A stretch of DNA of 42,952 bases from a bacterium. Its GTDB lineage: Bacteria > Zhuqueibacterota > QNDG01 > DSAB01. The stretch covers positions 1 to 42,952 of the forward strand of contig JBDRSZ010000164.1 in the NCBI GenBank assembly GCA_043824415.1. Reading direction: 5' to 3'. Position 1 is the first letter of the stretch. Each line of letters opens with the position of its first letter. A model generated the notes under the pieces. The model ran no database searches. It was not told the origin of the DNA and worked only from the letters and a program-made list of their open reading frames with translations. Below, one piece after another: positions 1-42,952 of the stretch. The position numbers were made by a program, and so were the translations under genes.

Positions 1-1
1 C

Positions 2-88
2 GCTCTTGAAGTCACGGATGCGACGGCTCTCGTAGCCACCGAAAGTAAGACGGTCACGGTCACTTTCACGATGACCGACGCGTCTTAA
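2..88 (+). CDS. 3' end of an ORF running in from the left window edge (...ALVATESKTVTVTFTMTDAS*), possibly another secreted beta-rich subunit
   Basis: The frame is open from the window edge to a TAA at about 86-88. The Thr/Val alternating tail resembles the C-terminus of the next gene product (..SGTVIYTIMEL). Confidence 0.3.
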   Translation, partial: ALEVTDATALVATESKTVTVTFTMTDAS

Positions 89-118
89 TTCCGTGTTGTG
101 AGATGGGGGCGGATTCCA

Positions 119-631
119 ATGTCCGCCCCTATCTGCGATTCGAGGGGAAAAGTGAAAAGGTTGCGAAACGTCTTCTCTCTATGCGTGATTCTTCCGAGCC
201 TCATACTGGGTTATGGTGTCTCGGCCCAGGATATTACCGTCTTTGGAAACTGGTCTCTGATGATCGATGCTTCCAATCTGACGGCCGGTCCGGGGAGCGA
301 TGTGAACTCCACGTATATGAGTGACAACGATCAGATAGAAATCAATATTCTGCGAGCGAAAGGAATGTGGGCCGTGTATGTCAGGGGCGTTCCGATGAAC
401 TGGCATCCGGATCTGAGGTTTGGTATTCGGAGGACGAATAACGGGATCGGAGGCGGCTGGATCTCGGGCGGCACTTCGTGGCTGGAAGTCACGTCGTTCG
501 ATCAACAATTTTTTATGGGGAATAAACAGAGAAAGAATATTGATGTTCAGTGCGGACTGACGGGCGTTTCTGTTCAGATTCCCTCGGCGATGTATTCTGG
601 GACGGTTATTTATACGATCATGGAACTTTAG
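119..631 (+). CDS. Secreted beta-rich small protein, pilin/adhesin-subunit-like (hypothetical)
   Basis: ORF track 98..631 (GTG). The ATG at 119 gives a signal-peptide-like N-terminus (KVKRLRNVFSLCVILPSLILGYGVSA/QD). The mature part is beta-strand rich, has an NWSL (W-x-L) motif near its N-terminus, and ends MYSGTVIYTIMEL like fimbrial/SCPU-type subunits. No family can be assigned without an HMM search. Confidence 0.6.
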   Translation: MSAPICDSRGKVKRLRNVFSLCVILPSLILGYGVSAQDITVFGNWSLMIDASNLTAGPGSDVNSTYMSDNDQIEINILRAKGMWAVYVRGVPMNWHPDLRFGIRRTNNGIGGGWISGGTSWLEVTSFDQQFFMGNKQRKNIDVQCGLTGVSVQIPSAMYSGTVIYTIMEL

Positions 632-648
632 ATTGGAGAAGCATAAAA

Positions 649-1446
649 ATGGGGAAAAGGATCGGATTTTTTATTTTTATCATCGGTTTATTGGTGCGAA
701 ATACGCTGCCCGCCGGAGTTACGGTTTTAGGAGATTTGACCCACGAGAAGAATGTCCTTCCAGGCGAGACTTACAGCGGTGTGATTATCATATTGAATAC
801 GGGGGAAGAGCCGGAAGAGATCAAAGTGTATCAGACGGATTACCTGTTTTTCAGGGATGGTACGAGTGTCTACGGCAATCCGGGGGAGGTACTCCGTTCG
901 AATGCAGCGTGGATCTCTTTCAGTCAAAAGCGATTCACGGTTGCGCCCAAACAACGCCAGACAGTGCATTATACCGTGGAAGTTGCACGGCGTGAAGACC
1001 TTTCCGGCACGTATTGGAGTGTGTTGATGGTGGAAGCTGTTCCCAGAATATCGCCGGAAAGCATGGAGAAATCGGGATTGGGAATTCGAACCGTTCTTCG
1101 TTACGGAGTTCAGATGATTAGTCATATCGGGAACAGCGGGACGCGTGAGCTGAAGTTTTTGGGATCGAAGCTTCTTAATGAGGAAGGAAAAAAGATATTA
1201 CAGGTGGACATCGAAAATACAGGAGAGAGGTTATTGAGGCCGGAAGTGTGGGCTGAGTTCTATGACAAGAACGGTGTTTCCATAAGTACATTTGAGGGGA
1301 TGAAGCTGCGGACATATCCCGGGACTTCCGTGAGGTATAAGATTGATGTGAGCAGCGCGCCAGGCGGGACTTATAAAGTACTTGTCGTGGCGGATTGCGG
1401 AGGGAACGACCTTTTTGGAATTCAGTATGCCGTACAAATCGAATGA
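649..1446 (+). CDS. Exported two-domain Ig-like protein, DUF916/DUF3324-like (chaperone- or matrix-like)
   Basis: ORF track 550..1446. The ATG at 649 is preceded by GGAG about 10 nt upstream and gives the hydrophobic N-terminus MGKRIGFFIFIIGLLV. Two beta-sandwich-like halves are visible (PGETYSGVIIILNTGEEPEEIKVYQTDY..GTYWSVLMVE and LQVDIENTGERLLRPEVWAEFYD..GGTYKVLVVAD). Its stop overlaps the next gene's start (ATGA). Confidence 0.65.
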   Translation: MGKRIGFFIFIIGLLVRNTLPAGVTVLGDLTHEKNVLPGETYSGVIIILNTGEEPEEIKVYQTDYLFFRDGTSVYGNPGEVLRSNAAWISFSQKRFTVAPKQRQTVHYTVEVARREDLSGTYWSVLMVEAVPRISPESMEKSGLGIRTVLRYGVQMISHIGNSGTRELKFLGSKLLNEEGKKILQVDIENTGERLLRPEVWAEFYDKNGVSISTFEGMKLRTYPGTSVRYKIDVSSAPGGTYKVLVVADCGGNDLFGIQYAVQIE

Positions 1447-4400
1447 TGAATAGGATACTCCAAATTGCACTCATTTTCAGCCTTGCAATGTCTATTCATG
1501 CAGATAATGAAGGAATTCAAGTAAGACCGAACGGGAACACACTTATCGAGACGGAACCTCAGAAGATTGTTACGACAGTTTTTCGTGTCACGAACACCGG
1601 ATCCCCGAGACAGGAATTTATTTCAGAAGTGAGGCTTCCCCGGGGGTGGAAATTGATCACGCAGGATTTCCCTTTCGAATTGGATGAGAATGAGAGCGTC
1701 ATTAAACTTGTGAGTGTGTTCGTCCCTCAAGCGGCGACGGCCGGACTTTACGAAATCACCTACCGGGTGACGGGCAGAAAATACCCCTCCGTGAGTGATT
1801 TCTTTACAACGCAAATTGCCGTTCTGCCGAGTCTGCATTTGGATGTTCAACTGCTGGAAGCGCCTGAGTACGTTATTGCCGGGGACGACTATCGGATTTC
1901 TTTTGTCGTGAGCAACGGCTGTAATATCGTCGATAGAGTGTATGTTCGAATCGAGAATAAAGAAAATTACCCCGCTTCTTTCGTAGTTGAAGATTTTTCG
2001 ATGACTCCGATCAGGTCCAAAAAAATCACAGTGACGATCAAAACGGATGGGACGATCACGGATCGGATGAGACATACGATTCGCCTTATTGCGCAACTTC
2101 GAAAGAACGAACAGATACAGTCTGTGGCGTCGAGTTCTGTGGAGATTCTCCCGAGGAAGATGGGAGTGGAGGACCCGTTCCGCAGACTGCCTGTCACTGT
2201 TGCGTTAAGCCATGTGGTACAGAAGGACGACGACATGAGTAGTGGATTTCAGGGCAATATTTTTGGCGAAGGCACGCTGGACGAAGAAGGCGATAAACAC
2301 ATTCGGTTTCGATTTCGTGGACCCGATATTTTCGAGAGGTCTTTCTTGGCCGAGCACGATGAGTATTTTGTGAGTTATTGGACGAAAAATACTATGCTGC
2401 ATTTTGGAGACCGAGTTTTTTCCCTGTCGCCCCTTACGGAGAATTCACGGTATGGCAGAGGTGGCGAAGGAAGGATCGTCCTTCGTCATTTTACCTTTGG
2501 AGCGTTCTATCAAAAGGCGCGATGGATTCGGCCGACGAGGGAGGAAATGGCCTCGTACGTCCGGTATTCCATCGATAGAAAGCTCAGGATAGGGTTGAAT
2601 TTTCTTAGGAAAAAAATCGATGCAGCGGATGGAAAGGACGATGTCGTTAGTCTGGACGGGCACTTTGAACCCGTGAAGAATACGGAAGTCGAGGTCGAAT
2701 ATGCGTTGGGGAAGAAAGAGGGTCTAGAAAAGTCAGCTTACAGGGTGCAGATATCGGGTCATCGACCCAGAGTATTTTATCAGTTTAATCTTATTCGCGC
2801 CCAGCCCGATTTCCCCGGTTATTACAACGATACGAATTTTTTAGCAGGCAGCCTCTCTTTTGAATTGAATAAAAATCTTCGCATCAACGGGGGCGTCCGG
2901 GAGGAGAGACAGAATATAGATGTCGATACGACCCGATATACGGCCCCGTTTGACAAATTCTATCAAATGGGACTTCAATATCGTTGGAAGAGCGGCACAG
3001 CGTTTGCACTTGACTATCTGGACCGCAGTCGCGAAGATCGCATGATCGCGTCTAAATTTAACTACCGGGAAAAGACATTTAGATTCAGGATGGATCAGCA
3101 TTGTAAAAATTTGAGTCTCTCCGCGTCCGGCGAAATTGGAACGACCTGGAACAGACTGGCGGACGGTATTTTTCGGATGGAGAGGTACAATGTAAGCGTC
3201 TTTTTCAGGCCCACGAACCGACAATCTTACCGAGGTTATATATACTATACGAATGACGGCCGCACGGTCGGGGAGAAACGACGTCAACTCACGGTCGGCG
3301 TGAACCTCTCTGTTCAGTTTTCGGATCGGACCGATTTGCATATTCATCTACAGAATTATTATTCTCCCGAGGAGTATCTTCGAGACCGAAACATTTGCGA
3401 GGTTCGATTGAACCATACATTTACCAATGACCATCAATTTTCCGTTCGCGGCCGTTATACGTTGTTACGAAATTTTGTGGATCGGGGTGAGACGGCTGTT
3501 CTGGTCGAATATAAGATTCCCTTGGGAATTCCCATGGGTAAAAAGAAAGGTTTGTGTCTCATCGAGGGGCACGTATTCAATGCTGAAACACGGGAGCCAG
3601 TGAAAAATGCGATTCTCCGGATCAACGGATTCACGGCTGTGACGAATGAGAGGGGATATTTTGTATTCCCTTCGCTGAAACCGGGTCTATACTGCCTGGC
3701 TATTGACAAGGCCTGTATCGGTTTGAACCGCATCGTGACTCAGCGGTTGCCCGCAGAGGTGACTGTTCAGGAGGGAGAAAAAAAACAGATCGATTTCGGG
3801 ATCGTCCGGAGTGCGGAGTTATCGGGTAGAATCATCGTAGGACACGCAGAGGACACGTCGCCCGGTGAGGAGGTCAATGATGACGACCACAAGACTGATG
3901 ATGGTTTTTACATCGTCGGGAGCGAAAAACGCTCGACAGAACAGTTGAAGGATAGACAAGTATCACCCGTTCAAGGTTTGAAGGCGGATGAGGAGTCTGG
4001 AGTGAGTGAGACACGCGGACTGGCCGGTATTTTGGTGGAACTGATGAAAGACGGAATGGTTTTGCGTCGCGTGTCGGGTGAAGACGGAAGCTTTTTGTTC
4101 GAAGAATTGCATCCGGGCCGTTGGACGGTAAAAATATACGCCTATCATTTGCCGGAGAACCATTTTCTTGAAAGAGACATGCTTGCCGTAGATCTTCAGC
4201 CGGGTGAAAAAAGAGATTTATCCATGAAGGTGCTGCCGAAAAAAAGAAATATCCGAATGGTTCAAGATGGAGGAACGCTGCTGGAAGAGGCACCCAGTCC
4301 TCTTTCTTCCAATGGAACGCAGGATGATTACGATCTTGGCCTTCAGATGTTTCAGAAGGGACAGTATAAAGAAGCCGTCCGAATTTTTGAACAGGTATTG

Positions 4401-4520
4401 ATCCGAAGTTCGGATGAACGTATGAAAAAGAATTGCCGGTATTGGATGGGAAAATGTTACAATGCCTTAGGGGAGTATGGGAAGGCTATCGATGCATTCA
4501 ATGCGGTCATCAAGAATTAA
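1443..4520 (+). CDS. Very large outer-membrane-type protein: N-terminal Ig-like (NEW3/CARDB-like) repeats, beta-barrel-like middle, two CarboxypepD_reg-like domains, C-terminal TPR
   Basis: ORF track 1395..4520. The ATG at 1443 overlaps the upstream TGA and gives the signal peptide MMNRILQIALIFSLAMSIHA/DNEG.
- N-terminal region: VFRVTNTGSPRQEFISEVRLPRGWKL and a second similar repeat.
- Middle region: long alternating-hydrophobicity strands (YQFNLIRAQ..FLAGSLSFELN..FALDYLD..VLVEYKIPL).
- CarboxypepD_reg-like segments: IEGHVFNAETREPVKNAILRINGFTAVTNERGYFVF and LAGILVELMKDGMVLRRVSGEDGSFLFEELHPGRWTV.
- TPR-like tail: GQYKEAVRIFEQVL..GEYGKAIDAFNAVI. Confidence 0.75.
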   Translation: MMNRILQIALIFSLAMSIHADNEGIQVRPNGNTLIETEPQKIVTTVFRVTNTGSPRQEFISEVRLPRGWKLITQDFPFELDENESVIKLVSVFVPQAATAGLYEITYRVTGRKYPSVSDFFTTQIAVLPSLHLDVQLLEAPEYVIAGDDYRISFVVSNGCNIVDRVYVRIENKENYPASFVVEDFSMTPIRSKKITVTIKTDGTITDRMRHTIRLIAQLRKNEQIQSVASSSVEILPRKMGVEDPFRRLPVTVALSHVVQKDDDMSSGFQGNIFGEGTLDEEGDKHIRFRFRGPDIFERSFLAEHDEYFVSYWTKNTMLHFGDRVFSLSPLTENSRYGRGGEGRIVLRHFTFGAFYQKARWIRPTREEMASYVRYSIDRKLRIGLNFLRKKIDAADGKDDVVSLDGHFEPVKNTEVEVEYALGKKEGLEKSAYRVQISGHRPRVFYQFNLIRAQPDFPGYYNDTNFLAGSLSFELNKNLRINGGVREERQNIDVDTTRYTAPFDKFYQMGLQYRWKSGTAFALDYLDRSREDRMIASKFNYREKTFRFRMDQHCKNLSLSASGEIGTTWNRLADGIFRMERYNVSVFFRPTNRQSYRGYIYYTNDGRTVGEKRRQLTVGVNLSVQFSDRTDLHIHLQNYYSPEEYLRDRNICEVRLNHTFTNDHQFSVRGRYTLLRNFVDRGETAVLVEYKIPLGIPMGKKKGLCLIEGHVFNAETREPVKNAILRINGFTAVTNERGYFVFPSLKPGLYCLAIDKACIGLNRIVTQRLPAEVTVQEGEKKQIDFGIVRSAELSGRIIVGHAEDTSPGEEVNDDDHKTDDGFYIVGSEKRSTEQLKDRQVSPVQGLKADEESGVSETRGLAGILVELMKDGMVLRRVSGEDGSFLFEELHPGRWTVKIYAYHLPENHFLERDMLAVDLQPGEKRDLSMKVLPKKRNIRMVQDGGTLLEEAPSPLSSNGTQDDYDLGLQMFQKGQYKEAVRIFEQVLIRSSDERMKKNCRYWMGKCYNALGEYGKAIDAFNAVIKN

Positions 4521-4555
4521 TGATGTCGGCGTTTCGATGATAACGGAGGCGATAG

Positions 4556-6343
4556 ATGGTGAGAACGAATAACAGACGGAAGGAATCGAAAGGACTCTAC
4601 AATTTTATCTGGGTGGGCCTTGGATTCGGTGCATTCTATTGGCTGCTCGAGTCTTTTCGCGACGTCTTCGTATTCAATAAGGGGCATGTACTCGGGCGGA
4701 TCTTTTTCCCGGATATGATGTCTTTCTGGATGCGGATTTTGGTCGTATGCCTTCTGGTGTTGTTGAGCGTCTATGTGCAGTCTCTGAGAGAAAGGATGGA
4801 ATATAGAAGGAAAAAACCTTCGAGGTCTTTCCTCTCGAATAATGCGATCAAAGCTGGCGTATGCATCGGAATTCTGTACTGGATTTTAGAATCTGTCAGG
4901 GATGTACTCGTGTTCGAACGGGGGCCATTCATTGAACGAATCATCAGCCCAGACCCGATGGCATTTTGGATGCGACTCCTGGCTGTGTGTATTATCATGC
5001 TGTTCAGCGTTTATGCTCAGGCTCTGATCAATGAAAGGAAACGCAAAGAAGAATCGCTGCGCAGGGAGCGAGAACAATTGGAAAGAGTCGTGGAGAAGAG
5101 AACCGCCGAATTATCGAAATCGAATAAACTTCTGGCGCTGCTGAAAAAGGAGATCGCCGAACGAAAGCGGATCGAAGAAGAGAAACTCAAAATGCAGGCA
5201 CAGCTCATACAGGCGAAAAAGATGGAGGCTGTGGGTATCTTGGCCGGGGGAATTGCGCATGATTTTAATAATTTAATGACGGTCATTATTGGATGCGCCG
5301 ACATGTCGATGATGGATATTCCAGAGACAGAACCCGTGTATTCGGACTTGAAAGAAATCAGAGTTGCTGCAGTCAGGGCTACGGATCTGACGAGCCAGTT
5401 GTTGCTCTTCAGTCGAAAAAAGCCCATGCAGTTCAGTTTGGTGAACCTGAATCAAACCGTGCGGGATCTTCTTAAAATGCTTCATCGCCTGATTGGAGAG
5501 GATATTCAGGTCATCACGGATTTCGAACTGAATCTGTGGCCGATCTTAGCTGATAAAGGAACGATAAGCCAGGTCGTCATGAATTTGGCGGTGAATGCCA
5601 GGGATGCGATGCCCAAGGGGGGACGACTTTTGATCGGGACGAAGAATGTTCTGGTGAGCGAGTCCGACTCTGCGGGAGTGCCGGATGCGCGCCCGGGGAA
5701 ATTCGTCCGGGTTTCTGTTTCGGACACTGGCGTGGGCATGGATAAGGAATCGCTTCAGCATATTTTTGATCCTTTCTTCAGTACGAAGGATGTGGGCAAA
5801 GGAACAGGATTAGGTTTGGCTGTCGTGTATGGCATCGTCAACAAGCATAAAGGATGGATTCAGGTGGCGAGCGAACCGGGTCACGGCTCGACTTTTAACG
5901 TCTACTTCGAGGCCAATCCGGGGAATGTGAAGGATGAGCCTCAGGAAACCGCACCGATGAAAAAATATTCTTCCGGAAAGGGCAAACGGATATTGCTTGT
6001 GGAGGACGAAGAGAAAGTTCGAGAATTTACGGCCACGGGGCTGAGTCGAAACGGCTATGTCGTTTTTTCGGCAGCGAATGCAGAGGAAGCGATGCGTATT
6101 TTTCGAAGAGAAGAAGGAAGTTTCCGTTTTGTCCTGAGTGATGTGGTTTTGCCCGGCAAAAGCGGACTTGAGTTGGTCGAAGAATTCGTATCGGTTGATC
6201 CGAGCATCTCTGTCCTGTTGAGCAGCGGGTATCCGGACGATAGATCACAGCGGACGGTCATACAGAAGAGGGGATACCGATTCTTAAAAAAGCCGTACGC
6301 GCTTGAACATTTGCTCCAAGTCATCCGAGAGCTTGATGCATGA
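4556..6343 (+). CDS. Hybrid sensor histidine kinase (duplicated 2-TM membrane module, coiled coil, HisKA/HATPase, C-terminal receiver)
   Basis: GGAGG lies upstream of the ATG. H-box GGIAHDFNNLMTVIIG, N-box NLAVNARDAM, G-boxes DTGVGM and GKGTGLGLAVVYG. The receiver reads RILLVEDEE..VLSDVVLPGKSG..KKP. Confidence 0.9.
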   Translation: MVRTNNRRKESKGLYNFIWVGLGFGAFYWLLESFRDVFVFNKGHVLGRIFFPDMMSFWMRILVVCLLVLLSVYVQSLRERMEYRRKKPSRSFLSNNAIKAGVCIGILYWILESVRDVLVFERGPFIERIISPDPMAFWMRLLAVCIIMLFSVYAQALINERKRKEESLRREREQLERVVEKRTAELSKSNKLLALLKKEIAERKRIEEEKLKMQAQLIQAKKMEAVGILAGGIAHDFNNLMTVIIGCADMSMMDIPETEPVYSDLKEIRVAAVRATDLTSQLLLFSRKKPMQFSLVNLNQTVRDLLKMLHRLIGEDIQVITDFELNLWPILADKGTISQVVMNLAVNARDAMPKGGRLLIGTKNVLVSESDSAGVPDARPGKFVRVSVSDTGVGMDKESLQHIFDPFFSTKDVGKGTGLGLAVVYGIVNKHKGWIQVASEPGHGSTFNVYFEANPGNVKDEPQETAPMKKYSSGKGKRILLVEDEEKVREFTATGLSRNGYVVFSAANAEEAMRIFRREEGSFRFVLSDVVLPGKSGLELVEEFVSVDPSISVLLSSGYPDDRSQRTVIQKRGYRFLKKPYALEHLLQVIRELDA

Positions 6344-6422
6344 ATTGGAAAATTGATTAGTGGTGATAGTCTCATTTTGTGTCCATTTTTTTCAGCGCCG
6401 CATAAACTGGAGGTTATCGGAG

Positions 6423-9400
6423 ATGGAAGCTATAAAAAGGAATCGTTCCATAGGGACTTCCTTGGTGTGGGTCGGGATTATCCTCGGAGCGTTTTATTGG
6501 ATTCTTGAATCCGTGAGAGATGTGTTTGTGTTTGGGAAGGGCGGCTTATTCGAACGGCTTGTTCATCCTGATCCGATGGCTTTCTGGATGCGGTTTCTTA
6601 CTCTGGGCATTTTGATGCTGTTCTGTGTTTATGCCCAAGTGCTCATCAACGGACGCAAACGAGCGGAAAAGGCTCTGTGGGAGAGTGAGAATAAATACAG
6701 GACGATCACCGATAATATCAGTATGGGCATATTTAGAACGACTCTGGGTCTTGGAGGACATTTCTTAGAGGTGAATCCGGCCATCGTCCGGATGTTTGGA
6801 TACGATCGGAAGGAAGAGTTCCTGCAGACGAGCATGGCAGATTTATATCTTGATGCTGAAGAAGGAAACATGTTCTGTCAAAAAATACTGAACGATGGAT
6901 TCGTGAGGGATGAAGAGATTCAGCTGAAGAAGAAGGATGGAAGACCGTTGTGGTGTTCTGTAACGGCTGTTGCTGTTCTTGATGGGTCTGGAGAGACGCT
7001 TTATTATGACGGTGTGATCGAAGACATTACGGACAAGAAACAGGCAAGGGAAGATGTCAAAAGATTGAAGGATTTTAATGAAGGCATCGTTCAGAATATG
7101 GCCGAAGGAATCGTTGTGAGGGAAGCAGAGGGAACGATTACTTTTTACAATCCGGCCGTGTCGCGTCTTCTCGGATATTCGTCCGAGGATTTGATCGGAC
7201 GGCATTATAAAGAAATCGTTTCGCCTGGCCAGCATCCCGTTTTAGAATCAGCGGAGCAAACCCCGACAGCCGAGTCCGCCCGTCAATACGGGGTGGATTT
7301 GTTGAGCAAAGAGGGTGGACGAATTCCCGTTCTGGTCAGCGACAGTCCGCGGTTTGAGGCGGGGAGTTATGTCGGAAATATCGCCGTTTTTACGGATATT
7401 ACCGAGATCAAACGGGTTGAGGAAGAACTCAAAGTCAAGAAGGCCCATTTGGATCGATTGTTTGACAGCGCTCCGGAAGCGATCGTGATGTCGGATAACG
7501 ACGGCAGGATCCGTCGTGTGAACAGTGAATTTGTCCGACTATTCGGGTATGAAAGCAGGGAGGTCGTTGGAAGGATTTTAGATGAACTTATCGTGCCTGA
7601 GAATTTGTACGAGGAAGGCGTATCGCAAACCGAGCGTGTGATTGGGGGCGAACAGGTTGCTTTTGAGAGCATGCGTCGGATAAAGGACGGCACGTTTATA
7701 TCCGTCTCTGTACTCGGCTCTCCCATTGTTGTGGATGGAAAGCAGAGAGGCGTTTTTGGGATTTATCGCGACATTACGGAACAGAAGAGAGCCGAAGAAG
7801 AACTGAGGAAATACGCTCAGGATCTAAAGACGGCGAAAGAGACGGAGGAGGAACATGCTGCAGAGCTGATTCAACTGGTCGAAGATCTTGAGGTGGCCAA
7901 GTCACGGGCAGAAGCCGCAGCCCGCGCGAAGAGTGAATTTTTAGCCAACATGAGCCACGAGATCCGCACTCCCTTGAACGGCATTATCGGAATGACTGAA
8001 CTCGCACTCGACACGGATCTCAGTCCAGTGCAGCAGGAGTACTTGGATACGGTGAAGACATCGGCCGATTTGCTGCACACGATCATCAACAATATTCTTG
8101 ACTTTTCGAAGATTGAAGCGGGAAAACTTGAGATGGAAGCTTTGGAGTTTCATCTGCGAGACTGCCTGGGTGATACGATTCAGACGTTGGCGTTACAAGC
8201 GGAAGAGAAGGGAATCGAGTTGGCCTGTCATATCGTGGCTGATGTGCCCGATGCTCTGGTGGGAGATTTAAACCGTCTGAGACAGGTCGTCCTCAATTTG
8301 GTGAACAATGCACTCAAGTTCACGGAGAATGGTGAAGTCGTCCTCCATGCGGATGTTGAAGAATGGACTGAGGATGGAGTGTTGCTGCATTTTTCTGTGA
8401 TCGATACAGGCATAGGCATTCCCGCAGAGAAGCAGAAGATCATATTTGAAGCTTTCACACAGGCCGATGGCTCGACAACGCGGAAATTCGGCGGAACCGG
8501 TTTGGGTTTGGCGATTTCTTCAAAGCTCGTTGAAATGATGGGCGGTTCGATTTGGGTGGAAAGCCCGTCAAAGACGCGGGGAACGGATGTCGGCGGCCCT
8601 GGGAGCACGTTTCATTTTACTGCGCATTTTAAAACACAGCAAGGTACGGCAGAATTCGCGCAAAGGAGGGCGTTCGTCGATTTGCGCAATCTACCGGTTC
8701 TGGTCGTCGATGACAATGCCACGAACCGACGCATTCTTGAAGAAATGCTCACCAATTGGGAGATGAAGCCGACTGCCGTGGGGAGTGGAGTCACGGCGTT
8801 GGAAGAGATGAAGCGCGCTGCGGCATGCGGGAGATCTTTCCCGCTCGTATTGCTCGACGCCCACATGCCCGAGATGGATGGGTTTACACTGGCAGAGAGA
8901 ATCAGAAGAAATCCGGACTTAGAGGGTGCCACGATCATGATGCTCTCTTCGTCGGATCGGACGAGCACGGTGGTTCGTTGTCAAGCGTTGGGCATTTCTG
9001 TTTATCTCGTCAAGCCTATCAAACAGTCAGATCTGTTCAATGCCATCGTGGATACGTTGGGTCAGAACAGCAATTCGAGGACGGATGAACGGATGGATCG
9101 GTCTTTGGAGGAACGAACGAGGAGGGAACCCATGATTGAAGAAGATCATAAAAGCGAAACGATGTTCAGAATCCTATTGGCGGAAGACAACGCCATCAAC
9201 CGTAAATTAGCAGAGGAACTTTTACGGAAGAGGGGCTGGGATGTTGTTTCTGTGACGAATGGGAAAGAAGCGCTGGAGGCTTTGGAGTCCGAAGATTTTG
9301 CGATGATCCTGATGGACGTACAGATGCCGGAGATGGACGGATTCGAGGCCACTGCTGCGATTCGTGAGAAGGAGAAAAAGACCGGGACGCGTATCCCCAT

Positions 9401-9896
9401 CATCGCTATGACCGCCCATGCCTTGAAGGGTGATAAAGAAAAATGTCTTGCGGCGGGAATGGACGATTATGTGTCCAAGCCGATGAAGGCGGAAGAACTC
9501 TACAGAGTTGTAGAGGAGCGGATGAAGGACATCAACGTTTCTGCGGATGAACCGTCCATCGATCTTTCGTGCGCGTTGAATGCAGTCGGGAATGACAAAA
9601 AACTTTTAAAGGATCTGCTGGGAGATTTCTTGAAAGAAATTCCAACTCAGCTGAATGATCTTCAGTACGTGATCACAGACGGCGACTCGAAGAGTCTGGA
9701 AAGAATGGCCCATACGTTTAAGAGCAATGTGGGACTATTTGGTTACGAGAAAGCGTACGCACTGGCTTCTGAACTTGAGAATCGGGGCAGGGAATCGCGA
9801 TTGGATGGGACGGATGCGATCTTACATCGCCTGAAACAGCAGATGTCGCGGTTTTCAGGATATTTCTCTACTTCCGCTTGGGAGGAAAACTTGTGA
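6423..9896 (+). CDS. Multidomain hybrid sensor kinase: 2-TM module, three PAS, HisKA, HATPase, two receivers, C-terminal Hpt
   Basis: ORF track 6360..9896 (GTG). I prefer the ATG at 6423, with GGAGG about 10 nt upstream. Motifs seen:
- PAS-like segments ending DITDKKQA, DITEIKRVEEEL and DITEQKRAEEEL
- H-box SHEIRTPLNGIIGM
- HATPase motifs NLVNNALKF, DTGIGI, GGTGLGLAI
- Receivers LVVDDNATNRR..LLDAHMPEMDG and LLAEDNAINRK..LMDVQMPEMDG
- Hpt motif HTFKSNVGLFG. Confidence 0.9.
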   Translation: MEAIKRNRSIGTSLVWVGIILGAFYWILESVRDVFVFGKGGLFERLVHPDPMAFWMRFLTLGILMLFCVYAQVLINGRKRAEKALWESENKYRTITDNISMGIFRTTLGLGGHFLEVNPAIVRMFGYDRKEEFLQTSMADLYLDAEEGNMFCQKILNDGFVRDEEIQLKKKDGRPLWCSVTAVAVLDGSGETLYYDGVIEDITDKKQAREDVKRLKDFNEGIVQNMAEGIVVREAEGTITFYNPAVSRLLGYSSEDLIGRHYKEIVSPGQHPVLESAEQTPTAESARQYGVDLLSKEGGRIPVLVSDSPRFEAGSYVGNIAVFTDITEIKRVEEELKVKKAHLDRLFDSAPEAIVMSDNDGRIRRVNSEFVRLFGYESREVVGRILDELIVPENLYEEGVSQTERVIGGEQVAFESMRRIKDGTFISVSVLGSPIVVDGKQRGVFGIYRDITEQKRAEEELRKYAQDLKTAKETEEEHAAELIQLVEDLEVAKSRAEAAARAKSEFLANMSHEIRTPLNGIIGMTELALDTDLSPVQQEYLDTVKTSADLLHTIINNILDFSKIEAGKLEMEALEFHLRDCLGDTIQTLALQAEEKGIELACHIVADVPDALVGDLNRLRQVVLNLVNNALKFTENGEVVLHADVEEWTEDGVLLHFSVIDTGIGIPAEKQKIIFEAFTQADGSTTRKFGGTGLGLAISSKLVEMMGGSIWVESPSKTRGTDVGGPGSTFHFTAHFKTQQGTAEFAQRRAFVDLRNLPVLVVDDNATNRRILEEMLTNWEMKPTAVGSGVTALEEMKRAAACGRSFPLVLLDAHMPEMDGFTLAERIRRNPDLEGATIMMLSSSDRTSTVVRCQALGISVYLVKPIKQSDLFNAIVDTLGQNSNSRTDERMDRSLEERTRREPMIEEDHKSETMFRILLAEDNAINRKLAEELLRKRGWDVVSVTNGKEALEALESEDFAMILMDVQMPEMDGFEATAAIREKEKKTGTRIPIIAMTAHALKGDKEKCLAAGMDDYVSKPMKAEELYRVVEERMKDINVSADEPSIDLSCALNAVGNDKKLLKDLLGDFLKEIPTQLNDLQYVITDGDSKSLERMAHTFKSNVGLFGYEKAYALASELENRGRESRLDGTDAILHRLKQQMSRFSGYFSTSAWEENL

Positions 9897-10288
9897 ACGC
9901 ACTTATGAAACGAATTCTTGTCATCGAGGATAACAAGGTTTATTGTAGGATTCTGCGGTTGTGGCTCGAGTCGAACGGGTATCAGATTCTGGTTTGCCAC
10001 GATGGATTGGATGGTTTGAATACAGCGAAGAAAGAGAAACCGGATCTTATTATCCTCGACCTTCTGCTTCCGAGTTTGGACGGGCATAAGGTGTGTCGGC
10101 TGCTCAAGGCCGACCGGAATTTTAACACTATTCCCGTTGTCATATTTACCTCAAGAGATTTGAATGCGGATGAAGTTTTGGCGAAACAGTGCGGCGCGGA
10201 TGCGTTCGTTGTGAAGACTGTACAATCCGAGGTCATCCTGAATACGATACGGGGATTGCTGACTGCAACGAGACAAGATGCACAATAG
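9893..10288 (+). CDS. Single-domain response regulator (CheY-like receiver only)
   Basis: ORF track 9878..10288 (TTG). The GTG at 9893 has GGAGG 7 nt upstream and overlaps the upstream TGA. An alternative ATG lies at 9905 (MKRILVIEDN). Receiver motifs: IEDN, IILDLLLPSLDG, FTS, VVKT. Confidence 0.85.
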   Translation: MNALMKRILVIEDNKVYCRILRLWLESNGYQILVCHDGLDGLNTAKKEKPDLIILDLLLPSLDGHKVCRLLKADRNFNTIPVVIFTSRDLNADEVLAKQCGADAFVVKTVQSEVILNTIRGLLTATRQDAQ

Positions 10289-10345
10289 TGGAGTATTTTA
10301 GAAAAGGAGCTGTTTATCTTATTCATCTCACAAAAGGAATGCAGG

Positions 10346-12286
10346 ATGGACAAGCCGGAAGTTAAAGTTTTGTTGATCGAAGACGACCCATCGGACCGGA
10401 TGGCTTTCGAGAGGATTGTTGAAGATGAAACGCTTCCCTATCGGTATTTTGTAGCCGGTTCGATCCTTGAAGCTAAACGATACTTGAATTCAGAGCCCTT
10501 CGATGTGGTTATTGCCAACAGTATTGTTGGCGATGGGACGGTACTGGCGCTTTTTGATTTCATTATCGATGCTCCTATCCTCATGATGACGGAGGAGGGT
10601 CATGTCGATATTGCCGTTCAAGCGATGAAATTGGGCGCTTATGATTACTTGATCAAGGACGCCGACCGCCATTACTTAAAAGTGTTGCCCATGAATGTTG
10701 AGAGAGCCGTTCGACATAAGACAGCGGAAGACCGTCTGCGGGAGAGCGAAGAAAGATACCGTATTCTGTTCCACAGCGCGGCGGATCCGATCGCTGTTAT
10801 CGACACGGAAGGGAATTTATTCGATGTGAATCAAAGGTTCGAAGAGGAAAGCGGTTATAGCCGGCATGAGATATTGGGTAGAAATATCTATACGTGCGGG
10901 CTTTTAACAGGAAAATCTATAAAGAAGATCAAGCCGCACGTAAAAGGACTGCTCCGAGGCCGGTCGTGTCCGTTGCTTGAGATCGAATGTATGAGCAAGG
11001 ATGGCAGACTGGTTCCTTATGAACTCCGGGCGGTTCCCATTAAACGGAACGGTGAGATTATCTCGATTCAGGCTATCCTGAGGAATATCGCCGAACGAGC
11101 GGAAGCGGAAAGAGAAAGAATGAGGATGCAAGCGCAACTGATCCAAGCACAAAAGATGGAGGCCATAGGTGTCCTGGCCGGGGGAATCGCGCATGATTTT
11201 AACAACCTGCTCACAGCTATCATCGGGTGTACGGACATGGCAATGATGGGCATGGATGCGTCTGAATCCGCGTACATGGATTTGAAAGAAGTGAGGATCG
11301 CTGCTGAACGGGCGGCTGATCTGACGAGTCAATTGATGCTTTTCAGCCGCAAGAAAAATATGAGGTTCACTCCGGTCGATCTCAATGCTGTGGTCAGGGA
11401 TCTGCTGAAGATGCTGCACCGTTTGATCGGGGAGGACATCAGAATTGATACAGATCTGAGTTCGAATCTTTGGGCTGGGTGGGCCGACCAAGGGACGATA
11501 GGGCAAGTGATTATGAACTTGGCTGTGAACGCAAGGGATGCAATGCTGGGAGGAGGAGAACTCAGAATCAGGACATCGAATACGGATTTGAAGGATAAGC
11601 AGTGCAGGCACATGTCCGAAGCGTATCCCGGCAAGTTTGTTTGTCTTTCAGTATCGGATTCCGGTGTGGGCATGGACGAGAAGACGATCGCGCATGCTTT
11701 TGATCCGTTTTTCAGTACCAAGCAAAAGGGGAAGGGAACGGGATTGGGACTTGCTGTCGTGTACGGCATTGTCAAACAGCATGCTGGCTGGATACACGTT
11801 AAGAGCAAACCCGGCTTTGGCTCAACTTTCGAGGTCTACATTCCGCGCTGCTCGAAACGCGCCAAGAAGGAAGGGGGGGGGATTCGGATGAAAGAGCAAT
11901 TCCAAGGCGGGGGCAAACGTATCCTGATTGTGGAAGATGAGGATAAAGTGAGGGAGTTTACCGCCTGCGGGTTGGACAGGAGCGGTTATGTCGTTTTTTC
12001 GGCCGCGAACGCATCCGAAGCGAAAAGCGTATTTTCGAGAGAGAAGGGAGATTTTCATCTCATTCTGAGCGATATCATGCTGCCCGATAAAAATGGCATC
12101 GAACTGGTGGATGAATTCATCTCCGCGAAACCGGATATCCGGGTTTTATTCAGCAGCGGGTACTCGGATTATCATACACGCTGGCCGATGCTACAGGAGA
12201 GAGGGTGCCGGTTCTTGGAGAAGCCGTATACGCTGTGTGATTTGCTCAGCACGATTCAGGAGCTTACGGAATCTTTGGATGGATGA
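10346..12286 (+). CDS. Receiver(Asn-substituted)-PAS-histidine kinase-receiver hybrid protein
   Basis: The N-terminal receiver-like fold (VLLIEDDPSD..FDVVIANSIVGDG..MMTEEG..LIKD) has Asn where the phospho-Asp is expected. There is one PAS (ERYRILFHSAADPIAVIDTEGN). The H-box is GGIAHDFNNLLTAIIG and the HATPase motifs are present. The C-terminal receiver reads ILIVEDEDK..ILSDIMLPDKNG..EKP. Confidence 0.9.
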   Translation: MDKPEVKVLLIEDDPSDRMAFERIVEDETLPYRYFVAGSILEAKRYLNSEPFDVVIANSIVGDGTVLALFDFIIDAPILMMTEEGHVDIAVQAMKLGAYDYLIKDADRHYLKVLPMNVERAVRHKTAEDRLRESEERYRILFHSAADPIAVIDTEGNLFDVNQRFEEESGYSRHEILGRNIYTCGLLTGKSIKKIKPHVKGLLRGRSCPLLEIECMSKDGRLVPYELRAVPIKRNGEIISIQAILRNIAERAEAERERMRMQAQLIQAQKMEAIGVLAGGIAHDFNNLLTAIIGCTDMAMMGMDASESAYMDLKEVRIAAERAADLTSQLMLFSRKKNMRFTPVDLNAVVRDLLKMLHRLIGEDIRIDTDLSSNLWAGWADQGTIGQVIMNLAVNARDAMLGGGELRIRTSNTDLKDKQCRHMSEAYPGKFVCLSVSDSGVGMDEKTIAHAFDPFFSTKQKGKGTGLGLAVVYGIVKQHAGWIHVKSKPGFGSTFEVYIPRCSKRAKKEGGGIRMKEQFQGGGKRILIVEDEDKVREFTACGLDRSGYVVFSAANASEAKSVFSREKGDFHLILSDIMLPDKNGIELVDEFISAKPDIRVLFSSGYSDYHTRWPMLQERGCRFLEKPYTLCDLLSTIQELTESLDG

Positions 12287-12383
12287 AAGTATTCAGAAAA
12301 TTGTGTTTATGGATGTTTGATACTCGGAATGGGACGCTGTTTTATTCTGTTTATTTTTTCAGCTTTTCATGGATCTATGTGGA

Positions 12384-12775
12384 CAAAATCATTCGATGTG
12401 ATGTGAAGCGTATTCCTTTGTCCAATGAAGTCGTTGTTCTTTTCTTCAGAAGAAAAGAACCCCCGCGTAGCGGGATCAAGCTATTATATGATTTGATATT
12501 GAAGACAAAAGAACCGGCCTTTTTGCCTGCCCGCCGGCAGGCGGGAATGCCATATTTCATCGTCAAAGTAAATCATATTTAAAAATATTTTCATCCACTC
12601 TTCTCTGCCCCTACGCTTCCCGACGCGTCGACAGGTCGTCGCATCGGGAAATGCCCACCCCTGTTGTATTTGATTCAAATTCATCTTGGGCCGCGGCTGT
12701 CAAAAAGGCCATTTTCCTCTCCCTGCCCCTCCGAAAAAACAATTCGAAAATAACCCACAATAATCCGTGAAGAAT
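12384..12775 (+). repeat. Copy A of a ~0.4 kb hairpin-rich intergenic repeat (PATE/MITE-like element or ncRNA locus)
   Basis: Aligns by eye end to end with 17087-17504 in the same orientation. It includes an 81-nt perfectly identical core (about 12434-12514). It contains a perfect 11-bp stem, GTTCTTTTCTT-CAG-AAGAAAAGAAC, then CCCGC-GTA-GCGGG, then the GC hairpin CCTGCCCGCC/GGCAGGCGGG, and the hairpin TTCCCGACGCGTCGAC/GTCGTCGCATCGGGAA. Confidence 0.8.
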
Positions 12776-12782
12776 CATTTTT

Positions 12783-13574
12783 TCATGTGAATGAGAGCGT
12801 CATGCCAACAGGGCAGTGATCGGAGCCCGTTACGTCGGAGAGGATGGAAGCGGATGTGACATTTTCCCTGAGGTTTTCACTGATGAAGATGTAATCGATT
12901 CTCCAGCCGACGTTTCTTTCCCGCGCCCGGGTTTTGTAATCCCACCAGGAGTAATGCCCGCCCTCCGAGTGGAATATTCGGAACGTATCGATAAATCCAT
13001 GAGAGACGAGTTTGTCTATCCACGCTCTCTCCTCCGGCAGGAATCCCGACATTTTCTCATTTTCTTTGGGTCTGGCCAGATCAATTTCGGTGTGGGCTGT
13101 ATTCACATCGCCGCAGACGATGATGTTCTTGCCTTCCTTTTTCAGCCGATCTACGGTGTCCAAAAAGGTGTCGTAAAAATCCATCTTGTAGTCCAGCCGT
13201 TCTTTTGAAGCTTTCCCGTTGGGAAAGTAGACGTTAAACAAGATATAATTGCCGTATTCAGCGATGAGGGTTCTTCCTTCCGAATCGAATCTCTGAATGC
13301 CCAATCCTTTGACGATCCTCTCCGGTCTTTGCTTTGTGAGGAGAGCCGTTCCACTGTACCCCTTCCTCTGGGCGGGAAAGCAGATCATCTCGTAACCGGA
13401 GATGCTGAGGAGTTCCTTGGGAAGCTGTTCTTCGGATGCCTTTATCTCCTGCAGGCAGAGTATGTCGGGACTGTCCTCGGCGAACCAGTCAGTGAATCCT
13501 TTCTTGACCACTGCCCGCAACCCGTTGACGTTCCAGGAGAGTAGTCGTGTCTTGCCCATTATTATCCTTTTCAA
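12783..13574 (-). CDS. xth: Exodeoxyribonuclease III (AP endonuclease, Xth family)
   Basis: N-terminus [27 protein letters not shown], then NVYFPNG, GDVNTAH, and the C-terminus GSDHCPV. These are the classic EEP/ExoIII motifs. Its start overlaps the upstream gene's stop by 4 nt. Confidence 0.92.
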
Positions 13575-14251
13575 TCGGGTTGGCTGTTGACGTTTGATTT
13601 TTCTTTTTTCATCAGATTACGGATGAGGGGAATGTTGATGATCACTGTGATTGCGAGGAACAGGACGAGTAATAAGTAGTCGGGGAGTCGAATCGCGTTA
13701 CCCAGGATGGCAAAAAGATAGAATCGGGGCGTCCGGGAGAGGAAGAGGGCGAGCAGGTATTTGTTGAGGGGATACCGTGCTATGACAACTAAGAAGCGGA
13801 GAGGATAAAACGGGACGGGTGTAAGCCCGGCAACGAGGAGGGCGATGAAGGGCGCTTTGTTGAACAGAGTGACGAATTTTCGGAAGAATTTTTTCTGGAA
13901 CACTTTCTTCATGGGTTCGAGTTCGGCGAAGAAGCCGAATACGGAGTAGTTCAAGAATTCCGTGATTAACGTTCCTGCGATGGCGACTGCCGTTACCGTG
14001 ATGGGTGAATAGTATTTGCTAAAGTAGAAGAAGACGGGCTCGTGGGCCACGACAGCGATTAGAAACTGGGAGGGGAAATTATACAGGAAGAGCACCCAGA
14101 GGCTTTTGCTCTCTTGGATACTTTTGGAACTCAGCCATAACACAAGAAGAAAGAGAACCAAGCTGAGCTCTAGGATGATAATCCAGAGTCTTGCTTTGAG
14201 GGAGAGTGTGCCCGCCTTTAACTGCGACGAAGGGGGATTGTTGCTGTTCAT
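13571..14251 (-). CDS. Polytopic membrane protein, VTT/DedA-YqaA-like
   Basis: ORF track 13571..14365. I prefer the ATG at 14251 (MNSNNPP..), which removes the overlap with the radical SAM gene. There are multiple hydrophobic helices. The segment [29 protein letters not shown] resembles the VTT re-entrant motif. Confidence 0.6.
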
Positions 14252-14280
14252 TGGGCAACGGCTTTTGTGTGCATGGAAGA

Positions 14281-15249
14281 TTAAAGGGTTCCGATATTGT
14301 CTTTGATCAGATACCAGACAGGCTTCTCGGAATTGGCGCGGATGCTCGTGTTGCACAAACCGCATGTGTTGCTTTTCATGAAGTCGTTTCGAATTTCTTC
14401 CTGCGATTTGTACTCTTTAATGATAAGTCCGCAGGGGGATAGGGTTCCCGATGGATTGACGACATAGAATTTTTCGCCGGCCTGACAGTTGGGGATGCTT
14501 TCGTTCTCGAAGAAGTCGATCATTCTGTTAAAAATGTATTCTGATGCGAAGACGTTTTTGTGTTTTTTACGGATGTCGAGCAGTTTTTTTGCTATTTCTC
14601 GGAGTTCAGGCAGTTCTTCCCTGGGGATCATGTACTCTTTATTGTGCGTCCGCAGACTCGTGTATGTGCTGAAATTCATCTTCACATTCCAATCCGTGGC
14701 CAGCTCGGCCAATCTGAGGAGATCGCGGAAGTTGTCGCGCTGAACGACGCAGCATACTGTGATGGCTTTCTTCTCCCCGTTTGAATCGAGGTCTTTCACC
14801 AGCTTTTCGATGCGCCTGAAGAGTCCGGGCACACGGCGGAAGTCGTCATGCCGTTCGTCCGGATAGTCTAAGGAAAGGGAAAATTCATCGACGCCCGCCC
14901 GACGGAGTGATTCGTAACGTTCCCTCGTCAGAAGGACGCCGTTTGTCGTCACGACGATGAAAGGAGCCCTATTGGGGATCCGTAATTCCTGCACGATCTC
15001 TTCCAAGTCTTTCCGGAGCAGGGGCTCTCCTCCGGATATCTGTGCGACCACGGGCTGAATCTGGCGGGCCAATTCACCGAACCTTTGGGGCGTGGTTCTC
15101 TCTTCGTCCACGGGTCCGCCGAGGTGACAGTGTTTGCAGCGTGCGTTGCACTTGTAGGTCACTTCGAAGGAGACGCTGAGGGGTCTCTTCGAAAAATAAT
15201 TCCAAATGCCTCGTTTTGCCAAGGATAATGTTCGCATGGTAGAACTCAT
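14281..15249 (-). CDS. Radical SAM protein with C-terminal Cys-rich (SPASM/twitch-like) region
   Basis: CNARCKHC (CxxxCxxC) sits near the N-terminus, with the GGEPLL SAM-binding motif. C-terminal cysteines: NCQAG..SPCGL..TCGLCNTS. Confidence 0.85.
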   Translation of the reverse strand: MSSTMRTLSLAKRGIWNYFSKRPLSVSFEVTYKCNARCKHCHLGGPVDEERTTPQRFGELARQIQPVVAQISGGEPLLRKDLEEIVQELRIPNRAPFIVVTTNGVLLTRERYESLRRAGVDEFSLSLDYPDERHDDFRRVPGLFRRIEKLVKDLDSNGEKKAITVCCVVQRDNFRDLLRLAELATDWNVKMNFSTYTSLRTHNKEYMIPREELPELREIAKKLLDIRKKHKNVFASEYIFNRMIDFFENESIPNCQAGEKFYVVNPSGTLSPCGLIIKEYKSQEEIRNDFMKSNTCGLCNTSIRANSEKPVWYLIKDNIGTL

Positions 15250-15324
15250 TACTGATGATTCCTCTCTCTTTTATTACGAGTAAGATCTTTGTTTTTTTCA
15301 AAAGACATTGAGTCATTCTGCTGC

Positions 15325-15480
15325 AAATTAAAATTCAAAATTCAAATATCAAAATGACAAATAAAAATGTAAAATGATCTATTCATTGCAGAGGTCTTTT
15401 TTAAAATCTTATTAAATTTTGATTTGTCATTTTCCCTGCCTGCGGCAGGCAGGCATTTTGATATTTGATCTTTACATTGC
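15325..15480. repeat. AT-rich palindromic (MITE-like) element with embedded GC hairpin CCTGCCTGCGGCAGGCAGG
   Basis: Arm pairs seen by eye: CAAATATCAAAATG / CATTTTGATATTTG, AAAATGACAAAT / ATTTGTCATTTT, and AATGTAAA / TTTACATT. The left arm AAATTCAAAATTCAAATATCAAAATGAC resembles the element at 23255-23430. Confidence 0.6.
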
Positions 15481-15511
15481 TCATTATTAAATAACATGCG
15501 ATTTTATCGCG

Positions 15512-16090
15512 CTAACATTTTTTATGGAGCAGTACGATGGAGTATATTTTAATACCGATTAAAATGCAAGCCATGACAGCGACGAGCATTTTCAGCTGCG
15601 GCAGGAAGACGAGCAACAGGGTAATGACACTCGAATTGCTGAATTTTCCTCCCGGGCTGTAATTCAGAAGATAGACCCTCTTGTTCACTTTATTAAAATA
15701 ATTGGGTGAGATGATGTCGAATTTGATGAATTGATAGCTGAGGTAGAAATCGATGAACGCGTAGTCGATGAGATAGAGCGCCACGGGTAGAAAAAGATAA
15801 GGTCGGAAATGGAGGAATATAACGTAGAAGAAGAGTATCTCGATCCGATCGACGATGATGTCGATCTCCGCTCCGAAGATGGTCTCTTGTTTGAATTTTC
15901 TTGCCACGTACCCGTCGATAAAATCCACCCACCAGTGGATGACGAATCCGATATAATTGTACATGGGATTCGATCTGAGGATGGCGAGGACGAAGAATGT
16001 CATCGACGCTGACAGCCTTAGATACGTGATGATATTCGCTTCGCTGAAGAAGGCTTGAGGAGTCCTGGGTCTGAGAAATTTATACTGCAT
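15512..16090 (-). CDS. CDP-alcohol phosphatidyltransferase family protein
   Basis: DFIDGYVARKFKQETIFGAEIDIIVD matches the D-x2-DG-x2-AR-x8-G-x3-D-x3-D signature. Several TM helices are present. Confidence 0.85.
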   Translation of the reverse strand: MQYKFLRPRTPQAFFSEANIITYLRLSASMTFFVLAILRSNPMYNYIGFVIHWWVDFIDGYVARKFKQETIFGAEIDIIVDRIEILFFYVIFLHFRPYLFLPVALYLIDYAFIDFYLSYQFIKFDIISPNYFNKVNKRVYLLNYSPGGKFSNSSVITLLLVFLPQLKMLVAVMACILIGIKIYSIVLLHKKC

Positions 16091-16112
16091 ACGCTTCCGA
16101 TTTTTTGTTCAT

Positions 16113-16143
16113 TAAAAAGGGGCCGAAGCAATCTTTTGGCCCC
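16113..16143 (-). terminator. Rho-independent terminator after the HExxH-protein gene
   Basis: On the minus strand, a GGGGCC..13 nt..GGCCCC hairpin is followed by TTTTTA. It lies between the 16261 stop and the 16090 start. Confidence 0.55.
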
Positions 16144-16260
16144 GATGGACAAGACGGCCATACCGATATTGGATGGGAATGGCTGAAGGGGATAAATCCT
16201 TGGGCATTAAATTAGCAAATTTTATGCTCATAGTCAATTTATTTTTGCATTACGATCTGT

Positions 16261-17031
16261 TTATTCATCCACGATTTTAAGCCAGCGCATCGGCCAGCGC
16301 CATATCCGACCGTCCGCGGTTTGGATGACGATGCGCTTGGAGTTGCTTCGGATGGACCGAAGGACGGATACGGTCTCACCCGTGTATTTTCTTTTGGGAT
16401 CGTGTGCGACCCGAAGTCGATCTCCCGTCTTGAGTTTTCTAAAAGAAGCGTACGGGTCGAACAGGATGCGTCTTTTTTTCAGGCGCGCGGTCATGGATCT
16501 TCTTCTTTTTTGAGGCCGCAGCTTTTGACCTTGTACACGGAATCCGAGGCTTTGCGCGTGCTTAAGCGCCCACCGGTTTGCAGCGTTTTCTCCTTCCTTC
16601 GGATGGAGTTTGAGATGGTACCGGCGAAAGTGATGGAGCTCGTGAGCGAACAGGGTCGCAAGATGATGGGTGAAAGTCTCATACCGGAATTCCCAGCCGT
16701 ATTTATCGATTTCGGTTTTTGGATAGAGTCCGGTGCTGGCGTCGAGACGCATTCGTATGAGTTTGAACGTCGGAGGGAGGTCGGGCGGCGTTCCCCATTT
16801 CTTTGCGAAGATCCATTTGCCCCGCTTGGGGACGAAGTCGGCTGCCGACATCCATGTCTGGACGAAGGCTGTACCACGATTTTTATTGGCACCGGGAATC
16901 AGGTAAAGTGCGACGACGAGGGCATCCGTTTCGGTTGTTTCTGCAACGCTGTGCAGCGTCTGATGAGCCAGATCGTGAAAAATGGTCTTTTGTTTGTAAA
17001 ATTTTGTATCACAAAAAATATACAATCTCAT
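16261..17031 (-). CDS. Hypothetical protein with HExxH (AHELHH) motif and basic linker plus small beta-rich C-terminal domain
   Basis: The minus-strand translation is protein-like (..TLFAHELHHFRRYHL..ANRWALKHAQSLGF..). The fully overlapping plus-strand ORF 16321..17058 reads like antisense noise. Confidence 0.65.
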   Translation of the reverse strand: MRLYIFCDTKFYKQKTIFHDLAHQTLHSVAETTETDALVVALYLIPGANKNRGTAFVQTWMSAADFVPKRGKWIFAKKWGTPPDLPPTFKLIRMRLDASTGLYPKTEIDKYGWEFRYETFTHHLATLFAHELHHFRRYHLKLHPKEGENAANRWALKHAQSLGFRVQGQKLRPQKRRRSMTARLKKRRILFDPYASFRKLKTGDRLRVAHDPKRKYTGETVSVLRSIRSNSKRIVIQTADGRIWRWPMRWLKIVDE

Positions 17032-17086
17032 GGCAGTGGAATCGATTTTTCTTTCTGAATAGTTTTAAATATACACTATTTATAAG

Positions 17087-17504
17087 GTCAAAATAGGTTG
17101 CTTCGATGATAAACGTATCCTATTATCCAATGAAGACTTTGTTCTTTTCTTCAGAAGAAAAGAACCCCCGCGTAGCGGGATCAAGCTATTATATGATTTG
17201 ATATTGAAGACAAAAGAACTGGCCTTTTTGCCTGCCCGCCCTGCCTGCGGCAGGCAGGCGGGAATGCCATATTGCATTGTTGATGTAAATTACCTATAAA
17301 TAACTTTTTATCCACCCCTCTCTGCCCCTATGCTTCCCGACGCGTCGACAAGTCGACGCATCGGAAAATGCCCACCCTTTTTTTCGGTTATTCCAATTCA
17401 TCTTGGACAGCGGCTGTCAAAAAGGCCATTTCCCTCTCCCCGTCCCTACTAAAAAACAATCCGAATATGCTGAGCGTCTTGCCTACTATAATCCGTGATG
17501 AACT
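17087..17504 (+). repeat. Copy B of the ~0.4 kb hairpin-rich intergenic repeat
   Basis: Same order of hairpins as copy A. The 81-nt identical core is at about 17139-17219. It carries a 15-nt nested insertion that turns the GC hairpin into CCTGCCCGCCCTGCCTGCGGCAGGCAGGCGGG. Confidence 0.8.
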
Positions 17505-17672
17505 ATAAAAATAGGATTTGAAAAAACCGATTTGTTTGTTAAATTGGGAAAAATTCCGGCTGAAATTGAGCGTGAACTACTTCAAACCCAAGGGCACGAG
17601 CGGATTCACGCTGCCCATCATCGGCCTCTGGTGGAGATTTCAGGGATGAGTTGATTGAGATATTTTTTCCAT

Positions 17673-17712
17673 AAAGAGCAGTGGGCATGTCAGCCAGCTG
17701 CTCTTTTTTCTT
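17673..17712 (+). terminator. Orphan intrinsic-terminator-like hairpin plus T-run with no annotated upstream plus-strand gene
   Basis: AAGAGCAG-16 nt loop-CTGCTCTT is followed by TTTTCTT on the plus strand, about 50 nt before the GNAT start. Confidence 0.4.
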
Positions 17713-17760
17713 GACCATACGATGAAACTCCTTTACCTTCTTGCGGGAGGTGACCGAGAG

Positions 17761-18225
17761 ATGATCGAATTCATCCAAGTCGAATCCAAAGAGCAACTGC
17801 GTTTTGTTCGAGAACTGTTCGACGAGTATGTCGAATCCTTGGGTTTCGAACTCGATTTTCAAGATTACAGGAAAGAGTTCGACGAACTCCCCGGGGAGTT
17901 CGCTCCTTCGGAAGGCAGGCTCGTTTTGGTATTGGTGGATGGACAGTCCGCCGGATGTGTCGGTCTGCGGAGGATGGATGATGCTGTTTGCGAGATGAAA
18001 CGCATGTACGTCCGGCCGGATTTTCGCGGCAGAGGAATCGGGAGAGGCATGGCCGAGCTGCTCATTGAAGAGGCGAGGAAGATCGGCTATAAGACGATGC
18101 GGCTGGATACGATCGATTCAACGCGTGAGGCGATCTCTCTCTATCGGTCTTTGGGATTTCGGGAGATTACGCCGTACCGGTTCAATCCGATGGAGGGGGC
18201 GAAATTTTTTGAATTGGCTTTGTGA
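17761..18225 (+). CDS. GNAT family N-acetyltransferase
   Basis: ORF track 17722..18225. The ATG at 17761 has GGGAGG about 11 nt upstream. The acetyl-CoA motif is MYVRPDFRGRGIGRGMAELLIEEA, and ..LYRSLGF is also present. Confidence 0.88.
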   Translation: MIEFIQVESKEQLRFVRELFDEYVESLGFELDFQDYRKEFDELPGEFAPSEGRLVLVLVDGQSAGCVGLRRMDDAVCEMKRMYVRPDFRGRGIGRGMAELLIEEARKIGYKTMRLDTIDSTREAISLYRSLGFREITPYRFNPMEGAKFFELAL

Positions 18226-18244
18226 GATTGATTGGAGGAAAATT

Positions 18245-18673
18245 ATGGATGAAACTATGGAGAAAAAGAAGAGCGAGTTACAGGCGTCCGTTGGGAAATT
18301 CTGCGATGAATATTTGAACGATGAATATCAGTCTTTATGTGACAAAATTATTTTAAAACTTTCGAGAAAAAGAAATGTGCCGTTTTTATCGGGAAAGATT
18401 GAAATCTGGGCTTCCGCCGTCGTCTGGACGGTTGCACGGATCAATTTTTTATTCGATAAAAACAATGAGTATTTCTTAACAGGGGATGATATTTGTCAAT
18501 TTTTTGGGACGAAAAAAAGTACCGTCGGACAGAAATCCTCGTTCATCGAAAATATATTGAAGATAAAGCTTTTCGATGAGAATTATTGTACACAAGAGCT
18601 GATAGAGCGAAATCCCCTGCGGAGGTTGATGATGATCAACGGCTTCATCGTCCCGAAGGATTTCCTTGAATGA
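18245..18673 (+). CDS. Hypothetical protein (DUF6398-like C-terminal region)
   Basis: ORF track 18065..18673. The ATG at 18245 has GGAGG upstream and lies 19 nt after the GNAT stop. The family call is tentative and from memory of the pattern. Confidence 0.6.
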   Translation: MDETMEKKKSELQASVGKFCDEYLNDEYQSLCDKIILKLSRKRNVPFLSGKIEIWASAVVWTVARINFLFDKNNEYFLTGDDICQFFGTKKSTVGQKSSFIENILKIKLFDENYCTQELIERNPLRRLMMINGFIVPKDFLE

Positions 18674-18692
18674 TATGCATTCAGGCTAAAAA

Positions 18693-18723
18693 CGTGCGAC
18701 GCACTTCGGAAGTGCGCCGCACG
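18693..18723. terminator. GC-rich hairpin between convergent genes (bidirectional terminator or REP-like element)
   Basis: CGTGCGACGCAC-TTCGGAA-GTGCGCCGCACG. It shares the GTGCGACGCAC arm with the hairpin at 28178-28206. Confidence 0.5.
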
Positions 18724-18743
18724 TAATCTTAAGTGAGCTGTTT

Positions 18744-20693
18744 TTACTGTTTCCTCGATTTCGCTGCAACGGTGTAGAGGTACCATCCCAACAGACAGAA
18801 AACGACGGCGGAGACGACCTGGCCGAGCCATTCCGACGGGTAGTGGATTTCTAAATATTTGGGCGACTTTGAGATAATGACTGCGATGACGGCTCGTATG
18901 ACGCCGAGTATACCCACTCCGGCGATGAGACCGGATCCCAGCAGAATGCCTTGATCCTTTCCTCTCTCGATGCCTTCCTTGTCCGCACCGTATTTTTTCT
19001 CGATGAAGTGGCGCAGCATGCCTCCGATGAACACGGGCGTCATCGTGTAGAGGGGCAGGTACATGCCCACAGCGAACGGCAGGGGCGGGATTTTAAAAAG
19101 GACGACCAGGATCGAAAAAGCCGCGCCGATGCCCACGAGGTCCCACCTGAGGTTTCCGTCCAACACTCCGTCCAAGACAGTTTTCATGAGCGTGGCCTGG
19201 GGCGCCGGAAGCTCTTCGCCGCCGAATCCGTAGGCTTTGCCGAGATAATACACTGCGAGACAGACGAAGAACGCCGATCCCACAGCCCCCAAGAGTTCAC
19301 TGATCTGCTGCTTTCTTGGAGTCGCTCCCAGTAAAAATCCCGCTTTCAAATCCTGTGATATGTCTCCGGCGATGGAAGCTGAGATGCACACGATTGTGCC
19401 GATGGTGAGTGCGGTTATCTTGCCGGTCAGATCCGTCCAGCCCAGGAGTTTGAATGCGAGTCCCGTCCCCAGGAGTGTGACGATGGCCATGCCGGAGGTC
19501 GGATTTGAAGAAACACCGATCATGCCAACGATGCGGGAAGACACCGTGACGAAACAAAAAGCGAACAGGGCGATGGCCAAAGCGCTGCAGAACCGCATGA
19601 ACACGAACGTGTTGTTCCCGATGATGCCGGGGATGAACGTGATGAGAAGGACAACGATGGAGACGCCCAAAAGAACGTACTTGATGGAGAGATCGCGTTC
19701 CGTTCGCTTTGTTCCTGCGTCGAGCTGAGCCGCGCTCGAACGAAATTCCCGGATGCCGACTTTCAACGATCCGATCATCGTGGGAATCGACCTGAAAACA
19801 GTGATCAGGCCGGCTGCGGCCACGGCGCCCGCTCCGATGATGCGGATGTATCCATCCCAGATCTGCTTTGGAGTCAGCTCGCCGATGGTCGTGGCGGTCA
19901 AGTTTGAATAGTTTGAGCGGAGGTATTCGAGCGTATTCTGCCAGATTGCCGCGTCGCCGAATTTCCAGGCGATGAAGGGGATGATGAGAACCCAAGAGAC
20001 GAGGCCTCCGCCGACCATGATTGTTCCGATGCGTCGGCCGAGAATGTACCCGACACCCAACAATGCGGGTGAGGTTTCGACGCCCACGACGCCTTTCCGG
20101 AGGAATGGGAGTTTCATGAAAACTTTGTCTGGCCAGAAGTAGAGCAGGGAGATGAGTCCTTGATACAGAGCGCCGATGCCCAGTCCCTTGAATACGTTGG
20201 CCGCTGTCGATCCGCCCTCACTGGAAGCGATGAGGACCTCGGCGGCGGCTGTGCCCTCTGGGTAAGGAAGATTTTGATGTTCCTTGACGATTAAAAAATT
20301 GCGGAGAGGGATCATAAAGAGGACGCCCAGGACTCCACCACACATGGCTAAGAGTGTCATTTGATAGAGGGAGATGTTGTATCCCCAGATGAAGAGGGCG
20401 GGAATCGTGAAGATGATTCCAGAGGCCAGGGAGGAGCTGGCCGATCCGGTGGTCTGAGAGATGTTGCATTCCAAAATCGTGGATTTTCCGAGGATGGGGG
20501 TGAGCATCCTAAGGATTGCCACGGAAACGACAGCCAAGGGTATGGCCGTGCTGATGGTCAGGCCCACGCGCAGTCCCAAATAGGCGTTGGCGCTTCCGAA
20601 GACGGCTCCGAGAATCACACCGAGAATGATGGTTTTTGGGTTGAAATCCCTCATCATCACATCCGCGGGCACGTACGGCTTGTGTTCTTTCAT
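18744..20693 (-). CDS. OPT-family oligopeptide transporter
   Basis: 649 aa with around 16 TM segments. The N-terminus ..FNPKTIILGVILGAVFGSANAYLGLRVGLTISTAIP is typical of bacterial OPT proteins. Confidence 0.88.
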   Translation of the reverse strand: MKEHKPYVPADVMMRDFNPKTIILGVILGAVFGSANAYLGLRVGLTISTAIPLAVVSVAILRMLTPILGKSTILECNISQTTGSASSSLASGIIFTIPALFIWGYNISLYQMTLLAMCGGVLGVLFMIPLRNFLIVKEHQNLPYPEGTAAAEVLIASSEGGSTAANVFKGLGIGALYQGLISLLYFWPDKVFMKLPFLRKGVVGVETSPALLGVGYILGRRIGTIMVGGGLVSWVLIIPFIAWKFGDAAIWQNTLEYLRSNYSNLTATTIGELTPKQIWDGYIRIIGAGAVAAAGLITVFRSIPTMIGSLKVGIREFRSSAAQLDAGTKRTERDLSIKYVLLGVSIVVLLITFIPGIIGNNTFVFMRFCSALAIALFAFCFVTVSSRIVGMIGVSSNPTSGMAIVTLLGTGLAFKLLGWTDLTGKITALTIGTIVCISASIAGDISQDLKAGFLLGATPRKQQISELLGAVGSAFFVCLAVYYLGKAYGFGGEELPAPQATLMKTVLDGVLDGNLRWDLVGIGAAFSILVVLFKIPPLPFAVGMYLPLYTMTPVFIGGMLRHFIEKKYGADKEGIERGKDQGILLGSGLIAGVGILGVIRAVIAVIISKSPKYLEIHYPSEWLGQVVSAVVFCLLGWYLYTVAAKSRKQ

Positions 20694-21066
20694 GGTTTGT
20701 GCTCTCCTTTCGAATCGCTGAATTGAGGAGAATATCCTTCAACCATTAAGAAACGAATTTTTTTGAATAGAATCAAGAAGAAAGAGAGATTTTTTAAAAT
20801 GTGGATTCGATTATTGAGGATAGTGATTCAAAGGAGAAGATCGAGAAGATTTTTTCTGTTTAATAAGCAATTTGATTATTTCAATATCTGCGACTATTTC
20901 CTTGCATTTTCTTCATTTTTATTTATCATTATTCGAAAATACTTTCGATTGTAATTTTTTACCTTTTTTAGCCTTCATTATTGAGCGGGTGTTGGTCTTT
21001 TCGAGGGGAGAGTCGAAAAGTTGAGATACAGTGCAGATTTTTCAATTATCCAATTTGGGCTATTCC

Positions 21067-21444
21067 ATGCGCAGGAAGATAATTCCTTATGATCCTATAT
21101 TGAAGCAGCTTGCCAGGAATTTGAGGAGTAACAGTACGCTTTCTGAAGTGCTGCTGTGGCGACATTTAAAGGGCAGGCAGATGGCGGGGCATGATTTTCA
21201 CCGGCATAAGCCAATCGATCGCTATATCGTAGATTTTTATTGTTCGGAGTTGATGCTCGCTATTGAGGTCGATGGTGACAGCCATGATTTGAAGCAGGAT
21301 GAAGATGCGAAGCGACAAAAGCGGTTGGAATCGCTTGGCGTTCGGTTCCTGCGGTTTCAGGATATTGATGTTAAAAGAAATATGGCGGGTGTGCTTCAGG
21401 TGATCGAGGATTGGATTCGAGAACACACCCCGTCCCGATTCTGA
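21067..21444 (+). CDS. DUF559 (Vsr-like endonuclease fold) domain protein
   Basis: ORF track 21031..21444, ATG at 21067. The segment LRSNSTLSEVLLWRHLKGRQMAGHDFHRHKPIDRYIVDFYCSELMLAIEVDGDSHD..RQKRLESLGVRFLRF is the DUF559 pattern. Confidence 0.85.
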   Translation: MRRKIIPYDPILKQLARNLRSNSTLSEVLLWRHLKGRQMAGHDFHRHKPIDRYIVDFYCSELMLAIEVDGDSHDLKQDEDAKRQKRLESLGVRFLRFQDIDVKRNMAGVLQVIEDWIREHTPSRF

Positions 21445-21576
21445 TATTGTACAAGAGAATAGAGAATCGGGACACCCCTCTTGAGAGGGGATTTAGGGGT
21501 GTGTTGATGTAAATGAAATATCTATTGGTGCATTTACTATGCTGTAATCTGTAGTGCTTGTTAACCTGGAGTTGAT

Positions 21577-22581
21577 ATGGAAAATACGGTTATCATTTTA
21601 GGGGCTGGTGCAAGTGTCGATTATGGTTATCCGACAGGGCTTGAGCTGACTGAGTCAATTAGTGATCATGGGACAATACAGGCGGCTAAAAGGGATTTGG
21701 ACAAACATCGTCAACAGCTACAAAATTATTCACAATTAGCAACTGGACTATCTCGGATTGATGAACATTTTTTCATGTCTCGAGACTTCTCCATTGATTC
21801 ATGGTTGGCGAGAGAAGAGAATAGAATTTGTTCAGAAGCTGGGAAATTCTTAATCACATTATTAATTGCACGCAGAGAAAGAGCTCCATTCACTAGAGAA
21901 AATTTTTTTCGTCTCCAAGGAACCGATAGAACAGAAAGAAGGAATGATTGGTATAGACATCTTTCCAAAGCAATGAAAACAGATACTTTTGGTGAGTTTG
22001 GAGCGATTAATGCAAATCTTACGATAGTCACATTCAATTATGACCGATCACTGGAATACTATCTAATAAATGCAATAAAGCATGGATATCCAGGTCATTC
22101 AGATGAAGATTATAAACGACAATTGAAAAAAATAAATATCTTCCATATCTATGGTCATGTGGGCGAACTACCAGAAATAGGTGATGGGAGGATTGTTCCG
22201 TATGGTGTTCAAACTGATTTTCTTCGAGTGTTAAAAAGATCTGAAGGTTTGAGGATTATCCCGGAACTAAGAGAAGCAGATAATCCTACGATTGGAGAAA
22301 TACGAAATGGAATATCGAAAGCCAGCAATATATTCTTTGTTGGTTTTGGATATGATGCCGAGAATTTAAATTTACTAGGCTTTCCAATCCAGTCGGATCG
22401 TAACGATATAATAAAAATATCAGGGACTTTTTATAAAATGGAAGAAGCGGAAATAGAAATTGCTAAAACGCAAGTAAAGGTAATACATAATAATGGACAA
22501 GCAAGCCAAATAAAACCATACCCAGACTGTGATGCTTATAAATTTTTTCGAAGGGTAGTGATTGGTGCTCTTAATAGCTGA
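21577..22581 (+). CDS. Standalone SIR2-like (SIR2_2-type) domain protein, candidate NAD-consuming defence effector
   Basis: Ordered motifs: IILGAGASVDYGYPTGLEL (Rossmann GAGxS), IVTFNYDRSLE (TNYD-type Asn), IFHIYGHVG (HG-type His), and IFFVGFGYD. GGAG lies about 7 nt upstream of the ATG. The gene is visibly AT-rich relative to lexA next door. Confidence 0.7.
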   Translation: MENTVIILGAGASVDYGYPTGLELTESISDHGTIQAAKRDLDKHRQQLQNYSQLATGLSRIDEHFFMSRDFSIDSWLAREENRICSEAGKFLITLLIARRERAPFTRENFFRLQGTDRTERRNDWYRHLSKAMKTDTFGEFGAINANLTIVTFNYDRSLEYYLINAIKHGYPGHSDEDYKRQLKKINIFHIYGHVGELPEIGDGRIVPYGVQTDFLRVLKRSEGLRIIPELREADNPTIGEIRNGISKASNIFFVGFGYDAENLNLLGFPIQSDRNDIIKISGTFYKMEEAEIEIAKTQVKVIHNNGQASQIKPYPDCDAYKFFRRVVIGALNS

Positions 22582-22596
22582 TTCTTCAAAAACTCC

Positions 22597-22625
22597 TTGA
22601 TTTATACCTGATTTATACCTATATT
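22597..22625 (+). promoter_or_regulatory. Sigma70-like promoter of lexA with tandem 11-mer (TGATTTATACC x2), probable operator
   Basis: TTGATT, a 17-nt spacer, then TATATT. The -10 ends 7 nt before the lexA ATG and there is no SD sequence. The tandem direct repeat covers the -35 and the spacer. Confidence 0.5.
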
Positions 22626-22631
22626 CAAGCC

Positions 22632-23231
22632 ATGAACCTGACAGACAAACAGCAGGCCGTGTATCGGTATCTGCGGGAGTACATCGAGGGCAGGGGGGGG
22701 CCTCCGACGTATGACGAGATTCGGCGTCACTTCGGGTTTCAGTCGTTCCAGTCGGTACAGAAGCATCTTGCCCAGTTGGAGACAAAGGGGTACATTCGCA
22801 TTCCGGAGCGGAACAAAAGCCGGATGATCGCGCTCGTGGAGCACGGCGGAGCGACGGTGGTTCTGCCAATGGCGGGCGTCGTGGCCGCGGGGAGCCCCAT
22901 CGAGGCCATGGAGCAGCGGGAGACGGTAGACGTGCCCGAGGAGATGCTGGGGTCTGGAGACTATTTCGCCCTGAAGGTCCGGGGGAACTCGATGATCGAC
23001 GAGGGGATTGTTGACGGCGACACGATTGTCGTCCAGAGACAAGCATCGGCGGAGAACGGGCAGACGGTGGTGGCCCTCGTAGAGGGCGAGGCCACGGTGA
23101 AGAAGTTCTACCGGCGGAAGGACGGCGTGGAGCTCCGGCCGGCCAACGCAGCGATGGAGTCGATCTTTTTGCGCGGTGGGGAGCTGGTCATCCGGGGCGT
23201 GGTCGTCGGGCTTTTGCGGAAGTATCGTTAA
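22632..23231 (+). CDS. lexA: LexA repressor (S24 peptidase)
   Basis: Winged-helix N-terminus LTDKQQAVYRYLREYI..PPTYDEIRRHFGF.SFQSVQKHLAQLETKGYI, cleavage site VAAG, catalytic Ser in GNSM and Lys in TVKKFY. Confidence 0.95.
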   Translation: MNLTDKQQAVYRYLREYIEGRGGPPTYDEIRRHFGFQSFQSVQKHLAQLETKGYIRIPERNKSRMIALVEHGGATVVLPMAGVVAAGSPIEAMEQRETVDVPEEMLGSGDYFALKVRGNSMIDEGIVDGDTIVVQRQASAENGQTVVALVEGEATVKKFYRRKDGVELRPANAAMESIFLRGGELVIRGVVVGLLRKYR

Positions 23232-23254
23232 TGGAACACGGATTGAACGGATCA

Positions 23255-23430
23255 GAGATAAATCCGAAATTCGAATATCGAAGCACGAAACAAATTCGAA
23301 ATTCAAATGACCAAATATCAAAACACAGCACAGCCTCATCACTTCATCCAGTACCCAGTTTTGAACATTGGGATTTTTATCGTTTGAATTTGTTTCGAGT
23401 TTAGGATTTCGTGCTTTGAATTTTTTTCAC
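23255..23430. repeat. Long imperfect palindrome (MITE-like) in the lexA-imuB spacer
   Basis: The left arm AAATCCGAAATTCGAATATCGAAGCACGAAACAAATTCGAAATTCAAATGACC pairs with the right arm ..TTTGAATTTGTTTCGAGTTTAGGATTTCGTGCTTTGAATTT. Its outer flanks ACACGGATT (about 23236) and AGATCTGTTTCGT (about 23440) recur close together at about 33166-33204. Confidence 0.6.
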
Positions 23431-23456
23431 GGTTCCGTGAAGATCTGTTTCGTCTG

Positions 23457-24653
23457 TTGGATCCTGTTCTATTCTTATATGGACCGATGAATCGAAGTGT
23501 TCTACATCTTCGCGTGGACGGGTTTCCCGTGGCCGTCGAGCGGCTGCGGGATTCGTCTCTCAGGGGCATGCCCGTCGTCGTTTGCGCCAGGCACTCGCCC
23601 CGGTCGCTCATCTTTTCGGCCTCCCGCGAGGCCCGGGCCGAAGGCATTTGGGAAGGCATTCCCCTGACGAAGGCGCTCCAGAGGTGCAGGCGCCTCGTCG
23701 TGCTGTCTCCCGACGAAAATCTCTACCGGAAGGCGGCCGACGGAATCTCTCAGATTCTGGGGATGTACTCGCCCCTGGTAGAGTCGGGCCGCTGGGGTCG
23801 TTTTTATGTGGACATGACGGGAACGGGTCGGATTTTCGGCGGCGCTCAGGATTCGGCCTTCCGCATCCGGCGGGAGGTGCTGGGCACTCTGAATTTGGGG
23901 AGCACGCTGGGCATCGGGTCGAACAAGCTGGTGAGCGGCGTGGCAGCCCGGGTGGTGGAGACGCACGGCGATCTGTATGCGGTGCCTTCCGGGAGCGAGG
24001 CGTCGTTCCTGGCCCCGCTGGGAGTTCGGGTGCTGCCGGCCGTGAAGGATAAGAAGGACCGGATTTTGCTTGAAGAACTCAACATCCGGCTGGTGCGTGA
24101 GCTGGCGGCCCTGTCGATTCTCCAGCTTACCGTGGTTTTTCAGAAGCGCGGCATCCTCCTCTATCGGCAGTCTCGGGGTATTGACGACAGTCCGGTGCGG
24201 CCGCCGGATTCCAAGCCGTTTGTCTTAGAGGAGGCAACGCTGGCGGAGGATACGAATGACGACGGAATCCTCCTCGGCGTGCTCTATGGGATGACGGAGC
24301 GGGCGTGCCGGAGGATGCGGGGGAAGGGGGTTCTGCCTCGGACGATCTGGCTTCATATTCGACATACAGACGGGATGGACATCACGCGGCGGCTCGGGAT
24401 CAAGAAACCTGTAAACACCGATCCGATTCTTTTCGGAGAGGTCGAGCCGTTTTTCCTCAAAACCTGCTTCCGGCGGCAGCGTGTGCGGTACATGAGCGTG
24501 ACGTTCACGGATTTGATGTTTCCGTCGGCGCAGACGGACCTGCTGGAGCCGCTTTCGCAGCCGTTGAAGGAGGAGTCCTTGGTGGCGGCGCTGGACCGAA
24601 TTCGGACGAAATTTGGAGATAGGTCTGTGTATTGGGGGAGGTTGTCAAATTAA
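23457..24653 (+). CDS. imuB: Y-family DNA polymerase homologue, ImuB-like (catalytic carboxylates apparently lost)
   Basis: ORF track start 23457; an alternative ATG lies at 23487 (MNRSVLHLRVDGF). The fold pattern VDGFPVAVE..PVVVC..AREARAEGIW.G.P is Y-family. Aligned by eye to DinB, DMDCFFAAVE becomes RVDGFPVAVE and SIDEAFLD becomes RWGRFYVD. The gene sits between lexA and dnaE2. Confidence 0.8.
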   Translation: MDPVLFLYGPMNRSVLHLRVDGFPVAVERLRDSSLRGMPVVVCARHSPRSLIFSASREARAEGIWEGIPLTKALQRCRRLVVLSPDENLYRKAADGISQILGMYSPLVESGRWGRFYVDMTGTGRIFGGAQDSAFRIRREVLGTLNLGSTLGIGSNKLVSGVAARVVETHGDLYAVPSGSEASFLAPLGVRVLPAVKDKKDRILLEELNIRLVRELAALSILQLTVVFQKRGILLYRQSRGIDDSPVRPPDSKPFVLEEATLAEDTNDDGILLGVLYGMTERACRRMRGKGVLPRTIWLHIRHTDGMDITRRLGIKKPVNTDPILFGEVEPFFLKTCFRRQRVRYMSVTFTDLMFPSAQTDLLEPLSQPLKEESLVAALDRIRTKFGDRSVYWGRLSN

Positions 24654-24661
24654 GAAAACTA

Positions 24662-25107
24662 CCACGGATGGACACGGAAGAACACAGAGGATAAAAATGC
24701 AAAAATTGCTTTATAAGGATTTGACATATAAGGTTATCGGTGCGGCAAGAGCGGTGTATCGCGAACTTGGGCCCGGATATTTGGAATCTGTTTATGAAGA
24801 CGCGTTGTGTTATGAGTTGGATCAAGAGCATGTACCGTATCGCCGACAAGTCGATCTGGACGTGTGTTACAAAGATGTCGTTTTTGAAAGACGCTTCAGA
24901 GCCGATTTGCTGATCCAGGAAAAGATTTTGGTAGAGAACAAGGCCATCAAAAAGATCACACCGCAAGATGAAGCTCAGTTGCTCAATTATCTCAAAACCA
25001 CGGGGATCAAAGTCGGTTTGCTATTCAACTTCGATGCACCAAAATTCGAGATGCTGCGGAGAATCTTCTAATACTGTTTGTCCGTGTTTTTCCGTGTTCT
25101 TCTGTGG
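24662..25107 (+). mobile_element. Mini-cassette: GxxExxY ORF bracketed by ~29-bp imperfect inverted repeats
   Basis: The left arm is CCACGGATGGACACGGAAGAACACAGAGG. The reverse complement of the right arm is CCACAGAAGAACACGGAAAAACACGGACA. About 22 of 29 positions match by eye. Confidence 0.45.
24697..25071 (+). CDS. GxxExxY family protein (PD-(D/E)XK nuclease-like fold)
   Basis: ORF track 24613..25071, ATG at 24697. Contains LGPGYLESVYEDAL (GxxExxY), then RADLLI..ILVENKA and LLNYLKTTGIKVGLLFNF. Confidence 0.85.
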   Translation: MQKLLYKDLTYKVIGAARAVYRELGPGYLESVYEDALCYELDQEHVPYRRQVDLDVCYKDVVFERRFRADLLIQEKILVENKAIKKITPQDEAQLLNYLKTTGIKVGLLFNFDAPKFEMLRRIF

Positions 25108-25114
25108 TGATTGA

Positions 25115-28100
25115 ATGCATTTCATTCATCTACATGTGCATTCGCATTATTCCCTGATGCGGGGGACGATCGGGCTGGAGGAGCTATGCCACCGTATCCG
25201 TGAGTTGGGCATGGATACGGTGGCCCTGACGGACACGAACGGCATTTACGGTCTGATTTTTTTCCTCCAGATTGCCGAGGAATACGGCATCCGACCCATC
25301 ATCGGCGCGGAAGCGGTGACAGATGACGAGCGGGCTGTGCTCCTGGTCAAGAATCGGGAGGGGTACGCCAACCTCTGCCGGATTCTGACGCATCGGCACT
25401 GCGGGGAGGGGTTTGTCCTTTCCGATGATTTGCTACGGATGAGCGAAGGGCTCGTCGTCCTGAGCGATGCGATTCCCCTTTTAGAGAAATTGAATGGACG
25501 TTGCGACCTCTACGCCGAACTCGTGGGGGGACGGCCCAATCGGTCGCTCATGGATTTCTCGCGGCGGACGGGCATTCCGCCGGTAGCGACGAACGGCGTC
25601 TATTTTCTCCATCCGGAGGAGCATCGGTTTCACGCGCTTCTCCGAGCCATCGATCTGAACACGAAATTTTCCCGCCTTCCTCTTGGGGAACTGGCGCCTC
25701 CCTATGCGTGGCTTCAGTCTCCCGAAGAGATGGCCGCACGTTTTCCCCATGTTCCAGAAGCGCTGGAAAATACACTCGTCGTTGCGGAGAAATGTCGTTT
25801 CCAAGGAAATTTTGGGTCGGTGATCGATTGCGGATTCGAGGGGATGGGTCCTGACGGGATCATGCGGGAACTCCGCCGCAAATGCGAGGAGGGAGCGAAA
25901 CGCCGGTACGGGGAGGTCACATCTGCCGTCCGCGCGCGTCTGGAGTACGAGCTGGGGATTATCGAGGAGAAGGGATTCGGGGCGGTCTTCCTGATGGTGG
26001 AGGATATCGTGCGCCGGGCTCCGCGGACGTGCGGGCGCGGGTCGGCGGCGGCCAGCATTGTTTCCTACTGTCTGGGAATCACGCACGTGGATCCGCTGAG
26101 ATACAACCTCTACTTCGAGCGCTTCCTCAATCCCGGGCGGAAGGACCCCCCGGACATCGACGTGGATTTCCCCTGGGACGAACGGGATGACATCCTCGAT
26201 TATGTTTTCGACAAATACGGGCCGGAGCGGTCGGCCATGGTGGCCAACCACGTGGGCTTCCGTCCGAGGGCGGCGGTTCGGGAGATCGCCAAGGTGGTCG
26301 GCCTGCCCGACGCGGAAATCAAGCAGGTGACGGACCGGCTGGCCCAGCTGTGGTACTGGCACGGCGACACGGTCGAGGAGGTCGTGGATCATCATCCCAT
26401 CTTCCGTGGACTCCGTCTCGATCCGCCCTGGCCTGAGATTTTGGGATGGACTTCGCGGCTCTTGGGAACGCCGCGTCATCTCTCAGTGCACTGCGGGGGC
26501 GTGGTCGTCGTGCCCGGCGCATTAAGTCGGTACGTGCCGACGGAGGAAGCGCCCAAGGGCGTGCGCATCGTTCAGTGGGAAAAGGATCAGACGGAGGATT
26601 CGGGCCTCGTGAAGATCGACATCCTGGGCAACCGCTCCCTGGCGGTAATCCGTGACGCCTTGGAGGCTGTTCGGAAGAATACGGGACGGGTCATCGTGTA
26701 CGAGGATTTTAACCCTTTGGATGACCCGGAGACGCAGGCCGCCATCGCGCGGGGTGAGACACTGGGCGTGTTCTACATCGAGTCGCCCGCCACGCGCCAG
26801 CTCCAGAAGAAGGCGCGCGTGGGGGACTTCGAGCATCTGGTCATCCACAGCTCGATCATCCGCCCGGCGGCGAACGACTTTATCAACGAGTATGTCCGGC
26901 GGCTGCACGGAGAGCCGTACGAGCCGCTCCATCCGATTCTCCAAGAGGTGCTCTCGGAGACGTACGGCATCATGGTCTATCAGGAGGACGTGACGAAGAT
27001 CGCTGTGGAGATGGCGGGATTCTCGCCGGAAGAGGGCGACGGCCTGCGCAAGACGCTGTCGAAGAAGCGGAATCACCGAAAGCTGTCGGAATACCGGGAG
27101 AAGTTTGTGCGGGGCGCGCTGGCCCGAGGCATTGATCCGGACATCATCGCCAGGGTCTGGGAGATGATCCTCTCCTTCGGCGGATACAGCTTCTGCAAGC
27201 CGCACAGCGCGTCGTACGCTCTCGTGTCTTTCAGGTCGGCCTATCTGCGTGTCCATTATCCCGCGGAGTTCATGGCGGCGGTCATCAGCAATCAGGGGGG
27301 ATACTATTCGACGTTTGCCTACATCAGCGAGGCCCGGCGTATGGGACTTGTCGTGCATCCGCCGGACGTGAATGCGTCGGATCGTCCGTACACGGGGAAG
27401 GGCGGAGAAATCCGCACGGGGTTGATGCAGCTCAAAGGGCTGAAGGAGCGGGCATTAGACCGCGTCCTCGAAGAGAGGAAACGGGGAGGGCCGTACCGAT
27501 CCTTCGAAGATTTTATGAGCCGGACCTGTCTCGATCCATCGGATGTACGCATCCTCGTTAAGGCGGGATGCCTGGATTCCATCGCCGGCGGGCGCAGCCG
27601 CGCCGAACTGCTCTGGCAGACGGATGCGGGACGGAACGGACGTCCCGCATCGCCCCAAGGATCGCTCGACTTGTTCGACGAGGAGACGATCCGCGTACCG
27701 CACTTGGGGGACTACGATTTCCGCACGGCGCTCCTCCATGAGGTCGAAATTCTCGGCTTCCCTTTGAGCGTTCATCCCCTGGACCTGTACCGCGACGCAT
27801 GGGAGGGGCTTAATATTGTCCACGGCAGCGAGATGGAGAAGCATATTGGCAGACGCGTCTCCATGATCGGCTGGTGGGTGACGAACAAGATGGTGTACAC
27901 GAAGCAGGAGGAGCCGATGGCGTTCATCAGCTTCGAGGACACGACGGCGCTGTACGAGACGATTTTTTTCCCGCCGGCCTTCCGGAAGTACTGCTCGCGG
28001 TTTACTCCGGTCAGGCCTTATATTCTCCGGGGCGTGATCGAGAACGACCTGGGGGCAGTCAGCCTGCACGTTGAGGAGATGGGGTTTCTGGGGAGGGGGG

Positions 28101-28171
28101 AGGTTCGCAGGAAGAAACGAAATCTGCCCAATGCGAGGACGCGGATTCCGGCGGGGATGGAGATTCGGTGA
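25115..28171 (+). CDS. dnaE2: Error-prone DNA polymerase III alpha homologue DnaE2
   Basis: The PHP N-terminus is FIHLHVHSHYSLMRGT. At 1018 aa it has the pol IIIa core motifs (GRGSAAASIVSYCLGIT.VDP, DIDVDF, KIDILG), lies downstream of lexA-imuB, and lacks the tau-binding C-terminal extension length of DnaE1. Confidence 0.92.
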   Translation: MHFIHLHVHSHYSLMRGTIGLEELCHRIRELGMDTVALTDTNGIYGLIFFLQIAEEYGIRPIIGAEAVTDDERAVLLVKNREGYANLCRILTHRHCGEGFVLSDDLLRMSEGLVVLSDAIPLLEKLNGRCDLYAELVGGRPNRSLMDFSRRTGIPPVATNGVYFLHPEEHRFHALLRAIDLNTKFSRLPLGELAPPYAWLQSPEEMAARFPHVPEALENTLVVAEKCRFQGNFGSVIDCGFEGMGPDGIMRELRRKCEEGAKRRYGEVTSAVRARLEYELGIIEEKGFGAVFLMVEDIVRRAPRTCGRGSAAASIVSYCLGITHVDPLRYNLYFERFLNPGRKDPPDIDVDFPWDERDDILDYVFDKYGPERSAMVANHVGFRPRAAVREIAKVVGLPDAEIKQVTDRLAQLWYWHGDTVEEVVDHHPIFRGLRLDPPWPEILGWTSRLLGTPRHLSVHCGGVVVVPGALSRYVPTEEAPKGVRIVQWEKDQTEDSGLVKIDILGNRSLAVIRDALEAVRKNTGRVIVYEDFNPLDDPETQAAIARGETLGVFYIESPATRQLQKKARVGDFEHLVIHSSIIRPAANDFINEYVRRLHGEPYEPLHPILQEVLSETYGIMVYQEDVTKIAVEMAGFSPEEGDGLRKTLSKKRNHRKLSEYREKFVRGALARGIDPDIIARVWEMILSFGGYSFCKPHSASYALVSFRSAYLRVHYPAEFMAAVISNQGGYYSTFAYISEARRMGLVVHPPDVNASDRPYTGKGGEIRTGLMQLKGLKERALDRVLEERKRGGPYRSFEDFMSRTCLDPSDVRILVKAGCLDSIAGGRSRAELLWQTDAGRNGRPASPQGSLDLFDEETIRVPHLGDYDFRTALLHEVEILGFPLSVHPLDLYRDAWEGLNIVHGSEMEKHIGRRVSMIGWWVTNKMVYTKQEEPMAFISFEDTTALYETIFFPPAFRKYCSRFTPVRPYILRGVIENDLGAVSLHVEEMGFLGRGEVRRKKRNLPNARTRIPAGMEIR

Positions 28172-28177
28172 ACGGAT

Positions 28178-28206
28178 GTGCGACGCACCTCTGAGGTGCG
28201 TCGCAC
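28178..28206. terminator. Perfect 12-bp GC hairpin after dnaE2 (REP-like or terminator, no U-tract)
   Basis: GTGCGACGCACC-TCTGA-GGTGCGTCGCAC, between the convergent dnaE2 and DUF5131 genes. Confidence 0.5.
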
Positions 28207-28344
28207 GTTGGTGTGCAGTTATTCAATGAATTTGTAATTTGTGAATTCAAGCTCAGAGTTAAGAAATACAAGGTAAAAATAGCTTGAAGGCTTTAGAAAT
28301 ACAAGGTAAGATGATAGCTTTTATTACTGATCGATCAAACAGCA

Positions 28345-29070
28345 TTATAAATATGCAAAGGCAACTTTAGGCATTCCGTCCCATGTCTTTCCTTTTAATA
28401 AACGACCATTTTTCTTTTTGTTAAAACCGCCCCATTGTTTAAAAAAGAAAGGGATATAATTAGATTCACATTTTTTAAGAATGTCATTAATCCAGTACTC
28501 TTCGATCGGTCTCGCACCTGGACCTGATTCCCCACCAACGATGACCCAATCGATTCCTTTCAAGTTTAAATTGCATATGGGTCCTAATAGAGGTTCCATT
28601 GATAGAAATTTAATAGGTGCAGAAGTTGTTCTAAGATTATCGATTCGATAAATATAATCCTGACTTTCTATAGTCACTCCCATCCATATATTCGGTGTCC
28701 AATTTAGCCTGGGAGCTAATTCGGAAAGTCGATGGGATCGCTTCGTGAGTATTTGAAAAATATGCCATTCCGCTTTATTCATCACTTCGAATATCTTGAT
28801 AATGAAACTGGATGGAACGTCTTCGTGAAACAAGTCGCTCATCGAATTTACAAAAACCATTTGTGGAATTTTCCAATGTAGAGGGATTTCAATTGCATGG
28901 GGATGGAGAGTGATTTTAAATCCATTCTTGTAATTCGGTTGTCCCATAGCCTGTAATCGTTTTGACAACCTTTCTGCGTAACAATTTTTACATCCCAAAC
29001 TGATTTTGGTACAGCCTGTAATAGGATTCCAAGTCGATTCTGTCCATTCAATCAACGATTTAACAGCCAT
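28345..29070 (-). CDS. DUF5131 / phage Gp37-Gp68 family three-Cys-motif protein
   Basis: N-terminus IEWTESTWNPITGCTKISLGCKNCYAE (C-x6-C-x2-C). Also VFVNSMSDLF, ILTKR, GGESGPGARP and FFFKQWGG. The gene is AT-rich. Confidence 0.8.
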   Translation of the reverse strand: MAVKSLIEWTESTWNPITGCTKISLGCKNCYAERLSKRLQAMGQPNYKNGFKITLHPHAIEIPLHWKIPQMVFVNSMSDLFHEDVPSSFIIKIFEVMNKAEWHIFQILTKRSHRLSELAPRLNWTPNIWMGVTIESQDYIYRIDNLRTTSAPIKFLSMEPLLGPICNLNLKGIDWVIVGGESGPGARPIEEYWINDILKKCESNYIPFFFKQWGGFNKKKNGRLLKGKTWDGMPKVAFAYL

Positions 29071-29075
29071 ACAAC

Positions 29076-29906
29076 TTACTCGAATTTACTATATTTTTTA
29101 AAAATATGGTTTATGATATTTAATGCAACTGGTTTTTGAGAAGCGAATATCAAATAGTATATAACTGCGCCGCGAGAATTATACATAGGGTGTGCTTTCG
29201 GTACAATCTTAAATCCAGCTACTTCTTGAAGTCTTTTCCGAAAGGCTTTGACGATTGTTGCATTATCCTCTTTTTCAGGAAATCCAAAAAAATTACTTGT
29301 TGTTGAATAAGCAATCGAACGCCAAGATTCGTCTCCCCAGAAAATATTCATTCGGTGGATACCATTAGAGGGTACACGTTCAGGCTCGCGCCATAAGGCA
29401 TTCCTGTTAATATCCATTACTGGAAAATTGATAAATATATCGATGCTATTCATTTGGCCTGCGGTACGAATTACTTTCCAATCAAGATGCAATCCGTATG
29501 GATCTAAAATGCAGAGGCCTCTACGATAGTCTTTATATTTAACTTTTGGAAAAACTTGTGTTAATAATATTTCGTTGCAATCGCCTTCATAAATATGGAC
29601 GTCAGATCGATCACCGATATTCTCTTTCAAGAAATCGATTCTTTGTTTATCGATATCAATGAGGTAGTATTGACTGAAAGGAGGATTGATCAAGAGTGCA
29701 TTTAACGGACTTCCTTTAACAAAATCACCTGTCTTCTTTGAAATATGTATTCCACTACCGGCGAAGGCATCAATATAGATGTGTGTTAAATTGGATTGTG
29801 AAGCAAGGATTGTTGAGTACTTCGTGGCATATTCTCTGATAATATCGAGTTTTATTTCAGACCAATTTCCAATTTCATCGAACTTTAAATCATCGCTTTT
29901 TCTCAT
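29076..29906 (-). CDS. Three-Cys-motif partner protein TcmP (methyltransferase-like fold)
   Basis: Contains WSEIKLDIIREYATKY, motif-I-like YIDAFAGSGIH, and DPPY-like CILDPYG. It lies 5 nt upstream of the DUF5131 gene, which is the conserved pairing for this family. Confidence 0.7.
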   Translation of the reverse strand: MRKSDDLKFDEIGNWSEIKLDIIREYATKYSTILASQSNLTHIYIDAFAGSGIHISKKTGDFVKGSPLNALLINPPFSQYYLIDIDKQRIDFLKENIGDRSDVHIYEGDCNEILLTQVFPKVKYKDYRRGLCILDPYGLHLDWKVIRTAGQMNSIDIFINFPVMDINRNALWREPERVPSNGIHRMNIFWGDESWRSIAYSTTSNFFGFPEKEDNATIVKAFRKRLQEVAGFKIVPKAHPMYNSRGAVIYYLIFASQKPVALNIINHIFKKYSKFE

Positions 29907-30104
29907 AAGATTTTTTCCAATTCATTAAAGTGTACGGACACTATTAGTTTGAAAATATTCAGAGAAAAGCAAAATTAAAGGCAAATCATATCTATCGTCC
30001 GATATGATGACGATTGTCATCATCGATTAATGATAATGAATATTAATATTAAAAACAAATTTTTTTTATTAAAAGTTTTTTAGGGAAATTTTGCAACATT
30101 TTTC

Positions 30105-30140
30105 CGAGAATTTCGATATAATATAATACCGAGAATCTCG
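30105..30140 (+). promoter_or_regulatory. Two palindromic operator-like sites CGAGAAT(T/C)TCG upstream of padR
   Basis: CGAGAATTTCG (30105-30115) and the perfect odd palindrome CGAGAATCTCG (30130-30140) are 25 bp apart centre to centre. They flank a TATAAT-like box. GGAGG and the ATG lie downstream. Confidence 0.45.
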
Positions 30141-30165
30141 ATAAAATGTTGCGGAGGATCAAAGG

Positions 30166-30492
30166 ATGGCATTGACTTTGAACGAACAGATACTCCTTCT
30201 GGCTATCTGGAAGCTGGGAGATGAGGCATACGGCGTCCGATTGCACGAGTTGGTGTGTAATTATCTTGGAAAGGACGTGGCCTTCGGAACACTGTACAAC
30301 AACTTGGACCAGTTGATTAAAAAGGGGTATGCCATATCGTACAAGGGCGATCCGACGGCGGTTCGCGGGGGCAAGGCGAAGGTCTACTATCAGATCACGA
30401 AAGAGGGGACGGCGGCTTTGCAGGCAGCAAGAGAACTCCAGGAGAAACTCTGGGATGGAATCCCCAAGTTTGCTATCGGAAGGGGAAAGTAA
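30166..30492 (+). CDS. PadR family transcriptional regulator
   Basis: LLLAIWKLGDEAYGVRLHELV..GTLYNNLDQLIKKGYAIS..KVYYQITKEG is the PadR winged-helix pattern. Confidence 0.88.
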   Translation: MALTLNEQILLLAIWKLGDEAYGVRLHELVCNYLGKDVAFGTLYNNLDQLIKKGYAISYKGDPTAVRGGKAKVYYQITKEGTAALQAARELQEKLWDGIPKFAIGRGK

Positions 30493-30494
30493 CG

Positions 30495-33137
30495 ATGCGT
30501 GCAAAGAAGCCGCCGCGGCTGGCGGAATGGATCATCCGCCGCTTATCCCAGTACGAAAGCCGGTTCTCTCTTGATGGAGATCTCAGAGAGGTTTTCGAGG
30601 ATATCGCCCGAAGAGAAAATGAGGGGAAAGCAAGGTCGTGGTATTGGTCGCAGACGAGGAGAGCGTTGATTAAGTATCCTGTTTTGACTTGGAGGATGAA
30701 TATGGGCATGTTGAAAAATCACATCACGCTGGCAGTGAGGAGCATGAAGAAGCACAAGGGGTACACGTTCATCAACCTGGTAGGGTTGGCCGCCGGCCTT
30801 GCCTGTTGCATGATCATCCTGGTTTACGTGAATCATGAGTTAAGTTACGACATGTATCATCCGGATGTGGAGCGCATTTACCGTGTGCTCGAATATCGGA
30901 AGGTGCCGGCGGGTGAATTTATTATGGCCAGAATCAGCCCGATGGTGGCTATTGTCCTGGATGAACAGTTCACTCAGGTCGAACACACAGTCAGGATAAT
31001 GCCGGTATCCAACGTCCTGGTTCGATGTCATGGAATTCCATTCTACGAAGACCGCGTAATGTATACTGATGCGTCGCTGTTGGATGTTTTTTCGATTCCT
31101 GTTCTTAAGGGGAATCCTGAAGAGGCGCTGAAACATCCAGGTCGGGCGGTCCTGACTTCGAGTCTGGCGAAGAAATATTTCGGAAACGAGGATCCCATGG
31201 GCAAGGAGATGGAGATCATCGATCCTCTTCATGAACGCGTCTACGGAGACACGCGCAGATTACACGTTACTGTCTCAGGAGTGGTGGCCGATCCACCGTC
31301 GAATACGCATGTCAAGCAGGGAATCCTGCTCTCCCTCCAAGTATTCAGGGATCATCCCATTCTGAGCGAATGGCACGCAGGGATGACGCATACCTATGTG
31401 AAACTATCGCCGAATACACAACTGACGGATTTTGAGAAAGCCATCGAACGGCTGGCTTATGACTACGTATCCAGAGATCTTTCCGCATGGGGTCAGACAC
31501 GCGAGTATTTCCTCCAGCCCATGAAGGACATCCATTTCTGCCGGGAGATCAGAGGATTGCCTGTCCGAGACGAGTTGGAGCCTTCCGGCAGCCGTGCTTA
31601 TTTTACGATTTACGGCGTCATCGCGATGCTCATCCTGCTGATCGGGACGATGAATTTTGTCAACCTTTCGAATGCGAGGGCTGTCCACCGCATCAAAGAT
31701 GTGGGGCTTCGTAAGGTTCTCGGAGCGAAACGGAGGGAATTAATCCGGCAGTTCCTGAGCGAATCCGTCCTCATCACGCTGATCGCATCGGGTTTCGGGT
31801 TTCTTCTTGCCAGGGTGTTGCTGCCGTTCTTCGTCGCTTTTTCTGGATCGACGGTTTCGTATTCGGCTCTTTTTCAGTCAAGACTTCTGCTGGCTACGGG
31901 CGGGCTGGTGCTTTTCATCGGACTTCTGTCGGGGCTCTATCCGGCCTTCGTTCTGACGACGTTCAAGCCGGACCGCATCCTGCGCGGGACATCCTCCTGG
32001 ACGCGCGGATCATCGGCGTTGAGGGTGCTTGTCGTGGGTCAGTTTGTCATTTCGATCTTCTTAGCTGTGGGAACGCTTACGGTGTCCCGACAACTGATCT
32101 ACATGCGCGGAGGGGACCTGGGTTTCCGGTCGGAAGCTCAGTATGTCATCCCGTTTCGAAGAAACGGGGAGATACGGAAACAGGTCAAAGTTTTGAAGAC
32201 GGAACTCCTGAAACACCCTCAGGTGTTGAGCGCGGCCGCCTCTTCGAGTGTGCCCGGCCGGCCGATGCGGGAAGGACATCTCAAATGGTCCGATGACAAG
32301 CTGGATAAACCGTTGAAACTGGTGTTCCTTTCCTGCGACGAAGATTTTCTCTCTCAGTTCCGGATCGGCATGGCGGCCGGACGCGCTTTCGATGAGGCAA
32401 AGAACGATGAAAACAGCGCGTTCATCATCAACGAAGCGGCTACGAAGCATTTGGGTTACGCTTCCAAAGAGGAGGCCTTGGGGGATCGTCTTTATGAAGG
32501 TACGTACTGGAAAACCATCGTCGGTGTGGTCCGGAATTTCCATTTTCAGGGCATGCAATCGGAAGTCGAGCCGATTTACATGGAAGTCTCTCCCTCCCGC
32601 TATGACATGCTCACGCTCAACTTAGCATCAGCAGACCTTCCCGCTACGCTCCGATTCATCGAAAATACCTGGCAAAGTTTCTGGCCGGACATTCCTTTCG
32701 AAGGTTTCTTTCTTGACGACGATTTCAACCTGCAGTACCTGAAGGAGATGCAGATGGGGCGGATGCTGGGCATCCTGACGATGATGGGCTTGATCATTTC
32801 CTGTATGGGTCTTTTGGGTCTGGCGTCATTTCTGGTGCAGCACCGCACGAAGGAAATCGGGATCCGCAAGGTACTGGGCGCTTCTGCGCCGGATGTCATG
32901 GTCCTGCTTTCGAGGCAATTTCTATTCTTGGTACTGATCGCCAATGTGATTGCTGTACCCATCGCTTACATGACTGCCGTTCGCTGGCTGGAAGATTTTG
33001 CATACCGCATTCGGCCAAGTTGGATCCTTTTTGCTATATCCGGTGGCGCGGCACTCCTTCTCGCACTGATGGCAGTCGGATTCCATACGCTGCACGCCGC
33101 CCGTGCCAATCCCGTGGATAGTCTGCGATACGAGTAA
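30495..33137 (+). CDS. Duplicated FtsX/MacB-type ABC transporter permease (ADOP-like orphan permease)
   Basis: 880 aa starting 2 nt after padR. The N-terminal PPRLAEWIIRRL leader is typical of PadR-linked permeases. There are two FtsX 4-TM modules (..RIKDVGLRKVLGAKRRELI.. and ..RTKEIGIRKVLGASAPDVM..), each preceded by a large periplasmic domain. Confidence 0.88.
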   Translation: MRAKKPPRLAEWIIRRLSQYESRFSLDGDLREVFEDIARRENEGKARSWYWSQTRRALIKYPVLTWRMNMGMLKNHITLAVRSMKKHKGYTFINLVGLAAGLACCMIILVYVNHELSYDMYHPDVERIYRVLEYRKVPAGEFIMARISPMVAIVLDEQFTQVEHTVRIMPVSNVLVRCHGIPFYEDRVMYTDASLLDVFSIPVLKGNPEEALKHPGRAVLTSSLAKKYFGNEDPMGKEMEIIDPLHERVYGDTRRLHVTVSGVVADPPSNTHVKQGILLSLQVFRDHPILSEWHAGMTHTYVKLSPNTQLTDFEKAIERLAYDYVSRDLSAWGQTREYFLQPMKDIHFCREIRGLPVRDELEPSGSRAYFTIYGVIAMLILLIGTMNFVNLSNARAVHRIKDVGLRKVLGAKRRELIRQFLSESVLITLIASGFGFLLARVLLPFFVAFSGSTVSYSALFQSRLLLATGGLVLFIGLLSGLYPAFVLTTFKPDRILRGTSSWTRGSSALRVLVVGQFVISIFLAVGTLTVSRQLIYMRGGDLGFRSEAQYVIPFRRNGEIRKQVKVLKTELLKHPQVLSAAASSSVPGRPMREGHLKWSDDKLDKPLKLVFLSCDEDFLSQFRIGMAAGRAFDEAKNDENSAFIINEAATKHLGYASKEEALGDRLYEGTYWKTIVGVVRNFHFQGMQSEVEPIYMEVSPSRYDMLTLNLASADLPATLRFIENTWQSFWPDIPFEGFFLDDDFNLQYLKEMQMGRMLGILTMMGLIISCMGLLGLASFLVQHRTKEIGIRKVLGASAPDVMVLLSRQFLFLVLIANVIAVPIAYMTAVRWLEDFAYRIRPSWILFAISGGAALLLALMAVGFHTLHAARANPVDSLRYE

Positions 33138-33228
33138 TTTTGTTGATTACATCGAGTCTGTAAGAATACACGGATTCATCCAGCTCGCATCAGATCTGTT
33201 TCGTTTAAAAATATTGGAAACATTTAAT

Positions 33229-33267
33229 ACCCGGTTTTCTTAGAGAAGGCCGGGTTCTTTTATTTTT
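33229..33267 (+). terminator. Rho-independent terminator after the permease gene
   Basis: ACCCGGTTTTCT-TAG-AGAAGGCCGGGT forms a 12-bp stem with two G-U pairs and is followed by TCTTTTATTTTT. Confidence 0.7.
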
Positions 33268-33383
33268 ACAGTATAAAAATATTTATTGATTTTTATTCAT
33301 TTCTTCGTTATTTTTTTTAAGATTTTAATACGTCGAGGGGAAGGGGGAGCAATCGTATTTAAAGAAGAGAGGAGAGGGGCGAG

Positions 33384-33941
33384 ATGTATAAAATGACTCC
33401 TAAACGTATGTTCTTCACGAAGGGGGTGGGTTTTCACAAGAACAAGCTTCAGAGTTTTGAGTTGGCTCTCCGTGATGCCGGGATTGAAAAATGCAATATC
33501 GTTTCAGTTTCGAGTATTTATCCTTCGGATTGTAAAATTATTTCCAAATCGAAGGGACTCCCGGAACTCCAGCCCGGACAAATCACGTTTATGGTCATGG
33601 CAAGGGAGAGCACGGATGAACCCAATCGTCTCGTTTCCGCAGCCATAGGTTTGGCACAACCTTACGACAAGCAGCAGTATGGTTACATCAGTGAACATCA
33701 TTCGTTCGGACAGACGATGAAAAAGGCAAGAGATTTTGCAGAGGATTTGGCTGCGACGATGCTGGCATCGACGTTGGGCATCGAGCTCGACCCGGATAAA
33801 GCCTGGGATGAGAGGAAACAGCTTTATATCACTGAAAAGAATAAACAGTTTGTGAGCCGAGGCACCGCCCAATCGGCTGAGGGCCACAAAGAGAGTTTGT
33901 GGACCACGGTCATCGCTTGTGCGGTCTTTCTGTTAGAATGA
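33384..33941 (+). CDS. pdaD: Pyruvoyl-dependent arginine decarboxylase
   Basis: [43 protein letters not shown] matches the PdaD N-terminus, including the self-cleaving Ser-Ser site. Confidence 0.88.
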
Positions 33942-34100
33942 ACTATTCACGCACTTCCATTTTTTATTCCCTCTATCCTCAGTGCGGTAAGTTGCAGGTG
34001 ACTAAAGTTACAAGTGAACTAAAGTACCCAAAGTCGATTAAGACGGAATTTTGCACAATAACTATAAAGTTGACTGACGGAAAGTTATAGCGTTTTCAAG

Positions 34101-35168
34101 ATGCGACGAAAATCGTTATTCGAGGATTATCCCAATCTCCAGCCTCAGTTTCTCCGACCTGGGATGTCTGTACCCGATCTGATCCGGACGATGGGAAAGA
34201 CGTGCTTTGAAGCCCGGAATGTGTGGCGCGGAGCGAAACTGTTTGCACAGATGGCAGAGGACGGCGACACGATCTGGCTGGGTATTGCCGGAGCCGGCAT
34301 CGCGGGAGGTATGGGGGGCATGGTCGTTTCCCTTCTGCAGAGAGGGTTTATCGATGTGATCTGCTCGACGGGCGCCCAGGTGTACCACGACCTCCATTTT
34401 GCGTTCGACCTTCCGGTGAAGGCTGTGGGTCCGCACTGGGATGACGATTCACTCCGGAAGCACGGCGATACGCGCATCTACGACATCGGCATCCGAGAAA
34501 AGGAAACTCTGGAAGCTCAGGATGAAATCATCCGTCGGTTCATTGAAGAGGAATATGCGACACTTGCCGGACATCCGGTGGCGAGCTGGGAGTTGAATTA
34601 TCGTCTTGGTTTATGGACTGAAAAAAATGCAAAACATCCGGAGAGAAGTTTTACGGCCGTAGCGGCGAGAATGGGCGTACCGATTTTCTGGGATTCTCAT
34701 TCCAATCACTCCATCGCCATGAATCTCGTCCGAACGGACAGGGAAGGCCATCCTATCAGCCTCTCACCGCAGAAGGATATCTTCGACTCGGCGGCCATCG
34801 TGTATGCTTCGGAACAGACGGGTTTTGTGGAGTTGGGCGGCGGCGGGCCGAAGAATTTCATCCAGCAGACCGGTCCGACGCTGAGTCAGATCCTGGGTGT
34901 CGATTATGAAGGGGCGGATAGAGGTCTTCAGATCAGCACCGCAGTGGAGAGGGAAGGGAGCCTGTCCAGCTGCACGTTTGGCGAGGCCGTCACGTGGGGG
35001 AAATACAGGTCCGCCGCGGAGGACAAACTCGTACAGATCTGGGCAGAGTACAGCATCGTTTTTCCGCTTCTGTCCGTCTACGTCATGGATTCGTGTAAGG
35101 AGCGGCCTCCGAAAAATATCATCGCCCGAATGCCTTCTTTTATCGACCGCCTGGAAGCCGCGCGATGA
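34101..35168 (+). CDS. Deoxyhypusine synthase-like protein (DHS family; possibly homospermidine-type aminobutyl transferase)
   Basis: WLGIAGAGIAGGMGGMVVSLLQRGFIDVICSTGAQVYHD and ..GGGGPKNFIQQTG.. are DHS-family patterns. The gene overlaps speB by 4 nt. Confidence 0.8.
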   Translation: MRRKSLFEDYPNLQPQFLRPGMSVPDLIRTMGKTCFEARNVWRGAKLFAQMAEDGDTIWLGIAGAGIAGGMGGMVVSLLQRGFIDVICSTGAQVYHDLHFAFDLPVKAVGPHWDDDSLRKHGDTRIYDIGIREKETLEAQDEIIRRFIEEEYATLAGHPVASWELNYRLGLWTEKNAKHPERSFTAVAARMGVPIFWDSHSNHSIAMNLVRTDREGHPISLSPQKDIFDSAAIVYASEQTGFVELGGGGPKNFIQQTGPTLSQILGVDYEGADRGLQISTAVEREGSLSSCTFGEAVTWGKYRSAAEDKLVQIWAEYSIVFPLLSVYVMDSCKERPPKNIIARMPSFIDRLEAAR

Positions 35169-36091
35169 GGCTTCATCCAAAACAATTCCTGGGACTGGAA
35201 CCGGCGTATACTTCCTTCGATGATGCCGCTGTGGCAATACTGCCCTTTCCTTATGAAGGCGGCATCTCCTACGGTCGGGGAACCGCTGGAGCGCCCGATG
35301 CTGTGCTGGAAGCGTCTTATTTCTTAGAATTGTACGATGAGGTTCTCAAAGCCGAGGTTCATCGGATGGGCATTGCCACGGTCGCGCCTCCGACCATTCC
35401 CGGCGAGCCCGAACGGATGATCCAGACGATTCAAAGTATGGTCGAATCCCTTTTGGATGAAGGCAAGTTTGTCGTGGTCATCGGGGGGGATCATTCGATT
35501 TCGAGTGGCACCTGTCGTGCGCTTCGGGAGAAGGCCGGCTCCGTCTCTGTCATTCAGCTGGACGCCCATGCCGATTTGAGGGATTCTTACGAGGGGAGCC
35601 GTCTGAGTCACGCCTGCACGATGTCCCGGATTCGTGAGATGACGTCGGACACGTTTCAATTGGGGATTCGGAGTCTCTCCGCAGAAGAGGCAGAGCGGGT
35701 CGAGAGGGAGAAGATCGCATTGTGCACGATGGATGCATTCCGGTCGGGAGCGTTCGATGTGGACTGCGCGCTGAAGGCACTTCCGGATCCTGTCTTTCTT
35801 ACCATAGATGTGGATGTATTCGACTGGAGCGTCGTTGCGAGCACGGGCACGCCCGAGCCCGGCGGGTTCCTCTGGGACGAAGCGGTGTCCCTTCTGGAAA
35901 AAATTTTTTTACGGAAGTGTGTGATCGGTTTTGACGTGGTCGAACTGGCGTATCATCCTGCGGATCGCAATTCGCCTTTTGCTGTGGCCAAGTTGATTTA
36001 CAAAATGCTGGGTTTTAAGCTGAAATCGGAGGTTCAGAGAAGAAACCTCCCTTGGCCTGATTCTCCCAAGGGCAATCTCTTCCTGATATAA
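35165..36091 (+). CDS. speB: Agmatinase (ureohydrolase family)
   Basis: Mn-binding motifs IGGDHSIS, QLDAHADLRD and LTIDVDVFD. The gene sits in an operon with pdaD. Confidence 0.88.
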   Translation: MRLHPKQFLGLEPAYTSFDDAAVAILPFPYEGGISYGRGTAGAPDAVLEASYFLELYDEVLKAEVHRMGIATVAPPTIPGEPERMIQTIQSMVESLLDEGKFVVVIGGDHSISSGTCRALREKAGSVSVIQLDAHADLRDSYEGSRLSHACTMSRIREMTSDTFQLGIRSLSAEEAERVEREKIALCTMDAFRSGAFDVDCALKALPDPVFLTIDVDVFDWSVVASTGTPEPGGFLWDEAVSLLEKIFLRKCVIGFDVVELAYHPADRNSPFAVAKLIYKMLGFKLKSEVQRRNLPWPDSPKGNLFLI

Positions 36092-36108
36092 TTTTCTGAG
36101 TTCTGAAA

Positions 36109-37044
36109 TCAAATCCCAGTCTTCTTTGAGGAGATTGGGATTTTATATGATTCTATCGGCTCGGCGATTTTTGCAAGGTCCGGGAAGCGTTCGAACAGTG
36201 TGGCTGGCGCTTTGAGCATTTCTTCGCCTAAGGCTGCCCTGAGTTGGAAGGCGTTAGCCACGGCCTGGCCCCAGGGGTGGTTGTTCTGTATAACGAATGT
36301 GGATTTGCTTCCTTCGGCCACTTTTTGGACTTTTGCAGCGATTTCCTGGATTTCCTTTTCCGAATAGAGATAATCGTACCGTGCGGCCGGGGATGTTATG
36401 GGCGCGCCCTCCTCTTTCTTCGCAAACCATGCTTTGTAATTCCGACCGTGCATCCTCACGTATCCGATGGGTCCCGTCCGGATGGGATTGAACGCGATGG
36501 ACTTGCCGATGACGGGCTGGTCGATGGTAGCGAAGCCGACGTTCCGCTTGTCAAAGAATTCTAAAACAGTCGGGTCATCCCAGGTGGCATGGCGTAGCTC
36601 CACGACGAGAGGGTAGTCCTTGAATGTATCGATAATTTTGGAGAGCCACTGCCGGCTGGATTCCTCGTTTTTGAAACTCCACGGGAACTGGCAGAGGACG
36701 GCGCCGAGTTTATCGGCTTTGGCTAACGGATCGATGCCTTCCGTGTAGAATTTGACTTCCTCCGGGCTGAATTCCTTTCTCTCATGCGTGAAGCGCTGCC
36801 AGAGCTTAGCCGTGAATTTAAAGTCCGGGTTGTGGGCGACTTTGCGGATCCAGGCCGAGCCCATGAAGGCGTTGGCGGGTCGATAGAACGTCGAGTTGAT
36901 CTCTGCGGTGTCGAAGAAATTCGCCAGATAGTCGAGTTCTTTGAATCCTTTACCAGCATTCTTGGGATAGACGATGCCGTACCAGTCTTTGTAGTTCCAG
37001 CCCGCTGGGCCGACACGGATGATTTTATGGGTTTGAGGGATCAT
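36109..37044 (-). CDS. DUF72 (UPF0759) family protein
   Basis: VGPAGWNYKDWYGIVYP..LDYLANFFDTAEINSTFYR..VELRHATW is the DUF72 pattern. Confidence 0.85.
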   Translation of the reverse strand: MIPQTHKIIRVGPAGWNYKDWYGIVYPKNAGKGFKELDYLANFFDTAEINSTFYRPANAFMGSAWIRKVAHNPDFKFTAKLWQRFTHERKEFSPEEVKFYTEGIDPLAKADKLGAVLCQFPWSFKNEESSRQWLSKIIDTFKDYPLVVELRHATWDDPTVLEFFDKRNVGFATIDQPVIGKSIAFNPIRTGPIGYVRMHGRNYKAWFAKKEEGAPITSPAARYDYLYSEKEIQEIAAKVQKVAEGSKSTFVIQNNHPWGQAVANAFQLRAALGEEMLKAPATLFERFPDLAKIAEPIESYKIPISSKKTGI

Positions 37045-37178
37045 CTGAGCTTATCGAATTTATTTTTTCAGGATATAAATTCTACAGCTCCACCACCGCC
37101 TGGATACCCGCCTAAGGCGGACAAGCCCGCTTAAACATTGCGGGAAAGATATATGAGAAGAGTCATTCCCGAGCGCCT

Positions 37179-37910
37179 TTATCGGACCGCGTTGACACCG
37201 GTCTTGAAGATGTGCAGCCCGTCCTCTGAGCCGAGCCAGGAGTAAATGGCTCTTTCTGGGTGGGGCATGAGTCCGAGGAGCAAGCCCGTGGGATCGCAGA
37301 TGGCGGCGCGCCCGCCTGGGGAGCCGTTGGGATTGGCCGGATAGTCGAGCGTGCCCTGTGGAGAGCCGTACCGCAGGACGGTATTCGTATCGTCGAAATC
37401 GTCGGTGAGGAGCAGTCTGCCCTCGCCGTGGGCCACGGGAATGTGCAGGCGCCGGCCTTCCAGACCGCGGGTCCAGATGCAATCCGTTTTTTGGACGAAC
37501 ACATTGACCCATCGGCTCTCAAAAGCGGCTGACAGATTGCGGTCCAGCAGGGCCTTGGCTTCGCCGATGTCGCCGGTGCCGGGCAGAAGTCCCGTGAGGA
37601 TGAGAAATTGAAAGCCGTTGCAGATGCCGACGGTGGGGATTTTTTTCTCCCGTACTTCCATGAGCTGATCGCGGAGGCGGTAGAGCAGGTCGATGGCCAC
37701 GATTCGGCCTGCGGCCACATGATCACCGAAGGCGAATCCGCCGGGCATGGCCAGCAGGTCGCAGTCGGTCAATCTTTTCCTTCCTTGAAGAAGATCGGCG
37801 GTCAAATGACAGAAAGAAGGATTCGCACCGGCAAGCCGGAAGGCATCCGCAGTTTCGTGATGGCAGTTGATGCCGGGTGCGTATAGGATGTGGACTTGTG
37901 GTTTGCTCAT
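37179..37910 (-). CDS. purQ: Phosphoribosylformylglycinamidine synthase, glutaminase subunit PurQ
   Basis: ILYAPGINCHHETADAF..LAMPGGFAFGDH..GICNGFQ (catalytic Cys)..PHPER. The gene overlaps purL by 4 nt. Confidence 0.9.
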   Translation of the reverse strand: MSKPQVHILYAPGINCHHETADAFRLAGANPSFCHLTADLLQGRKRLTDCDLLAMPGGFAFGDHVAAGRIVAIDLLYRLRDQLMEVREKKIPTVGICNGFQFLILTGLLPGTGDIGEAKALLDRNLSAAFESRWVNVFVQKTDCIWTRGLEGRRLHIPVAHGEGRLLLTDDFDDTNTVLRYGSPQGTLDYPANPNGSPGGRAAICDPTGLLLGLMPHPERAIYSWLGSEDGLHIFKTGVNAVR

Positions 37911-40777
37911 CCAGCTACCTCTCGGAATGGTTTTTCCCAGGCGGAGATGAGGTCTTGCATGGGAAGTTGAACCGTCATGCTGTCTGTTTTTACTGCGATG
38001 TTAAATTCGTCTTTGATGCGGCCTAAAAGAATACCGTCCAAATCAGTCTCGATTCGATGTGTATTTTTTTCTTCGATCTCGATCAAGATCGCTCCGATGG
38101 ATTCCGCGAAGAGACATGCTTCGAGAGTGCTCTGTCCGAGATGATTTTTCATGATTGACAGGTCGATTTCGCATCCCAGACCGCTGCCCAGTGCCATCTC
38201 GAAGAGCCTGCGGATGAGGCCTCCCTCCGCGACGGCTGAGGCGGACTGGATGATGCCTTCTTCCTGGAGCGGTTTCAGGACTTTCCAGAAACGCTTCAAT
38301 GCTTCGACCGATGGATGGGGAAGCGTACAGCCCCTTTGGCCGAGGGTGTCGAAATAGACAGAACCGCCCAATTCCAATGATAGAGGTCCTACAATATAAA
38401 GCCGATTTCCGATTTTTTCCCACGGCTTTGGAACGAGTTTTCCGATGTCTGGCATTCTTCCGAGTGCAAGGACTGCGAGTGTCGGCGGGATGTCGAGACG
38501 CTTTCCGTCCTCACTGATGAAAGTGCCGCTGGAGCTGTCCTTTCCGCTGATGAAGGGGGTACCCAACGCTTTGGAAAGATCGCAGCATGCGAGGACCATT
38601 TCCCTGAGGCCGAAGGCGATTTCGGGCGTCACGCGCGGCGTATAAAAATTATCGCAAAGAACGATGTCCGAGAGATGAACCCCGGCTGCGATGAGCTTGG
38701 AAATGGGCTCCAGCATCATGAGTCTGGCCATCGCTGCAGCGTTGACATCTCCGTAGAAGGGATTGAATCCGACAGCGGCGACTGCGCCGTACGGCTTTCC
38801 CCGAATGGGCGTTGAAGCCCAGATATCACTGGGCATACGGCCGTTCTTTCCTCCGTACGGACCGACGGCGATCATGCCCTGGACGGTCTTGTCGAACTGA
38901 AAACCTGCCGCGGATTGGTCGCAGATGTTCAGATGGCCGAGAACCGCACGGACGGCTGAATGCCATTGTCCCTCGGATAAGAGCGGTGACGGAGTGAACG
39001 GTTTCGGTTTATTTTTCGGTTTATTAACACGGATATCAGGGAGGGGACAGCTTTTGCGGAGTTCCTCGAAACTCAGATCGATGACAGTCTCCCCGCTGAG
39101 TTGGGGACGTCCCGGAAGGTCTTCCGAACTTCGACCCATGCTCGGATCGAATACGACCTGACAGCGTCTCGTGGCCGTGAATTTTCCAATAATCGCGGCA
39201 GGAACTTCGTACTTGTCGAGGATTGTAAGAGCCCCGTCGATTTTATCCGGGGGCACGCAGAGGAGCATGCGTTCCTGACTCTCGGAAATCCAAATTTCCC
39301 AAGGATGCATTCCTTCTGTTTTCAGGGGTACCCATGTCAGGTTGATCCAGATGCCTGTTTCGGATCCCATCTCCCCCGCTGCCGACGAGAGTCCCGCGGC
39401 ACCCAAGTCGGTCACAGCGCGGAGACAGTCAGCGTCGCGTAAGGCCGGAATGGCCTCCATGAATTTCCGTTCTTCGATGGGCTGGCCGATCTGGACGTGG
39501 GCGGCATCGACGGTAGCAGTCTCGCTCGTCATCGAACCGGAGCTGACTGTGGCGCCGTGAAGGCCGTCTCTGCCGGTCAACCCGCCGACGAGGATGGCGA
39601 AATCACCGGATTTGGGCCGGCCTTTCCTGGCGCGTTTTGCTGGGATAAGACCGATGGAGTGTCCCAGTGCAAAGCACTTTCCCGTATACCCGGGATGGAA
39701 TCGGTAGACGGGGAACATCATCGGAATGCCCATGGGATTGGTGTAATCGGCCGTGCCCCCGATGGATTCGACGAGGATGGTCTTCGGATGGAGAGCGCCT
39801 TTGGGCACGTCTTTCCACTCCATCCGCGGATCCCCCAGTCCCATGATAGTGCTGCCTCCGATGGGCCAAGCGCCCTGGCCGCAACCCAATGTATCCCGGA
39901 TCACACCCCCGTGTTTCGTCATGATGCCGCCGTAGGGACTGACGGCTGTGGGAGAATTGTGCGTTTCACCTTTGATCGTCAGTGCCCATCCATCGTAGAA
40001 TTCCACGGCTCCTGCGTTGTCCTCGAACACGGACAGTACGAGGGGATGGTTGATTTCGTTCGTTGCCTGCCACAGCGCTTGGAGGAGGCCGAGGCTCTTC
40101 CACGTTGTGTGGAAACAGTGGTCGGACCACGTTTGGGCGAACATTTCGAGTTCGGCATCGGTCAAGGGGCGTTCGATTTTATCTGATATTTTCTGAAGCG
40201 CTTCCATTTGGTCCGCGTCGAGGAAGAGGCGTCTTTCATCGCTGAGCCGGAGGAGCTGCCTGCGGTCCAATCCTTTGAGCGGTATTTTCTCGACGGGGCC
40301 GGCTTGTCCCTGTGGTTTTAATGTGGTCCACCGATCTTTGGGTGTGATGATCACCTGGACTTGGGGGTTGTAGAGATAGCGGGTCACGATTTGCTTCGCC
40401 GCAGATTCATCCACTCCCAAGAACTGGTAGCGGTGGGCGATGCGAACCCACGAGAGGTTTTCAATTCCCATGGCGCGCGTTCCTCTGAGGACGGAGGGAA
40501 GTTCCGGGTCGGTGACCGCTCTCTGGTATCCAACCTCGATCACGGGTCCTTTCGACCCGTCGAGGAGGGTGTGCTCAGAAAGGGTCTCGGCAGTAGAGTG
40601 ACAGAAAAGGGGCTTCAAAGAGAGGGCCTGATTCTGGGTAATTCCTTCAAGACGGAATACTCTTTCGATGAGCACACCGTTCAATGCGTGGAATCCTTCG
40701 GATCGCAGCCGGTTGAGCAGGATTTGGGCCTCGGGGTCGTCTCCGGTTCTTCGAAGGTAAAGGGTTGAGATCAACAT
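37907..40777 (-). CDS. purL: Phosphoribosylformylglycinamidine synthase PurL with N-terminal tandem PurS-like domains
   Basis: 956 aa. The core motifs ETHNSPTAVSPYGGIMT, DCLRAVTDLGAAGLSSA and FISGKDS are PurL (PurM-fold repeats). The first ~170 aa form two PurS-like beta-alpha modules. AGGAGG lies upstream of the ATG. Confidence 0.9.
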   Translation of the reverse strand: MLISTLYLRRTGDDPEAQILLNRLRSEGFHALNGVLIERVFRLEGITQNQALSLKPLFCHSTAETLSEHTLLDGSKGPVIEVGYQRAVTDPELPSVLRGTRAMGIENLSWVRIAHRYQFLGVDESAAKQIVTRYLYNPQVQVIITPKDRWTTLKPQGQAGPVEKIPLKGLDRRQLLRLSDERRLFLDADQMEALQKISDKIERPLTDAELEMFAQTWSDHCFHTTWKSLGLLQALWQATNEINHPLVLSVFEDNAGAVEFYDGWALTIKGETHNSPTAVSPYGGIMTKHGGVIRDTLGCGQGAWPIGGSTIMGLGDPRMEWKDVPKGALHPKTILVESIGGTADYTNPMGIPMMFPVYRFHPGYTGKCFALGHSIGLIPAKRARKGRPKSGDFAILVGGLTGRDGLHGATVSSGSMTSETATVDAAHVQIGQPIEERKFMEAIPALRDADCLRAVTDLGAAGLSSAAGEMGSETGIWINLTWVPLKTEGMHPWEIWISESQERMLLCVPPDKIDGALTILDKYEVPAAIIGKFTATRRCQVVFDPSMGRSSEDLPGRPQLSGETVIDLSFEELRKSCPLPDIRVNKPKNKPKPFTPSPLLSEGQWHSAVRAVLGHLNICDQSAAGFQFDKTVQGMIAVGPYGGKNGRMPSDIWASTPIRGKPYGAVAAVGFNPFYGDVNAAAMARLMMLEPISKLIAAGVHLSDIVLCDNFYTPRVTPEIAFGLREMVLACCDLSKALGTPFISGKDSSSGTFISEDGKRLDIPPTLAVLALGRMPDIGKLVPKPWEKIGNRLYIVGPLSLELGGSVYFDTLGQRGCTLPHPSVEALKRFWKVLKPLQEEGIIQSASAVAEGGLIRRLFEMALGSGLGCEIDLSIMKNHLGQSTLEACLFAESIGAILIEIEEKNTHRIETDLDGILLGRIKDEFNIAVKTDSMTVQLPMQDLISAWEKPFREVAG

Positions 40778-40801
40778 TTCCTCCTTTCGTTGGAATGATC
40801 C

Positions 40802-40830
40802 ATTCTAAGTGAATAATGCGAAAATGTCAA
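40802..40830 (-). promoter_or_regulatory. Near-consensus sigma70 promoter for purL-purQ
   Basis: On the minus strand: TTGACA, a 17-nt spacer, then TAGAAT. The -10 box lies about 25 nt upstream of the purL ATG and the -35 about 48 nt upstream. Confidence 0.6.
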
Positions 40831-41013
40831 GGAGAAAATGGGGAATTTATGGTAAAAGCTTTTTTTTAGTGGCATGATTGTTGTATTCTTGAGTATGAAT
40901 TCATCGGAATTGGGTTCGGGGAACGGCAATATTTGCAGGGTGTGCGGGTAAAAAATAGATGCTTAGAGGATGGGAACGGCGTGTTTTCACATGACACTAC
41001 CGAGGATAATTGA

Positions 41014-42390
41014 ATGAAGAGAGCACAGGGTCATTTGGGTTTTGTGACGCAAAATGTCATCTTGGGAACGATCACCGGAACGATGGTTGCGTATAACCTG
41101 AGGATTTTATACCAACGGGTCGGTGTCACCGATCTCATCTGGGTGATGTTCTTCCTGATGGGTCCGTTGGTCGGCTTTCTCAGTGGGAGGGAGCGCCAGC
41201 GTTTGGAGAGGATGAAGAAGGAGAAGACGGCGCTCAAAGAAAATTTAGACAGGATTCAATCGGCGCTGAAAAAATCGACGAAAAAATATCAACTTCTGGT
41301 TGAGCATGCGAGCGATGCAATCTATCTAACGACAGAGGAGGGCAGGTTCATTCTGTTCAACGAGGCCACCTGCCTGTTTTCCGGTTATAGCAGGGATGAG
41401 TTGGTAAGGATGCCGGTCTCTCAGCTCAAGGTAGAGGACAATGTGGATGAAAAGCATCGTAAAAGCTGGCTGGATAATGGATACTGTCGTTATGAAGAAA
41501 AATGGCTAAAAAAGAACGGGGATGTGGTTCCACTGGACATCAATGCCCGTTGGATACGGCTTGGAGAGCATCGGTTGATTCTCCATGTCAGCCGGAATAT
41601 TACGCGCTGGAAAGAGGAGGATCAGGAAGAGAATGCAAGAATGGTTCGACGTTATCAAGAGGGCAGGTACGTCGAAATGGCGTCCGTCCAGCGCGCCCTG
41701 CTGAGCCGGGTGTTGAGTCCCGTAACGGATACAGTGAGCCTCCTCCATTTACTCCTGAAGAAGTATCCTGATGACGTAGAGCAATTCTCCGGACTTTTAT
41801 CGGAATGGGGGTCAACCCGAAAATTACTACAGGACCTCACGATAAAAAATTTCAGGGATTTTAAATCCACGCCGTGCCGCTGGGATTTGAATGAGATCCT
41901 GAAGCAAGAACTCAATTACTTGGATGTCGTGACGGATTTCGGCGGATTTATTAAGCAGACTTCTTTTACTCCGAACCTTCCTGCTGTTTTCGGTTTCGGG
42001 AGGGATTTCTCAATCTCCTTTTATACAGTCCTGCGGGCAATCATGGAATCAATGAAGAATTCGGATCAGAGAGAAATGACAATTTCGACAAGGCTTTTGG
42101 ACGATCATATTCTGGTTGAGATTCGAACGGCTTCTGAGGTGTCCTTCCAAGATCACCTGTGCCGGATAATCGATCCATATTACGATCGGGACGACTCTAC
42201 GATTCACGGGAAAACGGATGTCGGACTGCTGATTTGTCGGTTGTTGTTTGAGTCTTTCGGCGCAAGAATGGATGTGGGGGAACAGGGGAATGGGGGAACA
42301 CTCATTCGTATCCGTGTTCCGATTGTTGAGAATGGAGCTGCGGATGCAAGAGTACAGAGAGTAGTTTCAATGGAGTCGGTCATTATCTGA
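41014..42390 (+). CDS. Membrane PAS protein with degenerate histidine-kinase-like C-terminus
   Basis: Two N-terminal TM segments, a coiled coil, a PAS (KYQLLVEHASDAIYLTTEEGRFILFNEAT..), and a C-terminal GHKL-like end (GNGGTLIRIRVP). The expected H-box reads ASVQRALLS (no His), and the N/G boxes look eroded (KTDVGLLI). Confidence 0.7.
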   Translation: MKRAQGHLGFVTQNVILGTITGTMVAYNLRILYQRVGVTDLIWVMFFLMGPLVGFLSGRERQRLERMKKEKTALKENLDRIQSALKKSTKKYQLLVEHASDAIYLTTEEGRFILFNEATCLFSGYSRDELVRMPVSQLKVEDNVDEKHRKSWLDNGYCRYEEKWLKKNGDVVPLDINARWIRLGEHRLILHVSRNITRWKEEDQEENARMVRRYQEGRYVEMASVQRALLSRVLSPVTDTVSLLHLLLKKYPDDVEQFSGLLSEWGSTRKLLQDLTIKNFRDFKSTPCRWDLNEILKQELNYLDVVTDFGGFIKQTSFTPNLPAVFGFGRDFSISFYTVLRAIMESMKNSDQREMTISTRLLDDHILVEIRTASEVSFQDHLCRIIDPYYDRDDSTIHGKTDVGLLICRLLFESFGARMDVGEQGNGGTLIRIRVPIVENGAADARVQRVVSMESVII

Positions 42391-42396
42391 TGAGGT

Positions 42397-42952
42397 TCAG
42401 GCGTTTCGTTTTTTAAAGATGCGCTGGGTGCGTTCGTAGCTTGAGATATCTCCCAACGGGTAGAACGATTCTTCGAATAAAAAATTCCAGACAGTCATTT
42501 TCCGGACAAGCCAGGACAAGAAGTGACCGGGGGCGTCCGGGTCGTTGTGAGCGTTCAGATACCGACTGATGAAAGGCAGCGTTGATCTGGAGAGGATGTA
42601 AAGACAGGGAGCGACGAGGTTTGATTTCGGATGGGAGGGTTTTTCGACGAAGCGGAAAACCCGACCCCGAGCATCGATCCGGGCGTTTCCAGAATTTCGG
42701 AGCACGTGGGGATCGTTACTCGGATGGAGAGTGATGATGCTCTTGCCCTTTTCGTAGAAAGCATCCACCAAACTCTGAAAGTCGAAGGTAAAGAGATCAT
42801 CCGCCGCAGAGACCATGAGGTCATCGTCGATACAGAATGTGTCGATCGCCAGGGCAATATCGCGTATAGCTCCGAGACGTGTTTCGTTGGAAGTCGTTCC
42901 GTCGTTCAGAAGATGGATGGGTAGACGCTTCGATTTTCTCCTCGTCTCGAAC
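42397..42952 (-). CDS. Sugar-phosphate nucleotidyltransferase-like protein, N-terminus beyond the window edge (partial)
   Basis: ORF track 42397..42816. I translated the same frame upstream by hand and it stays open to the window end (..PIHLLNDGTTSNETRLGAIRDIALAIDTFCIDDDLMVSAADDLF..). This is an NTP_transferase-like pattern, followed by IDARGRVFRFVEKP. Confidence 0.65.
   Translation of the reverse strand, partial: FETRRKSKRLPIHLLNDGTTSNETRLGAIRDIALAIDTFCIDDDLMVSAADDLFTFDFQSLVDAFYEKGKSIITLHPSNDPHVLRNSGNARIDARGRVFRFVEKPSHPKSNLVAPCLYILSRSTLPFISRYLNAHNDPDAPGHFLSWLVRKMTVWNFLFEESFYPLGDISSYERTQRIFKKRNA

What the first reader, a model, noticed from the sequence alone, without database searches (positions are those of the whole stretch)
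1..4520. Putative novel surface-structure assembly locus: secreted subunit(s), exported Ig-like two-domain protein, giant outer-membrane protein
The locus runs in one direction, with close spacing and an ATGA start/stop overlap. Its components are:
- the tail of a Thr/Val-rich ORF at the window edge;
- a 170-aa signal-peptide protein with a subunit-like beta-strand C-terminus (SGTVIYTIMEL) and a W-x-L motif;
- a 265-aa exported protein whose two halves resemble the DUF916/DUF3324 Ig-like domains found in Gram-positive WxL surface-protein clusters;
- a 1025-aa protein with a beta-barrel-like core.

The subunit / periplasmic Ig-fold protein / outer-membrane pore logic mirrors chaperone-usher systems, but none of the proteins shows classical PapD or usher motifs. 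A WxL/DUF916-like module coupled to an outer-membrane protein in a diderm would, as far as I know, be undescribed.
Basis: inference. Interest (0 to 1): 0.6.

Follow-up and report, generated by a model that had tools for sequence, protein, structure and literature searches.

The report
Usher-like fibre operon, WxLIP-type chaperone
This four-gene operon of a double-membraned bacterium most likely builds a surface fibre as chaperone-usher pili do, but its chaperone is related to that of the Gram-positive WxL pilus, a system recently reported as confined to Gram-positives.

Summary

Window 1-4520 holds the end of subunit gene S, subunit gene A, a 265-aa exported two-Ig protein B and a 1025-aa outer-membrane protein C. 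All run one way, with an ATGA overlap at B/C.

- **B:** A profile of B relatives matches the solved E. faecium WxLIP (DUF916/DUF3324) at E 1.5e-5. Its confident model hits WxLIP first, then classical pilus chaperones (CfaA, CsuC, Caf1M, FimC). B has no membrane anchor.
- **C:** Its model hits the ushers FimD and PapC far ahead of other barrels.
- **S and A:** They are distant paralogues with no Pfam or PDB match.
- **Conservation:** The subunit-B-C module is present in every related locus with enough sequence, across many diderm phyla.
- **Subunit pattern:** The gene next to B lacks a 15-residue N-terminal strand in 56 of 59 loci. Distal subunit genes carry it in 70 of 73. This is the pattern expected for a donor-strand-exchange fibre with a cap.

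No paper in the searched library describes this module. An October 2026 preprint reports the WxL chaperone-pilin system only in Bacillota. Subunit folds and polymerisation remain untested.

The parts
2..88 (+). 3' end of subunit gene S, cut by the contig start. S is the probable major, polymerising subunit with an N-terminal extension.
   Evidence: The tail ...ALEVTDATALVATESKTVTVTFTMTDAS* is identical to the end of a complete 175-aa S gene on contig C297 of the same MAG. That contig overlaps window 1-804 at 92.5% identity. The S family has 129 members in 66 loci and shares the C-terminal motif TVT[LYF]T[LI]TD.
95..138 (+). GC-rich intercistronic RNA hairpin between S and A.
   Evidence: MFE is -34.5 kcal/mol and z is -5.3, with 0 of 200 shuffles folding as well. 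Strong hairpins are enriched after S stop codons in related loci: 27% against 5% background, p 7e-5. None follow A genes.
151..631 (+). Subunit gene A (160 aa from GTG 151; 170 aa if ATG 119). Signal peptide, then a mature protein that begins directly with the first core strand (QDITVFGNW...). It has no N-terminal extension and is the probable cap/tip subunit.
   Evidence: A has no Pfam, NCBIfam or PDB match. The A family has 66 members in 58 of 85 loci, always on the same strand as B. A is homologous to S by hhalign (prob 96.3%, E 1.5e-9), with a 13-column gap in A right after the signal peptide. The gene next to B lacks the extension in 56 of 59 loci.
649..1446 (+). Gene B: a soluble periplasmic two-Ig-domain protein, a WxLIP-type chaperone candidate without a membrane anchor.
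   Evidence: The profile of 47 relatives hits PDB 9i25/9i1y EfmWxLIP1 at E 1.5e-5. The AF2 model has pLDDT 91.3. Foldseek ranks WxLIP first (E 1.5e-14), then CfaA, CsuC, Caf1M, FimC, FaeE, DraB and SafB. There is no TM-like segment after the signal peptide.
1072..1128 (+). B residues 142-160 (GLGIRTVLRYGVQMISHIG): the end of a flexible loop plus the last strand of domain 1. This is the candidate donor strand.
   Evidence: It includes the most conserved motif of the family, with invariant R151 and Y152. The loop at 131-150 has low pLDDT. The segment aligns with the experimentally defined donor strand of ElrE, mature 141-152 GLAIENRYAYTV (bioRxiv 10.64898/2026.10.17.759780).
1443..4520 (+). Gene C: a 1025-aa usher-like outer-membrane protein.
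   Evidence: The AF2 model has pLDDT 83.9. The Foldseek top 10 are all FimD or PapC ushers (best E 4e-16), while LptD and TonB-dependent receptors score about 1e-7. No usher HMM or sequence match was found. C follows B in 83 of 85 loci.
1515..2150 (+). C aa 25-236: two N-terminal Ig-like (NEW3/CARDB-type) periplasmic domains.
   Evidence: Pfam NPCBM_assoc hit at 4.3e-5. The second domain weakly resembles B domain 1 (hhalign prob 75%, E 2.4e-5).
2178..3542 (+). C aa 246-700: outer-membrane beta-barrel region (26 beta elements; 24-26 barrel strands). No inserted plug domain of about 80 aa is visible.
   Evidence: DSSP string of the model. Weak profile hits to OmpG and TodX. Faint Porin_4 hits in relatives.
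3555..4238 (+). C aa 705-932: two CarboxypepD_reg-type beta-sandwich domains, separated by a disordered acidic linker at aa 803-854.
   Evidence: Pfam PF13620 hit at 6.2e-10. pLDDT and secondary structure are.
4314..4514 (+). C aa 958-1024: C-terminal TPR helices. This module varies between relatives, and some carry SPOR instead.
   Evidence: Pfam TPR_6 and ANAPC3 hits, and NCBIfam YbgF-like at 2e-9. SPOR (PF05036) occurs in P0163, P0179 and P0188.

Best explanation
S-A-B-C is an operon for a chaperone-usher-like pathway that assembles a thin surface fibre.

**Shown by sequence:** All four proteins carry Sec signal peptides.

**Inferred from homology and fold:**
- B is a soluble periplasmic two-Ig chaperone of the WxLIP type. 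It would bind newly exported S and A subunits and complete their fold with its conserved hairpin strand (aa about 142-160, RYGVQ motif).
- C is an outer-membrane barrel flanked by two N-terminal Ig domains and two C-terminal beta-sandwich domains. It would act as the usher, receiving chaperone-subunit complexes and threading the fibre outward.
- C's TPR tail (SPOR in some relatives) would tie the usher to periplasmic partners or peptidoglycan.

**Inferred from comparative pattern:**
- A has no N-terminal extension and would enter first, capping the distal end.
- S would then polymerise by inserting its roughly 15-residue N-terminal strand (QDNDNHDVTLVVNS...) into the preceding subunit.
- The hairpin after S would raise S output relative to A, B and C.
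For: - **B, sequence level:** A profile of 47 relatives matches solved EfmWxLIP1 at E 1.5e-5. Sub-threshold WxLIP_PGBD hits occur in 13 of 47 relatives, and none hit PapD_N.
- **B, fold level:** The model has pLDDT 91.3. WxLIP is the top Foldseek hit (1.5e-14), followed by about 40 classical chaperone structures.
- **B, donor strand:** Its most conserved strand aligns with the proven donor strand of ElrE (preprint read).
- **C:** The Foldseek top 10 are FimD/PapC (4e-16 to 3e-11), with 800-860 aligned columns.
- **Subunits are paralogues:** hhalign of S against A gives prob 96.3% and E 1.5e-9.
- **Fixed short C-termini:** In A, 49 of 52 members have 3-4 residues after the last [YFW]T[VLI] motif. 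In S, 127 of 129 have 2-6.
- **Extension pattern:** The subunit gene next to B lacks the N-terminal extension in 56 of 59 loci (46 from the A family, 10 from the S family). Distal subunit genes have it in 70 of 73.
- **Copy number:** There are 1-8 tandem subunit genes per locus.
- **Hairpins:** Strong hairpins are enriched after S genes only.
- **Synteny:** Strict across at least 12 diderm phyla.
- **Host envelope:** The host genome encodes LpxC.
Against: - No subunit structure was predicted, so the incomplete Ig fold and acceptor groove of S and A are unverified.
- S and A match no pilin, WxL or SCPU family. The profile comparison with ElrD-type WxL proteins gives only a 32-residue C-terminal match (E 0.004, prob 9%).
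- C has no sequence similarity to ushers. TM-scores to FimD are low (0.26-0.39).
- No plug domain is visible in C.
- There is no experimental or expression evidence.
Confidence: 0.68

Rival explanations
1. The module is an export and display system, not a fibre. B escorts S and A through the periplasm, and C releases them or holds them at the surface as monomers or a small complex. That complex could be a static surface platform, as was formerly proposed for WxL clusters.
For: - The B and C evidence fits any escort-plus-pore system.
- The subunits match no known pilin family.
- The older WxL model was a static platform (Discussion of the preprint).
Against: - The presence or absence of the N-terminal extension depends on operon position. 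The fixed short C-termini are also hard to explain without strand exchange between subunits.
- The related WxL system has now been shown to polymerise.
Confidence: 0.2
2. It is a very divergent member of the classical chaperone-usher family (for example the archaic/sigma class) that Pfam models simply miss. On this reading it would have no special tie to WxL systems.
For: Classical chaperones and ushers are strong fold matches. One JGI record names a B relative 'P pilus assembly chaperone PapD'.
Against: - At sequence level the B profile reaches only WxLIP in the PDB. It reaches no PapD-like chain even at E up to 10.
- WxLIP is the best fold hit by four orders of magnitude.
- PF00345 and PF00577 are hit in none of the 47 B relatives or in C.
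- The subunits do not hit the fimbrial or SCPU families.
Confidence: 0.07
3. The genes are functionally unrelated neighbours, or C is a nutrient channel with B as a periplasmic binding partner. No assembly role would be involved.
For: C shows weak profile hits to OmpG and TodX. CarboxypepD_reg domains also occur in SusC-type transporters.
Against: - Gene order is strict, and genes overlap, across phyla.
- The domain order differs from TonB-dependent receptors, which are far weaker fold matches.
- Multiple tandem subunit paralogues are present.
Confidence: 0.05

Closest known systems
WxL (Elr) pilus of Enterococcus faecalis and the WxL/Csc clusters of Bacillota. Sources: Sleutel et al., bioRxiv 10.64898/2026.10.17.759780; WxLIP paper PMC10599100; PDB 9i25 and 9i1y.
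   Same: - The chaperone is the same kind of protein. B is related to WxLIP (DUF916+DUF3324) by profile (E 1.5e-5) and is the best fold match.
- The ElrE donor strand maps onto B's most conserved strand.
- Small secreted subunits are encoded next to the chaperone. Some have an N-terminal strand of about 15 residues, and one lacks it.
- The C-terminal subunit motif is similar (Y-[ST]-T-T-[VI]-x-[YW]-T-[VL]).
   Different: - The host is a diderm with LPS.
- B has no C-terminal membrane helix, whereas 96.7% of WxL chaperones have one.
- An usher-like outer-membrane protein is present, and there is no LPxTG anchor or sortase step.
- The subunits do not hit the WxL Pfam model.
- B falls below the Pfam thresholds that the preprint used for its survey, which is why the survey found the system only in Bacillota.
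Classical and archaic chaperone-usher pili (Fim, Pap, Caf1, CFA/I, Csu)
   Same: - The operon logic is the same: subunits, a periplasmic two-Ig chaperone and an outer-membrane usher.
- The chaperone fold and the usher fold match. The usher fold is a barrel with N-terminal and two C-terminal beta-sandwich domains.
- One subunit lacks the N-terminal extension.
- A hairpin follows the presumed major subunit gene.
   Different: - No sequence-level membership: PapD_N/C, Usher, Fimbrial and SCPU models are all negative.
- C is larger, with two N-terminal Ig domains, 24-26 barrel strands, no evident plug domain, and a TPR or SPOR tail.
Pam pili of CPR bacteria (Troman et al., bioRxiv 10.64898/2026.03.03.709456)
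   Same: Per that abstract, these are Ig-like pilins joined by donor-strand exchange, with operon-encoded chaperone-like proteins structurally similar to chaperone-usher components.
   Different: The paper describes Pam pilins as exclusive to CPR bacteria. I did not compare the sequences here.

Membership tests
Classical chaperone-usher pathway | Chaperone matches PapD_N (PF00345) and PapD_C (PF02753) | tested here: not met
   No such hit for B, nor for any of 47 relatives at E up to 10. No PapD-like chain was reached by profile in the PDB.
Classical chaperone-usher pathway | Two-Ig-domain, L-shaped periplasmic chaperone fold | tested here: met
   The AF2 model has pLDDT 91.3. Foldseek hits CfaA, CsuC, Caf1M, FimC, FaeE, DraB and SafB at E 3e-10 to 3e-7.
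Classical chaperone-usher pathway | Usher matches PF00577, PapC_N and PapC_C | tested here: not met
   No hit at E up to 1. The profile of 49 relatives finds no usher chain in the PDB.
Classical chaperone-usher pathway | Usher architecture: outer-membrane barrel with a periplasmic N-terminal domain and two C-terminal beta-sandwich domains | tested here: met
   The Foldseek top 10 are FimD/PapC (E 4e-16 to 3e-11, about 800-860 aligned columns), although TM-scores are only 0.26-0.39.
Classical chaperone-usher pathway | Plug domain inserted in the barrel | tested here: inconclusive
   The secondary-structure string shows no insert of about 80 aa. Only two short strands lie in the highly conserved segment at aa 279-316.
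Classical chaperone-usher pathway | Subunits with an incomplete Ig fold, an N-terminal extension and donor-strand exchange | tested here: inconclusive
   The sequence pattern fits: an extension in distal subunits and none in the B-proximal one, plus fixed short C-termini.
WxL / WxLIP (Elr-type) pilus system | Chaperone carries PF06030 + PF11797 above Pfam thresholds | tested here: not met
   The window's B has no hit. Relatives give only sub-threshold hits: 13 of 47 to PF06030 (best 0.0014) and 2 of 47 to PF11797.
WxL / WxLIP (Elr-type) pilus system | Homology of the chaperone to WxLIP | tested here: met
   The profile matches EfmWxLIP1 at E 1.5e-5 over 180 positions. WxLIP is the best fold match at E 1.5e-14.
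WxL / WxLIP (Elr-type) pilus system | C-terminal transmembrane anchor on the chaperone | tested here: not met
   B ends right after the second Ig domain and has no hydrophobic segment. A few longer relatives (P0229, P0235) do have a TM helix.
WxL / WxLIP (Elr-type) pilus system | Subunits carry the WxL domain (PF13731) | tested here: inconclusive
   No Pfam hit in 37 A or 36 S members. hhalign against an ElrD-family profile gives only a C-terminal match (E 0.004, prob 9%).
WxL / WxLIP (Elr-type) pilus system | LPxTG terminator and sortase anchoring, in a monoderm host | tested here: not met
   No LPxTG motif in S, A, B or C. The host encodes LpxC. Relatives lie in diderm phyla.

The most novel reading that the evidence does not exclude
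The S-A-B-C module is a third, widespread class of donor-strand-exchange pilus pathway. It has thousands of B representatives, occurs in about a quarter of genomes in the host's phylum, and is found in at least 12 diderm phyla. Its chaperone shares ancestry with the Gram-positive WxL chaperone, and its pore has the usher architecture. It would be the outer-membrane counterpart of WxL pili. It would also be a candidate evolutionary link between WxL and chaperone-usher systems, which current literature treats as disjoint and taxon-restricted.
Probability: 0.45. Interest if true: 0.88.

Novelty: new variant of a known kind. Interest (0 to 1): 0.78.

Why it matters
Donor-strand-exchange pili are textbook machines, known from Proteobacteria (chaperone-usher). 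In 2026 they were also reported in Bacillota (WxL/Elr) and CPR bacteria (Pam).

This module would show that a WxLIP-type chaperone also works in the periplasm together with an usher-like pore. It occurs in many uncultured diderm phyla: Desulfobacterota, Spirochaetota, Planctomycetota, Bacteroidota, Ignavibacteriota, Zixibacteria, KSB1, Nitrospirota, Verrucomicrobiota and Bdellovibrionota.

That finding would:
- contradict the reported restriction of the WxL chaperone lineage to Bacillota;
- give function to several large families annotated only as hypothetical;
- make the question of common ancestry of fold-completing chaperones and ushers directly testable;
- provide a plug-less, larger usher variant for mechanistic comparison.

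Tried and rejected
- **Pfam and NCBIfam on the three window proteins:** No informative hits for A or B. C gave only generic Ig, CarboxypepD_reg and TPR hits.
- **A and S profiles against PDB sequences and Pfam:** Nothing significant.
- **Iterated HMM search with the A profile among locus ORFs:** It did not reach the S family. The link needed hhalign.
- **hhalign of A and S against ElrD alone and against an ElrD-family alignment:** Only a short C-terminal match, so WxL homology of the subunits is not claimed.
- **hhalign of the B profile against the single ElrE sequence:** Nothing. The local hmmsearch alignment is weak (about 7 bits) and was used only to map the donor strand.
- **C N-terminal Ig domains against B:** Only weak similarity (prob 50-75%). 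I did not take this as proof of a WxLIP-like pair in the usher.
- **Promoter and terminator consensus scan:** At background level.
- **The look-up of sequencing runs:** Closed, so there is no expression evidence.
- **Contig extension:** It could not be extended directly because the window starts at the contig end. Contig C297, a 92.5%-identical strain variant, supplied the left flank instead.

Full report
**What is in the sequence**

The window is the whole of contig C164 of a 492-contig MAG. The MAG is 3.88 Mb, 90.5% complete and 1.7% contaminated. It encodes LpxC, so it has an LPS outer membrane.

On the + strand the genes are:
- a 28-codon ORF tail at 2-88 (...SKTVTVTFTMTDAS*);
- gene A at 119/151-631;
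- gene B at 649-1446;
- gene C at 1443-4520.

The B stop and C start overlap as ATGA. A is separated from B by 17 nt that carry a GGAG.

A second contig of the same MAG, C297, overlaps window 1-804 at 92.5% identity. It is a strain variant, and it supplies the missing left flank. That flank holds one complete 175-aa gene, here called S, whose last 28 residues are identical to the window's tail. S is preceded by about 0.5 kb of spacer and an unrelated radical-SAM gene. The operon is therefore S-A-B-C. All four proteins have Sec-type signal peptides. None has an LPxTG motif or a second hydrophobic segment.

**Protein B**

Pfam and NCBIfam give nothing significant for the window's own protein.

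The family is large:
- 429 word-indexed homologues;
- 4743 representatives at E up to 1e-3 in the 50%-identity library;
- at least 503 GTDB species genomes;
- 44 of 167 genomes of the host's own phylum.

A profile of 47 members matches only one solved protein family in the PDB, the WxL-interacting protein EfmWxLIP1 (9i25, 9i1y). The match has E 1.5e-5 over profile positions 91-271. Scanned individually, 13 of 47 members give sub-threshold hits to WxLIP_PGBD (PF06030) and 2 to WxLIP_HBD (PF11797). None hits PapD_N.

The AlphaFold2 model is confident (pLDDT 91.3). It has two beta-sandwich domains and a low-confidence loop at 131-150. In the Foldseek search of the PDB, WxLIP ranks first (E 1.5e-14). 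The classical and archaic pilus chaperones follow: CfaA, CsuC, Caf1M, FimC, FaeE, DraB and SafB.

B ends directly after the second domain, so it is soluble in the periplasm.

**What WxLIP proteins do**

A preprint of October 2026 (bioRxiv 10.64898/2026.10.17.759780) reports the following:
- The E. faecalis elr WxL operon builds a pilus by donor-strand exchange.
- The DUF916/DUF3324 protein ElrE is the membrane-anchored, fold-completing chaperone.
- The ElrE donor strand is mature residues 141-152.
- The subunits donate an N-terminal strand of about 15 residues.

Using Pfam gathering thresholds on RefSeq reference proteomes, the preprint finds the system only in Bacillota. [quoted passage not shown]

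I fetched the elr locus. The B profile aligns the ElrE donor strand (GLAIENRYAYTV) with B residues 142-153 (GLGIRTVLRYGV). This is the end of the flexible loop plus the start of the last strand of domain 1. It includes R151 and Y152, which are invariant in the B family. That pairwise alignment is weak and was used only for mapping.

**Protein C**

Pfam sees an N-terminal NEW3/CARDB-type Ig domain, two CarboxypepD_reg domains and C-terminal TPRs.

The model, built from a 49-sequence alignment (pLDDT 83.9, pTM 0.58), shows these parts in order:
- a signal peptide;
- two Ig domains (aa 25-236);
- 26 consecutive long beta elements (aa 246-700);
- a beta-sandwich (aa 705-800);
- a disordered acidic linker (aa 803-854);
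- a second beta-sandwich (aa 856-932);
- TPR helices (aa 958-1024).

The Foldseek top ten are all pilus ushers, FimD or PapC. Their E-values run from 4e-16 to 3e-11 with 800-860 aligned columns. LptD and TonB-dependent receptors appear only at about 1e-7. TM-scores are low (0.26-0.39), as expected for a flexible multi-domain protein.

There is no sequence-level match to ushers, and no plug domain of about 80 residues is visible. The most conserved stretch of the family (aa about 270-345) lies at the start of the barrel and is a candidate gate. Some relatives carry a SPOR domain instead of TPR. This suggests a variable periplasmic or peptidoglycan-binding tail.

**The small proteins**

A belongs to a family with 66 members in 58 of 85 loci, always on the same strand as B.

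A second family, S, has 129 members in 66 loci, in 1-6 tandem copies, mostly upstream of A. The window's tail ORF belongs to S.

Neither family matches Pfam or the PDB. They are homologous to each other by hhalign (prob 96.3%, E 1.5e-9, 147 columns).

Both families end a fixed 2-6 residues after a terminal beta-strand motif:
- A ends Y-S-T-T-V-x-Y-T-V-x-D/E-x.
- S ends [HRK]-T-V-T-[LYF]-T-[LI]-T-D-x.

The key difference is at the N-terminus. Mature S starts with about 16 extra residues: x-[TS]-x-x-[QH]-T-V-T-h-x-V-x-x-I-N-E. Mature A starts directly at the following strand, (D/S)-I-T-V-T-G-x-W.

Across loci, the subunit gene adjacent to B lacks this extension in 56 of 59 cases. Of these, 46 are A-family genes and 10 are S-family genes that have independently lost the extension. 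Distal subunit genes carry it in 70 of 73 cases. This is the pattern of a donor-strand-exchange fibre: many strand-donating subunits plus one acceptor-only cap. It argues that the extension is a donor strand.

Homology of the subunits to WxL domains is not established. A profile of ElrD relatives aligns only with the last 32 residues of A (vQ..L.G.S.....Y.TT[VI].[YW]T[VL]). The scores are E 0.004 and probability 9%.

**Operon features**

A strong hairpin (-34.5 kcal/mol, z -5.3) sits between S and A at about 95-138. It overlaps the putative ATG-119 start of A, which favours GTG-151 as the real start.

In related loci, strong hairpins (MFE of -25 or lower within 70 nt) follow 27% of S stop codons, against 5% of random windows (p 7e-5). 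None follows an A stop codon. This is consistent with differential expression of a major subunit.

**Conservation**

- C follows B on the same strand in 83 of 85 fetched loci. The two exceptions end right after B.
- S/A genes accompany B in 68 of 71 loci with at least 1.2 kb upstream. The other three have an A gene by blastp.
- Record titles place the loci in Desulfobacterota/Syntrophales, Spirochaetota, Planctomycetota, Zixibacteria, KSB1, Ignavibacteriota, Bacteroidota, Nitrospirota, Verrucomicrobiota, Bdellovibrionota, Deferribacteres, Eisenbacteria and some Gammaproteobacteria. Nearly all are MAGs.

**Interpretation**

The best reading is a chaperone-usher-like pathway (confidence about 0.68). 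B is a periplasmic WxLIP-type chaperone. C is an usher-like pore and assembly platform. S is the polymerising subunit and A is the cap.

What is shown:
- the genes, their signal peptides and their synteny;
- B's relationship to WxLIP and its chaperone fold;
- C's usher-like predicted fold;
- S/A paralogy and the position-dependent N-terminal extension.

What is inferred:
- donor-strand complementation by B;
- donor-strand exchange between subunits;
- translocation through C;
- the role of the hairpin and the TPR tail.

Rival readings:
- an escort-plus-pore display system without polymerisation (0.2);
- a merely very divergent classical chaperone-usher system (0.07);
- unrelated or transport functions (0.05).

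**Novelty**

I found no paper or preprint in the library that describes a WxLIP-like chaperone coupled to an outer-membrane usher-like protein. [quoted passage not shown] The Pam pili of CPR bacteria are a further usher-less relative.

Earlier notes of this scan describe the same module in more than 30 other genomes and reach similar conclusions. They are AI notes, not independent evidence. The points I re-tested here agree with them: the WxLIP link, the usher-like fold, about 26 strands without a plug, and broad diderm distribution.

I rate the finding as a new variant of a known kind (donor-strand, chaperone-usher-type assembly).

**Limits**

- Both structure-prediction jobs went to B and C, so no subunit or complex model exists.
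- The host's taxonomy was not determined, beyond LpxC and the nearest relatives of B being Syntrophales- or Desulfobacterota-type MAGs.

Noticed in passing
window 1-804 versus contig C297 of the same genome: C297 (reverse strand, 4061-4864) is 92.5% identical to the window's first 804 bases, and both contigs break inside this operon. The MAG therefore contains two strain variants of the locus. This probably caused the assembly break.
   Followed up: yes
window 4556-12286: A co-directional phosphorelay starts 35 nt after C: HK-REC, PAS-HK-REC-REC-Hpt, REC, and REC*-PAS-HK-REC. Signalling genes also follow C in some relatives: GAF-HK-REC in L001/L002 and GAF-GGDEF in L005. This may be regulatory coupling, but it is not conserved generally.
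   Followed up: partly
P0229 (528 aa) and P0235 (408 aa), relatives of B; also 560-620-aa open frames in genomes G050-G067: Some B-family members continue after the second Ig domain into a Pro/Ala-rich linker, one transmembrane helix and a cytoplasmic tail. One tail has a faint MCP-signal hit. These are membrane-anchored forms reminiscent of WxLIP/ElrE topology.
   Followed up: partly
L082 (Bacteriovoracaceae MAG), about 5.4 kb upstream of B: At least eight tandem subunit-sized genes of about 160-200 aa precede the chaperone gene. Other loci carry 4-6 (L039, L080, L083).
   Followed up: no
L020:6890-7918 and L081:7013-7969: These A-family subunits are 318-342 aa, about twice the usual length. 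An extra domain may be fused to the cap subunit, as in two-domain tip adhesins.
   Followed up: no
G037 contig C29, 5792-6586 and 12217-13011: Two B copies with identical scores lie 6.4 kb apart on one contig. This suggests a recent tandem duplication of the whole module.
   Followed up: no
window 1443-1628 (start of gene C): The public gene call for C (P0121, 963 aa) starts 62 codons downstream of ATG 1443 and so lacks the signal peptide. The 1025-aa reading with MMNRILQIALIFSLAMSIHA is the better start.
   Followed up: partly

Follow-up and report, generated by a model that had tools for sequence, protein, structure and literature searches.

A GC-rich set of SOS mutagenesis genes lies between two AT-rich islets in a 42,952-nt stretch of KSB1 DNA (hereinafter designated the window). 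This raises the question of whether all three blocks were accreted at one hotspot, work together, or have separate histories. In all probability, the mosaic arose when young AT-rich DNA colonised an old resident operon. Specifically, the core would have been inherited within this KSB1 order, and lineage-specific AT-rich insertions would have entered later at both operon borders and both internal spacers: DUF559 and a solo SIR2-like gene at the left border, a MITE-like repeat in the lexA-PolY spacer, an inverted-repeat-flanked GxxExxY nuclease-fold gene in the PolY-dnaE2 spacer, and a two-gene TcmP-DUF5131 module, candidate defence system PDC-M41, at the right border. The features are listed below.

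18744-20693, minus strand: OPT oligopeptide transporter, native left flank, GC 0.554 (Pfam OPT, E 3e-93)
20721-22651: AT-rich islet A, GC 0.377
21031-21444, plus strand: DUF559 gene, Vsr-like endonuclease fold, GC 0.46 (Pfam DUF559, E 1e-29)
21577-22581, plus strand: solo SIR2-like gene, GC 0.366, GC3 0.25 (SIR2_2, 22.3 bits, under the cut-off of 24.5)
22597-22625, plus strand: lexA promoter TTGATT-17-TATATT with overlapping direct repeat TATACC-N5-TATACC, candidate LexA operator (motif comparison, promoter scan)
22632-23231, plus strand: lexA, GC 0.62, GC3 0.81 (TIGR00498, 194 bits, cut-off 111; LexA_DNA_bind and Peptidase_S24)
23232-23456: AT-rich MITE-like palindromic repeat filling the lexA-imuB spacer, GC 0.378 (repeat comparison)
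23487-24653, plus strand: Y-family polymerase, predicted catalytically inactive, imuB-like iPolY (IMS and IMS_C; longest ORF from 23457)
24661-25108, plus strand: inserted element, GxxExxY / PD-(D/E)XK_3 ORF (ATG 24697, stop 25071) between 28-nt inverted repeats (TIGR04256, 139 bits, cut-off 35; PF13366)
25115-28171, plus strand: dnaE2, error-prone C-family polymerase, 1018 aa, GC 0.606 (PHP, DNA_pol3_alpha, finger and HHH_6 domains)
28178-28206: perfect 14-bp-stem palindrome just past the dnaE2 stop, dispersed repeat (inverted repeat I9)
28219-30150: AT-rich islet C, GC 0.344, seen in independent contigs
28345-29070, minus strand: DUF5131, radical-SAM-related, phage Gp37/Gp68 type, PDC-M41B (PF07505, 327 bits; PDC-M41B, E 6e-119)
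29076-29906, minus strand: TcmP, three-Cys-motif partner protein, PDC-M41A (TIGR04474, 198 bits, cut-off 53; PDC-M41A, E 7e-77)
30093-30152: palindrome with 30-nt arms upstream of PadR, far edge of islet C (inverted repeat I1)
36109-37044, minus strand: DUF72 gene, ancestral right-hand neighbour of dnaE2 (PF01904)

The GC content is 0.4997 for the window and 0.495 for the genome, whose assembly is a fragmented MAG of 3.88 Mb (~90% complete, 492 contigs, N50 10 kb). Likelihood segmentation of 17-34 kb places change points at 20721, 22652, 28219 and 30151, almost exactly where the sequence-only reading had drawn the borders of an AT/GC/AT pattern at 20.7-30.05 kb, and the profile is not flat. 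The GC contents of the three segments, A, B and C, are 0.377, 0.585 and 0.344, corresponding to the 1.4th, 98.8th and 0.4th percentiles of all 1-kb windows of the assembly. The dnaE2 stretch has the highest GC of the whole assembly at the 1.8, 3 and 5.5 kb scales. Compared with size-matched random segments, A and B reach the 99.5th percentile of tetranucleotide distance to the genome and C the 100th, while the flanks are typical of the genome. Third codon positions of the core are mostly G/C, as had been read by eye (GC3 of 0.81 for lexA, 0.74 for the imuB-like gene and about 0.76-0.77 for dnaE2), and those of the islets are not (0.25 for the SIR2-like gene, 0.34 for DUF5131, 0.31 for TcmP; genome mean 0.595, sd 0.083, 1st percentile 0.326). 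The antisense ORFs of 154-332 aa are present, the gene identities that had been proposed agree with Pfam, NCBIfam and PADLOC, and no tRNA, integrase or transposase was found in 20.7-30.15 kb, the latter two having been called absent before. The count of three blocks, however, was too low. Block B is broken by two AT-rich inserts, at 23232-23456 (GC 0.378) and at the GxxExxY gene (24613-25071, GC 0.434), so the mosaic has at least seven blocks. The transitions had also been said to coincide with repeats or hairpins. The hairpin at 28178-28206 is indeed there, as a dispersed palindrome with copies at 18691-18724 and on contigs C82 and C329, and the conserved lexA operator accounts for the tandem repeat at 22603-22625, but neither islet is bracketed by direct repeats, and no direct repeats or att sites were found as insertion scars.

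The core is a predicted LexA-controlled translesion operon comprising lexA, an inactive PolY and dnaE2. The LexA motifs VAAG, GNSM and VKKF can be read straight from the DNA, and the gene is single-copy and the only lexA found in the ~90%-complete assembly. The identical promoter/operator motif precedes lexA in 14 relatives from the order, those in which the 5' end of lexA was captured, and has a single exact copy in the 3.88-Mb assembly. The Y-family protein scores under every DinB cut-off, and in an alignment with E. coli DinB the active-site residues D8, D103 and E104 are replaced by R, G and R, which predicts a catalytically inactive polymerase. Neither imuA nor a true imuB with an ImuB-C domain was found in the genome, and the domain is absent from the 388-398-aa PolY protein as well. 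Besides dnaE2, the genome has a second gene, of the dnaE1 type, on contig C186.

The AT-rich additions are lineage-specific, as the earlier account of the islets as added DNA had held, and a comparison with relatives finds the islets missing and the core kept. In islet A, 39 of 40 relatives lack a homologue of the SIR2-like gene; the lone match (27% identity) is in a distant member of the phylum. The family is rare, with a best match of 45% identity, and occurs as solo genes in the vicinity of transposases and a resolvase; the PADLOC SIR2 match covers only the N-terminus. DUF559 has three paralogues elsewhere in the genome (29-43% identity). To the left, OPT has a typical tetranucleotide profile, and its orthologues in relatives (72-88% identity) lie on different contigs. 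Inside the operon, the MITE-like repeat has about 10 related copies on other contigs. The inverted repeats of the GxxExxY element (24661-24688 and 25081-25108) are 82% complementary, and the repeat of which the right arm is part has 30 further copies across the genome. In islet C, TcmP occurs in 3 of 41 KSB1 genomes. The palindrome at its far edge is probably the operator of PadR, whose gene lies at 30166-30492. Both islets may act in defence.

Could these blocks have been joined by the assembler? A chimera within a metagenome bin is conceivable in a fragmented MAG whose longest contig is the one that forms the window. Independent contigs from other runs and assemblies, however, match 21717-23289, 28100-30589 and 28125-29487 at 99.96-100% identity, and thereby span three junctions of the mosaic. 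A fourth carries GNAT-DUF6398-OPT-DUF559 in the order of the window, according to gene calls rather than alignment, and KSB1 genes on both flanks are syntenic with relatives. Because the junctions recur in these contigs, the mosaic is not an assembly chimera, an explanation that is refuted for practical purposes and that we regard as hardly credible. Only slightly less implausible is that the GC-rich cassette is a recent island from a GC-rich donor and that all three blocks accreted at one hotspot. This would fit the extreme GC and the tetranucleotide deviation of block B, the nearest extra-phylum dnaE2 genes, which belong to GC-rich Nitrospira, Syntrophobacterales and Acidobacteria, and the lateral spread of such cassettes held in the literature (Erill et al. 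2006, as cited in PMC3919608). It is largely refuted by the relatives. Most of the 40 have dnaE2 orthologues, and DnaE2 identity falls with taxonomic distance, from 66-82% in the family and 61-71% in the order to 51-58% in the phylum, whereas matches outside the phylum reach only 49-54%. Parts of lexA/imuB-like/dnaE2 are collinear, as reconstructed, in 18 KSB1 relatives, 16 of which have all three genes. The order-wide operator, the only lexA found and the DUF72-purQ-purL-PAS kinase synteny with the nearest genus (G001) likewise argue against an accreted SOS module, as does a dnaE2 GC3 within the native range. Even so, "purely vertical" would be too strong, because the dnaE2 tree is in part at odds with taxonomy: monophyly of the window's family is rejected on dnaE2 (p-AU 0.00017) but not on dnaE1 (0.16). 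Either a compositional artefact or some cassette exchange between members of the order is likely.

The high GC of the cassette is a long-standing property and not a transfer scar, because relatives show the same excess. The GC of dnaE2 exceeds that of dnaE1 in 17 of 17 genomes, on average by 8 points, and its GC3 by 12 (Wilcoxon p 1.5e-5, kinship uncorrected), and across phyla cassette GC exceeds flank GC at 72 of 78 loci. The share of Gly, Ala, Arg and Pro is 30% in DnaE2 and 24% in DnaE1, again higher in 17 of 17, and core proteins rich in these residues would raise GC1 and GC2. The core codons fall near the upper end of the GC3 values native to the genome, beside housekeeping genes; PdxS, GDP-mannose dehydratase and urocanase are the remaining ORFs with top GC. 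In several AT-rich relatives (G002, G006 and G007), however, the GC3 of dnaE2 exceeds that of dnaE1 by 22-30 points, which amino-acid composition does not explain. A less likely but possible alternative to protein composition plus a native codon regime is that repeated horizontal replacement from GC-richer lineages (source-sink) upholds the excess, or that GC-biased gene conversion does so, the locus being prone to recombination. This possibility gains from the one-sidedness of the excess, the conflict over family monophyly, the shared cassette affinity and left-flank genes of two relatives from different families (G007 and G012), the slope of 0.73 in a regression of dnaE2 GC on flank GC, and the higher AT content of order members without the cassette (dnaE1 GC3 of 0.36 versus 0.59, p 0.0012). 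It loses from the branch lengths of dnaE2 in the family, which equal those of dnaE1, so that no recent replacement is visible, and from the small excess in the window's own genome (GC3 of 0.77 for dnaE2 versus 0.71 for dnaE1, or 6 points). In addition, the AT-rich pair G005/G020 may group by compositional attraction.

The sequence-only reading had offered either a functional tie between mutagenesis and defence or a shared integration hotspot. For the former, TcmP-DUF5131, and perhaps SIR2/DUF559, would work or be co-regulated with the SOS mutagenesis operon, for example in modifying or repairing DNA in connection with translesion synthesis. In three genomes, from two phyla, the pair borders the cassette: directly after dnaE2 in both KSB1 genomes with a true pair, the window's and G028, and beside the cassette in one Nitrospira MAG (L104). 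This recurrence exceeds the random-insertion expectation, and the arrangement differs each time, convergent in the window, co-directional in G028 and, in L104, divergent, with 96 bp between the pair and the repressor gene. However, among 201 Nitrospirales genomes (33 with TcmP), none of 32 further pairs has a lexA, an imuB or a dnaE2 gene within about 9 kb, and the pair is found at only 3 of about 78 cassette loci. A stop codon interrupts TcmP of G028, the LexA operator motif occurs nowhere but at the lexA promoter, the homologues of the SIR2-like gene showed no repair-gene context, and the cassette neighbours in KSB1 relatives are unrelated housekeeping genes. The tie is thus not borne out, and we consider it improbable.

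The hotspot is the better reading, with modest support and without the core, which did not accrete there. The same spacers are reused in relatives: an IS200-like Y1 transposase gene occupies the lexA-imuB spacer in G012 and G022, genes of this type occur in cassette spacers of G001, G012 and G022, and the imuB-dnaE2 spacer, 3-71 bp in other relatives, is occupied by a GxxExxY gene in both G006 (39% identity) and G028 (67%). A landing-site effect at the cassette spacers is therefore plausible. DUF72 lies 14-378 bp from dnaE2 in G001, G003, G012 and G037 and 7.9 kb away in the window, and genes of native composition (PadR-MacB and polyamine genes) would also have moved in between, which points to the operon borders as general rearrangement and landing sites. 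The operon may tolerate insertions because it is dispensable and normally repressed. With an old operon colonised in this way, the AT/GC/AT pattern of the window is an ordinary kind of genome mosaic.

Since imuA is absent, the core operon would be of the DnaE2-iPolY-RecA type. As in the putative DnaE2B-iPolY-RecA mutasome with its gbDinB2-like inactive PolY (PMC12926913, NAR 2026), dnaE2 adjoins a Y-family homologue with a disrupted active site in a genome without imuA or a true imuB with ImuB-C, the likeness being one of gene content and layout. Unlike in that mutasome, the operon carries the organism's only lexA found and a direct-repeat operator. With the LexA-regulated imuA-imuB-dnaE2 "adaptive mutagenesis cassette" (Abella 2004, Erill 2006, as cited in PMC3919608) it shares an SOS-repressor-linked layout, an inactive Y-family protein upstream of dnaE2, a patchy occurrence among relatives and the association of dnaE2 with higher genomic GC (PMC3919608, PMC3274465). 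It differs in lacking imuA and the C-terminal ImuB-C extension of PolY, and in that lexA is part of the operon itself.

The islets resemble AT-rich islets and defence islands from horizontal transfer in their deviant composition, absence from relatives, defence-type or selfish genes and variable locus. Unlike these, they have no integrase, tRNA, att site or direct repeat, and each is shorter than 2 kb with one or two genes. The GxxExxY element resembles GxxExxY (TIGR04256 / PD-(D/E)XK_3), IS200-like and REP-type spacer elements: a small nuclease-fold ORF between inverted repeats, fitted precisely into the gap from one stop codon to the following start codon, with paralogues and repeat copies elsewhere in the genome, a distribution that suggests a mobile gene. 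Both components of the PADLOC candidate PDC-M41 (TIGR04474 and PF07505) are present in the window as full-length matches 5 nt apart; PDC-M41 is a candidate system, and DUF5131 is mentioned in the literature as a radical-SAM-related family. What distinguishes this copy is its place beside dnaE2, which recurs in G028 and the Nitrospira MAG.

The 3.88-Mb assembly comprises 492 contigs with a GC content of 0.495, and C164, the window itself, is its longest contig. Judged by the names of the genomes with the closest dnaE2, it belongs to candidate division KSB1. Block borders were determined from a 500-bp GC profile combined with likelihood segmentation. The sequence-only reading described an AT/GC/AT mosaic at 20.7–30.05 kb, and the segmentation reproduces these blocks almost to the base:

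20721–22651, islet A (AT-rich), GC 0.377
22652–28218, block B (GC-rich core), GC 0.585
28219–30150, islet C (AT-rich), GC 0.344

Relative to all 1-kb windows of the assembly, islet A, block B, and islet C fall at the 1.4th, 98.8th, and 0.4th GC percentiles, respectively, and the dnaE2 stretch is the highest-GC stretch of the assembly at three scales. In tetranucleotide distance to the genome, each of the three blocks reaches at least the 99.5th percentile, while the flanks are unremarkable. GC3 is 0.74–0.81 in the cassette and 0.25–0.34 in the SIR2-like, DUF5131, and TcmP genes, with a genome mean of 0.595 (sd 0.083, 1897 long ORFs). As anticipated, the GC, GC3, and tetranucleotide profiles are not flat, and all three blocks are outliers. 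Block B is not uniform, containing an AT-rich spacer between lexA and the Y-family gene PolY (23232–23456, GC 0.378) and a GxxExxY gene (GC 0.434); therefore, the mosaic has at least seven blocks. The antisense ORFs listed earlier are present. Because greedy longest-ORF calling picks antisense ORFs in GC-rich loci, cassette genes were placed by tblastn instead. The gene map is as follows:

18744–20693, minus strand, OPT transporter
21031–21444, plus strand, DUF559
21577–22581, plus strand, weak SIR2-like
22632–23231, plus strand, lexA
23487–24653, plus strand, Y-family homologue
24697–25071, plus strand, GxxExxY / PD-(D/E)XK_3
25115–28171, plus strand, dnaE2
28345–29070, minus strand, DUF5131
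29076–29906, minus strand, TcmP
30166–33137, plus strand, PadR-MacB
33384–36091, plus strand, pyruvoyl arginine decarboxylase, deoxyhypusine synthase, arginase-family gene
36109–37044, minus strand, DUF72
37179–40777, minus strand, purQ, purL
41014–42390, plus strand, PAS kinase

A CCGTG-rich dispersed repeat unit of 37–45 nt, with 30 other copies, lies at a gene end (25075–25115). A perfect palindrome with a 14-bp stem follows the stop codons of dnaE2 (28178–28206) and OPT (18691–18724) and also occurs on two other contigs. Rfam detects no RNA family in the whole window.

The three blocks are thus real and finer than reported, but the GC-rich core was inherited and not accreted. The explanation of the mosaic is ordinary: AT-rich elements of mobile or defence type were imported into and around an SOS translesion operon that was inherited and is GC-rich by its own nature. 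An assembly chimera is contradicted by independent contigs that reproduce the junctions. Specifically, three contigs from other assemblies or runs, retrieved by exact-protein look-ups, are 99.96–100% identical across 21717–23289, 28100–30589, and 28125–29487, and a fourth, compared by gene calls and unaligned, carries GNAT-DUF6398-OPT-DUF559 in window order and spans the OPT-DUF559 junction. The exact junction pattern has no match in JGI metagenome contigs.

The SOS cassette was previously taken for an accreted module. A conserved operator, collinearity, rank-graded identity, and synteny with DUF72 speak for a resident operon. Orthologues of dnaE2 are found in most of the 40 related KSB1 genomes, with 66–82% identity in the family, 61–71% in the order, and 51–58% in the phylum, and only 49–54% outside the phylum. 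The lexA, PolY, and dnaE2 parts are collinear in 18 KSB1 relatives, 16 of which contain all three genes. In 14 members of the order, the 30 nt 5' of lexA are essentially invariant (cTTGAyTTATACCTnnnnTATACCTATATT). This motif (window 22597–22625) consists of TTGAyT and TATATT hexamers (−35/−10) with 17-nt spacing, overlapping a direct repeat TATACC-N5-TATACC, which is a candidate LexA operator. A candidate direct-repeat operator is now given for this KSB1 order. Only one lexA was found in the 3.88-Mb assembly. The repeat likewise has a single exact copy there, and the SOS regulon may therefore extend little beyond this operon.

The window's order of cassette, DUF72, and purQ-purL-PAS kinase recurs in the nearest genus (G001); DUF72 also adjoins dnaE2 in three other relatives (G003, G012, and G037). 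The 7.9 kb between dnaE2 and DUF72 in the window is occupied partly by the AT-rich, foreign TcmP-DUF5131 pair and partly by PadR-MacB and polyamine genes of native composition. The MacB permease is useless as a right-flank synteny marker, with dozens of paralogues per genome. Among 78 unique cassette loci, 10, which come from KSB1 and Nitrospirota, have DUF72 no more than 400 bp 3' of dnaE2, and the short locus L020 of G003 adds another (L013, L020, L023, L027, L104, L071, L077, L090, L092, L097, and L099); in four further loci it lies within 4 kb. An endonuclease-IV-like repair function has been predicted for the DUF72 protein Tm1631 (PMC3828134), so DUF72 could be a genuine partner of the cassette in function.

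Monophyly of the window family is rejected by the dnaE2 alignment (p-AU 0.00017) but not by that of dnaE1, the paralogue on contig C186 (0.16); compositional attraction, or some exchange inside the order, is the likely cause. Branch lengths between family members are similar for dnaE2 and dnaE1, so recent replacement of the cassette is not visible. Two relatives from different families, G007 (locus L016) and G012 (locus L023), share four genes 5' of lexA and cluster in the dnaE2 tree, in conflict with the dnaE1 tree; this may reflect either transfer of a longer stretch from one family to another or retention of an ancestral gene order in both. In G028, a hybrid histidine kinase located directly 5' of lexA (L034 2–1105) is 54% identical to the product of window 10346–12286; therefore, the ~10 kb that separate kinase and lexA in the window may also have been inserted or rearranged later.

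Using the paralogue dnaE1 of the same genome as the control, dnaE2 has the higher GC in all 17 KSB1 genomes compared (mean +8 points, Wilcoxon p 1.5e-5), with mean excesses of 5, 7, and 12 points for GC1, GC2, and GC3, respectively. The combined share of Gly, Ala, Arg, and Pro is 30% in DnaE2 and 24% in DnaE1, again higher in 17/17. Across several phyla, dnaE2 exceeds its flanks in GC at 72 of 78 unique loci, and the slope of dnaE2 GC regressed on flank GC is 0.73. In the window genome, the GC3 excess is small (0.77 for dnaE2 versus 0.71 for dnaE1), and the other top-GC ORFs of the assembly encode ordinary housekeeping functions (PdxS, GDP-mannose dehydratase, and urocanase). Therefore, the GC content of the core reflects the upper tail of the native distribution together with proteins of GC-rich composition; it is not a scar left by transfer. 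A block can be the most GC-rich of its assembly and an outlier in tetranucleotide usage without being foreign.

The GC3 of dnaE2 exceeds that of dnaE1 by as much as 22–30 points in AT-rich relatives, which the explanation above does not account for. The one-sided excess of the lexA-iPolY-dnaE2 operon might be maintained by a process specific to the locus, candidates being GC-biased gene conversion driven by repeated recombinational replacement, or a source-sink flow that carries cassettes out of GC-rich lineages into AT-rich ones, followed by their loss. The consistency of the excess over dnaE1 (17/17), its size in GC3 (up to 30 points), and the 72/78 loci point in this direction, but we consider such a process unlikely. 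Were it true, the cassette would serve to trace the connection of DnaE2 with genomic GC content, which has long been noted but not explained. DnaE2 is associated with GC-rich genomes (PMC3919608, PMC3274465), and this known link is repeated within one order: dnaE1 GC3 is 0.36 in members lacking the cassette (n=11) and 0.59 in members with it (n=17), with p 0.0012 in a Mann-Whitney comparison that ignores phylogeny (genomes G001–G030; dnaE1 segments L109–L127 and L196–L206). We found no literature on cassettes richer in GC than their hosts, only treatments of dnaE2 presence versus genomic GC.

The islets, by comparison with the resident core, are added modules as proposed, with deviant composition and sparse distribution. 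A homologue of the SIR2-like gene is missing from 39 of 40 relatives, and TcmP is present in 3 of 41 KSB1 genomes. The SIR2-like family is rare (362 matches in 5.8 billion proteins; best full-length match 45% identity), and its homologues are solo genes beside transposase, resolvase, or Schlafen-like genes. Its SIR2_2 score of 22.3 bits is under the cut-off of 24.5, and PADLOC matches are partial. The SIR2 defence systems Thoeris ThsA, DSR, SIR2-HerA, and SIR2-pAgo were rejected, as no SLOG, HerA, Argonaute, or TIR partner domain or gene was found. TcmP and DUF5131, 5 nt apart, give full-length matches to PDC-M41A (E 7e-77) and PDC-M41B (E 6e-119), respectively; by these profile matches the pair corresponds to PADLOC PDC-M41, itself only a candidate defence system in that library. 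One paper that mentions DUF5131 was found, which treats it as a radical-SAM-related family.

Smaller elements occupy the cassette spacers. The GxxExxY ORF (TIGR04256, 138.9 bits, cut-off 35; PF13366, E 2e-38) is bracketed by 28-nt inverted repeats, the right arm being a repeat with 30 other copies, and the element exactly fills the gap from the PolY stop to the dnaE2 start. The lexA-PolY spacer contains a palindromic MITE-like repeat with ~10 relatives elsewhere. In relatives, these same spacers are occupied by GxxExxY genes in G006 (39% identity) and G028 (67%), and by IS200-like Y1 transposase genes (146–170 aa) in G001, G012, and G022:

L013 11418–11930, Y1 transposase gene
L022 12923–13405, Y1 transposase gene
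L023 13602–14042, Y1 transposase gene

Spacers in uncolonised genomes are only 3–71 bp.

A functional tie between mutagenesis and immunity genes, suggested earlier, is unsupported. The TcmP-DUF5131 pair also adjoins the cassette in G028, running in the same direction as the cassette and with a stop codon interrupting TcmP, and in one Nitrospira MAG, where pair and repressor gene are transcribed away from each other across a 96-bp spacer. TcmP is found in 33 of 201 Nitrospirales genomes, and for the 32 other pairs neither lexA nor PolY nor dnaE2 lies within ~9 kb, so a general linkage is rejected. In addition, the genes 5' of lexA in KSB1 relatives are unrelated (radical SAM, TetR, PhoH-PIN, DctM, response regulator, and cytochrome). 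We conclude that the association is positional, not functional, and that the locus is a tolerant landing site. That TcmP-DUF5131 modules land by preference in the 3' flank of dnaE2 is a lesser possibility that we consider unlikely. The tolerance would be explained if the operon is dispensable and normally repressed; small selfish genes can settle in an operon of this kind time and again.

LexA scores 194 bits on TIGR00498 (cut-off 111), has winged-helix DNA-binding and S24 peptidase Pfam domains, and retains the Ala-Gly site and the Ser/Lys dyad (VAAG, GNSM, and VKKF in the DNA). PolY has IMS and IMS_C domains, and its catalytic triad is lost (D8->R, D103->G, and E104->R in an alignment to E. 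coli DinB). These domains and this alignment together span all of PolY (388–398 aa), with no ImuB-C domain and no C-terminal extension. The interval from lexA to the PolY gene is free of ORFs. In the whole assembly, a search for imuA with NF033429 gives only a 46-bit sub-threshold match in a 363-aa frame, apparently RecA-like as in control genomes. DnaE2 has PHP, Pol3 alpha, finger, and HHH_6 domains; it is 1018 aa versus ~1143 aa for the dnaE1-type protein on C186 (32–35% identity), and scores 615 bits on the NCBIfam error-prone model, below the cut-off of 939, and higher (708 bits) on a DnaE1 model.

Variants of the cassette proteins are observed in relatives. The S24-peptidase repressor heading the cassette of a Nitrospira MAG (L104 8213–8770) has an XRE-type HTH_3/HTH_31 and not the LexA DNA-binding domain. 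The dnaE2 genes of two phylum-level relatives (G035:C66 and G037:C11) each have one in-frame TGA in a frame otherwise open for ~1020 aa. DnaE2 of all five members of family f3 (G013, G019, G025, G028, and G030) has a ~45-residue insertion near residue 840–850, where the match splits and the frame stays open.

Compared with a classical genomic island, the islets share deviant composition and absence from relatives, but not the integrase or transposase, tRNA/att site, or flanking direct repeats. Consistent with the sequence-only reading, domain searches of the islets found no integrase or transposase; no tRNA was found in the whole window, and no bracketing direct or inverted repeats or shared 9-mers at the borders of islets A and C. 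Nor is the core a canonical imuA-imuB-dnaE2 cassette, as imuA and ImuB-C are missing and only a disrupted Y-family fold matches. A DnaE2-iPolY-RecA class has been described (PMC12926913), and, judged from gene layout and the PolY active site, the cassette appears to fit it; therefore, "imuB" is only an approximate label. KSB1, an uncultured phylum, would thereby join the imuA-less DnaE2-iPolY class. As in the DnaE2B-iPolY-RecA module of that study, dnaE2 of the window adjoins an inactive PolY, a layout likewise reconstructed in 18 KSB1 relatives, and the genome carries neither imuA nor imuB.
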